64,000 nucleotides of DNA from contig NC_058133.1 of the NCBI RefSeq assembly GCF_016433145.1, forward strand, positions 250,568,020 through 250,632,019, in the 5' to 3' direction. This document shows positions 1 to 64,000 of the stretch, piece by piece. The number at the start of each line of letters is the position of its first letter. Positions within the stretch are counted from its first letter, which is position 1. The position numbers and the translations under genes were made by a program. This DNA comes from Gracilinanus agilis. Its lineage: Eukaryota. The notes under the pieces were generated by a model. It made no database searches, was not told the origin of the DNA, and saw nothing but the letters and a program-made list of their open reading frames with translations.

Positions 1-841
1 CTGTGGAGGAGTATGGTTGAATGGTAAAGTTATATGATTCTGTGATTGATCACTTCCCATTCCAATCTATTCTTTCACACCAATCCAAAATAATCTTCCT
101 AAAGCCCAAGTCTGATGGTTGTTACTATCTTGCTCCAAAAATGAAGATTTTCTCCCTTTTGCCTATCCAATAAAGTAAAAAAAAAATTCTCAGCATGACA
201 TTTAAAAAACCTCCACAATCTGCCTCTAAACTACCTTTCCAGGCATTTCATATTATTCCTCTTTTTTTCATGCTACACTCTAGCCCAGCTGGACTACTTA
301 CTCACTGTTTTCCAAACTTGTCATGTTATCTCCCAACTTCAAGAATTTATGGGAACCATCCCCCAGGCTCATATATGTCTTTCAGAATCATTCCTTCAAA
401 ACTCAACTTGGGCCACCTCTACCATGAAGCCTACCCTGGTTCTCTCTCTACCTCCACTCCAACTCCCAGCTATGAGGATTGTCCTTAACCCTTCTTATAT
501 TTTGCTTGGAGAACTTGGCATCAGTCTTTAACATTGTATTATACCTATTCACATATATATTATATCCTGCCCTCCAAGAGAACACAAGCCCCTTGAGGTC
601 AGCAATTGTAAAATGCTTCATCTTTTTTATCCTCAGGGTCTAACACAGAGCTTTGTCTGTAATAGCTACTTATTGTCCATTAAATAAATTACATGGAATC
701 AGCATTCTTAGCTAGACCTAAGTCTTCCCCTCCCTGGTTCTCTAAGGAGCCACCCACTTCTGTGATGAGAACTGATAGACATAGATGCAGAAAGGTACTA
801 GGCTGAAGGAGGAAACAGCATCAAGAATGACTCCTTATGAA

Positions 842-1244
842 TGATGAACTGCTTGATTTTTAAAAGAACTGGAAAGACCTCCATGAACTGATACCAAGTG
901 AAATAAGCAGAACCAGGAGAACATTATACACAGTAACTGAAACATTGTGGGATGATCAAATGTAATAGACTGCTACTAATAGCAATGCAATGATCCAGGA
1001 CAATCTGGAAGGACTTATGAGAAAGAATGCCAAAGAACAGTTGGAGAAGAAATACAGAAGAAAACATGATTTATCACCCGTTTATATGGGTCTATGATTT
1101 GGGGTTTTGGTTTTAAAAGATTATTACAAAAATGGATAATATGGAAATAGGATGAGTGATAATAACCCAGTGGAATTGCTTGTTGGCTCTGGGAGTGAAA
1201 ACAACAAAAATCATGTAACCATGGAAAAAATTAAATTTTTAAAA
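842..1244 (+). mobile_element. 5'-truncated L1 3'-end insertion
   Basis: 16-bp TSD aatgactccttatgaa (826-841, 1245-1260); A-rich tail; the aaccatggaaaa end motif recurs at ~63925 (+) and, with a small variation, at ~56365 (-). Confidence 0.8.
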
Positions 1245-1711
1245 AATGACTCCTTATGAAAGCTTCTCTTGGTGTTAGCATCTACTTTTCTCTGCTGCTC
1301 TCTTCTACCTATTATGTGAAAAGAAAAGATCAGGGATGACCTGACTATCGCTAAAAGGTGGATTAAAGGGCAAGCCTCAAGGGAATTAGAAATATTCTTG
1401 TGACCTGGACAAGAAACTTAGACATTTTAGGGAAAATGGGGTCCTGTTTCCAATTTTGTAATAAGAATTTTAGACAAGAGGAAGAAGTGGTTAGCTGCAA
1501 TCTAGGACTGTGGATGGCAGTCTTCAGATAACATCCTGAGATTCTGGGCGACAAAATATTACCTCTGGGAAACCAAGGCTACAACTTCATTCTGACTATC
1601 AGGGCATGTCTATCTCTTCTCTCCCTTTAGGAGTTGGGATAGAGAAATTTGCCTGGATCTAACCTCGTTGCTACTCATATATAGAACAGTACCTGAGGGA
1701 GAGGGGGTGGG

Positions 1712-1897
1712 CTGCACAGTTAGGTGGCACAGTGGATAGAGCCAGGCCTTAGAATCTGAAGGATCTGGGTTCAAATATGGCCTCAGATACTTCCTAGCTT
1801 TGTGACCCCAGGCAAGTCATTTAGCCCTGTTTGCTTCGGCCTGACCTTTCTGTCTTAGAGTTGTTATTAAAACAGAAAATAAAGATTAAAAAAAAAG
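1712..1897 (+). mobile_element. Older marsupial SINE copy
   Basis: Diverged match to the same SINE head/core, with A tail. Confidence 0.7.
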
Positions 1898-2504
1898 AGA
1901 CAGAGAACAGTATGTAAAGCAGGGGGTAAATGGAGGTTTGGGTGTGGTGGTATATATAGGTAGTAAGAGACAGAGGTTAATGGGGAAAAACGGTGGTTGT
2001 AGGTCTAACTCAGCTTCTGTTGAGTGGCTATGGGCCATATTGGAACAAAGAAATGAGAACTGGTTTCTTTAGCGTTTCAGTACTCTGGAGATCAGAAGTT
2101 CAGCCAACGGGAAGGACCTCTGGGTTCTGCTGCAGGCATGGGGCAGATTGAAGGAACAATCTTTTCATATCTATCCCTCTAGCTCTAATTTGGTGTCCAG
2201 CAGCAGAGGACCACAATTAGGTCAGTAGATCTGGTTTGAGGCTCATTCTGCTCCTAACTAGCTCTACTACCTTAGACAAATCAATATCGGTAGCCATTAA
2301 GCCTCAGTTTCCTCGTCAGGAAAATAAGGATAGTCATCCTTCTACTCCTTCCCCTCATAAAATTGTGAAAAAAGCATTTTGCAAGTCATAAAATACCACA
2401 TAAACTTTGAATGGATATTAGGTTCTATTGCCAAGAAATCTCCCTTACTACCTAGGATCCAGAGAACCCCAGAAATCAACTAAACCTATTTCTTATTTTT
2501 CCAT

Positions 2505-2510
2505 TTTATT
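2505..2510 (-). terminator. Candidate SPEM1 poly(A) signal AATAAA
   Basis: AATAAA on minus strand 8 nt after the stop codon. Confidence 0.55.
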
Positions 2511-2518
2511 ATTCTCTA

Positions 2519-3297
2519 CTACCCCTCCTCCAAGGAGTAGTACACCCAGTCCTGGCTTGGCTTCTCAGGAGAGTCTGGAGGGTATGTCTTGGTCTGGCCC
2601 TCAGTACTTCTCTTTGTTTCCCATACCTCCTCCTCTTCCCAGACACTGTACATCACAGGGCTTGTGGAGGGCATAGGCATAGGTTTATAGCTTAGAGGGG
2701 TGAGCATAACTCGACGGAAGAGCTGGGGGGAATATTCATGCATGCATAGTTCTGCATTCTCTTTGAAGTTCTGGGACTCAGCATCAGATGGTATGGGGTT
2801 GACACCATACACATAAGTTTCTGTTTCCATCTTGGACTTTGCTTCTGCCACCTTGGAAGGTTTTCTTGGGTATTGTTGGAAATTGTCATCAGGCAATGGG
2901 GGACAAGCTAATGTCCCTTCCCGGTATTTCCAAGGCTTTGGAGAGTCCCTCTCATATTGATAATTGCAAGGGGACTGATACTGGAAATTCCTGTCATCTC
3001 TGTCGGAAAAACTGCCATTTGGATGTTGTTTAGGTTCTGGTGAGTAAAGTGAGTGTCGGTGGCAGGATCCTGGGGGGATCTGGTCAGAAGTCACAGGATT
3101 CTTAGTGGATTGGCCACAGGCAGCAGGGTTCTGATGGATAATAGGATTCTGACAGACAGGAGGGTTCTGACAGACAGGAGGGTTCTGACAGACAGAACAC
3201 TGCTGACAGATAGGACATCTTTCTGTCTGCTTCGGTACTGGAGGCCTGCAGATGAATACTTTCCGGGCAATGAATGGGACTACCTTGCGCTTGTTAT
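2519..3297 (-). CDS. SPEM1: SPEM1 exon 3 to stop
   Basis: Acceptor ttctgcag|AT completes GAT; open to TAG at 2519-2521. Confidence 0.88.
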
Positions 3298-3885
3298 CTG
3301 CAGAATGGGAAGGGGAAGGTGAGCAGAAACCTGGAAAATGGAACATCTTCTAGAGGAGTGGGAACCAAGTCAGAGTCAAGGGCTAGGTACTAGGGCACCC
3401 AGGTCCCTGAGGGAAACCATAAATTGTTGGGAAAGACCCAGTCTGGGGAGAGGAATGCCTGGGCCTTTGACCAGGGAAGAGGGATAAAGAAGTAGACTGG
3501 GGCCCACCCTGTCACTTACCTTTCTGAAAACATTTTTTAAGTTTCAGATAGCACCCAAAGCGACTCCAGAGCTGAGGGTCAGGGAGAAGGAAAGAGTAAA
3601 CACCCAGGCATCTTGGTCTGCTCATCACTAAGGACCCTATAATATGGGTCCCTGGCTATCCCTTCCTCCACCCCTTCCCTCCCAGGGTAATGACTATTTC
3701 CTTGACCTATTCCCTGACTCCCCCAGAGACCCCAGGACCCAGACCCTGACCAGAAATGCTACATTGATCCCAACGTTGACAGAGATGATGAGGCCCAGAG
3801 AGATCAAGATATATTCGCCCAGGTCCTGGCAGCATTCAAAGCCAGGACCTGGACATGGATTGGTCACTTGCTTTGAATATCTCAT
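2519..3885 (-). CDS. SPEM1: Spermatid maturation protein 1, join(3751-3885, 3520-3571, 2519-3297), 321 aa
   Basis: N-terminal CCQDLGEYILISLGLIISVNVGINV TM segment followed by LWSRF, plus YVYGVNP and C-terminal DWVYYSL, match recalled SPEM1 motifs (CQDLGNSVLLLLGLIICINISIN, LWSRF, YVYPVNP, NWVYRSL). Exon lengths 135+52+779=966 nt with consistent phases. Synteny next to the NLGN2 3' end. Confidence 0.9.
3111..3217. repeat. 18-bp coding tandem repeat in SPEM1 exon 3
   Basis: ttctgacagacaggaggg x2 perfect (3147-3182), a 13-bp partial copy and degenerate flanking units. Confidence 0.9.
3520..3571 (-). CDS. SPEM1: SPEM1 exon 2 (LWSRFGCYLKLKKCFQK)
   Basis: Acceptor ccctcag|CTC, donor AAAG|gtaagt; 52 nt. 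Confidence 0.88.
3751..3885 (-). CDS. SPEM1: SPEM1 exon 1 (MRYSK...NVAFL)
   Basis: ATG in ATCATGA context; donor CTG|gtcagg, phase 0. The longer ORF-track start is a GTG. Confidence 0.85.
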
Positions 3886-5585
3886 GATGGGGGGGGTCCC
3901 AGGGCCACCTGGGGCCCCCCGGCCCCCCACCCTGCTATGAACTTATTCTGGAAGTCAACGGTTATGGGGAAGAGGTGAGTCACAATGGAATGAAAGCATC
4001 ACAATAACCAGGCTGCCAAGGTATCAATGACTTCCCCACCACTAGACTTCTGTATAGCCCCAGCTAGGCTAAAGATTCCCTAGACATGAACCATTCTTGC
4101 CTTACATTCTCCCTCTTTTTCAAGCCTTCAAGTAAACTAGCTTTCATCTCCAGACCGTGACCTGATTCACACTTTCAAAATCCCCCTTTGAATAACTTCA
4201 CTGAACTCCAAGTCTAACCTTGGACACTTACTAGTTGATAACCCTAGTCATTTAACCATGTTTGCCTCTTTTTCCTCATCTGTAAAATGAGCTAGAGAAG
4301 GAAATGGCAAAAATCCTCCAGTGATTTTTGCCAAGAAAATCCTGTCACAATCAGACGGGACTGAAATATCTGAACAACAACAATGCTCTTATCTGGCTGT
4401 CTTCACTTTGGGGAAATGGGGTCTTGCCTCCTGGACTAAATTGATAACTTCCCTTGTTGACCCATCACAGCATGTTTTGCACTGACTATACATCCTACCT
4501 CCCTTTCCCTCAGCATATAAGGATAGAAAGGAAAATTCTATAATCAGTAATTAGTGAGATATTAAACAACTCCTACTTACTCAGGTACAGGTTAGATGAT
4601 TTCTAAGGTCCCTTCCAATGTAAAGATTCTGTGCTTTCCAAGGACAATGATTAGCTGGATTGGGTACAGAGGAGGACAGTTGAAGGATATTATTTAAAGG
4701 GACCAAGGGACAATTTGGCCTGGAGATGAGACTTGGGGAACAAGCTAGCTAGCTTCATGGCTTTCAAGTAACAGGAATTTTTATTTTTCCTGGCTCTAAA
4801 GGGGGGAGGGAGGAGCAGATGGGTGGAAATTACAGGAAAACTTGGGATTGTTGTGAAGAAAACAATGTTATCAAAAAAATGGTTTGGGCTGTCAGAGGAA
4901 ATGGTCAGTTACCTCTCACTGGAGGCCTGCAAGGAAAAAGCTGGACCACTAAACTTTTTGAGTATCTCATAGAAAAAAATTCCCTTTAGTTTCAAAATTT
5001 CCTTCTGCTGCCTGCCATTCTGTGAAACTGGGTTTTCTGATTGTTTTTGTGGGATTTTTTTTTTTTTTGGAGGTGAAGCTTGGATATCTACCTCCTTCAG
5101 TCCCAGGGTGTTTCTACCCTCCTTTGTTGTGCATTTCTCTCAATAGGAAACTCAGTCCCACTCCCCAAAAGTCTCCCTCAGAGATCCATATGTGCACCAA
5201 TCCCCCATAGCAGGCATGACTAACAGTTAAACTTTTATATTTACAATATCTCTTCATCATCTTTTGCCAGGTTTAAAAATGTGTACAGAGCTGCTAGGAT
5301 AGGGGGTTTGTGGGTAAGAGTGGCAGGAGAGAGATGGAGACTTAGGGGAAAATTGGGGGCTAGGTGGTGGAGTCCATGGCTGAATCATGGGATACCCCAT
5401 GTCTATTCCAGCCCCTCTCTTGTGCCCCAATGCTGGAGGCATATGTACTGGGTTTCAGGGTCCAGGTCCCTAGAATCTGGTATATGACTGTCCAGAGAAA
5501 AATGAGGGATTAGGTTGGGGACCAGGAGGTGGAGATGGTGAAGGTCTATAAGGAGGGAGGCAAGTTCTAGGTCAAAAGTTGGGGA

Positions 5586-5766
5586 GGGGCAGTTGGGTAG
5601 CTCAGTGGAGTGAGAGTCAGGCCTAGAGACAGGAGGTCCTAGGTTCAAACCCAGGCCTCAGCTACTTCCCAGCTGTGTGACCCTGGGCAAGTCACTTGAC
5701 CCCCATTGCCCATCCTTACCACTCTTCCACCTATGAGACAATACACCAAAGTACAAGGGTTTAAAA
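5586..5766 (+). mobile_element. Young tRNA-derived marsupial SINE (SINE1_Mdo-like)
   Basis: A/B-box-like head gggcagttgggtagctcagtgg..ggttcaaa, A tail, TSD aaaagttgggga (5574-5585, 5767-5778). Confidence 0.88.
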
Positions 5767-6344
5767 AAAAGTTGGGGAGACAGGATAAGTCTATACCTGG
5801 GGTGTCAGTAGAAGGGCATAGGTTCCTTCCTGCCCCCCACTGGTTTGGCACCAAATGGCCCCAAGAAATTGGAGCAAATTTTGATTCTTTTCCTTATTCC
5901 CTCCAATACCTTATCCATTTTGGTCATCTTCCTTTTCAATTTTTACCCATTGGTTACCCAAATCCTTCTTTTTTAGGTTTTTTTTCAGAGGATAAACCCT
6001 ATTTTACCTTACCACTTTAAATTCTTACTGCCAATGCCTCCCTCAGACAATCCTGGAATGGGTTTCCCTATTCCTACTCTAGTATCACCTCCCACTTAAG
6101 TCCAATACTGTACTAGGCCTCTGTTCCCTGCTGATAAGGTCTAACACCTCCACCCTCACCCCAAACTTGACTTCTCTCTCCCCACCCAGCCCAACCAAGG
6201 GCTTAAAGGATCTGAAGGAGAGGGTGGGAAAGCAAAAAAAGTCTAGTTATCTTAGGCAAGGGAGAAAGATAGACAAAGAGAGAGATGGAAAAGCAGAAGA
6301 AATAAAAAATAGGAAAAATTAAAACCATAAAAGGAGCTGAGAAG

Positions 6345-6489
6345 NNNNNNNNNNNNNNNNNNNNNNNNNNNNNNNNNNNNNNNNNNNNNNNNNNNNNNNN
6401 NNNNNNNNNNNNNNNNNNNNNNNNNNNNNNNNNNNNNNNNNNNNNNNNNNNNNNNNNNNNNNNNNNNNNNNNNNNNNNNNNNNNNNNNN
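6345..6489. other. Assembly gap (145 N)
   Basis: N run. Confidence 1.
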
Positions 6490-6859
6490 TGAGGCAGAGA
6501 GAGAGATGGGCAGGGGCACAAAGTTAGGACCTTTTAGCTTTGTTTACCCTCCCCATATATCTCACTGGCCCACAGAGCCTCCTCCCTCCCCCTTCCCTGG
6601 GAAAGAGAGTCCTTGGCACTTGGGGGTAGGGTCTGACACACTTCAAACCCTTAGTTTGGCACAGATGAATGCTGGTAAGAGGGGTAGGGGGAGGACTGCC
6701 CCCCTAGACCCTGGTCTGGGACTTTGGTCAAACATGCATTGTCACCTTGGTCCCCACATTCCACCTCAGCCCCCTGTTGACTTTACCATCTCTATGGGTG
6801 GGAAGGGTTGTGTGTGCCTCCTCCCCACCCCCTAGAACTTATACAAAATAAAGGGCAAC

Positions 6860-6865
6860 TTTATT
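6860..6865 (-). terminator. Candidate NLGN2 poly(A) signal AATAAA
   Basis: Minus-strand AATAAA ~960 nt after the stop. The UTR may run further, through the N gap. Confidence 0.35.
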
Positions 6866-7827
6866 ATGTTGTCTGCAGCTAACTCCCCATGGCTTCTCTT
6901 GGCCTTCAATTTCTTCTTATCCAATGTCCAGGAAGGAATTTGGGCCTGGAGCCAGTGTTCTGGAGATGGGGGTTCAGGATTAGGGGACTCCTGGGCAGAC
7001 AGGGGCATCCAGATGGAAAAACACACATCCACATGCAGTAACATGTCCACACAGGAAACGTACTTTCCCCATATGACATGTCCATATGGGAAACCGCATG
7101 TCTGACGCTCACAAGCAGCATGGGTCCACTTAGATCCACTCCTCTCCCTCCCACCCAATGGTAAGTCTGTGCCTATCTGTGGTGGAAGACTCATGCCTAT
7201 ACAGGAGAACATGCTTCATCAGACAGATGCCATTAGGAAAAACATGATTCACTGGGTGTCCCTGTGATCACCTCATCCATCTTTCCTAGGTGTCAGCCCC
7301 TTGGGTTGGCAGGCATTCCAACCTCACATTGACAAGTATAAAAATGCCCACTGCCAAGGTCTCCTTTAAGAGGATGAGAGGTCAGGATTCTGGGGTCCAG
7401 TCCCTGGAAGGAATTTCCTTGAGGGAGCCAAAATGTGTCCAGAGTGGCCCAAAAAAATCCACATTCTGAACATGGGAAAACATGCCCCATTATAGGAAAA
7501 TATACCTCCATGTGAAAAAGCAGGCCTTAAATGTGAAAACACACTTCCACATACCATAAGACCTGTGTCCCAGTAGGAAAAGTCATCCCACAACAAGTCT
7601 AAAGGCTGATGTCCGAATAAGAAAACGTATCTCCATGAGCAGAGTGCGCACATCTTGATGTGGAAACTTGTGTCCACCTTAATAAGGTGCCTTGACATGC
7701 TTGGGTGGGCATCTGAGCACCCCCAATTCTTCTCACCCCAACTCCTAGACTCCATGATCATTGTTGAGTCTCCCTGTTTGGTTTGGGGAGAGCTAAATGG
7801 GGTGCACTCCCTCCCCAATGCCACCCC

Positions 7828-8701
7828 CTATACCCGGGTAGTAGAATGGGGATGGGGTAGCGTGTTGTTGTGGCTGGCAGTGGTTGGGGGAGGCAGAGGG
7901 AAGGGCCCAAAAGGGTGGAGGGTAGGGGGTGGAGGGGGAGGGGGTGGACCCAAACCACTTGGCAGCAGGGTCAGGGCACCAGGGGCAAGGAGAGGCATGT
8001 CGTCCGGTGCCCGACGAAGGGCAAGGGTATAATCGGGTGGACAGGATGGGCGGAGGGTTTCTCCCGGGTCTCCCCCTACACCTCCCCCTCGCTTGAGCTG
8101 CAGTGACACCAATTCCTCCTCAGGCAGCTCCCGGCCAGCTGTGGGGAGCAGGGGGCCCCCACCAAGCCCTCCTGAGCCTGTGCCCCCAGGTGGGCTGAGC
8201 CGCCGGCACCGTAGCTCCTGTCGTCGGTCCCGCTTGTAGTAAAGGGCAGCAAAGGCTAGGATATTGAGGAAGAGGAGGGAGGCACCAACAGCCACAGTGA
8301 CACTCAGCTCTGTAGAGTAGTCCCTTGAATCCCCTGGGAATCGGTCATAGGCCCGAGGTCCTGGGTCTGGTTCAAGCTCAGGTGGAGTGGTGGCTGGTGG
8401 TGGGGGTCGGCGGGTGCCAGTGGCTCCGGGGGGTGGACGAGGGGGCCATCGGGTAGCGTAGGGTGGCAGGCGGGTGGTAGTAGATGTGATGAGTTCAGTG
8501 TGCAGATTGTGAAGGTGGGGCACCAGCTCTAGCCAGAAGGCCACCTTGTTGGCACGGTAGTTGTCCCGGACTCGGGGTTTGAGGCCTATGTGCAGGTACT
8601 GCTTCTCTTTACTGTTGAACTTGCTCCACACGACCTCCTCAAATCGGTTGGGCTTGGTGTGGATGAACTTGGTGTCCTGGGGAACTGGCTGGTTGGGATC
8701 A
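7828..8701 (-). CDS. NLGN2: NLGN2 last coding exon (DPNQPVPQ...STTRV*)
   Basis: ctgcag|T; open to TAG at 7828-7830. Confidence 0.97.
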
Positions 8702-10995
8702 CTGCAGGGATCGGGGAAGGAGAGTGGAGGAGTGAGATTCAAAGGCCCAGAGAGAAAGGCAGTGACAGAGATAGAGATTTATCAAGAGCAAAGAGACATG
8801 TAAAGGGAGAGAAATGAAAGAAGTGAGAGAAAGAGAAAGAGACAGGAGGGAAGAGATAGATGATGACAAAGGAAAAAGAAGCAGAGATACATACCATAGC
8901 TAGAGGGATAGAAAGAGCAACAGAAAAGGACTGACATACAGAGAGATCCCCAAGGCTTAGATATCCAGAGCAAGAGAAAAGAGATTAAAAAAAAAAAAGT
9001 AAAGATTGTTACAGAATAAAATGGGAAAGAAATGAGGATGGAAAAGAAGGAGGGAAAATAAGAAGATAATAAAGAAGAGGAAAAAAGAGAAGAGGGCATG
9101 AGGGGAAGAGAATGGCAGTGAGCAAAAGAACTGGGGGAAGGTGAATAGAACAGAAGAAGATGAAAAGAGAGACAGAAACAGAGAGGGAGTCAGGTGCAAA
9201 AAAGATAGGCAGGGAAAGATTGAAACAAGACACCGAAACACATAGTCAGAGATGTGGGAGAAGAAAGGAGATAGAGAAAATATATAGAGATAGAGTCAAA
9301 CAAGATGGGCACTAAGAAAGGAATAAGAAAAGACAGACATAGGGAGACAGGAAAAAAAAAATTAGGAAGGGGAGGAATGGAGAGGAGAGAAGGGAGAGAA
9401 GAAAAGGACAGTAGGGAGTAGGGAAGGGAGGAAATAAAAGAGAGGGGAAGGAAGTGATACACAGAAAAATAGGGAATAGACTCCATCACAGGAAGGGGGA
9501 ACAGGGAGACATCCTTGACCTCCCTATCCCTTGTTTCCTCCTCCAAAAGTAGACACCCTGCCCTCCCTCTGCCTCCTCCCCCTCACCCAGTCTTGGCGAA
9601 GTTGGTCCAGTAGGTCATGACAACAGCGCTGAGCATAACATCATTCTTGGAGAAGTTGCAGGGAAAGAGATCCGTGGCACCCACCATGGGTACCCCAAAC
9701 ACGTAGGGCAGCTCATCACCATGAGCTGCATCAGCCCACTCAGGCCTGCCCTCTGCCTGGCAATGATGGTAGAAAGTATAGAAGTAGACAGGTGATTGGT
9801 AATCAGCATGAAGCTTTGCAGTAGCCACGGCTGGGGCCACCCACTGGTGATCAGTGAAGAGAGCCAGGAGTGTCTTCCGCCTCATTTCACCATTGTCTCG
9901 ATCAGCCCAGTCTGTGTACATGAACTTGATGGTTTCTCTCAGGACATCCTTGCCTTCAGGATAGCCATAAAGGTTGTCCACAAAGTTGGAAACGGTGAAG
10001 TCAAAGGCGCTAGCTGATACCCCATCCTCACTCTCTGCTGAATCCTCCACGAACTTCAAGCCCTCCCCCTGGTTGACACCAATGAGCATGTCATAGTTGA
10101 GAAATTCACCCTGTTGCATCAGGATCTCTGGGTCATCTGGGACCACATCTCCATCTACTACTGGACCAAAGGCAATGTGGTAGCTAGAAGAAGAAAGCAA
10201 AGTCAGGTCTTTAGGGAGAGACCCTGATCCCTCCTAGATTGGTGAAGCCACAGGCCCACCATCAACTTTTCCTAGATCAAATATGGCTACAGAGCCAAGT
10301 GAGTCTTTCCAGGCTTCTTACACTTCCACCCCCATATATGCTCTGATCCAGTGACACTAATCTTCTTGTTACTCAAAGAGTACATTGCATCTACTAACTC
10401 CTCAGAATTTCCCTGGCTATTTCCCATGCCTAGAATTCCCTCCCTAATAATTTCTCCCATCTGACTTCCCTGGCTTCCTTCAAGTCCCAGCTAAAATCCT
10501 ATCTCTACCTTCTACTTGAAGTCCTTTCCAGTCCCCCTTAAATCTAGAGACTTTTCTTGATTGCTTATCTCCAATTTATCTTGGATATATCTTCTTTGTA
10601 CTATCTCCTCTGTTTGCCTGTAAACTCCTTCAGAATGAGATTGTCTTTTTACCTGTGAATTCCCAAACTGGGCTCTTAACCTAGTACCTGGAACATTGTA
10701 GTCACTTAATAAATGTTCATTGCCTCACTGATGGCCCTACCCCCTGATGCTGGGAACCAGAAGCACTGGTCTCCCATACCGAGCTGGCTGCACATCCTGA
10801 TCAATAAGCTCTCGAGAGGGTTTTCTTCGGAGACATTCCACGACCTCAGCATTTTCTTCCTGATTACAGCCCACCTTGGCTGCCAACAGTTGTGTGTACT
10901 TGAGTGGCTGGTAGTTTACAGACCAGCTGGAGATGGCTGTACCACTCTGGGCAATGGCTTTCTGGAACAGTCCTGGAGGTAGGAAGCAGGGAATT

Positions 10996-11047
<52 letters not shown>

Positions 11048-12128
11048 GAATGACTGCAGTGGGTGAGGGAGCTCTGCAGCATTCACCAGCAGCAGGGATA
11101 GGACTAGGGAGACATACTCAGGATTTTTTAGGACTGCTAGAAGCAGCTTAGCTGAGGGGGGAAGGAGCCAAGGAAAAGGGGGATGTCCCTCCAGATAGAT
11201 TCAACTGGGACTAGGGAAGACAACACACTGGAAACCTTTAGGAGAGGGGAATGAGAGATGCTGGGGATCAGAGATGAAGACACCTGGGTCCCCCAAACAA
11301 CATGCCAGTACCTTCGGAGTGATGAGAGAGAATAAGCAGGTTAACACATGAGGCCCCAGCTCCAGAGCCAAAGATGGTAATTCGCTCTGGGTCACCTCCA
11401 AAGTGCCCCACGTTTTCGCTGAGCCAGCGCAGTGCTTGGATCTGGTCGAGGAGCCCATAGTTACCCTTGGCAGCCTGGTCCCCTGTGCTGAGGAACCCTG
11501 GGGCAGGGTCGGAGGGTGGGGAGAGAGGGAGATCTCAGGGAAGGTGAATGGAACCCCCTCAGGCCCTTCCAGAGGCACACCCCCAGTGCACTTAGAGCTG
11601 GCCTACCCCCATTTGTCTAGCCACACCCTTTCGGGGACAGGACACGCCCCTGCCGGTCCCAGCGTCCCTCCCTCCCTGCATTCTTCCCTCCCTGCGGTTC
11701 CCCTTGTAGCCCCAGCAAGTCCTGCGCTCTCACCGAGCACACCGAGCCGATAGTTGAGCGTGACCACAATCACGTTGCCATAAGCGGCCAGGACGGAGCC
11801 GTCAAACATGTTCCCCGTTCCCTCCATGTAGGAGCCCCCGTGGAGGAACAGCATCACCGGCTTCTTCCCCGAGTCCCGGATGTCTGGTAAGGGCGGAGCC
11901 ACAGCGAGGGGTGGGGTCAAGGCGGAGCCACGGGGATGAGGTAGGTTCGAGGGTGGAGCCACATTAAAGGGAGGGGTAGAGGGCAAAGACACAGTGAGCA
12001 GCAGGTAGGGGCAAGAACCACAAAGAGAGGTTGGATCACAGAGAAAGGAGGGGTCAGGGAAGGAAACAAGGAAACACCCAAAGAGGGTGTGGGGAGGAGT
12101 TGAGAGACTCAGAGAGAGAGAGAGAAAA

Positions 12129-12160
<32 letters not shown>

Positions 12161-15100
12161 GCAAAGTGAGCACAGGTGCTCTGGGGAAGACCGCATTGCA
12201 TTTGGCTCCCAATCCTATGTCAGAGGCTGAGGGATAATTCCAATGGAGATGGTTCTCTTTCCAGCGGGGCAGACAGAATGAGGGGTGCGGGAGTCCGGAA
12301 GAGGAGGTGAAGTGTAAACCAAGACCAGAGTTACCCACTCTAGAGGGCCTTTAGTCCCCATAGGCCAACGTGGCCCCTAGAGTAATAGATAGGGACTCCA
12401 ATAGTGGATACACACACTTAGATCCAGACAGTTGCCCCTGAATCTACCCCTGCCCAAATCCAGACCTGGCACTTTGTGCCCTGCTAAATCAAGTTCTCCT
12501 AGTGTTTCCCCACACCTCAAGACCCAGAGCAAGAGCAGGGCTATGGAGACCAGCTGAAGGGTAATCATGTCATTCTAGCAATGGGAAATATCTCTAGCCT
12601 ACCACTTCATGGCAGGGCATCTCCTACCCAACTCCTCAACACAGATTATGTCCCTCTTGCACACTCTCCTCATTTCTTAAAGTAACCCTTGTTGCTAAAA
12701 TGGGGCAGGCCCTTTTGGAATGGGGTTCTAGTAAGAGAAGTTAAAGGCTGTTCATTTCCATGGGCCTCAGCCCTCTACTGTTCCCTTGGGTGTGTGAGAA
12801 GGGAAGGGGATGATGTAGTGTTCTGGGGTTATTGGGGGAGGGTCAACCTCCCCCTCATCCTAAAGCCTTTCTAGGGCATCTCCCTAGTCATCATAACAAC
12901 ACCCCCAGTCTATTTCACTGAGGGACTGTTAGGGAGAGCCTATGAATGAACTAACGAAATCCCTGAGTGCCCAGACTTCATAGAGAATCTATATTCTCTC
13001 TATTTCCTATGGGATAATGTGTGTCAATAAACTTACATATATTAAATGCTATAATTATTCTTCATCCTCTACCCCCAGGGAATTGGCTAGAGCCTAGGAA
13101 CTTTAATTCTCCACTCCACTTTAAGGATCTCTGAGATATGGCACCTCACAAATAGGAGGGGCCAATTCAACCTCAGGAGATTTCTTCCTCACCTTCATTC
13201 ACTCTAGGAAGCTATATAAGCTAACAACCAGGATGGAGGTCACTGTTATCTACTTCCAGGACATCTGGCAGAAGAGCCCAGGGGCTTCCTCAAGTCCTGA
13301 ATGCCCTTACCTATTCCAGGAACCTTACTACAGTTGTATGACCCTCCAGCATGCTCTTCTCTCACCTGCAGGAACCCCATTCTTCCCAGTGCCTTGGTAC
13401 TCCAAAAACAGATCTACAACATCCTAAACTTCTATGCTTCACAAGTCTCAGACATACTTGCTATCCCAAATTTTTATCTGCCTCCTTTCTTAGGTCCCCT
13501 TGTTAAAACTTCCTCCAACTCCTCACAATTTCCTGTTCATCTATTATGGAAATGCTTTTGACCCTGTTTTTGAAAGAGACTGAATTCACTCAGAGTATTT
13601 CCCATTGTTTAGTCCTCCCTTTGTCTTTTCTCCCAACTTTTCATCATAAGTCAGAGGAACATAGAATGTCAGAGCTGAAAGGGATGTTAAAGACATTCTC
13701 TAGTTGAAACTCTTCTTTCAACAGGAGAGGAAGAAGAGGCCCAGAGGCGGACTTGGTGGTGAGCCTAGGACTTCTGATTTACATGTCAATAAAAGCCTCC
13801 TGCTCTTTCACTTGCTATGATCTCCAATGCCTCTCTCATAACAATCCAACATATCCAGCCAAGGCCATAGACCCTTCCATCTATCCAAATTCCAGAGTCA
13901 TAGGACAGTTTCCCTCAATCAGTTGCCTTCTCTTGAAAGCTACAGCTGTACCCTGTGTTCCTAGTGCTGATCCCCTCTCCCCAACATGCCCTCCCCAGCC
14001 CAGCACCACCACTCTCCCAGTGAGGGGGGAAAGGGGAGGCAGAGGGGTGCAAGGCAGGGCAGGGAAGGGTAGGGGCAAGGGGCAACAAGAATTCAAAAAC
14101 AATGATGACAACAAAAAAAGAGATCAAGAAAGAAGAAAGAAAGAAAAAACCCCAAAAGCAAGAAAATCATGGGCCAGATTCAACAAGAAAAGAAAAAAAC
14201 AAAAACTTTTTTTCGGGGGGGGGGGAGAAAAAGAAAAAAATTATTTTCATTTTCAAAATTTTATAGCAAAATTTGGGTCCCGTTTTTTAAAAAGTTTCCA
14301 CTTTTTAATGATTGGTTTCAAATGTCACTGTTATCTGAACTTTATTTGTTTCCCAATGCTTCAAATTACATCAGTTTCTAATTTAAAAAAAATTTTTTCC
14401 ATTTCCCCCAACTCTCCCTAATTTCCAAATTTCTCCAGATATCCCATTTGACTCCCAATTAAATCCCTCCAAGATTTAACATTTCCCAAAGATGTTTAGA
14501 GTACCAAAGTATTGCCAGTTTCTTCTAAGCTCTAAAAATATTCCAATTTTCTTTATTCTTTTCATGATTCTAATTTCTTTTGATGCCTTTCCATTGAAAA
14601 TTCTTTAAGAAAATATTGTTTTCATCCACATTTTCAATTGGGTACAAAAAGTTTATACAATTCTTTTTTCCATAAATTAGGAAAAACCTTCCTTATAATC
14701 CAGTCCTTTCCTTTCCNNNNNNNNNNNNNNNNNNNNNNNNNNNNNNNNNNNNNNNNNNNNNNNNNNNNNNNNNNNNNNNNNNNNNNNNNNNNNNNNNNNN
14801 NNNNNNNNNNNNNNNNNNNNNNNNNNNNNNNNNNNNNNNNNNNNNNNNNNNNNNNNNNNNNNNNNNNNNNNNNNNNNNNNNNNNNNNNNNNNNNNNNNNN
14901 NNNNNNNNNNNNNNNNNNNNNNNNNNNNNNNNNNNNNNNNNNNNNNNNNNNNNNNNNNNNNNNNNNNNNNNNNNNNNNNNNNNNNNNNNNNNNNNNNNAT
15001 GCATGTGTATGTCTAGTGTAAAGAATGATTGTAAAGGGCCCTTAGGGATATGGGATTTTAGTCTGTGTTGTTTGGGTACGGTGGGCCAGGGATCCTGTGT

Positions 15101-18100
15101 GTCATTATCGGCAACCACATGCAGCAGCGGCATTTTAAAAAATCTACCTGTGTCTGGCGGGGGCGGATTGAGCGTCGACTCGTCACGTTTTTTTGTGATC
15201 GGACCTAAGACCGGGAACACAAAACAGAGAAAAAAGGACAATTTTGTGGGGAAAGATGGGGGGTCGGGGAGGTAGTGGATGGGGGAGGGAAGGAGAGAAA
15301 GCAGAAAAGGGAGTGGGGCGGGAAAGCAGGGGAAAAAAACGAGCCAAAAAAGCAAAATGTGTTTGCAAGAAAAAGAAACCAAGAAAAGAGAAAAATGCTT
15401 CTACATCCCAATTTTGCTCCCCCCACCTTGGGAAAAAAACACACCCAAAAAAGGCTGTTTATTCTTTTTTGTGGGGGTGGGGTTGGAGGGGGCAGGTGTG
15501 GCTAGGCCTGGGGTGGGAGGTAAGTGGGTAGGCTTAGACCTGTCATAAGAGATATGTTGAACTTGATTGGAAAGGACTTGTTTCATTTATTCTGTTGGCT
15601 CACAGCTAGAAAATTAAATGATGTTAGAAGGAGGTGGGGCTACAGGGAGGAAGGGGGAGCCCTGCCTAGGAGACCCTAACTCCTGCCCCCCCCCCCACTG
15701 CTAATGTCACCTTTTCCTCTCCTTTCCCAGGTTGGACTGGATGGGCATGGAGGAGGGTGAACTAAAAGGAGATCCAAGCATTTCTATTCAGAAGGTGGAA
15801 GGCAAGAAACATGACCCTATGTCCTCTGACCACTTGCCCAAAGTTGGTTAGGGTTCAGGTCAGCAGTAGTTTTGCCTCTAGCATTTCCCTTCCTTCCTGA
15901 CTCACAGGTCTGGTTTCTCCAACTTCTTATCCCCAGTTTAAGTGTCCCTTTCTTCAAGAGCCACCTCCTCAAACTCAAGGTGGGATAAAAGGAAGAAATG
16001 GATGATCTAAGTTTTGTCCTTCTTCCTATAGCATTCCTCTGCTCCCTCTCAGGGATCTAAGCCATTCCCTGGGGAACCAGCTTATCCTGTTCCAAGATAC
16101 TGCTCTCTTCAAGGAGAAAATGGAAATTGCTTACTGGAGAAGTCCATAACCTTAAACTTCATACCCTGCTTTCCATCCCAACCCAACTGTGTCATTCCCA
16201 AACCCCACACTCTCAGAGCCCCAGACCCTGGAAGATGAAGGGGCCTATTTGTCGTGGGAGAGGGAGTGCATGGAGTAAAAGAGATACTTAGAGAACAAGA
16301 AAGTAGGGCAAGCTCCAGAGAAGAAAGGGATGGGAGTAAAGACCAGATAGGTACAGAAACCAGGGTTCCACCTCGCTGGGAAAATCAGTCATCTAGCACC
16401 ATGATTCATGGGCTGGGGCAGGGGCCAGAAGAGATCATAATTCTAAGTGAATTTCTCCAACCTAAGAACAAAGTACTTTGGTGATATGGTGGTGGTGGTG
16501 GTGGTGTGTGTGTGTGGGGGGGCGGGTTGGACCACTTCCTTCTGTAGGACAAATAGATTTCCTTGATGTAGGAGTATGTCTGGAATAACTTTTAGATAGA
16601 GTGAGATTTCTGGATCTGAGTGATATTGTAGAAGAACAGAGAAATGTTAGGTGGTAAACTGTGAGGCATTTGTAGAATAGATTGTATATGGGAAGAAGTA
16701 AAAATATTTTTAAGAAAGTTTTGTGGTAGATTGTACACATGAGTTTGGGGTAGGTTGTATGTATCTAAGTAGTAGATTGTCTGGAACAGTAAATTATGAG
16801 GATATTGGAAATATTCTTGTGAACTGGGAAGATGAGAATAAATTATTATTTATATATGTGTGTGTTCCGGGCATTTGTATGTAAGAGGATGGATGGGCAT
16901 TGTGAGGAAATTATATGTATCTATGCTGTTAATGGTGGATTGTATATATGTATGCAGGACACTAGGGATTCTTTATGTGAGTATTAGAGGTAAATTATGT
17001 GTGTGACTAAATGGATATTGGGGTAGACAGCATGTGTAGGGGAATGTGAGAGAATTGCTTACGTGTGGAAAAATAAATTATTTGCATGTGTGGGAAGTGT
17101 TGAAATAGATTAGGACTTGCTGGATAGGGGATTATGATGCATGTTTGAGGAGATATGGAGAAAGGCTGAGTATGGGTGAATGCAGAGGATAAACTGGACC
17201 TCACATGCAATATTAGGGGGAGTGTCAATTAATCATGATCGTGTGAATGCATGGGTAATTTTGCAAATAGACTGAATCTGTCTGAAGGGATTGTCAGAGA
17301 TAATTTGTGTTGTGTACATGTGTCAAGGATGTTGGGGATAGATGATATATAGGAGCTGGGATGGTTCGTGTTAGAAAGTCAAAAGGCATTTATTTAGGGC
17401 TTACTCTGGGTATTTGGGAGGTGGGTTGTCTACATTTGGCCCTGTGACATTGGGTATTTGGAGAATATTTTCTGCTTCTTTGATGAAGAGGGTATGGAGG
17501 ATTGATTTTTGAGCCCAGGGCTGGTATTTTCTCTTAAAGGTAATTATCACTGGTAAGTGTCAGTCTAGGGGATTTTTTTTATTTTAGAGTGGATAAGTAG
17601 TTTAGAAAATGTCTATATCCTTCAGGAATATTTAGCTAGGGAGGCAGAACAGTTGGAAGCAGGTAGAGGGGGAAGGAAAGGGTAAAGGAGGTGGGGAGAA
17701 GTAGGAGGGCTTCCTTGAGTAGAAAAATCATCTTTATCAAATGCTGTGGTTTTCTCTTTAGGATAGTAGAGGGCCCAAGTGATATATTTATTTATGAAGT
17801 AAGTATATGTGGGAGTGTGGGGACATATGTGTATAATATGCTCCAGAGTGTGAAGCCATATATGTATATAATATAGTCTGGGACTTAGTGTGTGTTTATA
17901 TGGGAAATGTGTATATTTTCTGGGATAGGATGTAGTGTGACATGTGTGGGGGCACATAAGTGTAAGAGAGAAGGAGAAAGGGGGGAGGGAAAGAGGAGGG
18001 GGAGGAAGAGAGAAAGAGAGGGAGAAAGGAAGGGAGAGAGGAAGGGAGGAGGGAGAATTATCATTTGCCTTGATGAAAAGGTGCTTGTGGGTGGAGTATG

Positions 18101-18620
18101 GAATCTGTGTATGAAAGGGCATGTGTGTATCAGACCTAGGGAAGGGGGCAGACTTGTACCACTAGTCTCTGCCCTTACCATCCTCAGTGGGCACGTAGAG
18201 GTTGAGGTACAGACAGTCCTCACTCTGGTTCTGCACGTAGCCAGCGGCAGCCTCCAGGTTGTCCGTGAACCAGACCGGGAGCATGATGGCTGGGAGGGCG
18301 CCGTGGAGGTTCTGGGGGCAGGCAGGCGGGAGGGCGGTAGCGTTCCTCACCCCAGGCCACGAGGCTGGTGCCTCAGGGGGCTGGAAGCGTCGGGCCCCCA
18401 GAGGGGGTGTGGCGTAGGGGACCCCCAGGAACTGCATCACCGGGCCCAGGATCTCGTTATTGAGTTCTCTTCGAACTCCCCGCACGCGCCCATACGCGGT
18501 GCCAACCACAGGGAATCGCTCCTCCCCAGCCCCAGGACCCCCTGGGACCCCTCCTATTGGACCCCCTCCTCCCCTCTGAGCCCCCACCAGCCCCACCAGA
18601 CACAGCACCAAGAGCCACAT
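7828..18620 (-). CDS. NLGN2: Neuroligin-2, join(18179-18620, 15148-15204, 11734-11883, 11312-11497, 10780-10972, 9587-10183, 7828-8701), 832 aa
   Basis: Signal peptide [15 protein letters not shown], cholinesterase-like domain ([19 protein letters not shown]), [36 protein letters not shown], proline-rich tail and PDZ motif STTRV. All junctions GT-AG and phase-consistent; total 2499 nt. Confidence 0.97.
9587..10183 (-). CDS. NLGN2: NLGN2 exon ([11 protein letters not shown]...NFAKTG)
   Basis: ttctag|C ... GG|gtgagg; 597 nt. Confidence 0.97.
10780..10972 (-). CDS. NLGN2: NLGN2 exon ([11 protein letters not shown]...QPAR)
   Basis: ctccag|GA ... CG|gtatgg; 193 nt. Confidence 0.96.
10998..11044. 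repeat. (CA)n microsatellite
   Basis: Directly visible. Confidence 0.95.
11312..11497 (-). CDS. NLGN2: NLGN2 exon ([12 protein letters not shown]...LSHHSE)
   Basis: ccccag|GG ... GAAG|gtactg; 186 nt; not shown in the ORF track because it has no start codon. Confidence 0.96.
11734..11883 (-). CDS. NLGN2: NLGN2 exon (DIRDSGKKP...RLGVL)
   Basis: ttaccag|AC ... CTCG|gtgaga; 150 nt. Confidence 0.96.
12111..12154. repeat. (GA)n microsatellite
   Basis: Directly visible. Confidence 0.9.
14717..14998. other. Assembly gap (282 N) in the NLGN2 intron downstream of the site-A exon
   Basis: N run. Confidence 1.
15148..15204 (-). CDS. NLGN2: NLGN2 splice site A cassette exon ([19 protein letters not shown])
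   Basis: Acceptor tcttag|GT, donor CAG|gtagat; 57 nt, frame-preserving; resembles the human A insert GPLTKKRDEATLNPPDT. Confidence 0.9.
18179..18620 (-). CDS. NLGN2: NLGN2 first coding exon
   Basis: ATG at 18620 to ...LYVPTEDG; donor G|gtaagg. Confidence 0.95.
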
Positions 18621-19343
18621 GCTGATTGGGGGGGACCCCCCCTCCCTCCCCGGGATCCCCCCCTCGAAGAGAGAGAGAGTGAGGGGGGGAGAGGGAGGGA
18701 GGTCCCCCCCTCTCCCCAGGGGGAAGGATAGGGTGGGGGAAAAGGGGAAAGGAAAGGGAGCAGGGAGGGAGGGGAAGTTAGATTGGGGAGAAGAGAGGTC
18801 TGTTGCGCTCCATGGAGAGAGCAAAGGGTGGGGAATGGAGGGGTAGATGGTAAGTGGGGGAAGACGGCAGGACCTAGAAAGAGATAAAAGAGCAGGCTTG
18901 GGGATGGAGAGACAGAGGGATACAGGAAAAAGAAAGACAGGATGAGGGAGGGAGATAGAAGCAGAGAGAGAGAGAGAGAGAGAGGAACAGGAAACAGAGG
19001 AAGAGAGGATTAAGACAAAAGCAAAACAGGAGGGGAGAAACAGAGAGAAGAGACAAGTGGTTAGTTAGAACTCAGGTTCTGCATTACTCCCATCCTTCCC
19101 ACCAACCCCACAACCCTACCACCCCCAGAACAGAAACAGGGCAAGGGATAAGAAGAGCCAGTATGGTCAGTAGTAATTAAGGTACTTGAGAAGGAGCTCA
19201 GGTCAGCATAGACCCAGGTTCCTGCATTCCCACAGCACAACTCTCTTTGGGGTTGGGGATTTAGGTTCCTACATCCTTCTTCCATACTTCCTAGCCCCAG
19301 CTCCTTTCTAGGGCCTGAGGAGTACAGGTTTACTTACACGAAT

Positions 19344-19345
<2 letters not shown>

Positions 19346-19389
<44 letters not shown>
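19346..19389. repeat. (CA)n microsatellite
   Basis: Directly visible. Confidence 0.95.
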
Positions 19390-19390
<1 letters not shown>

Positions 19391-21704
19391 AGGTGTTGGT
19401 CTGGGGGAGGAGAGAAATAGACTTGGAGGAGAAAATAAAAATACCAATTCATTAATTAGCTGGAAGTGGTGATTTGTTTATCTGTGTTAATTACTTTGGA
19501 GCTATAATTTAACCACCACAGCAAACTCCCCACTCCTACCCTTGCTCTGAGGTAGTGCCTGGGACCCAGGTTTCTAAGCCCCCAGGTTCCTTCTCCTCTT
19601 CTCCATCCCTCAGTACCCTCCAACTGTTACCCATCTTCTTTCACATAGCTCCTTTCTTTCTCTTTCTCCCAAAGTTCCAGGGTTTCCAGTGAGCTAGGGA
19701 CTGGACAACTGAAAGCCTGGATCTTCTGACTGGGGAGGAAGATTTACATGGGGGTAGGGGGCAATTTCTGGGGAAAGATATGTGATCCTGGTGCTGGTTG
19801 CCAGGACAACAAGATGCTGCCCCGCAATGTTACCGCGGCAACCAGCTGCAGCTTTAACCCTGGAAGGAGGCTAGGGGGTGGAAAAGGGGGGCACTAAGGG
19901 CTTTGGGACCAGAGATGCTGGGGTCTCTACTAGGAACTGGGATTGGAGGAGTAAGAGGGGGGAAAACCCCAAGGCCTGGGACACCAGACTCCTGGGTCCC
20001 TCCCACCTTTAGAGCTAAAATAAAAGAGCCTGTATGGGGTGGGGAGGAGTTGGGGGTGTCAGAGAGGCCTGAAAACCCCGCCTCTTGCCCCCCTTGTTAG
20101 CCAATCCTAGTATAGCATTAGTGACCCAGGCCTGCAGACTCTGGTGAATAGGTAGGGAGGGGGAACTACTGATGTTAGAGTGGTGGGGGGTGCTCAAGAT
20201 GAACACAGCAACTGCCCCTTGACAATATTAGTTTCTGTCTACCCTAATCTTCTAGGTCACTACCAAAAAAAAAAAAATCAGAGGTTCCTCACTGGTAATG
20301 GGTTTGCCACTTACATATCTCACCTGTCCCTCCACCTCAAGCCAGGACTCCCCCTAATGGTTCTGACCCCCAGATCCAGCCTTTTCTCCTTTATAAGGCT
20401 CAACCAGCCTATGTTTCCCTTTTCTCTCCTCTCCCAGTTTGCTAAGAAGAAACCAATAATCACATAATATTTGTTGGTAAAGCACCTAGATCCCCTGAAA
20501 AAAAAAGCAGGATATAGTGAAGGAAAGAAATCTAGGGTCTGGGAACTCAGATGCCTAGGTTATTCTTACATATTCTTTCCTTCCCTCCCCTTCCACTGCC
20601 AAAGCTGTTTGCTGACAAGGGGATTTCTTTGGGTCATTTTTGGAGCCAGGAATGTTTGCATGCCTGCCAGACCAGTTCTCTCTGCAGGTGTTGATTTATT
20701 CTGGAGATGAGGATACAGGAATCCTCAATAATGCTCCAGTCCTATTCCTTTCCCACCTACCCCCCTCCTCAATTGTCCCTTCTATTCTTTCAGAACCCTG
20801 CCCTCTCCAGTCATTTCATATCCCAACTCACTTGGGTCTTGTTTCACTGCTTCCCATCCCCACCATTCAGCTACTTCTTTACTTCCTATTCTCTCTTTAG
20901 TTCTCTCTGCTCTTCTACCTCTGCCTCCTTCCCATCCCATCTACCCATTTTTGTCTCTTTTTCTCTCTTACATCTCTCCCTCCCATTCCCTCCATCTTCT
21001 AACACTTCTGATCTCCATTGGTTTCATCCCTTTTCTACCTACATCCCTTTCTCCCTCTCCTTCGTCCTTCTTCCCCTTCTTTCTCCATCTCTTTTCTCTT
21101 TCCCTCCATATCTCAATGCATTTTCCCCTGCATTTCCTTTTGGCCCCCTAGTCTGTCCTCATCTCTCTCCCCTGCCCAATTTCTTTCTTCATCTCTTTCT
21201 CATCTCTTTCCCCTTCCTTTCCCCCAATCTCTCCCTCCCATCTCCCTCTCCTCTGTTTCTTACACTCATCTCTGCCCTATCTCTCTTCCCATCTTGTGTC
21301 TCCATTTCTCCTCGAATCTTTCTTCCCCATCCCCCCCCTTCTCTCTCCCAATCTCTCCCTCCCTTCCTCCCTCCATCACCTGCTCAGGCCTGAATCCCCA
21401 AACCCAAAGGGAGTTGGGGGGCAGGGGCTCAGGCCTCAGCCCCCTCCCCTGCAATGGAGAAATGGATTGGCCAGGAAGGGGGAGGAGGAGGGGGAGATGG
21501 GAACACACAGGGTCTGTGGGCCCATTGAAAGGATCATTCATGGACTGGAGAGAGAGAGAGACAAAGAGACAGAGACAAAGTGACCAAGACCAAGAAAGAG
21601 AGGGAGAAATGAAGATACAGATATATAGGGGCTGAAGATGGCTAGAGAGAGATGCAGAGACAGGCACACGGCAGACCCTCTGGGGCCCCTCCCCAGCCTC
21701 TTAC

Positions 21705-21736
21705 CTGCCTCAACCCCGGGGCCGTGGCTTCTCCAT
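21705..21736 (-). other. NLGN2: Candidate NLGN2 5'UTR microexon (32 nt) containing a uORF
   Basis: Pyrimidine tract + ccccag| acceptor and CAG|gtaaga donor; sequence ATGGAGAAGCCACGGCCCCGGGGTTGAGGCAG. Confidence 0.55.
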
Positions 21737-23762
21737 CTGGGGCTCGGTGTGGGGGAGGAGGGAGGCAGACAGGGTCCTTAGGGGTGCAGGGGCCTTAGAG
21801 CCTCCAAACCCGGCAGACCGGCCCCCCCCCTCTACAGCGCCTCACCCTACTGGGGAGGGGGATTACCCCAACCCCCGGGGGCGGGCCCGAATCCAGTCGC
21901 TTCCGTGGGAGAGGAGAGGTAGGGTACGAGGCCAGGGAAAGGAGAAGCAGATGCCCGCCTAGGAGGGGGCTGGGAACCAGGAATCCCGCAGCGGGGGTAG
22001 AGTACGAAGGATTGGAAATCGCTGGATCCCTGGAGATATTCGAAAGGGGGTGGGGGCGTCTCCCGATGGGACTTGGTTGAGGAAGAATTGAAAATGGGGA
22101 GAAGGTGGCGGATCTCACGGATCCTGAGGGATCGGGGATGGGGGGGGTAGTCTCCGGAGATCCTAAGGGATCTGAAGGCTGTCGGGAAGGCCCCACGATG
22201 AAGCCTCTGAGCAGGAGGGAATTAGGTCGGAATCCTTTGGGAGGAGGAGGGATCCACTCGATCTCGAGTAAGGGGGCAGAAAAATCCAGGGGAGATCAGA
22301 AAAGGTCGGGTTTTGGGTCCCTCGCCGACCTCCCCAACCCTGGGCTGGGGGTTTGGGAGCCGGGTTCCAGAGATCCTGGGATTGGGGAAGGCTGAGCGGG
22401 GACAGTGTCCCTCGGGGGATGATGGAGGTGGAGGAGAGGGATTGTGGGGGAAGCGCTTAGCTGCTGGGCGGCCCGAACTCCTGGTTCTTCGAGCCGGGGC
22501 CCGCCCGCCCCTCGTCCATCCCAGCCCGAGAGTGATGAGCCGCCGGCGGAGCAGCCGCAGCAGCCACGCGCGTCACAGCCCAGCTGCCTCCCCCTTCCCT
22601 CTCCCTCCCCCCCCAACCCCGCTCGAGCTCTCTACTTCCCTTCCTCCTTCCCTCCCTCCCTCCTCTTTCCCCGGCCTACAGAGCCTTGCATCCCCTCACT
22701 CTGAAGTCCTCTCTCCCTCCACCCATCCCCTCCCTTCTTCACTCCCGCCTCCCCGCTTCTCTCCCATCCCCCCTTTCCTCCTCCCTCTCTTCTTGCTTTC
22801 CCCCTCCCTCTCCTTCCCTACCCCAACTTTAGGTACCCCTCGCCTCTTCTTCCCACATTGGCCCCACCTCTCCCACTCCTCTTGCTCCTACAGAGACTGT
22901 GGAAAGGTAGTGGAAGTACGGGTAGGGGATGGAGGTGGAAGGAAGGAGTGAAAGAGGGAGGGGCAGTGGCAGATAGAAACCTAGAGGCATCGAAGAGATT
23001 GAATGAACCTAGTTGGACTAAGAACAGAGAAGGAGGTGAGGAGAGGAGGAGGCGCGAGACAGGTGGGGCCGAAGTGAGAAGATGCAAGGGGTACCTGGGG
23101 TTGGGGGTGGGGGGCGGCTCCCTCTTCTGGACATTTCTCTCCCTGCCCTAGGCGCTGATTTGGCCCTGAAGGTCTGGATGATGGGGAGGTCGGGACGGTG
23201 GAGAGGCCGGAACTAGGGGGCTGGGGTGTGGCTTCTGGTAAACTTGGGTGGGGGAAAATGCGAGTCGAGCTGCGGGGTTGGGGGAGGGGGTGGGGGAAGG
23301 TGAAGAGAGGCAGAAAAAAATGGACCTCCCGGCCTCCCGAAGCAGGAAGGAGGAGCCCCACAAGCAGTGGGTGGGGCCTAAAAGAAATGGGGACCAAAAT
23401 CGTCTTTCCCAAGGTAGGCAGGGTTTGCAGCACTCGAGGCGGGGCTAGTGGTAGTAGGTGGGGCTGGGAGGGAGTGATTTCGGACTTGAGTCCAGTTCTA
23501 GGTGGCTTCTCTTCGTTTCCCCCCGCCTCTTGCCCATTTCCTAATTGGTTTTCAGTTCTTCCGCCCGCAGGGCACCTCCGCCATTCACCAGCAGCTTCGC
23601 AAACAATCTTTTCAACTTGGTTGAGGGGTGCGGGTGGTAGAAGCTAAAATTAACTCAGCCAGGATTGGGCAGTGGGAAGCCTTATTTGCATAGACGATTG
23701 GGATTGGCCAGACTCTAGCGTCCATGGTCCGGAATTCCTAAATCCAGTGACCTTCTACAGCC

Positions 23763-25100
<1,338 letters not shown>

Positions 25101-25292
25101 GGTGCTTCTCCTGTATTGTCCCACCCTACCAGTTTTCAGACTAACTTCTTTAGTCATGAAGCAGCAAGCCTATTTTTGTTCCAGCACTCCGGTTGTACCT
25201 GGGAGAAACAACCAACATCCAGTGGGAGACTGGGGAATTTGATTTCTCAGTCTTTGCTGGCATTTTGTTTGGAGATTGGAAGTGAGAAGACA

Positions 25293-25298
25293 ATTAAA
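25293..25298 (+). terminator. Candidate TMEM256 poly(A) signal ATTAAA
   Basis: Variant hexamer ~190 nt after the stop. Confidence 0.45.
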
Positions 25299-26284
25299 AA
25301 TGAAATGTAGAGAACTTTGGAGTCTTTATTAATCTCACCTGCTTGGCAGGGTGTGGGAGGAATTTGACCTGAGGGACTCTTGTCTTTATATTCTTTCCTT
25401 TGATAATCTCATCTACTAGACTGGCTTCAACTATGACCCTTATATTAACTTCATATATTTACATGTCCCTTGATTTTCTTATCAGCTCTGATAGGTTCAA
25501 TTGCCAGCTTCAATAACCAGCTACTAAGGACTCCCATTAACCTCTTCCCCAACCATAGTTCCACTTCACCAATGCCCTGCTTCCTGAATGTCCCTTCTGT
25601 TCATAAAAATTAAACATTTCCAAAACAGAACCTTTCTCCCTAGTTTCCTTCTCCAAATTTCCTATTAAGGGTAGCACCATCTCCCAGATACACTGGTTCG
25701 AAGCCTTAAAGTCATCTTTGTCTTTTTCTTACTCTCAGCCTCCATATTAAATCTTGTCAATTGTATCTCAGTGACCTCTCTCATACTCATCCCTTTCTTT
25801 TCCACTTAAACTGCCACTAACCTAGAGCTTCATCACCTTCCATCTAGCTATTATAAATAGCCTAATTGGTCTTCCTGATTTTAGTTTCTCCTTTTTATAC
25901 AATCTTTCCTACTGACAGCCCTCCTCCCCCAGATAATTTTTAATTCAAACAAGCACCTACTATGTGCTAGGTACTATGGATTAGATGAGATGATTTTTGA
26001 GGAATCTGTCCTGCTCTGACATTCTTTTGGTCTACATCTAAAGCCAATGTACTCATCTTCTTTCTAATTTGTTACTGATTCTACCATTTGAAAGTCAGGG
26101 TTGAAACCTTTGTGGTTTTGTTTCCTTTTTTCTCTGCTTCCAGGCATTTTGTTTTGTCCATTCTATCTTCAAAATCTGTCCAGCAAACATTCTTTGCCAT
26201 CAAGTAGTTTACAAGGGGGAGAATGTACTACCAAGTGGTGTGTGTGTGTGTGTGTGTGTGTATTTGGAACAAGAAGAAGCCTTG

Positions 26285-26891
26285 TGTAGGAGATAGCATC
26301 TAAATTATTTGGAAGTTAATTCCAAACACAGAGGACTACTTACAATTAAGGCACAGAGGAGTTATGAGATAGCAGGGGTTTGACCATGTTGTCACCTATG
26401 TGTCTGGGGTGTCCTGCATGGCCCATCCCTTTCACAGAACCTTTCTTTCCATATTAAGGCTGCCTGATTAGCATATCAGGACTTGTTACTATCTCCTCAA
26501 ATTACCTTCTCCCCTTTTTGTACATGTAAGCTTCTTTTGGGGGACTGTTTTATTTTTGTCTTTTGTATACCAAAGACCTTGTATAAGAGCCTAAGGTATT
26601 CCCTCCACTGCTGCTTCAGTGGGCTGATTTCCTGGCCACACCTAATCAAGGGTTGAGTGAAGAGGAAACCATTCTGACCCTGTTTTCATCCCAATATCAA
26701 ATTGGGCCCACCTTGTGGCCAGCTCTACTTTCCAACCTGATGACTATCCTGATGGGATTCCTTACTCTGCCATTGCTGTTTCTGATTGTGAATATATGCT
26801 AAATAAACTTACTTGCTTTTTTTAGCTTTCTGGTTGCTCCCTAAGTGCCTTGTGGGTATTTCTCTTGCAGTTTCCCTCCCCCTTGACCTCA
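26285..26891 (+). mobile_element. Possible LTR-like element
   Basis: TG start, AATAAA at ~26812, U5-like tail ending CA; no TSD confirmed. Confidence 0.35.
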
Positions 26892-27566
26892 TAAGTAGAG
26901 CCTGTAGGGACAGGACAGACCATATCACTCTTTTAACTTTCTATAGCATCTAGGACAAAATAAAAGCTATTTGGATAAGCATTTTAAGGTCCTTTATAAT
27001 TTGGCTCCAATCTACCCTGACAGACTTATTTCACATTATTCCCCTTCGTGTCCTAATCTATTTTATTATTTTATTTTTTAAAACCCTTACCTTCTGTCTT
27101 AGAATCAGTACTATGTATTGGTTCTAAGGCAGAAGAGCAATAAAGGTTAGGCAATGGAGGTTAAGTGACTTGCCTAGGGTTACACAGCTAGGAAGTGTCT
27201 GAGGCCACATTTGAACTCAGGACCTCCTGTCTCTAGGACAGGTTCTTAATCCACTGAGCTACCCAACTATCTACCTCCCCCCCCCCCCCCCATCTGCTTT
27301 AAAGCATAGCTCTTCCCTGAATTCAGCATTCTATATCCTTCTCTCATTTCCATGCAGTTAAACAAGTCATCTCCTCTGTCTGGAATGTACTCCTTCTTCA
27401 TGTCAATCTCCCAAAATACTTATTTTCCTTCTAGGCTCATCGCCTCCTCTAAGAAGCCTTCCTTGTTACTATCTCCTCAAATTACCTTCTCCCCCTTTTG
27501 TACATGTAAGCTTCTTTTGGGGGACTGTTTTATTTTTGTCTTTTATATACCAAAGACCATGTATAA
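26482..27566 (+). repeat. 105-bp direct repeat pair (26482-26586 and 27462-27566)
   Basis: Two mismatches over 105 bp; offset 980 bp. Confidence 0.92.
27075..27275 (-). mobile_element. Marsupial SINE copy
   Basis: Reverse complement of the SINE consensus seen elsewhere in the window. Confidence 0.8.
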
Positions 27567-29899
27567 TGTCTTATACACAGTAGGCACTTATTAACATTTG
27601 TTGAATTGAGTCTAAGCCATATCCTTGTGAATTCTGCCTCTAAATATTTTTTTTACATCCATCCCCTCCTTCCCAATTTTACTGCAACCACCTCATTCAG
27701 ATCCCTATGTCCTCTTATAACTTCAGTTCAGTTGTGTTGCCACTGCTGTAAAAATCATCATAATGCTCAGGTCTGGTCATGTCATTCCTCTTCTCAAAAA
27801 CCATTAGTGACTCCTTGAAGGCTGCTTCATAAAGTCCAAACTCTTTAATCTGGCATTCAAATCATGTCTCCAATCTATTCTTCCACCCTTATCTCACACT
27901 ATTCCCCTTCATATACAATACACTCCATCCAAATTCTTTGAATTTACATCTACAGTTTTCTGCCTTATTAAGTTTTTGCTTATTGCATCCCCTTTTCCTG
28001 AAACATCCTTTTCCTGATAACTCTGCCAGTTAAAATCCACTGAGGCGGAACTGAAAAGCCACCTCCTCCATGAAGCCTTCCCTTATCTTCCCTTTCCAGA
28101 CTGGTAAGTAATCTCTTCCGAACTCTCATAGATAGCACTATGTACCTCTCTTTTCTTATCACATTCAACCTTAATTCCCATTGTTTATATCTGAGTCACA
28201 TCTCCCCCTAAAATACTGTAATTGTGGTATTTTATTCATCTTTACGTCCTATCCCACCTATCTGCATAATGCCTGCACTTAGTAGGTACTTAGTAAATGA
28301 GAACCAATATGTAAGTGAAGTGAATGGAATGAAAATGGGCCATGGAAATGGAGATAAAGGAAAGGATCCTAACCATATTTTTAACACAGAATGGACAAGG
28401 CCTTGTGACAAAATGGAGAAAGAGGGGAAAAGAGATACCAAGATTACAAGCAAGTTTGACTTTTAAAATGGCAGAATCAGTAAAAATCTGGAAAGGAAGA
28501 TTAAGATACTGGCTATATATAAACCAATCAAGAAGTATTTGTTAAATAGTTACTGTGTACCAAACACCATTCTAAGTGCTAGAGATATAAATACAAAAAA
28601 TGAAACAAATCCTACTTTGAAAACACTTTTATTCTATGGGGGGATATTATGATATGTACATATGTGTAAGAAATCAAATATTTTGTAGCATTCTCCCTTC
28701 CCCTCAACTCACTGAAGGATGTTATCACAGAAATCATTAATTACAGAGGTGTTAATGAGGTAACATGATGTTCACACCTATGTGAACACTTTCTCTGATG
28801 CAATTAAAGGAAGCCAAGCCATTGGATAAGCAAGATGAGGTGATATATCAAAAGAGATAATATTTGTAAAAAAGAATTTAGCTAATAGCTGTAATAATAA
28901 TAGCTAACATTTGCATAGTTCCTACTATGCACCATGCACTATGACAAGCTCCTTATAAACATTTCATTTGATTCTAACAACTAGCCTGGGAGGTACGTGC
29001 TAATATTATCCTCATTTTATAGCTGGGGAGACTGAGGCTAATGGCATTAAGTTGTTCAGGGTCACACAGCTATGTCAGATTAGAATCAGGTCTGCCAGAA
29101 TCTAGGACTTCCTGGCTTAGAACACAGTGCCTGGCACTTACTTCATAGTAAACACTTTATAAATGCTTCATTTTCTCCCCTCCCCAACATTTGTTGAATA
29201 AAATGTCAGATATAAAGTAGGCAGTAAGGAAAAGCACTAGTAGTTGGGGAGATGAAAAGCTCTGTAGTACTTGAGCCAAGGAGATTCTATGTAGACTCAA
29301 AACTGAAAGGAATCTCAATGGCAGTTTTCCCAATCTATCTTACATAAGAGACCACCAAAGCCCAGAGAGTGGAAACAACTTGACCATATACACCTAGTTA
29401 GCCTTCCAGAGCCCAGGTTTCCAAATTCCCATTCAGGTGTTCTACACTACCTTTCTTTGAGTTTTTAGTAAGGATGAAACAATCTAAGGGAGTCTAGAAC
29501 GGCAAGTATGATCCTCACGTGTGTAAGGTAGGGACTGGAGACGCAGATATAGGTATGGGTGTAACATGCATATGGTGGGTGCCTAATAAATGTGGATAGA
29601 TGCGCACATAGGTGGTAACTAGGGCCATATGAGAAGAACCAATTTTAGGGAAGGAATCACACGCTTGAGATGGTTTCTGGAAGGTCGTAGTTCCTGCATT
29701 CACCAGGAGGGGGCGCTGTGGCCATGTGGTGGAAGTGTATGTGTGTGCCCAGTGTGATGACCTCCCCCTCCAAACCACTGTAACTTTTTCCATTAAACCC
29801 ACTCCCTTTACCCGCATACCAGCACTCCTCCCTTCTCCTCTAGGGTTGGCTGATTTGCATATCAGCATCCTACATCTTAGGGTCGACTAATTAGCATAT

Positions 29900-30900
29900 A
29901 TGGGAAAGGCCCTATATAAGCCCCCCATCAATCCCTGGGGTGCCGGAAGGCAGAAGAGGCTGGCCGGGATCCCTTCGGTGCCGCCCCCCCCCAACACCAC
30001 CACCCCTTCTACCCGACTTTCCACGCCCATCTCTCCTCCGAGGCCGAGAGCATGTGCTAAATAAATGCAGCTTGACTGATTCATGCCTCACACTTGTTTC
30101 TCCCCCTCCTCCCACCTCCCCGATACCTAGAATGACTCACTGAGCATGAACCAAGAAGGTGCCTATAGGCGCTACCAAAACAGGCCACCTCCGGATGTCT
30201 GCGGCCCAGCCGCTCAAGGGTTTGGCCGCTAGAGATCATAAGCTCGTAGATTGAGAGCACCGAATCCGCAGGAGAGGAAGATAGAGATAGACAGGGGATA
30301 GGCAGGGGGCGGGGAGGAGGGACTGTCTTTCAGCCTTCATTTTTTCATCCTCTCTCTCTTCGGCTTCCTTGGTCCCTGTAGTTGGAGAAGACCCGGAGAG
30401 CGGGGGAGGGGAGGCCCTCAAAGAAAGCAGCTGCCGGCCCTTTCCTCTTCTCTCACCCCACCTCAAGGGTCTGCACTAGTTCTCGGACCTCTCCTGCAAA
30501 ACCTAGGCCGAAGTGCAGTTCTAGGGCTCTCACGGATATGAATATATTTTATTCGTCCTGAACTGAGCCGCCGGAGCCCGCCTGGCACTGCCCGAGAGCC
30601 ATCCTAGGGGTGGGGGCTTACTGTAAGCCGGGGCGAAGAGGCGGCCGCTTAGGGCGGGGAGGGAAGGTCTAGCAGGGCGGGCTCTCCGGGGGTGAGGAGA
30701 AGAGAACAAAGAGACGGGTCGAGTGGACGGAGCTAGGGCTGGTGCGGCTGGGAGCCAGGCATTCCAGGACACCCGGCCCCCTCCCAGGGCTGCTTCTTCT
30801 ATTCCCTGCCTCCTCCCTCCCCCTAGCCCCACTTCCCCGGCATCTCCACTTCCTGCGACCACTTTTCCTGTTTCTCTGAGTGAGCCGCAGCCCTGACCCC
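29900..30900. promoter_or_regulatory. CpG-rich PLSCR3 promoter / first non-coding exon region
   Basis: CpG cluster with GC boxes (GGGCGG near 30652 and 30676); possible donor ga|gtgagc at 30880 upstream of the ATG exon. Confidence 0.65.
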
Positions 30901-31047
30901 ATCTTTCTGTCCCAGATTTGTGTCTTGGCCCCTAGGTCTCTCTACTCCCCCGCCCCTTTTTCTCTCCACAACTTTCCTTCCTTGGCTCTCTTTCTCTAGA
31001 AGACACTTCCCACGGGACATCGACATCCCGCTTACAACGCCCCCTCC

Positions 31048-31054
31048 ATGGCAG
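31048..31054 (+). CDS. PLSCR3: PLSCR3 start-codon exon (ATG GCA G)
   Basis: Donor G|gtaagg; exon acceptor at the tandem tag/aag site 30998-31002. Confidence 0.85.
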
Positions 31055-34000
31055 GTAAGGGTGTCATCTATGGAGGTAATTAAAGGTTCCTGGGACAGGG
31101 TGGCTCCTGGGATGGACAGGGCTGGGAGGGATCATGTCTCTGAGGGATAAGTGAAGGTGGTTTGACTTCCATTAGGCCTCCTCTTTTCCTTCATTCTCCC
31201 ATCTCTTGAGCTGGCAACCTGGCGGAGGAGAGAGAGTGGGATGTCAAAGGAGGCATCACCTGGGAATGTAGTTGAACCTGCTAGGACAGAGTCCCTCCCT
31301 GCTATTCTCTCATGGTGTCTCTGTTCTACCTCCTTCATCTTTTTCTCCAGGTGTTTTTGTTTCCTTCATTTCTTCTTCTTTTTTTTTTTTTCTGTGTTTC
31401 CTCTTGGTTCTCTGGAGGAACTTAAGGAAGTGAGGAGGCCAGTCTACCCTCTCACTCCTTGCCTCTTACATATCACCTTCCCACAGGTTACTTGCCCCCC
31501 AAAGGCTATGCCCCATCACCCCCATACCCAGTGACCCAGCCTGCTTCATATTCCAATCCTGCGCCTGCCCCAGGCCACATTGTCAACCTCTTTCCTTCCC
31601 CTGGTCCTGTGGCCCCCTTGGAACCAGAACCAGTTACTGTTCCCTTCCTGCAGTTGCCTGGAGTCCCTTCTGGCCTGGAATTCCTTGTACAGGTGAGTTA
31701 GGAGTATGAGGGAGGAAAGCTGTGGGATCTGGATCCTAAGTCATTTTCGCTCACAAACTATTTCATTTAGTCCTTACAACAGTGGTGTTAGGTAGGGTAA
31801 ATCCAAATATTATGCCCATTTTATAAAGGAAATAGGGATTAGAGGTTGGGACTTGGGTGGTTATATATTACAGCAATGTAGATATAGAGTCCCTGGCTTC
31901 AAGGAGCTTACAGTCTGATAGAGGAGATAACACTATGTATTAATAACTTTAATACATGATGAAATGTAAGAGACATAAGAGACATAAAATATTACAAGAG
32001 AAAAACTTGCTTTTGAGAAGTAGTTGTGGTAGTAATGAATCAGGAAAGATTCCTGGAAAGAAGAGGCTAGAGTTTTGAAAGATGAATAGAATTTGGACAG
32101 GTAAAGGAGGGAGGACTAAGAAACTGGGAGTTTAAGTAAAAAGTACAGGGAAGGGAAAGTAGCAGGAAATATGGCTGGAAATATAGGCTTTCTATCTAGT
32201 TCCATGGGGTAGGGGAGAAGTGTGTTTGTATGTGTCTCTCTTCCTAGATTGATCAGATCCTGATTCACCAGAAGATTGAGCGGGTAAAAGGTAAGTGGGG
32301 TATAATTGTGCCCAGATATGAAAGAATGATAGGTTGGAGAAGGCTGAAGGAGCTAGAAGAGAAAATACTACAAAGTAGAGGAAATCTCCCAGTTGGAAAG
32401 TGGTAGGATAAGAAATGGGGGAGCCTGCACCTTGTTTCTCTAAATAATCTTATCGGCTCCCCTGGATTTGACTATCATCTCTATGCCAATTATGTCTACA
32501 TTTATCTATCCAGCTACAGGATACAGCTACAGGCTCCCTCCTTAGCTACACTTTCTTCTGATAGACAATTGAACATTTATTTTAATTTGGGGGGTTTATA
32601 TCTTTGTTTTTAACATCACCTTCAATTTTCCAATATTTCCCTCTCACTTCCCTCACTCAGGGATTGATCACTTATAACAAATAATAAAAAAAAAAGGAAA
32701 AAAAATGATAGTTCAGCAAAACTAACAAAGATAACAACCAAGCCCTACCTTGGAGGTATCATTTTTATACTCATAACTCCTCACTTCCACAAAGAAGACA
32801 GGAAGTTGCATCATCATAACTTTTCTTTGGGTGCAAATGTGGCAATTATAGTTAAAACATTCAGTTTTAATTTCTTTTGTTTTATACATTTATATTGATG
32901 AAGCATTCATGTATATTGATTTCCTGGTTCTGCTTATCTCACTGTGAGTGTGTGTGTGTGTGTGTGTGCTCATATGTATTGATCTTAGACTTCCATGTTT
33001 CTCTGTATCCTTCACTTTCATCATTTCTCATATCAGAGTAATATTTCCACATATGGAACATTTTAAATTGGATATCCCTTGAGCATCTTAAACTCAACAA
33101 TTCCCAAAGCTCATTATCTTCTCCATGCCCCACTCCTCCCCACCAACCTCCACTCTTCCTGAGATCCTTATTTTTGTTAACAGTATCACTCTTCTTATAG
33201 GTACTTAAATTCAAAGCCTTAGAGGTGGACTCTTCTTTCTTTATTTTTCTTTATATCCCATCAATTCCTAAATCTTGTTCTTTCTACTTCTACCATATCT
33301 CTTGTCACATCTAGCCTAGACTACTACTGCAAGTATTTCTCCTAATTGATCTCTTTGCTCCTGTTTTTTCCTACTCCAATCTACCTTCTACAGTTCTGCT
33401 AGAGGTTTGACCTTGCATGCTCCTGCTTAAGAAGTCCCAGTAGCTCCTAGTTACTCCTAGAATAATTCTCTTTCTCTCTCTCTCTCTTTTTTATTCTTCA
33501 CTTCTGTCTTAGAATTGATAGAGTTCCAAGGCAGAAGAGTGGTAAGAGCCAGGTAATTAAATGACTTACCCAGGGTCACACAGTTAGGAAGTATCTGAGG
33601 CCAGATTTGAACCAAGAACCTCTTGTCTCCAAGTCTGGCACTCTATCCATTGAGCTACCTAGAAACACTTCCCTAGGATAATTCTGATTGTTATTTAAAA
33701 CCCTTCATATTCTAACTCCACTCTATGATTCCTGGCTTATTTCATATTATTCCCCTTCACAAACCTACATAACGACTCCTGTCCCCCATGCCTAGAATTC
33801 CCCCCTTACCTAGTTCGTAGAATCCCCAAGTTCTTTCCAGGCTAAGTTCAATCTTGTACAGAAAGACTGCCTCGATTCCCCAATTGCTAGTGTTCTTCCC
33901 TCAGCATCAAAACTTATTTTGTACCTACTTATTTTCCTGTTGTTTCTTCATGGCCCTCAAGGGCAAAAATGATTTAATTTTTGTCTTTGTGTCTCAATCA

Positions 34001-37000
34001 GCATAAGATCTGGTACATACCAAGTACTTAGTAAAGGATGATCAAATGAATGGAGGTAGACTCAGAAATTCAGTGCTAATGTTCATGTATTCACCTCTCC
34101 CCATCCCCATCTCTTGCTCCTAGCATTCTTTGGCTGGGAGATCTGTAACCGGTATGAGCTACGTTCTGGAGTAGAGCAACCACTAGGCCAGGCAGTTGAA
34201 GAAAGCAGCTGCTGTGCCCATCTCTGCTGTGGGGCTCGCCGGCCCATGCGTATCCGTGTGGCTGATCCCATGAACAGGGAGGTCCTACACTTGGTCCGCC
34301 CTCTACATTGTGGGACCTGCTGCTGTCCCTGTTGCCTTCAGGAGGTGGGCTTGGATGTCTGAGACTTAAGGGGAGCTTGGGTTTATGGACAGGGTCTTAG
34401 AGATTGGGCCTGAAAGGGCTGGGAGGCAACAACTCAGAACCTGGGAGGTGGAAGGCTAGAACTAAGAATGTTGAGGCTGGGGGCATTTGAGCCAGCAGCT
34501 AAGAAACATTGAGGTTAAGGTGCCAGAATCTGGTGGTCTTCTTCCTCCATGGACCCAGGTCCATGAAGAAAATTGAAGTCTGGATTGGAGGCTGGACAGC
34601 TTGGAACCTTGTGGTGATTCTCTCTCCTCATGTCCTTAGCTGGAAGTACAGGCCCCGCCTGGTACAACTATTGGGCATGTACTACAGACCTGGCATCCCT
34701 TCCTCCCCAAGTTCTCCATCCAAGATGCAGATCGTCAGACACTGCTTCGAGTTGTGGGTCCATGCTGTACCTGTGGTTGTGGCAGTGACACCAACTTTGA
34801 GGTAGGGATTAAGTAGCAGAAATTATGATAGCGGAGTTGAGAGAGCCAGTGAGAACTCTGGGATTTAATATCTTATACTGCATAAACACAGCTCTGGTCC
34901 TTCCCTTAAATAGAGAAATGCTCAAAAGTCTAACATATTATCTAAGATGGTCAGCCCTAGAAACCAAGATGGCCAGTTCTAATATATAGAATCTTTTAAT
35001 ACCAACACCCAAATCCAATATGGCTGCCACTAGGTTCAAAGATATTTTCTTCCATAAGATGACCTTATGGTCTAATGCAGTGGATACTGCTATGATGCCA
35101 AACTTCAACCTTTATACTGTAACATCCTAATACCTGACATTCAAAATGGTGACTTTTTAGTAATGATGTTTTAGGGAACGTTGAAGGAAGAGGACTTTGT
35201 AATTTCTATTATATTTTTTTAAAAATCCTTACCTTCTGCCTTAGAATCAATACTAAGTACTGGTTCCAAGGAGGAAGAGCAGATAGGGCTAGGCAACTGG
35301 GGTTAAGTAATTGCCCAGGGTCAGACAAACTAGAAAGTGTCTGAGGTCAAATTTGAACCCAGCAACTCCTGTTTCCAGGACCAACTCTCTATCCATTGAG
35401 CTACCTAGCTGCCCCTCCTTTGTCTTTTTAGACAAGTTCTTTCTTCTAGTGGTGCTGGTTTAGTATCCCGCTGGTTGACCGATTGCTGCAGGCAGGAAAA
35501 CCAGTTTTCAACACTGACGCTCAAAGGCATGGCATTTAATTGATTGATTGGCACATGTCAACACAGAATCATAAGATTATAGATTTAGAGTCGGAAGCCA
35601 CCTAGTCCAACCCTCTCATTTTATAAGTAAGGCAAGTGAGGTTCATAGAAGTAAAGTGATTGAACCTCCCCCATTTAAAAAAAATTTTTTTAAGTGACTT
35701 ACTCATATTCACAAGATTTGGAAGACAATTTAGATCTCTATCCAGTCCCCTTCACTTTAAGATTAAGAAACTGATGCCAAGAATGAGCTAGGTAGCTTAA
35801 TAGATAGAGTAACAGGTCTGGACTTGGAAGGACCTGGATTCAAATCTGGTCTCAGACACTTCCTAGCTAAGTGATTCTGGGCAAGTCACTTCTGTCCCTT
35901 CTGTCTTAGAGTTGTTACTAAAACGGAAAAAAAAAAGAAAAGAAAAAAGAAACATATCAGAGTTTCGGTAACTAGTTACTTAATTAATTAATCAGTAACC
36001 AATTACTTAGTTACCTCTAAGTAACAAGTTCAAGACCACATAGTATATAGCAAAACTTGAATTAGAACTCAGATTCTTTAGATACCAAGATATGAAATTC
36101 ATGCTCTCAAGTCGTTTATAATTGAATGGTGGAATATAAGATATACCAAAATAAGGATGATACAGAGTAGAATGTTATGATAGCAGAGTAGATATCTGGA
36201 TAAAGTGTTTTAGAAAACATATAGAGAGGAAAAGAAAGGGAGGGAAGAATAGGACTTGGGATGACAAAGGCCAAGCTAACTGTGACCATGTTTCACCATG
36301 TCCTCAAACAGAAGAACTCTCAGGGATCCTTAGAATCAGCTTGAAAGCAGTAGCTTTGGGATAAATAAGAGCTTCTTGGCAACACTTTAACTGCTGTAAA
36401 TAAAAAGAATTCATTGCTCCAAGAAGTTTGAAAATAGATCAGTTTGAGAGGGGTCAGCTCATGAATGATAGCTCCATAGGGTTAAGACTCTCCATGGAAC
36501 CTGCTGGTTTTCCTTGGTAATCCGCCATGGACCTGTCAGCATTCTTGCCAGGTAACAAGAGGGAATAGATTCCACATAAAGCAGCTAGCCTCCTCCATAT
36601 ATCATGGCTCATCAGTTCCCTTTTCCTGGTCATCAGGTGAAGACTAAAGATGAATCACGGAGTGTGGGTCGGATCAGTAAACAGTGGGGAGGCATTGTGC
36701 CAGAGGCCCTCACTGATGCAGACCAGTTTGGCCTCCAGTTCCCCCTGGACCTTGATGTAAGATTGAAGGCTGTGCTGCTGGGAGCAGCTTTTCTTATTGT
36801 GAGTGCTCATATCCTATGCTCCTTCTATGTCCCTCTTTATCTGAGTGTCTTGATCATCTCAAAAGTATGAGGGTGGGGTGGAGGGGGGAGAATGAACCGT
36901 AATGTGAAAAAAAAGATGGGCAAATAGAGAGGGGTAGTCCTTTGGGAGAACATGGATGGGATTAAAGGATACTATGTCAGGATCCCTCTTACCGTGTCTT

Positions 37001-37087
37001 TATTGGCTCCTCCCCTCCCCCCAGGATTACATGTTTTTTGAGAGGCCGGGAGATGCTAATTCGGGGCCTTCGGTCATCACCAGTTAG
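31048..37087 (+). CDS. PLSCR3: Phospholipid scramblase 3, join(31048-31054, 31487-31692, 32248-32290, 34124-34344, 34640-34801, 36637-36798, 37025-37087), 287 aa
   Basis: [41 protein letters not shown], Cys-rich CCPCC palmitoylation motif, [27 protein letters not shown]...VITS*. 864 nt, phases consistent. Confidence 0.96.
31487..31692 (+). CDS. PLSCR3: PLSCR3 proline-rich exon
   Basis: ccacag|GT ... CAG|gtgagt. Confidence 0.95.
32248..32290 (+). CDS. PLSCR3: PLSCR3 exon ([14 protein letters not shown])
   Basis: ttcctag|ATT ... AAG|gtaagt. Confidence 0.94.
33500..33662 (-). mobile_element. Marsupial SINE copy (PLSCR3 intron)
   Basis: Reverse-complement SINE core. Confidence 0.75.
34124..34344 (+). 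CDS. PLSCR3: PLSCR3 exon ([10 protein letters not shown]...CCPCCLQE)
   Basis: ctcctag|CA ... GAG|gtgggc. Confidence 0.95.
34640..34801 (+). CDS. PLSCR3: PLSCR3 exon (LEVQAPPG...DTNFE)
   Basis: ccttag|CTG ... GAG|gtaggg. Confidence 0.95.
35220..35415 (-). mobile_element. Marsupial SINE copy (PLSCR3 intron)
   Basis: Reverse-complement SINE core. Confidence 0.75.
35790..35950 (+). mobile_element. Marsupial SINE copy (PLSCR3 intron)
   Basis: Forward SINE core with A tail. Confidence 0.7.
36637..36798 (+). CDS. PLSCR3: PLSCR3 exon (VKTKDESR...AAFLI)
   Basis: catcag|GTG ... ATT|gtgagt. Confidence 0.95.
37025..37087 (+). CDS. PLSCR3: PLSCR3 last coding exon
   Basis: cccccag|GAT ... AGT TAG. Confidence 0.95.
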   Translation, partial: DYMFFERPGDANSGPSVITS

Positions 37088-38142
37088 AGGCTGATCATGT
37101 AATCAATGATAGGTATCCTAGTCACAGAATTCCAAGATGTCTACCACCACCCTGACCTGGCCTGACCCCAGGATCGAAGATGACCACTACCACTCTCCAG
37201 GATGATGGTGTCTTGAGGAGAGAGATCTAGGAGTGGAAGTTAGGGCTTAGATAACCCAAAGAAAAGCTTGAAAGCCTTCATTATGAAGACTGAGGCTCTA
37301 TTCCCTGCAAGGAGTAGGGACATACAAATGCTGCATGTGCTGAATGCTAAGGGTCTTTGTTTTAGGCCCCTTTCTCTTTTGGATCCTTTAACTGATCCCC
37401 TAAAGGTTGCCATCACTACTCTGGTAATTTGCTCCATAGTACCATTCCATTTTACTCCTCTTTCTCTGGTACCCCTCTCTATCCTTCCCCCAGCACTAAC
37501 CATCTTCCTCTTCCCCTTATTTACATTTTTCTACCTCCTTTGTTCCTAATATGACCCCATCTCCCCTCCTAGTATCATAATATCAAAAGAAAATCTAGAT
37601 GTAGGGGCTGGGGAATGTTATTATTACAGTAGCTCCCCACCACCACCACCACCTCAAAAAAAGGAAAAAAATAACCTGCTAGAGTCATAAACCTTTGGGA
37701 CTCTTCCTTTTACATATAAAGAAGCTGAGGTCAAGTTAAAGTAAATTGACCAAAATCACACAGTGAATTGGGGGATGGGAAGGGAACAGAACTCTTGATC
37801 CCAAGTCTTCTGAGCAGTGATTTCCTCCCCTCATTTTACAATGTACCTTTTCTTCCCTGAACAACATAGATCCAGTCCCCCTGGAACCATTCTTGGACCC
37901 ATGGCACTTTAAGAGGAGATGAGTTAACCTTCCTTATACATGCTTTTTGGGGCTAGGGCCCTAGTACCCAACTATCAGGTCCCCAAACATCATTTCTCCT
38001 GCCCTTTTCCCAAGCTGGTGCTTATTGCAGCTTTTCTTATGCCTTATTTAACATTTTTTTCTCCTCTCTCTGTCTGAGCACTAGGGAGAATAATGTGTCT
38101 TTGTATGGTGTGTGTATACATTTGTTATATATATGCATATAT

Positions 38143-38148
38143 ATTAAA
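38143..38148 (+). terminator. Candidate PLSCR3 poly(A) signal ATTAAA
   Basis: Variant hexamer ~1.05 kb after the stop, following an AT-repeat tract. Confidence 0.45.
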
Positions 38149-39700
38149 AACTTTCTAACTTTTTGGACACTGGGGAATTCATATGTGGAGTTGGAGAGGG
38201 GACTTTGTATGGAAACAAAGGAAAATTGAAGTCAAAACCTTCATCCTAAATTAGTCATGTTCAAAATCCAAGTTGGTCTCTATTCTGCCAAGGTCAGAGA
38301 GGTCTGCATCCCAACATTACCATTTGCCAAGACCTATCTTCACCCAAGTCTCGAGAGGACTTCTTCCATCATCTAAGGTTAGAGGACTATGCCCACATAA
38401 TCCAAAGTGTTTACTCCTATCTTTACTTCTACCCATTTCTCCATGATACAGTTGAAGATGGTAGCAGCAAGAGGTTCTGGTATGGAATGATGTCCAGTTT
38501 TCCACATATTTCATTCTGAGTTCTGCAAAGCTTCTGTGGGTGGAGTGGGGTGCCTTAGCCAGGCTTCTGCTTCCTAGGTAGGGACTAAGCAGAGCCAAAT
38601 GAATGTGGTTGCCTTCGTCTTAGAATTTAATGCTAGAAGAAACTTCAAGCTTATAGCTTTGCAAATGATGAAGTGATTGAGACTTGTCAGAAGTCAAAGA
38701 GTAAAAACAGGAAAGCTAGAATTCGAACCCAAGCCTTCTGATTCCCAATTTTGTGCCCTTTCTACTTTGATACATCTCTCCCTTTGCACTCCTGCATAGG
38801 TTCTAAAGTGCTATGCCCGTTCCCTTAGACACCAGAGTCTACCCTAAATTGCAGGGAGAGGAGAAAGGAAAGGAAAGCATCCTTAATATTATTAGTTCTG
38901 AGTGAAACTCCATTCCCTTCCTATGGAGTGGGTTCTGGTACACCACACTTCATTCCAGTTAGATAACAAGGCAAAACAATGAGGAGGATTTTATCCCCTG
39001 ACATCAACCCAGCTGAAGTTCATGTTATACCCTATAAAGAAAGAATGGAAGTGGTCATCTTGTCATCTCTTCGAAGTGATGGTAACATTTTACCACCCTA
39101 GGTAAGGCTGGTTCATGACCTACTGGCTAGTGGTACAGAAATTCCATTGCTAACACTCCAAGATCTATCAGCAGTCACCCTCAGAGCCCATGCTCAGTGG
39201 AAGAAGAGCAATTAAGTCTGAGGAAATTCAGACTTGCAGGGCTGGCCAACTGTATTCCTCAGAAGACTAGGTGGCAGGAAAGATAACCTGGGGCATGCCT
39301 CCAGAAACTTCAGAAGGAAGAGGCATCAGAGGAAGTACAGAACTTAACTAAATGATGAGGACTTGGAGATCTTCCCTGGTTTTCTTTCTTTTCTTTTTTT
39401 AAACCCTTATCTTCTGTTTCAGAATCAATACTGTCTATTTGTTTCAAAGCAGAAGAGCAGTAAGGGTTAGGCAGTGGAGGTCAAGTGACTTGCCTGGGGT
39501 CACACAGCTAGGAAGTGTCTGAGTTCAGATTTGAACTACGGACCTCCTGTATTTAGGCTCTTCATCCTAGCTGCCTCCTCTCTCCTGGTTTTCTGAGAAG
39601 TTTCTGAGAAGATGGAGAATAGTGAAAGACTGAAGGCTCAGGTCCCAGGAGATACAGGTGCTGGTAGAAGCTGCCATAGTCTTGATTGTGGGTCAGTATC

Positions 39701-39794
39701 TTTGAGGTTCTAGACAGCAGAGATCGTATCATCTGTCACTCTGGAAACTTGCCCAACATTCCTAATGTGGGACTCTGTGAATGCACAGCTCCAC
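39701..39794 (-). pseudogene. TNK1: TNK1 exon remnant (UBA domain)
   Basis: Acceptor tttgtag|; VELCIHRVPH*ECW..DTISAV*NLK vs human VELSVHGVTHQEC..DVVSAIRNLK; stops at 39762-39764 and 39710-39712 plus a frameshift. Confidence 0.85.
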
Positions 39795-40704
39795 CTACAA
39801 ACAGAAAACATCAAACCCTTCTCCTCTCAAAGACTCATAGGTTGTATGTGATCCTCTTCATCCACAAAGGCTCACATCACAGGGGCTACAAGTATTTGTC
39901 TGGCCTGCTGAGCCTCCTACAGGCTAACCAGATATAATCTTTTGAGAGGCCCAGGGAAATGTACTGAAGTCAGCTCTTACTGACTCAAGACTCAATTAAA
40001 TTTTCAGTGAGCTTTACACTTTAGAATTCAACACATGCTACAAACTAGGGCTTGTTTTGTTGAAAGTAATGGAGAGGGGCAGCCAGGTGACTCAATGGAT
40101 AGAGAGCTAGACCTAGAGACAGGAGGTCCTGGATTCAAATGTGACCTCAGATACATCCTAGCTGTGTGACTCTGGGCAAGTCACTTAGCCCCAGTTGCCT
40201 ATCCTTTACTGTTCTTCTACCTTGAAACCAGTAATGATTCTAAGATAGAAGGTAAGGGTTTTAAAAAAGCCATGGAGAAAGTGTTAATAATGCAGATTGA
40301 ATTGAAATGGATCTTGCATACATTTTTGGAGAGCTATTTGTTAACTAAATGCCAGCATATTCCTGGGCTTGAGTCTTTCTGGGAATCTAGTTGGGTTGGG
40401 AGTTAGGGAAGAAGGAAAAGAGACATCTGAAGGAAAGGATTATTACTAATGTAATAATAATAGCAATTAGCAATCATATATCAGTATAAAGTTTACAAAG
40501 CCCTTTATTTAAAGGATGATTTGGTCCTCACAACAACCCTAAGAGGTAGGTGCTATTATTATCCACATTTCACAGAGAAGGAGGCCAAGAAAAATTCCAT
40601 GACTTGTCCAGGGTCACACAACTAAGTATGAGTATGAGGCAGGATTTGAAGCCAGGACTCTTCCATTATAACATCCAACTGCAGTCATATATAGCAACAG
40701 AACA

Positions 40705-40940
40705 CTGGATTTCTGTGAAATGGCTAGAAGGACTGGTTACTCACAGAGAGAGCTGTCCCAGATTTTTAAAGAGATCTGGAAAGAAAAATAGAGAATTTAA
40801 TGTGACCCAGATGCCTGATCTCCCATTCCCCCCCTCCCTAGAGACCCCAGTTTCCTACCCAAGCTCTCCTCAGATCTTTCTCCCTTGGACCTGTGTTGAA
40901 TCCTGAAACCTTTCTTTGCGCCTTAGCAGGAGGTAACAGG
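40705..40940 (-). pseudogene. TNK1: Probable TNK1 proline-rich-region exon remnants
   Basis: PPAKAQRK (40910-40933) vs PPARGQRR; after acceptor ctttccag| at 40775, IS..L..LSL*..SS..EIQ vs ISRSLESVLSL..SSPPEIRQ. Short matches. Confidence 0.45.
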
Positions 40941-41782
40941 TAAGATATGGGAGTGCAGAAAGTGCAGAAAGGAGAAAACAGGGGGTTGGGACGGAAGAGA
41001 TTAGGGGAAGGCAAAATATAAGAGGGAAGTGGAGAGAGAATAGATGATAGGAAAAGGGAATGGAGGCAGGAGAGATCAGAATGAAGAGACAGTAGAAGAG
41101 AATTGGGTAGGATTTTTTCAGGGACTGGGACTTATCTCTTGGCGGATGTCCTCCAAGCAGAAGAAGCTTGGTCAGTCAGCAGGATAAGGAGTCTAACATG
41201 GAGGACAAAGATATGGTATCACAAGAGCAAAGGGAAGACTGAGGGAGCTATGACTTGGGATCAGAGAGGTCTTCAACCTAACCCAAGGTTCATTATCTCC
41301 GAGAACATTTTACACATTTTACTTAGATTGGTGTGGGGTGGCAAAAGATAAGAGTGACTAAAGCCCTATTCATTATCCCACATGTTGTTCAGTCATTTTC
41401 AGTCACGTCCCACTCCCATTTGGAGTTTTCTTGGCAAAGATCCTGGAGTGGTCTGCCATTTCCTTCTCCAGCTTATTTTACAAATGAAGTAACTGAAGTA
41501 AACAGGGTGAAGTGACTTGCCCAGGATCACCCAGCTAGTAGACATCTGAGATTATATTTGAACTCAGGAACAGCAATCTTCCTGACTCCAGGTCCTACCC
41601 TCTATCCACTGTGCCACCTAGCTGCTCAAAAACCTCTGCTGAAACCCAGGATTGATTCAAATTATCCCTTCCCTACCCCATTTCTCCCTTGTACTAATAC
41701 TAATTGAACTGCTCCCTAGTTCTCTCACTTTTCTCTTTCTCAATACCATCTTTAGGAGAATTCCATTATTATTAGTAATCAC

Positions 41783-42032
41783 CCACTTAGGGGAATTCCA
41801 CTTTTGGTTGTGGCCCAGTGCCTGCATCAGTCCAAAGTCAGCCACCCTGATGGTTGTAGGGGAAGAATAGGAATAAGTTTTAAGTGTCCACTAGCTCTCA
41901 GCCTTAATGTTGGCTATGGCCCCTGCCATGGGATAAAAACAGACAGAAAAGAGACATAGCAGTTGGAATGGTGGCAGAGGATTGTGGAAGTGAGGTGTTG
42001 AGGGAACAAGTTAAGAGTACAATAAACTTCAT
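41783..42032 (-). pseudogene. TNK1: TNK1 exon remnant (catalytic loop / DFG exon)
   Basis: LFCLFLS-MAGAIANIKAE-LV (human LLCLFLRQLAGAMAYLGARGLV), then DT*NLFL and TIRVADFGLMQALG (DFG at 41831-41839); frameshifts present; donor TGG|gtgatt. Confidence 0.85.
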
Positions 42033-42204
42033 CTTCCACAAAGGACAAGGGGAATAAGAAATCTTTATATTATCATCCCTTTCTTCTCTGGAAATCCCTT
42101 CTAGTTCTAACTTCCTGCCCTTCTGCTTTGCGTTTCAAGAAGCATTTCATTCTCTTCCTGACCAATCATTCTTTAGAGTTACAGGGACCAGTGATCAGAA
42201 GTCA

Positions 42205-42340
42205 GCCTTCCCATCTGGACACATGGGGCCATGAGTTTAAAGCCCAGGATTATTACAGATACCCCCTAAAGAAAGTGACCAAGAAATGGACCACTAGAAC
42301 CTAATGAGCTCCCCTGAAAAGACTTCACTGGCCCTGGGAT
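42205..42340 (-). pseudogene. TNK1: TNK1 exon remnant (VAVK / alphaC exon)
   Basis: IPGPVKSFQGSSLGSSGPFLGHFL*GVSVII aligns without gaps to VPVAVKSLRVGPEGPMGTELGDFLREVSVMM; TAG at 42266-42268. Confidence 0.8.
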
Positions 42341-42707
42341 GTAGGCATGAGGAATTGAGTAAAAGAGATGGAGAGGGCTGGGAGATAAGACCCTAGAAGA
42401 AGTGGACTGAAGGAAGGCAGTTGGGAGGTTAGGAATTAGCAAGACATTATTAGTTCTGCAAGGAATTATTTATATTTAGAGCTCCAAGGGACTTAAAATT
42501 TATCTAACTCGACTCTATTATTTTACACCTGAAGTTGCTAAAGCCCAGAGAGAGGAAACAACTTGTCCAAACTCACATGGTAGAGTTTGAAGCCAGATTG
42601 TCTGAGACCAAATCTAGTACCATCCTGGGTAGATAAAAGAAGAATCTGAAAAGGAGTCCAGTGAAGACTGAGGGGATCAGAAATAGTTTGGAAGGAGAGT
42701 GACTGAA

Positions 42708-42866
42708 AATTTTGCACTCCTGTAGTGTCCAGAGCCCCTGGAGAACAATAATCCAGTCTCACCACATGGCTTTAGGTAGTTGACAGAGCCCTGTTAATCT
42801 AGGATCAAAGAAGGAAAATTGGGGAGCAATAAATTTCTTTGGCTCAGAGGCCCAGCCCTTCAAGAT
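42708..42866 (-). pseudogene. TNK1: TNK1 exon remnant (pre-kinase / Gly-loop exon)
   Basis: Intact acceptor ttttgtttcag|; reads ILKGWASEPKK (human ILGGFAPEHKE), GLCQLPKAMW* and VLQGLWTLQECK (human VHRGLWTLPSGK). The GSGCFG Gly-loop is missing. Confidence 0.8.
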
Positions 42867-43229
42867 CTGAAACAAAATGAAGAGGAAGTAAAAGGAAAGG
42901 CATGGAAACACTCCCTCCTGCTTCATTAGAATTTAGAGGATCAATTCTGTGTGTTGGGAGATTGGATAGAAGCACTTCTTCCTAGAGTTAAAGCATGCAT
43001 ACTCAGCTCCATGGAAATGTTCTAATACTACACCTTCTATGTATATATATTTTGATTTTGTTTTTGTGTTACATTTTGTTTCCCCATCCGACTTCCAATG
43101 AGACAGATGCTTCCAAATTATATATATTCACCATCTCACCCAAAAGAAGGCTTCTCTGTAAGAATTCTCAAGTAAGGAGACTCCCTCATCTAATTACCTT
43201 TCAGATAAATAATCTTCCAAATTTCTGAC

Positions 43230-43397
43230 AAGTAAAAAAGTTCCTCAACATTTGAGATTCTCTGGTAAACAAATCATTCTCTTCCCTATGATGCCTCTAT
43301 TCAACTTAATTCAGTAAGCTATAAATGCCAGTGTTATACAAAATATGGTGGTTGACTGAGGATATGAAATAGAGGTGGTGATTGGAGGAAGAGACAT
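43230..43397 (-). pseudogene. TNK1: Possible TNK1 SAM-domain exon remnant
   Basis: MSLP...ITLAF...*IKLN...LPENLKC*G then gtcaga, vs MLP...IQLAQF...ELN...KPEDLDGIG. Weak similarity but in the expected position. Confidence 0.45.
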
Positions 43398-44532
43398 AGT
43401 ATGGGCACCTCTCTTAAGTGTGCAAACTAGTAGAGTAGCTGCAGATAAGTAATCTCCTCCATTGAGACCTCCCTTAGTAATGTCCCCCTCCTTCCTGAAT
43501 ACCATAAAGAATTGTTCCCCCACACCTCACTGCATACCCATTTTTAAAAGGAAAAGGAAAAGGGGGCAGCTAGGTGGCTCAGTGGATTGAGAGCCATGTC
43601 TAGAGATGGGAGGTCTTGGGTTCAAATCTGATTTCAGATACTTCCTAGCAGTGTGACCCTAGGCAAGTCACTTAACCCCCATTGCCTAGCCCTTACTGCT
43701 CTTCTGCCTTGGAAATAATATACAGTATTGATTCTAAGATGAAAGGTAAGGTTGTTTTGCTGTTGTTTAAAGAAGAAGGAAAGGAAGAGGTAAGAAAAAC
43801 AAAGTAGAAAACTGAGAGGGAGAAATTTTATAGAGGGACACAAGAAAAGAGAGAAATCAGGGATCAAAGGAGACAAATAGAAACAAGAGAAAGAAGAAAA
43901 GTTAGACGGGGAAAGTGCTGAGGGCAGGAAAAAAAAAAGGATAAAGAGGAAGGGAGAAGAGTCTAGAAAGGGAAAGAAAGAAAGAATAGAAAAAGATGGA
44001 CCTAGGGAAAAAGAAAGCAAGAGGGAAGGTTGCATGATAAGAGAAGCCCTGGAGCCATAATGACTTTCAGTTCAGACAAGACAATCAAGTAGGAAACTTG
44101 AAGGTGTCTTTCCCCCCACCTCCCTGAAGGGAGAAGAAGCATAAACTCAGCCTGATAGGGTTTCCAGGGCAATGTCTAAAGGTAGCCTAGAATGAGGAGG
44201 AACAGAGAGAGACAGAACCTTAATGAAAGGTGAAACAGGGTTTTCTGAAAGTTGGAGCTGGGAGAACACCTCTCATTTTATAGTTGAAGAAATGAGATCC
44301 AAAGAGTCAAACAACTCATAAATGGCAGAGCTGGGTCTTGAACTCAGATCTTCTGACTCTCTTTACTCTTAGTGAAATTTGCCCCTCTTTTTAAAATCAG
44401 GGAAAGGGGGAAAGGAAGTGTTTGCAGGGTAACTAACAGGGTAACCTCAACCCCAATATTTCTATAATGAGTATGCTTTGTCTCATTCTCCTAAAGTGGA
44501 TTCCATTGTGTCTCCCACTCAAGGGTCTAAGG

Positions 44533-44724
44533 CAGTGATTCCCAAAGTGGGAGCCACTGCCCCCTGGTGGATGCTGCAGCGATCCAGAGGTGGGGTGATG
44601 GCCACAGGTGCAATTATCTTTCCTATTAATTGCTATTAAAATTTTTTAAAATTAATTTCTAGGGGGCTAAGTAATATTTTTTCTGGAAAGGGGGCGGTAG
44701 GCCAAAAAAGTTTGGGAACCACTG
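44533..44724. mobile_element. hAT-type non-autonomous element (MITE)
   Basis: TIRs CAGTGATTCCCAAA / TTTGGGAACCACTG; perfect 8-bp TSD GTCTAAGG. Confidence 0.88.
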
Positions 44725-46411
44725 GTCTAAGGTCTCTTCTCTCAGCTATGACTCCCATCAGCTTTATCCCTCCAATGAGAGGTCCTCTAATGAATTACAA
44801 TATGTATTTAGCTTTTATTTTAAAACCCATACCTTCTGTCTTAGAATCAATACTAAGTGTCATTTCTAAGGAGAACAATGAGGACTAGGCAATTGGGGTT
44901 AAGTGACTTACTTAGGGTCACACAGCTAATAAGTGTCTTGCGGCCAAATTTGAACCCAGCTCTTCCCAGCTCTAGGCCTCACACTCTATCCACTATGCTA
45001 CCTAGCTGCCCCATAATATGTATTGTTTTTATTGTAACACATATTGCTTTTATAAAAAGAAATTCACTTCAAAGACATAACAAGAAAAGCGTACAAAACA
45101 AACATTTCCTCTAAACACCTTGGTGCAGTGCCAAGGGCCACAGAGGGGACAAGGGTCCATTGAATCCATGCAGAATGACAGAGTCATACGTGGGTCTTGT
45201 GACCTGAAAAAAGACCACAGGAAGGATGGAAACCCCAATCAGACCCCCCTGCATGACTCCCTTCTGACCAACACTTTTTGTTACTGGAATTATTGTAATC
45301 AATATCTCTAGGAAAGCCCCAAGACTTGTAGTCTAGATACAGAAATCCCCTTAAAGAAATTCCCTAATCACCTTATAATAAACCAGCAATTAATGAGTTA
45401 ATATTTCATACCCTCAGCCAAAGCAGCATTCAAAATGATAGAAGCTGCTTCTAATCTCTCCTGATTTCTGAGAAATCTGGAGGACAGAGGATGGCAACTT
45501 AATATACTTTATTACTTAAAATATTACTTAAAATACTTTATTACTTCATTGAAATTGACCCTGTAGTTTTGGAAGTTCACACTTTACCCTACCTTTTGAA
45601 ATGTGCTGAATAGTAGATGACTATTGTTGAAGTGATGTTTGGATGAGACTGGGTCTTGGTGACCTTTGAATGCTGTTTAGACTGGGGAGTAATCTACATG
45701 AAGAAATGTGTTGTTCATGCCAGCTCCTGTGAAGCCTTGAAATCTATGCTGTTTAGACTTGGAGCTTGGTGTATATTGTTCATGCCAATCTTGTGGAAAA
45801 AACTGGTCTTGAAGAAAAAATTATAAAAATAAAACACAACTCAAAGGCTGGTAGAACAGCTCTGGGCTGACTTGTTGGTACCAGATTGTTCTCAGTTTCC
45901 TTTCTTATTTGCCAATACCACCAGGCTATCCAAGCTTCCTTTTGATGTGTAGGCTGGCCCTACACAGTGCAGTGGATAGAGAGCCAGGCCTGAAATCAGG
46001 TAGACTTATTTTCCTGAGTTTAAATCTGGCCTCAAACACTTACTAGTGTTTACGTGATCCTGGGTAAGTCACTTAACTCCTATTGCCTTGATATTCTTCT
46101 GTCTTAGAACCAATACATAGTATTGATTCTAAGATGGAAGGTAAGGGTTTAAGAAAAAAAAAAAAAAGAACAAATGCCAAGCCAGACAAAGATAATAAAA
46201 ATTATTATTATTTAGCAATTATAATACCCATGAAAGTCTCAATTAAGGAGACTTACCTTCTCTGAGTCACTCTTGCTCCCTACATAAAGAAAGTCCTGTC
46301 CCCAAAGAGCATTCTCTTTCACTAGACACCACTCACTAGACATTAGACATCAGTGAAAAAGTTATTCACATAAAAATCAAACTAGAATAATTTTTTTTAA
46401 ATGGCCTAGAC

Positions 46412-46814
46412 CAGTGATGGGCAAACTACAGCATGTGGGCCAGATGCAGCCCCCTGAAATGTTCTATTGAGCTCTGCGACATTATTCCTAATCTGATAAA
46501 TACAATGAGTAGGATACAATACAATAAAACTTTTTTTTTTTAAACCCTTGAACTTCGGTGTATTGTCTCATAGGTGGAAGATTGGTAAGGGTGGGCAATG
46601 GGGGTCAAGTGACTTGCCCAGGGTCACACAGCTGGGAAGTGGCTGAGGCCGGGTTTGAACCTAGGACCTCCTGTCTCTAGGCCTGACTCTCACTCCACTG
46701 AGCTACCCAGCTGCCCCCTACAATAAAACTTTTAAAGAGTTGCCTTAGAAACAAACTGACAGATGAGCATTTCCTTTCCTTTGGCCCCCTCTTTAAAAAG
46801 CTTGCCCATCACTG
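46412..46814. mobile_element. hAT-type MITE interrupted by a SINE
   Basis: TIRs CAGTGATGGGCAA / TTGCCCATCACTG; TSD GCCTAGAC/GTCTAGAC (1 mismatch). Confidence 0.88.
46532..46718 (-). mobile_element. Young SINE inserted in the hAT MITE
   Basis: TSD tacaataaaact (46520-46531, 46719-46730). Confidence 0.88.
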
Positions 46815-46893
46815 GTCTAGACTATTTAGATCTTTTTCAAGGTATGCCCAGTTCCATCTCTTGTTGCCAATTGAAAATAGGCTTCTCTTAACC

Positions 46894-48965
46894 CCCTGAT
46901 GGTGAAACTATGGCACGCATCACGCGCATGTCATCGAAAGTATGAGGCCACATGCAAAGGATGAAATATTTGCTGTAGTGTAGTGTAGACACTCTGTGCT
47001 GGAGGTCTGTAGGCCAAAACAACAGAACTCTGGCACAGAGCATCTAGTTCTGGGACTTCCAGGCTGTTAGGGGACCTTTGACCTCACTTCCGGTCAGCAG
47101 AGCAGGGAGCAGCAGAATGCTGCAGGGGACACATTTCTGGGGACCCTGAGATCGCCATTGCCAGCAACCACATAACCACAGCAACCATCATTCATCCAAT
47201 CTACTGTTCTGGGGTGTTGTGGATTTCTAATTGACCATCATTACTGAGATAAGTGAGGGGGAAGCTAGGATTGGTGAGGGCCTGTGCTATGGGTACCATT
47301 TCCCACCATTAGAAATAGCAGCAGCCATCTTAATTTACATAAGGAACGCGATCTTGCAGCATAGTGCAGACTCCATTTCACCATTATTACTGTTGTGCAT
47401 CCTTATTAACTCCTATTTCTGCTTACATGTGCTATCTTGTGGTCAGTTAGGCTAGTTAACCCCTAATTGCCTGCAAGGCTAACAGGCTATCTATAATTCT
47501 ATCTTCTGTCACTGCCAACTTGATGGAGAACCCCAAAAATAAAAAAAACAAGGTTAAGTAAAGGAAGTGGTAGTAGCAGTAGTCAACCCTTTTGAGAGAT
47601 ATGGACCAAGATGTATGGCATTATAGAAAAAAATGGCAAAAATAATTTTACGTTCTATGTACTGAAATGGCAGTAAACAGAATGTGGTATATAAATAGAC
47701 ATTTTGAAACTAATCATTCCCAGCTCTTGAAAAAAAGTGAGGATGAAAGGAAGGAATACATTTCTAGGCAGCTACACCTTTATAAGAGCCAATCTAATTC
47801 CATCCTTAAATTTGTAAAAAGCTCTACAAATTTAACATCTGCAAGTTTGAGCATTGCTCACTCCATAGCTCAGCATGGAAAAGCACTCAGTGAGGGAGAA
47901 TTTATTAAAGAAACTCTCCTAAGATGTGCACCAGTTCTATTTCATGATATACCGAAAAAAAGATGCTATTATTAAGAGAATATCTGAGTTACCACTCAGT
48001 AGAAATATTATAAAAGACCAAATAATGAGACTGACACAAACGTACAACATCAATTAAAGAGAGACATAAGTAATTGTAAATATTTTTCGATCTCTCTTGA
48101 TGAAACTATTGATGTCACATCCCATGCTCAGTTGGCCATTATTAGTCAATATTCTGATGGTCTCACAATGAGAAAAGAGTTGATAAAGTTAATATCAGTG
48201 CCAACAAGTACATTGGGAAGCAAAATATGTAAAGTTGTTATATAAACATTCCATGACTTAAGCATTGATATCTTTAAAGTTGTGTCAGTGACAACAGATG
48301 GGGCACCAAATGTGGTGGGGAAAAAAGTTGGATTTGTCAAATTGTGTACGGAAGCTATTGGACATCGTATTGTGCCTTTTCATTGTATTATTCATCAGGA
48401 GGCTTTATGTGCCAAGGCAGGATTCACTGACTTAAACGACTTAATGTCAGTTGTTACAAAAATAGTTAATTTAATAGTTGCTCGTCCCCTTCACAAGCAA
48501 GAATTTTCTGCACTTTTACTGAAGGTTGATTCCATCTACAGTGGACTGGTGATGTACAATAATGTAAAATGGCTGAGCTGAGGCAAAGTTCTTGAGCGCT
48601 TTGTGGAGTGCTTTGAAGAAATTAAGGTATTTCTTGAGGATAAGGATCTGGGAGACTTTCCTCAGCTCAATGATGATAAGTGGGTTAACATCCTGATGTT
48701 TTTTACAGATCTCTCTGTTCATATTAATGAACTGAATTTAAAGTTACAAGCTTTTGGCAAAAGTATTGACGTTATGTTTGGATACATAAAAGCTTTTGAA
48801 AGTAAACTTCAAATTTTCAAGCGAGATGTAGAAACTAAATCTTAAAAGTATTTTCCTTGAGTAACAAAGTATTTTGAGAAGGCCAGTGCAGTTGTACAAA
48901 ATGAAATGGAACCCTTGCATAATGTACCAGCATGTTTTAGATTCATTACTTGACCAGTTCAGTAA
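46894..48965 (+). mobile_element. Decayed, 3'-truncated autonomous hAT (Charlie / OposCharlie-like) DNA transposon
   Basis: Degenerate left TIR (ccc)TGATGGTGAAACTATGGCACG followed by a transposase remnant; no right TIR seen. Confidence 0.8.
47600..48960 (+). pseudogene. hAT transposase remnant
   Basis: One frame from 48081 reads YFSISLDETIDVTSHAQLAII, VSVTTDGAP, HCIIHQEALCAK, NVKWLS*GKVL and FTDLSVHINELNLKLQ (hAT catalytic Asp residues, CxxH and W motifs). In-frame stops include 48243 and 48579. Confidence 0.88.
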
Positions 48966-49092
48966 TGGTCACAACTCTCTCACCTCTTCAGATATGCTGG
49001 TACATTCCCAGTTTGGGTGTGGAGAAGACAAAAGCATTGTGAATCAATGCCAGAAAACCCATCTGGAGGACGAGAATTTGGAATGTAGTTTT

Positions 49093-49289
49093 TTTTTTTT
49101 TGGTTTTTTTTTTTTAGACCCTTAACTTCAGTGTATTGTCTCATAGGTGGAAGAGTGGTAAGGGTGGGCAATGGGGGTCAAGTGACTTGCCCAGGGTCAC
49201 ACAGCTGGGAAGTGACTGAGGCCGGGTTTGAACCTAGGACCTCCTGTCTCTAGGCCTGACTCTCACTCCACTGAGCTACCTAGCTGCCC
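49093..49289 (-). mobile_element. Young SINE copy
   Basis: Near-identical to the 46532 copy; flanked by repeated tggaatgtagtttt. Confidence 0.85.
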
Positions 49290-50682
49290 TGGAATGTAGT
49301 TTTGAAAGAGGGAAGACACAGGACTGAGAAGGGAGCAGTAGGGCAGCTAAGTAACTCAATGGATAGAGATCCAGGCTTGGAGTCAAGGAGACTTGGGTTC
49401 AAAACTGACCTCAGATACTTCCTAACTGTATGATTGTGGGCAAGTCACTTAACCCCTGTTGCCTGGTCCTTACCATTCTGTTTTAGAACAGATACCTAGT
49501 AATGATTCTAAGATAGAAGGTATGGATTAAAAAAAAAAGGGAACAATAAGCTCCTCAAGGTCAGTAATTATTTTACTTTTATCCTTGAATCCCCAGTGAT
49601 TAGCACAGGGAATATTACATAATAGACCCTTAATAAATGCTTATTGCTTTTTGGGGTAGCATATTTGCCCCCCTTATACTGCTCTATTTCACACACACAT
49701 ACAAAAGTTGAAATCTCAATTTGCCAAATATCAAGCACCCAACTGTGGGGGTTATATCCTTTTCCCCCTAGTTCTAACGAACTGTAGAGTATAGTCTCTA
49801 GTATAGAATGATTACTCGATTGAGCCCACTGAGCTCAGGGCTTTTGACCCTCCCTATCCTGTACCCAAAGACACAATTGGGATCCAATTTAGTCTTGGAG
49901 ATCTCTGCCTCTTTTCCTCATTGGCTCATTAAACACCTTCTCAGTGACCCCAGGAATGGTTTTTAATTATAGTAAATTTGATTGTGGACAAATCTCCCCA
50001 AAGGGATAATTAGAGGCACAATATGAGCCAAAGTATGATGCAGGTAACTTATTCCTATTGCCCTCCCCAAAAAATGCTACACATAGGATACTCATAAGCA
50101 TGTGTAAACAAAATTAATTAAATAGGATTCAGTATTTAAACTAATTATTGTTAATGGTGTAAAAAGGAAATTGGAAAAAACCATCTAAAAATGTATATAT
50201 TTCTATGGACAAGGGAAATGTATAAAACTACATTTCCCGTGATCCAACATGGTCCAACTGATTTCCGTTTCCGACGTCTTGACGCAGGGGAGAGCTTAAA
50301 TCTCGTGGGTTAGGAGGGAGTGCTCTCTTTTGCCAGCAAGCTCTTTTTTGGCGAGTAGCGCTTGGCTAGGAGACAGTATGGAGGCGGCAGTTTTGAATGC
50401 TTACAAGCGCGTGGTCTAATGATTTTATCTATCAACATGGCTTTAATTAAAATACTAATTTATATATTTATACAAGCCTTTATCATTTTTCATATTTATA
50501 ATGGTCTACTGGGAAGATAATATTTAAATCCCATCTGTACCTAAAGAAGGTTGCAGAACTACAAAAATAAGGCATTTTTTAATTTCACCTCAGCTTAGCT
50601 CTACCCAAATAACTGCCAGTATATATATGCTGGAGATCTTCATTCTAATTCACACCATACTAATGCATCAGGTCCCTTAGAG

Positions 50683-51221
50683 CAGGGATGGGGAACCTTT
50701 TAAAGACAGTGTCAGGCCCCACCTCCACCCCCTTTGCCTCCTTGCTCCAACCCGAAAGAGGATGGAGAAAGCTTTTCCATTGGGCTGCTGGGCAGAGGGG
50801 CAGGTGATGAGAGGCTGGTGTGGAGAGAGGGAGGAGAGTGGCCTCAGCACTCCCCTCCCCTACAGCTCTGACTCCCTCCAGCTAAATGCCATACTGTGGA
50901 ACTCTACCTTGGAAATCACCTTCACCACAGATTCAACTGGCTGCCATCTGGTCTGTGCCACACTCTTATGCAGCATGTAAGCTGTCCCACCCTAGCACCT
51001 TAACCCAGATAGCGGAGAGAGGAAGAGCTCTCATTGGGCTGCTGGGCAAAGGGGAGGGTCATGTGAGAAAAGTCCTCAAATGCTGGAGATGGGGAAGAGA
51101 ACAGCTCCACCTCAGTCCCTCTGGCTTTCTAGTAACAAATTTTGGAGGGCAACTACAGGAGTGGCCATAGAGAGGCTCTTCATGCCCTTTTTGGCAAAAT
51201 GCCATAGGTTCGCCATCACTA
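50683..51221. mobile_element. hAT-type non-autonomous element
   Basis: Ends CAGGGATGGGGAACCT / AGGTTCGCCATCACTA; perfect TSD CCTTAGAG; internal imperfect direct repeat (cattgggctgctgggca at ~50778 and ~51033). Confidence 0.85.
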
Positions 51222-51617
51222 CCTTAGAGGAAGGTTGGATTTCCCCTTTTGGAATTCCAAGAGCACTCTTGATCAAGGGGTTTTTTCTTCTCAAGACCAC
51301 TTATTCTGGTATTTCTTCTGTGTGGAAGGAAAACAATATTCACATTTGATATTTTGGCACAAATGTGACAGAAACAACTTTTATTAATTTGGTAGTGAAA
51401 TGCCCAATTTGACAGTTTCCAGACTAACTCCCCAGGTACACTTGTGGACATCTCTCTGACACAAACTAATTTGAGGTAGTTTATAGGAATCTTGAACTCA
51501 GAAAAAAAGTTTGAGGTTAACATTCTACTTTATCTAATCATGTCATTTTTTTTTTTTGTGATTCATATACAATATACATTTTTTTTTCTAATCATGTCAT
51601 TTTAAAAGTCTACTGAA

Positions 51618-51829
51618 GGGGGCAGCTGGGTAGCTCAGTGGATTGAGAGCCAGGCCTAGAGACGGGAGGTCCTAAGTTCAAATCTGATTTCAGACACTTC
51701 CCAGCTGTGTGACACTGGGCAAGTCACTTGACCCCCATTGCCTACCCTTACTACTTTTCCACCTATGTCAATACACAGAAGTTAAGGGTTTAAAAATTAA
51801 AAAAAAAAAATATATATATATATATATAT
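51618..51829 (+). mobile_element. Young SINE with A/(TA)n tail
   Basis: TSD aaagtctactgaa on both sides. Confidence 0.85.
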
Positions 51830-52009
51830 AAAGTCTACTGAATTCCTTCTTTGTCCACTCCCCTAAAGGGCTCTAGGGACATAGGGAATATTCAGAGAGG
51901 GCTAGCACCTCTGGTATGAGGTCTTTCACAGCTTCTCATCCACCTTTAGTGTCCCTCAGCTCTTACTTATGGTTCCAACAAGCTGGCCTTACTCCAATAA
52001 AACTATTTC

Positions 52010-52385
52010 AACAGATGGCTAAATTAGGTTGAAGGTAACTGACAGGCTCAAACCCATTGGTGAAGTTAAGGAATACCTCAAACATGTGAAGACTTCTCCC
52101 ATCTGAATGGGCAGATGAGAACAATTTGTTCCAAAGGACTTGAAAGTGGCTGAAGCAGGCACTGTGGACTAGAGCTTGGTTAGACATCAAAGATGCCAAA
52201 GTCATTCACTGCATCCCAGGTCATGGTCAGCTTTTTTGACCCCTGGACTTTGATGACTCTGGAAGTGAGTGAGGCTAACTTCATGAAATTCAGATTCATT
52301 TAAAACCAATTCATGAGCAAGTTAAGACCATCCCCACCCCACCCCCCATATCACTGGTCCTTTTCAAAATCAAAAGACAAACAAG
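52010..52385 (+). mobile_element. Probable RTE-class LINE 3' fragment
   Basis: Resembles recalled marsupial RTE 3' sequence ending ..ctggtccttttcaaaatcaaaagacaaacaa; family assignment from memory. Confidence 0.45.
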
Positions 52386-53703
52386 CAGATATTTAACATC
52401 TTTTTTTCTTTCTAAAGTTATAATCAGATTCCTAACTTCTTTCTTGTTTAAATTTTGGTTAGCTCTGCCTCGGACTGAAAACTATAGATTGAGGAAGCCT
52501 TCTATTACAATCTTACTATATTTCTCTCTCCAATTAAATTAACTTTTCCTTTAAGTATAAGTGCTATTATGTTCATATAAATTAAGTACTTCTATTGATT
52601 CATTACCTAAGTTGCCTTTAAACAAAATGTAATTTCTTTGCCAATCTCTTTTTACCCTATCTATATTTGCTATGTAGACTTACCTGAAGTCATGATTTCT
52701 GGTTTGTTTGTTTGTTTTCAGTTCAGTGGATGCATACTCCAACTCCTCATTTTAACTTTATGTGAGTCTTTGTGTTTCAATAAGTTCCTTATAAATAGCG
52801 TTGTCAGGTTCTGCTTTCAAATTCATTCTGCTAGCCTCTTTTGCTTTATGGGTGAATTTCTCCCATTCCCATTCCCAGTTATGATTGTTAATTATGCATT
52901 TCCCTCTTCCCAGTCTTGTAATTTTTCCATTCTGTGTTCCTACCTCCCTCTTTACAAAAAAGATGGCAGAAGAAAGTTTGCCTGATGCTTATGATCCTAT
53001 AAATGAAACAGGCTCTTTCTTTTCTGTTGCATCTTTTCTCTTTCCTTTACCTGAAAATCCTAGGTTTTATTTTTTTGGGGCTCAGGCAGAGAATATTGAA
53101 TTTTCCTGAAAATCCCAGAGTCCAGCTGGGCTCTGCCTTCTGCTCTTCCCCCTCAATCTTAGACTATCTTTCCCAGGATTTCTACAGTTCTTGAGAGTTT
53201 CCTTTGTGGATTCCTAGGTTGCGGAAGGAATAGTTGATTCTCCTTCTTACCAAAGTGGTGCATCTCTAAGTTCCAACAGAGTGTTTACTGGGAATATGGG
53301 ATCCTCAAACACTACCATCTTCCCAACAGGATATACTGTCCCCTATCCTACTTCATCCCTAAGGAGAATAAGTTCAGACTTCAAAGCAGTCTCTAAAATA
53401 CATTTGCCTCACCAAGTTCCCTTCTGGATGAAACAAAGCTATGGATAAATCTCTCCATCTTTTAGGGCCCAGAATGTTGGCTTTGTGGATCAATTCATTA
53501 TTGGGCTGGATCCTAGTCATTCCTCATGGCTCTGCTGACAGACCACAAATGCTGACCTTAATTCTGGCTCCCAGACTTCTAGTGACTCTCTTTCCCAAAT
53601 GTTTAAGGTTTTCAGATGGTCAGAGCCTAGTCTGATACTTTCACCTAAGATCAGGAAAGAATATATAGAATATATATATATAAGTAGCAATATCAGGGTC
53701 ATG

Positions 53704-54157
53704 TGTAGAACCCCAAAGTTATGACACAGAAACTAAGCAACCACAAGCAAACACAAGCTAGGGACTTCCTAATCAGGATGGCTCCGAGAAACCGGAAGTT
53801 ACTAACAGGTCAGGATGTCTTAGAGAAATCCACGGTCACTAACAATAGGGTGTTATTAGGCTCCCAAATGTAGCATAAAAACCCTACATTCTTGGGGAGA
53901 CAGCCAAAAACCACTAACTACAAAGGCTACTCAAGAACTACAGGGTGCCCCTGAGTCTGCCGATACCCGCCACCTTTCCCGCCACCCCCTAAGTTTCCCG
54001 CCCCCCCCAATGTATATAATCTTTGCTCTGACTATGCCCCCCCCCAGAACTCCTTTACTGAGCTCCCCTAGCACACACTAGAAATAAAGACTTCCCTTTG
54101 CTTGGATTGCATTGTCTCCGTGTGCTCCTTGGGTGGCAATCTATTCGGACCCTAACA
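53704..54157 (+). mobile_element. Solo ERV LTR
   Basis: TG...CA termini, TATA-like tgtatataa (~54011), AATAAA (~54084), 4-bp TSD CATG (53700-53703, 54158-54161). Confidence 0.8.
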
Positions 54158-56622
54158 CATGCTTTCAAGGGATGCATGACAACAACCAATAAAGGTCTAA
54201 AGCCTCTTTTTCTCCCCACCAGGAGGCTTATAATGGTCCTTACCTCATCACTTGAACACAACCAGAACAGAAAGGGAAAAATCCTTTGATTGATTAGTTC
54301 CTTTTGAAAGTATTCTCAGTTCTGGCTCAGCAACTAATTGAAAGGTTCCATTTCTTCACATGATAAGTAGATCAGAATAAAGTTTACATGGGGATACTTC
54401 CTAGTTCTATGACCCTGGGCAAATTCCCTAATCCCTGTTATTGTAACCAGGAAATCAATAGTTAATAACCTAATTGATTTAGTTTAAGCAATTAATAATA
54501 ATTAATAACCTGAGGGTTACCCAAAGTTCACTGAGGTCTGTGGCCTGGAACCTGGCACACCTGCCAGGTCTCTTCCCAGTCTCTTCCAGACTTTCCTGGT
54601 CCAGAAATGAGTCACTATTACTCATGTCAAGAGTGACCACTGTAAGTCTTCACCTTCACCCTGTAAGTTCTTCTTTTTGCCTTTAAAAACCTGTGGATGT
54701 CAATAGTTAGGATGTCAGGTTTTGAACTGAAGGGAAACCTGTAGACCTCCAGCCCTGTGATTTCTCTGTCAGCATAAAGCCAGATCTTTACCCAGAAAGT
54801 CTCCCAGCACCATATTTTTATATTGTCTAACCCTTACCATTCCTCTGCCATGAAACCCATACTTAGTATCGAGTCTAAGATGGAAGGTAAGGGTTTAAAA
54901 AAAAAAAAACAAAGTTCACATGGATTGTATCAACACAGCAGGGTACCTATAATCATAAAGACTGGCCTTGGTGTCCAGAGACCCTGCATTACATGAACAG
55001 AATGAATTAAAAAGGAATCATAAACTTAATTTATAACTACTGTTATCATCTGATGGGATATGAATATTTAAACCTCATCTAGACATAAAGCAGTTTGCCA
55101 AACTGCTAATTAGACATTTTATAATTTATCCCCACTGAATAGCAACCAAACAATTCCCAGTACATACCACTCAATAAAATAGCCTAGGCCAGGATCAGTC
55201 AACTAGTCAGTGGTCATCCTCTCCAAATCCCTGCCACCAGCTAGCTCAAACTAGATAGGATTCATGGCCTCCAGATTTTTCAGCTTCACAAGTTCATTCC
55301 CAATCTTGGACTTCTCTACTATTAAGATACTAATTCACTGAATATTGGGGGGGGGGGGGCAGAGATACAAAAAAGGCAAAGAGCCAGGTGCCCCAGGCAC
55401 AAGCCCAATTAGCTGAATATACATTTTCACATAGAGTATAAGGGGTGGGTGCAGCAAGGTGGCACAGTGAATAGAAGGCCAGGCCTAGAGTCAAGAAGAC
55501 TCATCTTCATGAGTTCAAATCTGACCTCTGACACTTTTTAGGTGTCTGGGCAAGTCACTTTACTCTGCCTTAGTTCTTCATCTGTAAAATGAGCAGGAGA
55601 AGGAAATGACAAGCCACTCTAGTATCTTTGCCAAGAAAACCTCATATGGGGTCCCAAAGAGTCAGACACAACTGAAACAACTGAACAACAACAATCCGCA
55701 GTGGGGATCAACATAGAACCAGGGTGGAGAAAGGCCCCTTTTTCAACATCCCTCATTGGAATGATATCATGCCACCTGGAGAATCATAGCCCAAAAGTTC
55801 AAACCAGGAACTGCTTCTCCTTTTAACCTCCAGTGCCTATCCCTATGCAGTGGTCACTGGGCTTTGGATGGACCAAGGGACTATGCCGAGTTTTCCAAGT
55901 CATTTTAAAATGCAAATTCCTTTCAATACTGGACCACTATTGGGCCAGAAGCAGCCAGTTAGTTCATTCTCCCCCAAAAGCCCAAACAATGAGTCATATC
56001 CTCAGAGTCTCAAAGTTTCCAGAGGAGCTTTGGGTTTATGCTTCATTGGAATGGCCCCTATTCTATTTAGCCTCTGCTAAATAGCCATGGCACTATGCAT
56101 TTTGGATACAAATATGCCCTTTTGGTGTGAAACTCTGGTATAGACTTCAAGCCCCCAGGCCTTCACATATTCTATGATTCTTGTCCAATTTTTTCCTATA
56201 AATTCTCTATAGACAATCCATTTAATGCACCAGAGACCTTTCCCTGCTTCTACTAATGTTTCATAAGTATACCTCCAGAAGGGTCAGAGGAACAGGGTCA
56301 GAGGTATAGGAAGAGACATTTTTAAAATTAATTAATTAAATTAATTATTTAGAATATTTTCCCATGGTTTCATGGTTCATATTCTTTCCCTCCCTTCCTC
56401 CTTCCCCTCTCCCATAGCCAACAAGTAATTCAACTGGGTTTTACAAGTATCACTGATCAAGACCTATTTCCATATTATTAATATTTGCACTAAAGTGATC
56501 ATTTAGAGTCCACAGAGGATGAGACATTTTGAGACATGACCAATATGCAGATTTGCCTTGTTTTACTCTGCTATTTGTTACAAGGGGGTTTAAGATTTTG
56601 TTGTGGTGTGAGGCCAGGGGAG

Positions 56623-56627
<5 letters not shown>

Positions 56628-56656
<29 letters not shown>
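56628..56656. repeat. (TG)n microsatellite
   Basis: Directly visible. Confidence 0.9.
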
Positions 56657-56660
<4 letters not shown>

Positions 56661-57174
56661 ATTAGGAAGTAAGAAGTGCTAATGGTAAGGATTCAAAAAA
56701 AGAAGGAAAAAAGAAAAAGTGTCAATGAAAAAATATTCTAAATGTATACAAGAGAACAGAAAGAAGTTCAGGGGAAGACAGACAAGCAGGGCAATTTGGG
56801 GACTAATATGTTAAATTTATTACATGCTTTTTTCTTTTTTCTAAATTTTTGTATATAGAAATGTTTGTATTCATTTCTGGTTGAGTTCAAAATAATTAAA
56901 ATAAAATAAAAATGAATTTCATGTGTATTAGTACAGAAATTGAACTGCCTATTTTTCAGAGGTGTAACCAGCATGTGACCAATGAGGTTCAACCACAGGG
57001 TAACAACATAAAGGTGAAGGGGAAAGACTTTATTCCCAGTAGAAATGCTTCCAGCTTTTATCCTCAGTTGAAGGCAGCCTTCCACTGAAAGACTACCTCC
57101 AAATGGACATTTTGGGGGATGTACTACACTCCATGGTAGGACTAATTTGGGCTCTGCCATCTGCTACCCCTCAT

Positions 57175-57735
57175 TTTTTTTTTAAACCCTGACCTTCCAT
57201 GTTAGAATCACTACTGTGTATTGGTTCCAAGGCAGAAGAGTGGTAAGGGCTAGGCCAGTGATGGGCAACCTTTTGAGCTTGGTGTGTCAAAATTTGCCAA
57301 AAAACTGAGCATAACTTGGGTAGTATGTCACTTCTAGAAAAAAAAACCATAATTTCACGATATTTATAGTATTAAATAAAAATATATAATTGTAATATAT
57401 AACTATATTTAATAAACCAAAATAGGTAAATTAATATAGTTAGAATTGTCATCTCTAGTGCACAGAGTGTCTACACTACACTTCAGCAAATGCTTCATCC
57501 TTGGCATGTGGCCCCATACTTCTCTGTATGAAGCCACATGCAGCCATGTGTCATCTAAAATGGCTACACATGTCACTGTTGACACATGTGTCATAGGTTT
57601 GTCATCACTGGGCTAGGCAATGGGGGTTAAGTCACTTGCCCAGGGTCACACAGCTGGGAAGTGTCTGAGGCCAGATCTGAACCCAAGACCTGTCTCTGGG
57701 CCTGAGTCTCAATCCACTGAGCCACCCAGCTGCCA
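57175..57735 (-). mobile_element. SINE split by the 57256 MITE
   Basis: SINE sequence stops at aagggctaggc and resumes at ggctaggcaatgggg after the MITE. Confidence 0.85.
57256..57610 (-). mobile_element. hAT MITE inserted in a SINE
   Basis: TIRs CAGTGATGGGCAACCT / AGGTTTGTCATCACTG; perfect TSD GGCTAGGC. Its right ~150 bp is the reverse complement of sequence similar to the left end of the 46894 element. Confidence 0.88.
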
Positions 57736-58754
57736 CCCAGCCCCCAACCCCAAGATGTTTTTCTAAAGTTTTATTTATGCTTCATTTAAAACATAGTCAC
57801 TTCCCATTAACACACTCATATACACATAACATGTATTTATATAATATGAACTTAACAGATGCTTATTGACTGATCATATAGTATTGTCTCTAACCAAAGG
57901 ACAGAAGTGTTTTATCCTCATTGTTTCTATGAAAATAAAATGATTCAGTGATGGATAATGTATTTTATACCACTCCTGGCATGTAAAATATTGTATTACA
58001 TATAGCCTACCCAAAGGAAAAATACACAGAAAGTATATGTTGCCTGTGGGTTAGAAGGCCTTTGAAGTATCCAAACTTCAGAATATGAAGATAGATATGA
58101 CAAAAATCCTGACCTCAAGCAGTTTACAACCTAATGAGCAGAGGGAATTGGACAGATATACAAAACAAAACAAAACAAAACAAAACAAAACATTGAAAGC
58201 AGAAGTGTCATGGAAAATATCCTGGTTCTGGAACCAAAAGGTATTGGTTTGAATTCCAGATTTGTCATGTATTAACCAACTTTAATACCTCTTTCCACAT
58301 AGACCATGACTTCTGTTCCTTTAAGTAACAATAGCCTAGGACCGAGAGTCAGACCTGGAGATGGGAGGTACAGGTTTTGAATCTGGCCTTAGATACTTCC
58401 TACCTGTGTGGCACTGGGCAAGTCACTTAAACCCTAGTCATTTAACCCTTACTGCTCTTCAGCCTTGGAACTAATACTTAGTAATGATTCTCAGACAGAA
58501 GATAAGAGTTTAAAAAAAATAAGAGACAAAAACAAGAGACAATAGACTGCTAGAGAAAGGGCAAATTAAATGTCATCTGTAGACTGTTAGGTCTCATGGC
58601 TGAAGAAAAACTGAGTGCATTGAGAAATAATTAAAAATAAATTCTTTTCTGAAAGACTGGTAATTGTCCTCTTTGAGAAGGAATAAAGAGATATTTTCTG
58701 AGAGAACTGAATTTTATCCACACAGGTTAGCTAATAAACATATGTTTTTATTAC

Positions 58755-60655
58755 TTTTTATTTATTTATTATTAACAACAAACTTATTCAGTATAACAGT
58801 TGGGTTGTGAACCAAGAGGGTGATGGTATCCTCAAGAGTAAAAGAAAAAGGAAGTAGGAACAATAGAAAGAAGGCAGAATTTGGTGGAGGAAAGATAATG
58901 AGTTCAGTTTTAGACAAGTTGTGTTTAAGATGTCCATGGAACATCTTGTTCAAGATGTCTAATAGGCAGTTGGTGATGAGAGACCAGAGATGAATAGAGA
59001 GGTTAGGGCTAGATAAGTAGATTTGAGCTTCATTAGCCTAGAGAGGTTAGTTGAATTCATGAGAGCTGATGAAATCAGCAAATGAAATTGGGTGGAAAGA
59101 AACAAGAAGTTGACCCAGGACAAGCCATGAAAGATTCCCACAGTTAGTGGGCATAATAATCTGATGAAGATCCAGCAAAGGAGACTGAGATAGTAGGGAG
59201 GAGAATCAGGAAAGTGATTAAGAAATTGTTAGTAATTTTGGCAAGAGTAGTTCTAGTTGAATGATAAGGTTGGAAACCAGACTGTGGAGAATGAAGAAGT
59301 GAGAAGGAAGTGCCTACCTATTGTAGGCAGCCTTCTCAAGGGGGTTAGCCACAAAAGGAAACAGAGATATGGAATGATAGTTCATGGGGATGGATGAATC
59401 AAGTGAGAGTTTTTTGAGGATAGAGGAGACATGAATATGTTTGTGGGTAGTAGAGAAGTTGCTAGTAGACAAGAAAGGAGAGATTGGAGGTAAATGAGAG
59501 TAGGGAATAAAAGGAAGCAATATTCTATAGAAGATGGGATGGAATATGATCATTTGTACATGTAGGGGTTTGCCTTGGAAAGAATCACCTCATTATGCTA
59601 GAAAGGGGTGAAGGACAAGATAGTGACAGAAGGCAGCTGAGTGATATGAAATGAGAAGTGAAGAGGAGGCTCAAGATCAAAGTTCTCAATTTTTCCAGCA
59701 AATGATGACAAGGCTCTCAATTGAGAGGGTGGGAGGGAGATTGAGTCAGAGAGTAAGTTAATTAAGATGATGTAAAAATCATTGCCTTGAAGCAATGAGG
59801 GCCTAGTTGAGGTTATTTAAAATATATTTGACTCAAGCAGGATGGTTTTTTGACTTTTTCCAGAATTTTTCAGGGGTACATGTGTAGGAGTGGAAAGGTG
59901 GTGGCTGGTAGGAGTAATCAAGGCTGATGCTCTTCAGAGCATGACTGGCAAGGAACTCAGGAGGACAGAGTGGCCTTTCAACCACAAATTCTGCTCTTAA
60001 TTCACATTTTGACTTTCAATCCCTGGACTCCTCCAGTTCTGTCTCAGGCCATCACCCCTGCACTAGCACAATAGTGTTCCTCCTTTCCTCATTTTGATCC
60101 CCTTGTTGAACCAGTTCAACTCTATACTATCCTTTTCACTTGAGAGTACAACTAGTGCTGAGGTAATGACCCATAAAAGAATTGAGGGGTCAAGAGATTG
60201 GAGGTCATGGTGTAGAATAGAGTTTGAGGTTGCAAAGCAGAAGGAGAGGTAGAGTGACAACAGAATGTGATCAGATAAGAAAATTTCAGAATTCATGAAC
60301 ATGGAAGTGATGCATTAATGAGAAATGGCAAGATCCAGGGTATGACCACCTTTGGGTAAAGGAGTAGAAGCAAATTGAGGAAACATGAGGATAGAAGGTT
60401 TGAGAGGGTATCACTATGGATGATGAAGTTTCCTAGTATGAGAGTAGGAATTGGAGGAGGAAAGAAAGACCATGAACCAAGCACTAAATTCATTGCCCAG
60501 GAGTGTTCTGGAAATTGGAAGACAACATATACCAGGATTTTGATTAGGAGGTAGATAGGAATAGGATGAACCTCAAAGGAAAAGAGGTTATGGAGTGATG
60601 GTTGTAGATGGAAAATCTAGAAATTGCAGTGGGGAACAAAAAATATTTCAACTTC
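58755..60655 (-). mobile_element. Ancient L2 LINE ORF2 fragment
   Basis: Minus-frame motifs in EN-to-RT order: PTLILGNFIIH (ILGDFN-like), YHSISLFPFVANPLEKAAY (YRPISLLP..K.LE-like), HLKHNLSKTELIIFPP (L2 C-terminal). Confidence 0.75.
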
Positions 60656-60825
60656 TCTTCCTCAATCAGTAAGTTGGGGGTGGGGGGTGGGGAGGGCAGT
60701 TAAGATGGGATGAGGGAGAATGAAAGTACAGCCAGTTCTAGAAAGGGAGGTCAAGAAGGTGGTGTCATCAGTCTTTATGAGAGAATGGGAGAAGTGAGAA
60801 AGGAAAGGATTTAAATTGAAAGCAA

Positions 60826-61044
60826 GGGGGCAGCTGGGTAGCTCAGTGGATTGAGAGCTAGGCCTAGAGACGGGAGGTCCTAGGTTCAAATCCAGCCTCA
60901 GACACTTCCCAGCTGTGTGACCCTGGGCAAGTCACTTGACCCCCATTGCCTACCCTTACCAAGTCTTCCACCTATAAGTCAATACACAGAAGCCTATAAG
61001 TCAATACACAGAAGTTAAGGGTTTAAAATTAAAAAAATAAAAAT
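60826..61044 (+). mobile_element. Young SINE with an internal 22-bp tandem duplication
   Basis: TSD aaattgaaagcaa (60813-60825, 61045-61057). Confidence 0.88.
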
Positions 61045-63149
61045 AAATTGAAAGCAAATTTGTCACCTAGGAGCAGATATTCCAGAGAGTATAGTGGAAA
61101 GAATAGGTAGATTTAGTATGGGATGTGGGGGACAGGTTTTGAGGGGAATGAGAATAGTGATCTGGGCAGCAGGGTACAAAGAGTGGAATTGGAATGAGAA
61201 CAGTTGGTAATGATCACTGGTTTGGGGAGAGAATGTCCAGGGGAAATTTGTTAATCATTGAGGAATCTATACAGGTAGATTTTCCTTATTCATAAGAGTT
61301 GGCTTTTTTTAATTTTTAAATTTTTTCCCCATGATTACATGATTCTTGTTGTCTCCCTCCCCTCCTCCCTCCCCCCTCCCAGAGTTGACAAGCATTCCAC
61401 TGGGTGGAACCTATTTCTATATTGTTCATTTTTGTAATAGAGTAATCTTAGGGGTTTGCTTTTGACTGGAATTTTCTTAGAGCTTTAAGCAATTGAAGAG
61501 AAGGGACAAATTTGGGGTGCTGAGGGAATGGTGTCAATACTCTTCCCCCAAAAAAACCAACACCTCTTCATGCTATTTATTAAAAACATATAAATGGGGG
61601 GTGGGGGGGAGCAACTGGGTAGCTCCATGTTTCTAGGCCTGGTTCTCAATCCATTGAGCCATCTAGCTTCCCAGCCTCCCTACCCCATGATACACTTTTA
61701 AATTAATCTACCTTGAATAACATTTTTCTCTATTACCTTCTTAAGTGTAGAGTGAGAATCAACAGAACAATAAATCAAACCCTGACTTTTTAGCATTCAC
61801 TAATTTTTGAGGTATACTCACTGAAAATTTAACAATCAGCTTTCATGAACATGAACAAGTTGGCTCCAGCATACCATTTTCCATTAATTATCAGACTTCT
61901 CAATTCTGAAAATATAGCTGCAACATTTGGTTCTCTCAGGATACTAATTAAAATCTCTTCTCAAGGATTCACTTTTCTTATAAATTTCTTCATGAAACAG
62001 GATTATAAAATCTTCCATCCTGACTCATGAGTCACCCTTGGGCTAGCTATTTGATTCATTCTTATGCCAACCTCTAGGATAATTCAGGGGACCATGTGCA
62101 GATTTTTTCTTATTAATAAAATTCAAATCTTTCTCTTTAATTAGTTGACTCAAAGTCACACCCTAGTTCAAAAGAAATTTTTACTTGAATAAACTGAACA
62201 AATCTTTCCCCAAAATAGTTATTCACATATCTCTATTAAATTCTTAACTCTCTTATGATTAAATAAATACAATTAGTGACTAAATAACACATTCATAATG
62301 GAACAAATAACATAATTATTTATATTTTGCCTAGTCCAAAGTCAGAATCATCTTAAACCTAATAAACCCATAAAACTGTAAACCTATAAATACATAGCAA
62401 TAGATGACTGGCTTTACTTCCAATGTTGTGAGGAAGATTATTACTTAGTTATTAGTTTAGTATTAGTATTAGACCTAGCAGGAAGGGCTGGAGAATTCCA
62501 AGATGGAATGGGGAAGTAGAAAGTGGCTCTTGTTCTCTGAAGGAGAGACTCCATGGTGGTTGGGGCAAGTTGCAACTGACTTTAGGAGACACCAGATTGC
62601 CAGAGATCCTGTGGAAAGATACTGAGTTGCAGGTCAATTTGGGCTGGGATTAGCAGTCTCTACCAAAATCTCCCACAAGTAGGTGATGGTCTTACAAATA
62701 AGGAGACTGAGGTAGAGAGGGTTAAATGACTTGCCTAGGTCACACAGCCAGTGTCTCTGGGGTCAGATCTGAACTCAGGAAAATAATCCTTCCTGACACT
62801 CTATCCACTTCAACACTTAGTTTCCTGTGCTGAAAGTCTTTCAGAAGTAATTTTTCTCTGATGTTGTTTTCATTCATTATGTACATTGTTTTTCTAATTT
62901 TGATCTGAATCAGGCATTTGAAGTCTTAGGAGGAAAAGTCTTTTTTTTTTTCCTTTCTTGGTTCTTTTGAGGGTATAAGCCTATTAGCATTAGGTCAAAG
63001 GGTATTGGTTCAGTCACTTTCTAGGCAGAGTTCCAAATTGTTTTCTAGATCCACTGGACCACTTCACAGCTCCACCAAAAGTGCTCAGGGGCAAAGATGC
63101 CAAATACTGTCCTAGCCAAGGGCACCACTGAACAAGATTAAAATGTAAT

Positions 63150-63850
63150 GAGGAGGGGCAGCTAGGTAGCTCAGCTGATAGAATACCAGGAATAAATAAG
63201 AGTAGTCCTGGGTTCAAATTTGACCTCAGACACTTCCTAGATGTGGAATTTGTGACCTTGGGCAAGACCCTTGACCTCCATTGCATTCCTGCTCTTCTGC
63301 CTTGGAATCAATACTTAGTATAGATTCTAAGACAGAAAGTAAGGGTTTGGGTTTTTTTGTTTTGTTTTGTTATGTTTTGTATTAAACCCTTACCTTCTGT
63401 CTTAGAACCAATACTGTGTATTGGTTCCTAGGCAGAAGAGTGGTAAGAGCTAGGCAATGGGAGTTAAGTGACTTGCCCAGGGTCACATAGCTAGGAAGTG
63501 TCTGAGGCTAGATTTGAACCCAGAACCTCCCGACTCTGGGTCTAGCTCTCAATCCACTGAGCCACAGGCTACCCCCAAGTAAGGTTGTTGTTTTTTTTTT
63601 AATGCAATTGGGACAACTATCAATAATACGGAAATAGGTCTTGATCCATGACACAAGTTAAAACCAGTGGAGGGGGCAGCTGGGTAGCTCAGTGGATTAA
63701 GAGCCAGGCCTAGAGACGGGAGGTCCTGGGTTCAAATCCGGCCTCAGACACTTCCCAGCTGTGTGACCCTGGGCAAGTCACTTGACCCCCATTGCCTACC
63801 CTTACCACTCTTCCTCAATACACAGAAGTTAAGGGTTTAAAAAAAAAAAC
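63150..63850. mobile_element. Cluster of three SINEs (+, -, +)
   Basis: SINE cores at ~63155-63345 (+), ~63385-63575 (-) and ~63672-63850 (+). Confidence 0.8.
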
Positions 63851-64000
63851 AGTGGAAATGTGCGTCAGATATGGGGAGGGAGTTAGTAGAGGGTTGAAGG
63901 GCAAAGTAAGAACATGAGTTGTGTAACCATGGAAAATTTTTCTAAAAAAAAAAGCCAAAAATAAAATAAATGTAATTGGGAAATATTTGACAAGCAAACA

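Follow-up and report, generated by a model that had tools for sequence, protein, structure and literature searches.

The Gracilinanus agilis DNA analysed here (64,000 nucleotides, hereafter the window) carries beside PLSCR3 what is very probably the wreck of TNK1, most likely inactivated once in the stem lineage of marsupials, an explanation that draws on sequence comparison. The remnants lie at 39105-42866 on the minus strand and comprise, in collinear order, exons 3, 4, 5, 6, 10 (5′ part), 11 and 12, only seven of the twelve TNK1 coding exons being still traceable. The exons for the kinase and the UBA domain have accumulated no fewer than 14 stops and no fewer than eight frameshifts, and the remnant can no longer encode a kinase. 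The domain plan of TNK1 is SAM–kinase–SH3–UBA (PMC9703632, PMC8429728), and this set (SAM_TNK, tyrosine kinase, SH3, UBA) is incomplete in the window, where remnants survive of the kinase and UBA alone and exons 1-2 (SAM) and 7-8 (SH3) are missing.

The window order is TMEM256 and PLSCR3 on the plus strand, followed 2 kb past PLSCR3 by the minus-strand TNK1 remnants in tail-to-tail orientation. The PLSCR3 coding exons, which serve as the synteny anchor, are matched by the Gracilinanus PLSCR3 protein (P0279) at a mean identity of 92% (tblastn). An intact TNK1 occupies the same position in platypus and in two whales (sperm whale and narwhal), tail-to-tail with PLSCR3 across a gap of 1.3-1.8 kb, the gene models being of 681 aa (platypus), 700 aa (sperm whale) and 511 aa (narwhal) with TNK1-family Pfam matches (SAM_TNK, PK_Tyr_Ser-Thr and UBA_TNK1); the platypus exons 4-8 and 10-12 are continuous, except that exon 10, which is divergent, shows two apparent shifts. 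The remnants are thus located where a TNK1 orthologue belongs, directly 3′ of PLSCR3 on the opposite strand and with TMEM256 past PLSCR3, and the syntenic position proposed in the first-pass annotation is borne out by a gene order identical to that of sperm whale, narwhal and platypus. That annotation had placed the remnants at 39636-43397; the core of the interval stands, but it left out exon 12 (39105-39208), and its upper 500 bp contains no remnant. The features are as follows.

31486..37084, plus strand: PLSCR3 coding exons, synteny anchor (tblastn with marsupial PLSCR3 proteins)
39105..39208, minus strand: TNK1 exon 12 remnant, second half of the UBA and C-terminus (DP, tblastn 39206-39105, nucleotide alignment)
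39701..39794, minus strand: TNK1 exon 11 remnant, first half of the UBA (DP, alignment, splice contexts)
40775..~40680, minus strand: 5′ part of TNK1 exon 10, 'ISKSLESVLSLG...' (blastn to koala and devil exon 10 remnants, alignment)
40776..41135, minus strand: spacer in place of exons 7-9 (SH3 region) and introns (360 nt, aligns among marsupials)
41136..41330, minus strand: TNK1 exon 6 remnant, kinase C-lobe, '...EEPW...PPLC...ADRPTF..LQE' (DP, tblastn 41210-41127, alignment)
41383..41625, no strand given: SINE copy near the former exon 6 acceptor (self-blastn, break in the koala alignment)
41780..42034, minus strand: TNK1 exon 5 remnant, catalytic loop and DFG, core 41813-42005 (DP, tblastn, alignment)
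42340 to about 42184-42212, minus strand: TNK1 exon 4 remnant, 'VPVAVKS...' (DP, alignment, splice contexts)
42694..42866, minus strand: TNK1 exon 3 remnant, glycine-loop exon (blastn to koala and Dromiciops exon 3 remnants)
42912..43123, minus strand: deletion scar in place of exons 1-2 (collinear blastn blocks)

Sperm-whale TNK1 exon peptides were aligned to the minus strand of window positions 38000-46500 by a frameshift-tolerant procedure (DP) with 100 shuffles each, the whale protein being our own spliced model of 665 aa, which differs from the annotated 700-aa product. The collinear chain of these peptides scored 158, against 14.9±6.9 for shuffled peptides (z = 20.6), and chain searches of the plus strand and of 46.5-63.5 kb on the minus strand gave scores at the null level. 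Similarity to the TNK1 exons is therefore collinear and above chance in the window, and the signal is stronger in koala and devil.

Among the kinase exons, exon 5 gave the highest score (DP 101 versus 44.3±5.2, z = 11.0; tblastn E = 0.014); its core reads '...LFCLFL..MAGAIANI...TIRVADFGLMQALG', and it has lost the HRD segment and acquired two stops and several frameshifts. Exon 4 (DP 65 versus 39.0±4.4, z = 5.9) contains stops, a window-specific 16-nt deletion and a donor changed from GT to GG. Exon 6 (DP 61 versus 46.7±6.0, z = 2.4, p = 0.03, aligned over 41277-41136) has three stops, a deletion of 19 nt peculiar to the window, a TGA in place of the Arg codon of ADRP and a donor changed from GT to AT; the SINE near its former acceptor has 20 further copies in the window by self-blastn, and the koala alignment breaks there. 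Exon 3 and the start of exon 10 were identifiable only through orthologous koala and Dromiciops remnants. With the whale peptide alone exon 3 was not significant in the window (p = 0.15); by blastn it is 69-79% identical to the koala and Dromiciops exon 3 remnants (E down to 3e-15), with an intact acceptor (ttcag|) and additional deletions peculiar to the window. Exon 10 likewise gave no significant match in the window with the whale peptide alone and was untraceable beyond its 5′ part, which is 79-80% identical to the koala and devil exon 10 remnants (blastn), retains its acceptor (...ttccag) and has a 1-nt deletion in common with koala (anchored distance 20 nt, versus 21 nt in whale). Of the two UBA exons, exon 11 (DP 66 versus 30.9±3.6, z = 9.7) contains two stops and one frameshift, with an intact acceptor (TAG|G) and a donor changed from GT to AT, and exon 12 (DP 56 versus 34.6±3.8, z = 5.6), also aligned at the nucleotide level across the window, whale, platypus and three marsupials, contains four in-frame stops and one frameshift, has lost the native stop and retains its CAG acceptor.

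The SAM and SH3 exons have gone. The deletion scar spans 211 nt, versus 1163 nt in koala and ~1.3 kb in Dromiciops, both of which hold exon 1 and 2 remnants there; koala, Dromiciops and devil exon 1 or 2 segments had no match anywhere in 42000-46500, whale exons 1 and 2 gave null scores in the window, and the koala orthologue of window 43208-43419 lies ~0.8 kb upstream of exon 1. The interval of exons 7-9 measures 360 nt in the window, 407 nt in koala and 435 nt in devil, versus 1738 nt in platypus and 2473 nt in sperm whale. Exons 7 and 8 gave no significant match within it in any of the three marsupials, and exon 9 was marginal in the window only (p = 0.013, one of 15 tests). Compared with the intact whale and platypus genes, the window thus shares position, strand relation, the order and boundaries of exons 3-6 and 10-12, and recognisable kinase (VAVKS, DFG, C-lobe) and UBA sequence, but differs in lacking an open reading frame, in its deleted SAM exons, destroyed HRD loop, many stops and frameshifts and neutral divergence, and in the absence of the SH3 exons, the latter in all marsupials with a readable interval.

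The remnants might be over-read noise of intergenic DNA, and two results lean that way: single window fragments gave no significant match in PDB, Pfam or a word-indexed protein search, and naive tblastn with low-complexity intron frames returned E-values equally good for reversed peptides. By themselves the isolated fragments are too decayed to be recognised, whereas intact whale TNK1 exon ORFs match the SAM_TNK, PK_Tyr_Ser-Thr and UBA models. Chance resemblance was rejected on the exon-wise DP, the remnants of other marsupials and the chain test with its controls (z = 20.6, with the other strand and upstream DNA at null), and has virtually no probability left, as the orthologous blocks of koala, devil and Dromiciops are far more plainly TNK1 and nucleotide alignments reach the whale and platypus exons. 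Just as improbable is the reading of the sequence as a processed retrocopy, or as a fragment of the paralogue TNK2/ACK1, instead of the original TNK1. TNK2/ACK1 resides at a different locus and has additional CRIB, clathrin-binding and Mig6-homology regions; it resembles TNK1 in its kinase fold and its SAM–kinase–SH3–UBA logic, and the window's 'DFGLMQAL' is closer to 'DFGLMRAL', which we take to be the ACK1 motif, than to 'DFGLVRSL' of whale TNK1. Nevertheless, the breaks between remnants fall at the exon boundaries of TNK1 and show AG acceptors and former GT donors, and the position beside PLSCR3 is that of TNK1. On the remnants of the window, koala and devil, whale and platypus TNK1 exon peptides scored 43-156 and ACK-like fragments 35-107; the whale peptides clearly outscored every ACK-like fragment in all three species, and platypus exon 5 did likewise, platypus exon 6 being merely level in the window and devil. 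The ACK-like set, which on the whole fits the remnants worse than TNK1 does, consists of fish, reptile and metagenomic sequences with no mammalian TNK2, and the orthology therefore rests mainly on synteny. As the first-pass annotation had described, the remnants follow the right order on the minus strand with intron-like spacers between them, every one is disrupted, and some acceptors are intact (AG retained at exons 3, 10, 11 and 12). Its argument against a retrocopy also stands, given that the spacers align with introns of the koala, devil and Dromiciops copies and that a number of splice sites persist, which indicates the original gene.

Koala, Tasmanian devil and Dromiciops (monito del monte) have the same TNK1 wreck at this locus (koala tblastn E = 4e-8; top exon z = 16.6 in koala, 15.5 in devil and 11.7 in Dromiciops). 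With polarity set by whale and platypus, the window opossum and these three species have the following lesions in common: a TAA stop at 'PE(P)DG' (CCA to TAA) and an 8-nt deletion in the Gly-loop, both in exon 3; frameshifts of +1 (exon 5) and -1 (exon 6); and, at exon 11, a TAG stop at the Arg of 'IRNLK' (CGG to TAG) and the change of the donor from GT to AT. The 1-nt deletion of exon 10, shared with koala, was polarised likewise. All four have also lost the G of the exon 4 acceptor AG, the replacing base varying by species. Indel placement in DNA of 50-60% identity is alignment-dependent, and anchor distances confirm only the shifts in exons 5, 6 and 10: NLLL to VADFG in exon 5 is 35 nt in whale, 36 nt in koala, Dromiciops and the window and 37 nt in devil, and PPLC to ADRP in exon 6 is 63 nt in whale and platypus, 62 nt in koala, Dromiciops and devil and 61 nt in the window. 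Exons 7-8 are missing within a similarly short spacer in every marsupial with a readable interval (window, koala, devil). Some of the shared lesions could be parallel changes, namely the TGA at ADRP, a presumed CpG site that reads CAA in Dromiciops, and the loss of the exon 4 acceptor G. Window and koala are 70.6% identical over the exon remnants and 76.2% over flanking non-exon DNA; because the exons are not above their flanks, the former TNK1 exons are, on this comparison, without constraint and evolving neutrally.

The presence of the same disabling lesions in opossum, koala, devil and Dromiciops, together with the intact gene of platypus and whales, makes a single stem-lineage inactivation most likely. 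TNK1 would have been inactivated after the placental split and before crown marsupials diverged, and the dead gene would then have drifted neutrally, gaining lineage-specific deletions and SINE insertions. A recent or opossum-specific loss, with similar damage arising independently in other marsupials, could account for the many lineage-specific lesions (for example, in the window, the loss of exons 1-2 and the deletions of 19 nt and 16 nt, or, confined to Australidelphia, the 28-nt exon 4 deletion and the exon 11 5′ deletion), and parallel mutation is plausible for the ADRP TGA. It is nonetheless highly improbable, as no fewer than five lesions, among them stops that took two substitutions each (CCA to TAA, CGG to TAG) and indels of a single nucleotide, are identical in both major marsupial clades and absent from platypus and whales, and the opossum and koala exon remnants have no excess conservation. 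The lesions common to opossum and to koala, devil and Dromiciops place the loss before the didelphid–Australidelphia split and suggest that TNK1 was already dead some time before crown marsupials diverged; the loss is quite probably a synapomorphy of living marsupials as a whole. The comparison with koala, devil and platypus proposed in the first-pass annotation, which returned the same wreck in koala and devil and an intact gene in platypus, upholds its view of TNK1 as long dead and widens the loss beyond the one marsupial lineage to which it had been attributed. By commonly cited divergence dates, marsupials would on this reading have been without TNK1 for tens of millions of years, of the order of 80 million or more.

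Several features of a unitary pseudogene are present: the gene is disabled at its ancestral locus with its intron structure kept and stops and frameshifts in every remnant, and related lineages have a functional orthologue (platypus and whale gene models). The qualifier 'unitary' is tentative and would fail if a functional duplicate persisted elsewhere in marsupials, which would then not be natural knockouts. Although a search of fragment-sized proteins hides full-length ones, this is very unlikely: the whale exon 6 matches among such proteins were either 81-99% or ≤60% identical, with none at the level that a marsupial orthologue should show. The former were taken as placental genomic ORFs, because the three lowest of them run on into sequence like the translation of whale intron 6, and the latter are ACK-like. 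The annotations of devil, Monodelphis, koala, Dromiciops and Trichosurus call no protein-coding gene within 10 kb downstream of PLSCR3, an absence that the death of TNK1 explains.

GULO in anthropoid primates is a clade-wide unitary pseudogene, and the present case is similar in that a single-copy gene was disabled in place, with introns kept, clade-shared lesions and neutral decay; it differs in the kind of gene, a signalling tyrosine kinase, and in the clade, an entire mammalian infraclass. We know of no phenotype linked to the marsupial loss. Full-text searches of the accessible library found no paper that connects TNK1 with marsupials or opossums, and no TNK1 paper on pseudogenes or gene loss that treats such a loss; the absence may already be implicit in orthology databases. 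Lineage-specific gene losses are common, and that of TNK1 is useful rather than startling.

TNK1 is a poorly understood ubiquitin-binding kinase linked to tumour suppression and gut injury. Mouse TNK1 knockouts develop spontaneous lymphomas and carcinomas, according to PMC9703632 (citing Hoare et al. 2008); PMC8429728 treats TNK1 as a cancer drug target and raises the question why selection kept its kinase/SH3/UBA core. Unless a functional copy survives in another place, the marsupials are, as a clade, natural knockouts of TNK1, and such a clade-wide knockout, if true, means that TNK1 is dispensable in one whole mammalian branch. The loss offers comparative material on tumour incidence, on responses of the gut barrier and on changes in TNK2, which is the most evident candidate for a stand-in of TNK1 in marsupials; these animals would then be a natural system for the role of TNK1 and for its compensation by TNK2 or other pathways.

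Each exon peptide of a sperm whale TNK1 reference, our own spliced model (12 exons, 665 aa, GT-AG junctions), was aligned to the minus strand of 38000-46500 by frameshift-tolerant local alignment, with 100 residue shuffles as the null. The remnants detected, together with those seen only through orthologous marsupial DNA, are as follows.

Features at the PLSCR3-TNK1 locus of the window (z, score against the shuffled null)
31486-37084, plus strand: PLSCR3 exons; identity is 92% with PLSCR3 of Gracilinanus agilis and 85-87% with that of Monodelphis
42866-42694, minus strand: TNK1 exon 3 remnant, seen only via its koala, Dromiciops or devil orthologues
42340-42184, minus strand: TNK1 exon 4 remnant (z = 5.9)
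42005-41813, minus strand: TNK1 exon 5 remnant (z = 11.0)
41383-41625: SINE, near the former exon 6 acceptor
41277-41136, minus strand: TNK1 exon 6 remnant (z = 2.4, p = 0.03)
40775 to about 40680, minus strand: start of TNK1 exon 10, seen only via its koala, Dromiciops or devil orthologues
39794-39701, minus strand: TNK1 exon 11 remnant (z = 9.7)
39377-39558: a further SINE
39208-39105, minus strand: TNK1 exon 12 remnant (z = 5.6)

The remnants of exons 4, 5, 6, 11 and 12 descend in coordinate on the minus strand, and a collinear chain of the exons scored 158 versus 14.9±6.9 with shuffled exons; no score above the null came from the plus strand of this region or from 46.5-55 kb and 55-63.5 kb on the minus strand. 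The exon-by-exon remains, in the right order and on the right strand, that the first-pass annotation had described are thus real, and the rest of the window holds no other TNK1-like sequence. Its interval, 39636-43397, covers most of them; however, the lower end omits exon 12, and the upper end contains no exon, because in koala the DNA orthologous to 43208-43419 lies upstream of exon 1. It probably also took an 'LLREV...' motif at about 43.4 kb for exon 1, a candidate that we rejected since whale exon 1 scores at the null there and the DNA is the orthologue of that same koala upstream sequence. We likewise did not accept a match to exon 9 at 40933-40884 (p = 0.013-0.025), as it is missing from koala and devil and fails multiple testing.

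None of the candidate region's stop-free fragments is well enough preserved to be recognised by itself: ten of them gave no Pfam match, single fragments gave no candidate in a word-indexed protein search, and phmmer against PDB found nothing beyond an EGFR DFG match short of significance (E = 1.3) and chance matches. Whale exon ORFs, used as a positive control, did match the SAM_TNK, PK_Tyr_Ser-Thr and UBA models in Pfam, so exon-sized pieces are detectable when intact. A tblastn search with all whale reading-frame fragments and composition correction off was dominated by proline-rich low-complexity matches, with reversed peptides performing equally well, and was replaced by the true exon peptides with shuffle controls.

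All the remnants are disrupted, as had been claimed. In the aligned parts, in-frame stops number at least 14 and frameshifts at least eight; the segment with the catalytic HRD is deleted, and the donors of exons 4 (GG), 6 (AT) and 11 (AT) are mutated; AG acceptors persist at exons 3, 10, 11 and 12, in keeping with the earlier remark that some were intact. Exons 1 and 2 are absent from the window, in which 211 nt (42912-43123) replace 1163 nt in koala and about 1.3 kb in Dromiciops that contain clear remnants of both. Exons 7-8, encoding the SH3 domain, are undetectable in the window, and 360 nt separate the exon 6 donor from the exon 10 acceptor, compared with 407 nt in koala and 435 nt in devil versus 1738 nt in platypus and 2473 nt in whale. 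At its 3′ end (41740-41815) the exon 5 remnant seems to have about 35 nt duplicated in tandem ('GGAATTCCCCTAAG...GGAATTCTCCTAAAG'), seen in the opossum window only.

The reference loci were reached by using a conserved PLSCR3 exon as query, which led to named mammalian PLSCR3 proteins and from these to the DNA around PLSCR3 elsewhere. In sperm whale, narwhal and platypus, an intact gene lies tail-to-tail with PLSCR3 at 1.3-1.8 kb, and its products match SAM_TNK, PK_Tyr_Ser-Thr and UBA_TNK1-sid3 in sperm whale (700 aa) and platypus (681 aa), and SAM_TNK and UBA_TNK1-sid3 only in the narwhal model (511 aa). This agrees with the orthologous position first proposed for the pseudogene. Pieces of NLGN2 lie on the minus strand to the left of PLSCR3 in the window. 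In human 17p13.1 the genes run NLGN2-TMEM256-PLSCR3-[TNK1]-TMEM95-KCTD11, and the opossum locus has this order in reverse orientation. The NLGN2 region also includes two N runs (6345-6489 and 14717-14998). The devil, koala, Dromiciops, Monodelphis and Trichosurus annotations call no protein-coding gene within 10 kb downstream of PLSCR3. The koala locus (L006, 10001-23759) and several cetacean annotations carry TMEM256-PLSCR3 read-through isoforms (proteins P0007 and P0017), that is, the scramblase with a DUF423 N-terminus fused on; this read-through exists in human too.

An assembly artefact as the source of the lesions is ruled out by the same disrupted remnants in three other marsupials. The DNA at 37.0-44.5 kb is collinear with that downstream of PLSCR3 in koala, Dromiciops and devil (about 66-80% identity), and TNK1 remnants were recovered there for exons 1, 2, 3, 5, 6 and 12 in both koala (z up to 16.6; tblastn E = 4e-8) and Dromiciops, and for exons 2-6 and 12 in devil, all with stops and frameshifts, and less decayed than in the window. 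A different identity, namely an ACK1/TNK2-like kinase, appears to fit less well: the peptides of whale TNK1 exons 5 and 6 and of platypus exon 5 outscore every ACK1/TNK2-like fragment on the marsupial remnants, although in the window and devil the best ACK-like fragments score as high as platypus exon 6, and the comparison fragments (coelacanth, sturgeon, tortoise and metagenomic) make this test only indicative. TNK1 is the identity favoured by synteny and exon structure. As for a copy elsewhere, the fragment-sized proteins matching whale exon 6 were either 81-99% or at most 60% identical to it, with none in the range of a marsupial orthologue, which is a weak test. The three lowest of the 81-99% group that were read run on into sequence resembling a translation of whale intron 6, so these three were taken as placental genomic ORFs; the fragments at or below 60% are ACK-like. 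Listed RNA runs, which come from another species, contain only 5-7% of the sampled words.

In the non-coding DNA, collinearity between 37001-44493 and koala L006 23676-31762 extends over more than 7 kb at 70-79% identity, with breaks downstream of PLSCR3 that are mainly lineage-specific SINEs. About 2.1 kb (46890-48966) is missing from the orthologous koala position. The five plus-strand ORFs that it carries (47646-49122) look by eye like decayed hAT-type transposase, with no Pfam match at E ≤ 0.01.

That TNK1 died long ago is supported by lesions common to the opossum window, koala, devil and Dromiciops. Whale and platypus agree at these sites where platypus sequence exists, so the changes are assigned to the marsupial side; those in exon 3 are polarised by whale alone, as the platypus locus lacks exons 1-3. 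All four marsupials share a CCA to TAA stop in exon 3, whose flanking codons are conserved and in the same frame, a loss of 8 nt from the exon 3 glycine loop (anchor distances are at least 8 nt shorter than in whale in every marsupial), a TAG stop in exon 11 (CGG in whale, CAG in platypus) and a GT to AT change at the exon 11 donor. Exon 5 gained 1 nt before 'TIKVADFG' (NLLL-to-VADFG distance 35 nt in whale; 36 in koala, Dromiciops and the window; 37 in devil), and exon 6 lost 1 nt (PPLC-to-ADRP 63 nt in whale and platypus; 62 in koala, Dromiciops and devil; 61 in the window). Exon 10 lost 1 nt in koala and the window, and the short exon 6-exon 10 spacer without exons 7-8 is shared by the window, koala and devil, in which it was measured. 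Less decisive are the ADRP Arg codon, TGA in the window, koala and devil and CAA in Dromiciops, which may be a parallel change because it is probably a CpG site, and the exon 4 acceptor G, gone in all four with differing substitutes. In exon 4 a deletion of 28 nt, and in exon 11 the loss of the 5′ part, are confined to Australidelphia; deletions of 16 and 19 nt and the loss of exons 1-2 are confined to the window.

Didelphimorphia, the order of this didelphid opossum, and Australidelphia together span the crown of the marsupials, or nearly so. Most simply read, TNK1 was inactivated once, in the marsupial stem lineage, and remained a pseudogene before the crown split for long enough to gather several further lesions; a rough molecular-clock date for the event was set aside as too sensitive to the alignment. 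Between opossum and koala the exon remnants are 70.6% identical and the flanking non-exon DNA 76.2%, consistent with neutral drift since the crown split. Over 39105-42883 the former exons are less conserved than the former introns and flanks, possibly because CpG sites decayed faster in formerly GC-rich coding sequence.

The kinase TNK1 combines SAM, kinase, SH3 and UBA domains and is controlled through binding of 14-3-3 and of ubiquitin (PMC9703632, PMC8429728), and knockout of the mouse homologue Kos1 leads to spontaneous lymphomas and carcinomas, according to PMC9703632, citing Hoare et al. 2008. A full-text literature search returned no paper on TNK1 in marsupials or opossums, and for TNK1 as a pseudogene or gene loss only titles unrelated to its evolution; the marsupial loss thus appears unreported in the literature searched, though orthology databases may show it implicitly. 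TNK1 carries a 14-3-3 motif at S502, and in mouse the gut epithelial injury response and STAT3 and Ras signalling are known to depend on it. The proposed comparison of the locus in koala, devil and platypus yielded shared lesions in the first two and a TNK1-family gene in the third. The original observation stands with corrected limits, and its interpretation as a loss is supported; the restriction to "this marsupial lineage" does not hold, since the lesions shared by the four marsupials most likely extend the loss to marsupials as a whole. TNK1 would be a new, well-documented example of a clade-wide, putative unitary pseudogene.
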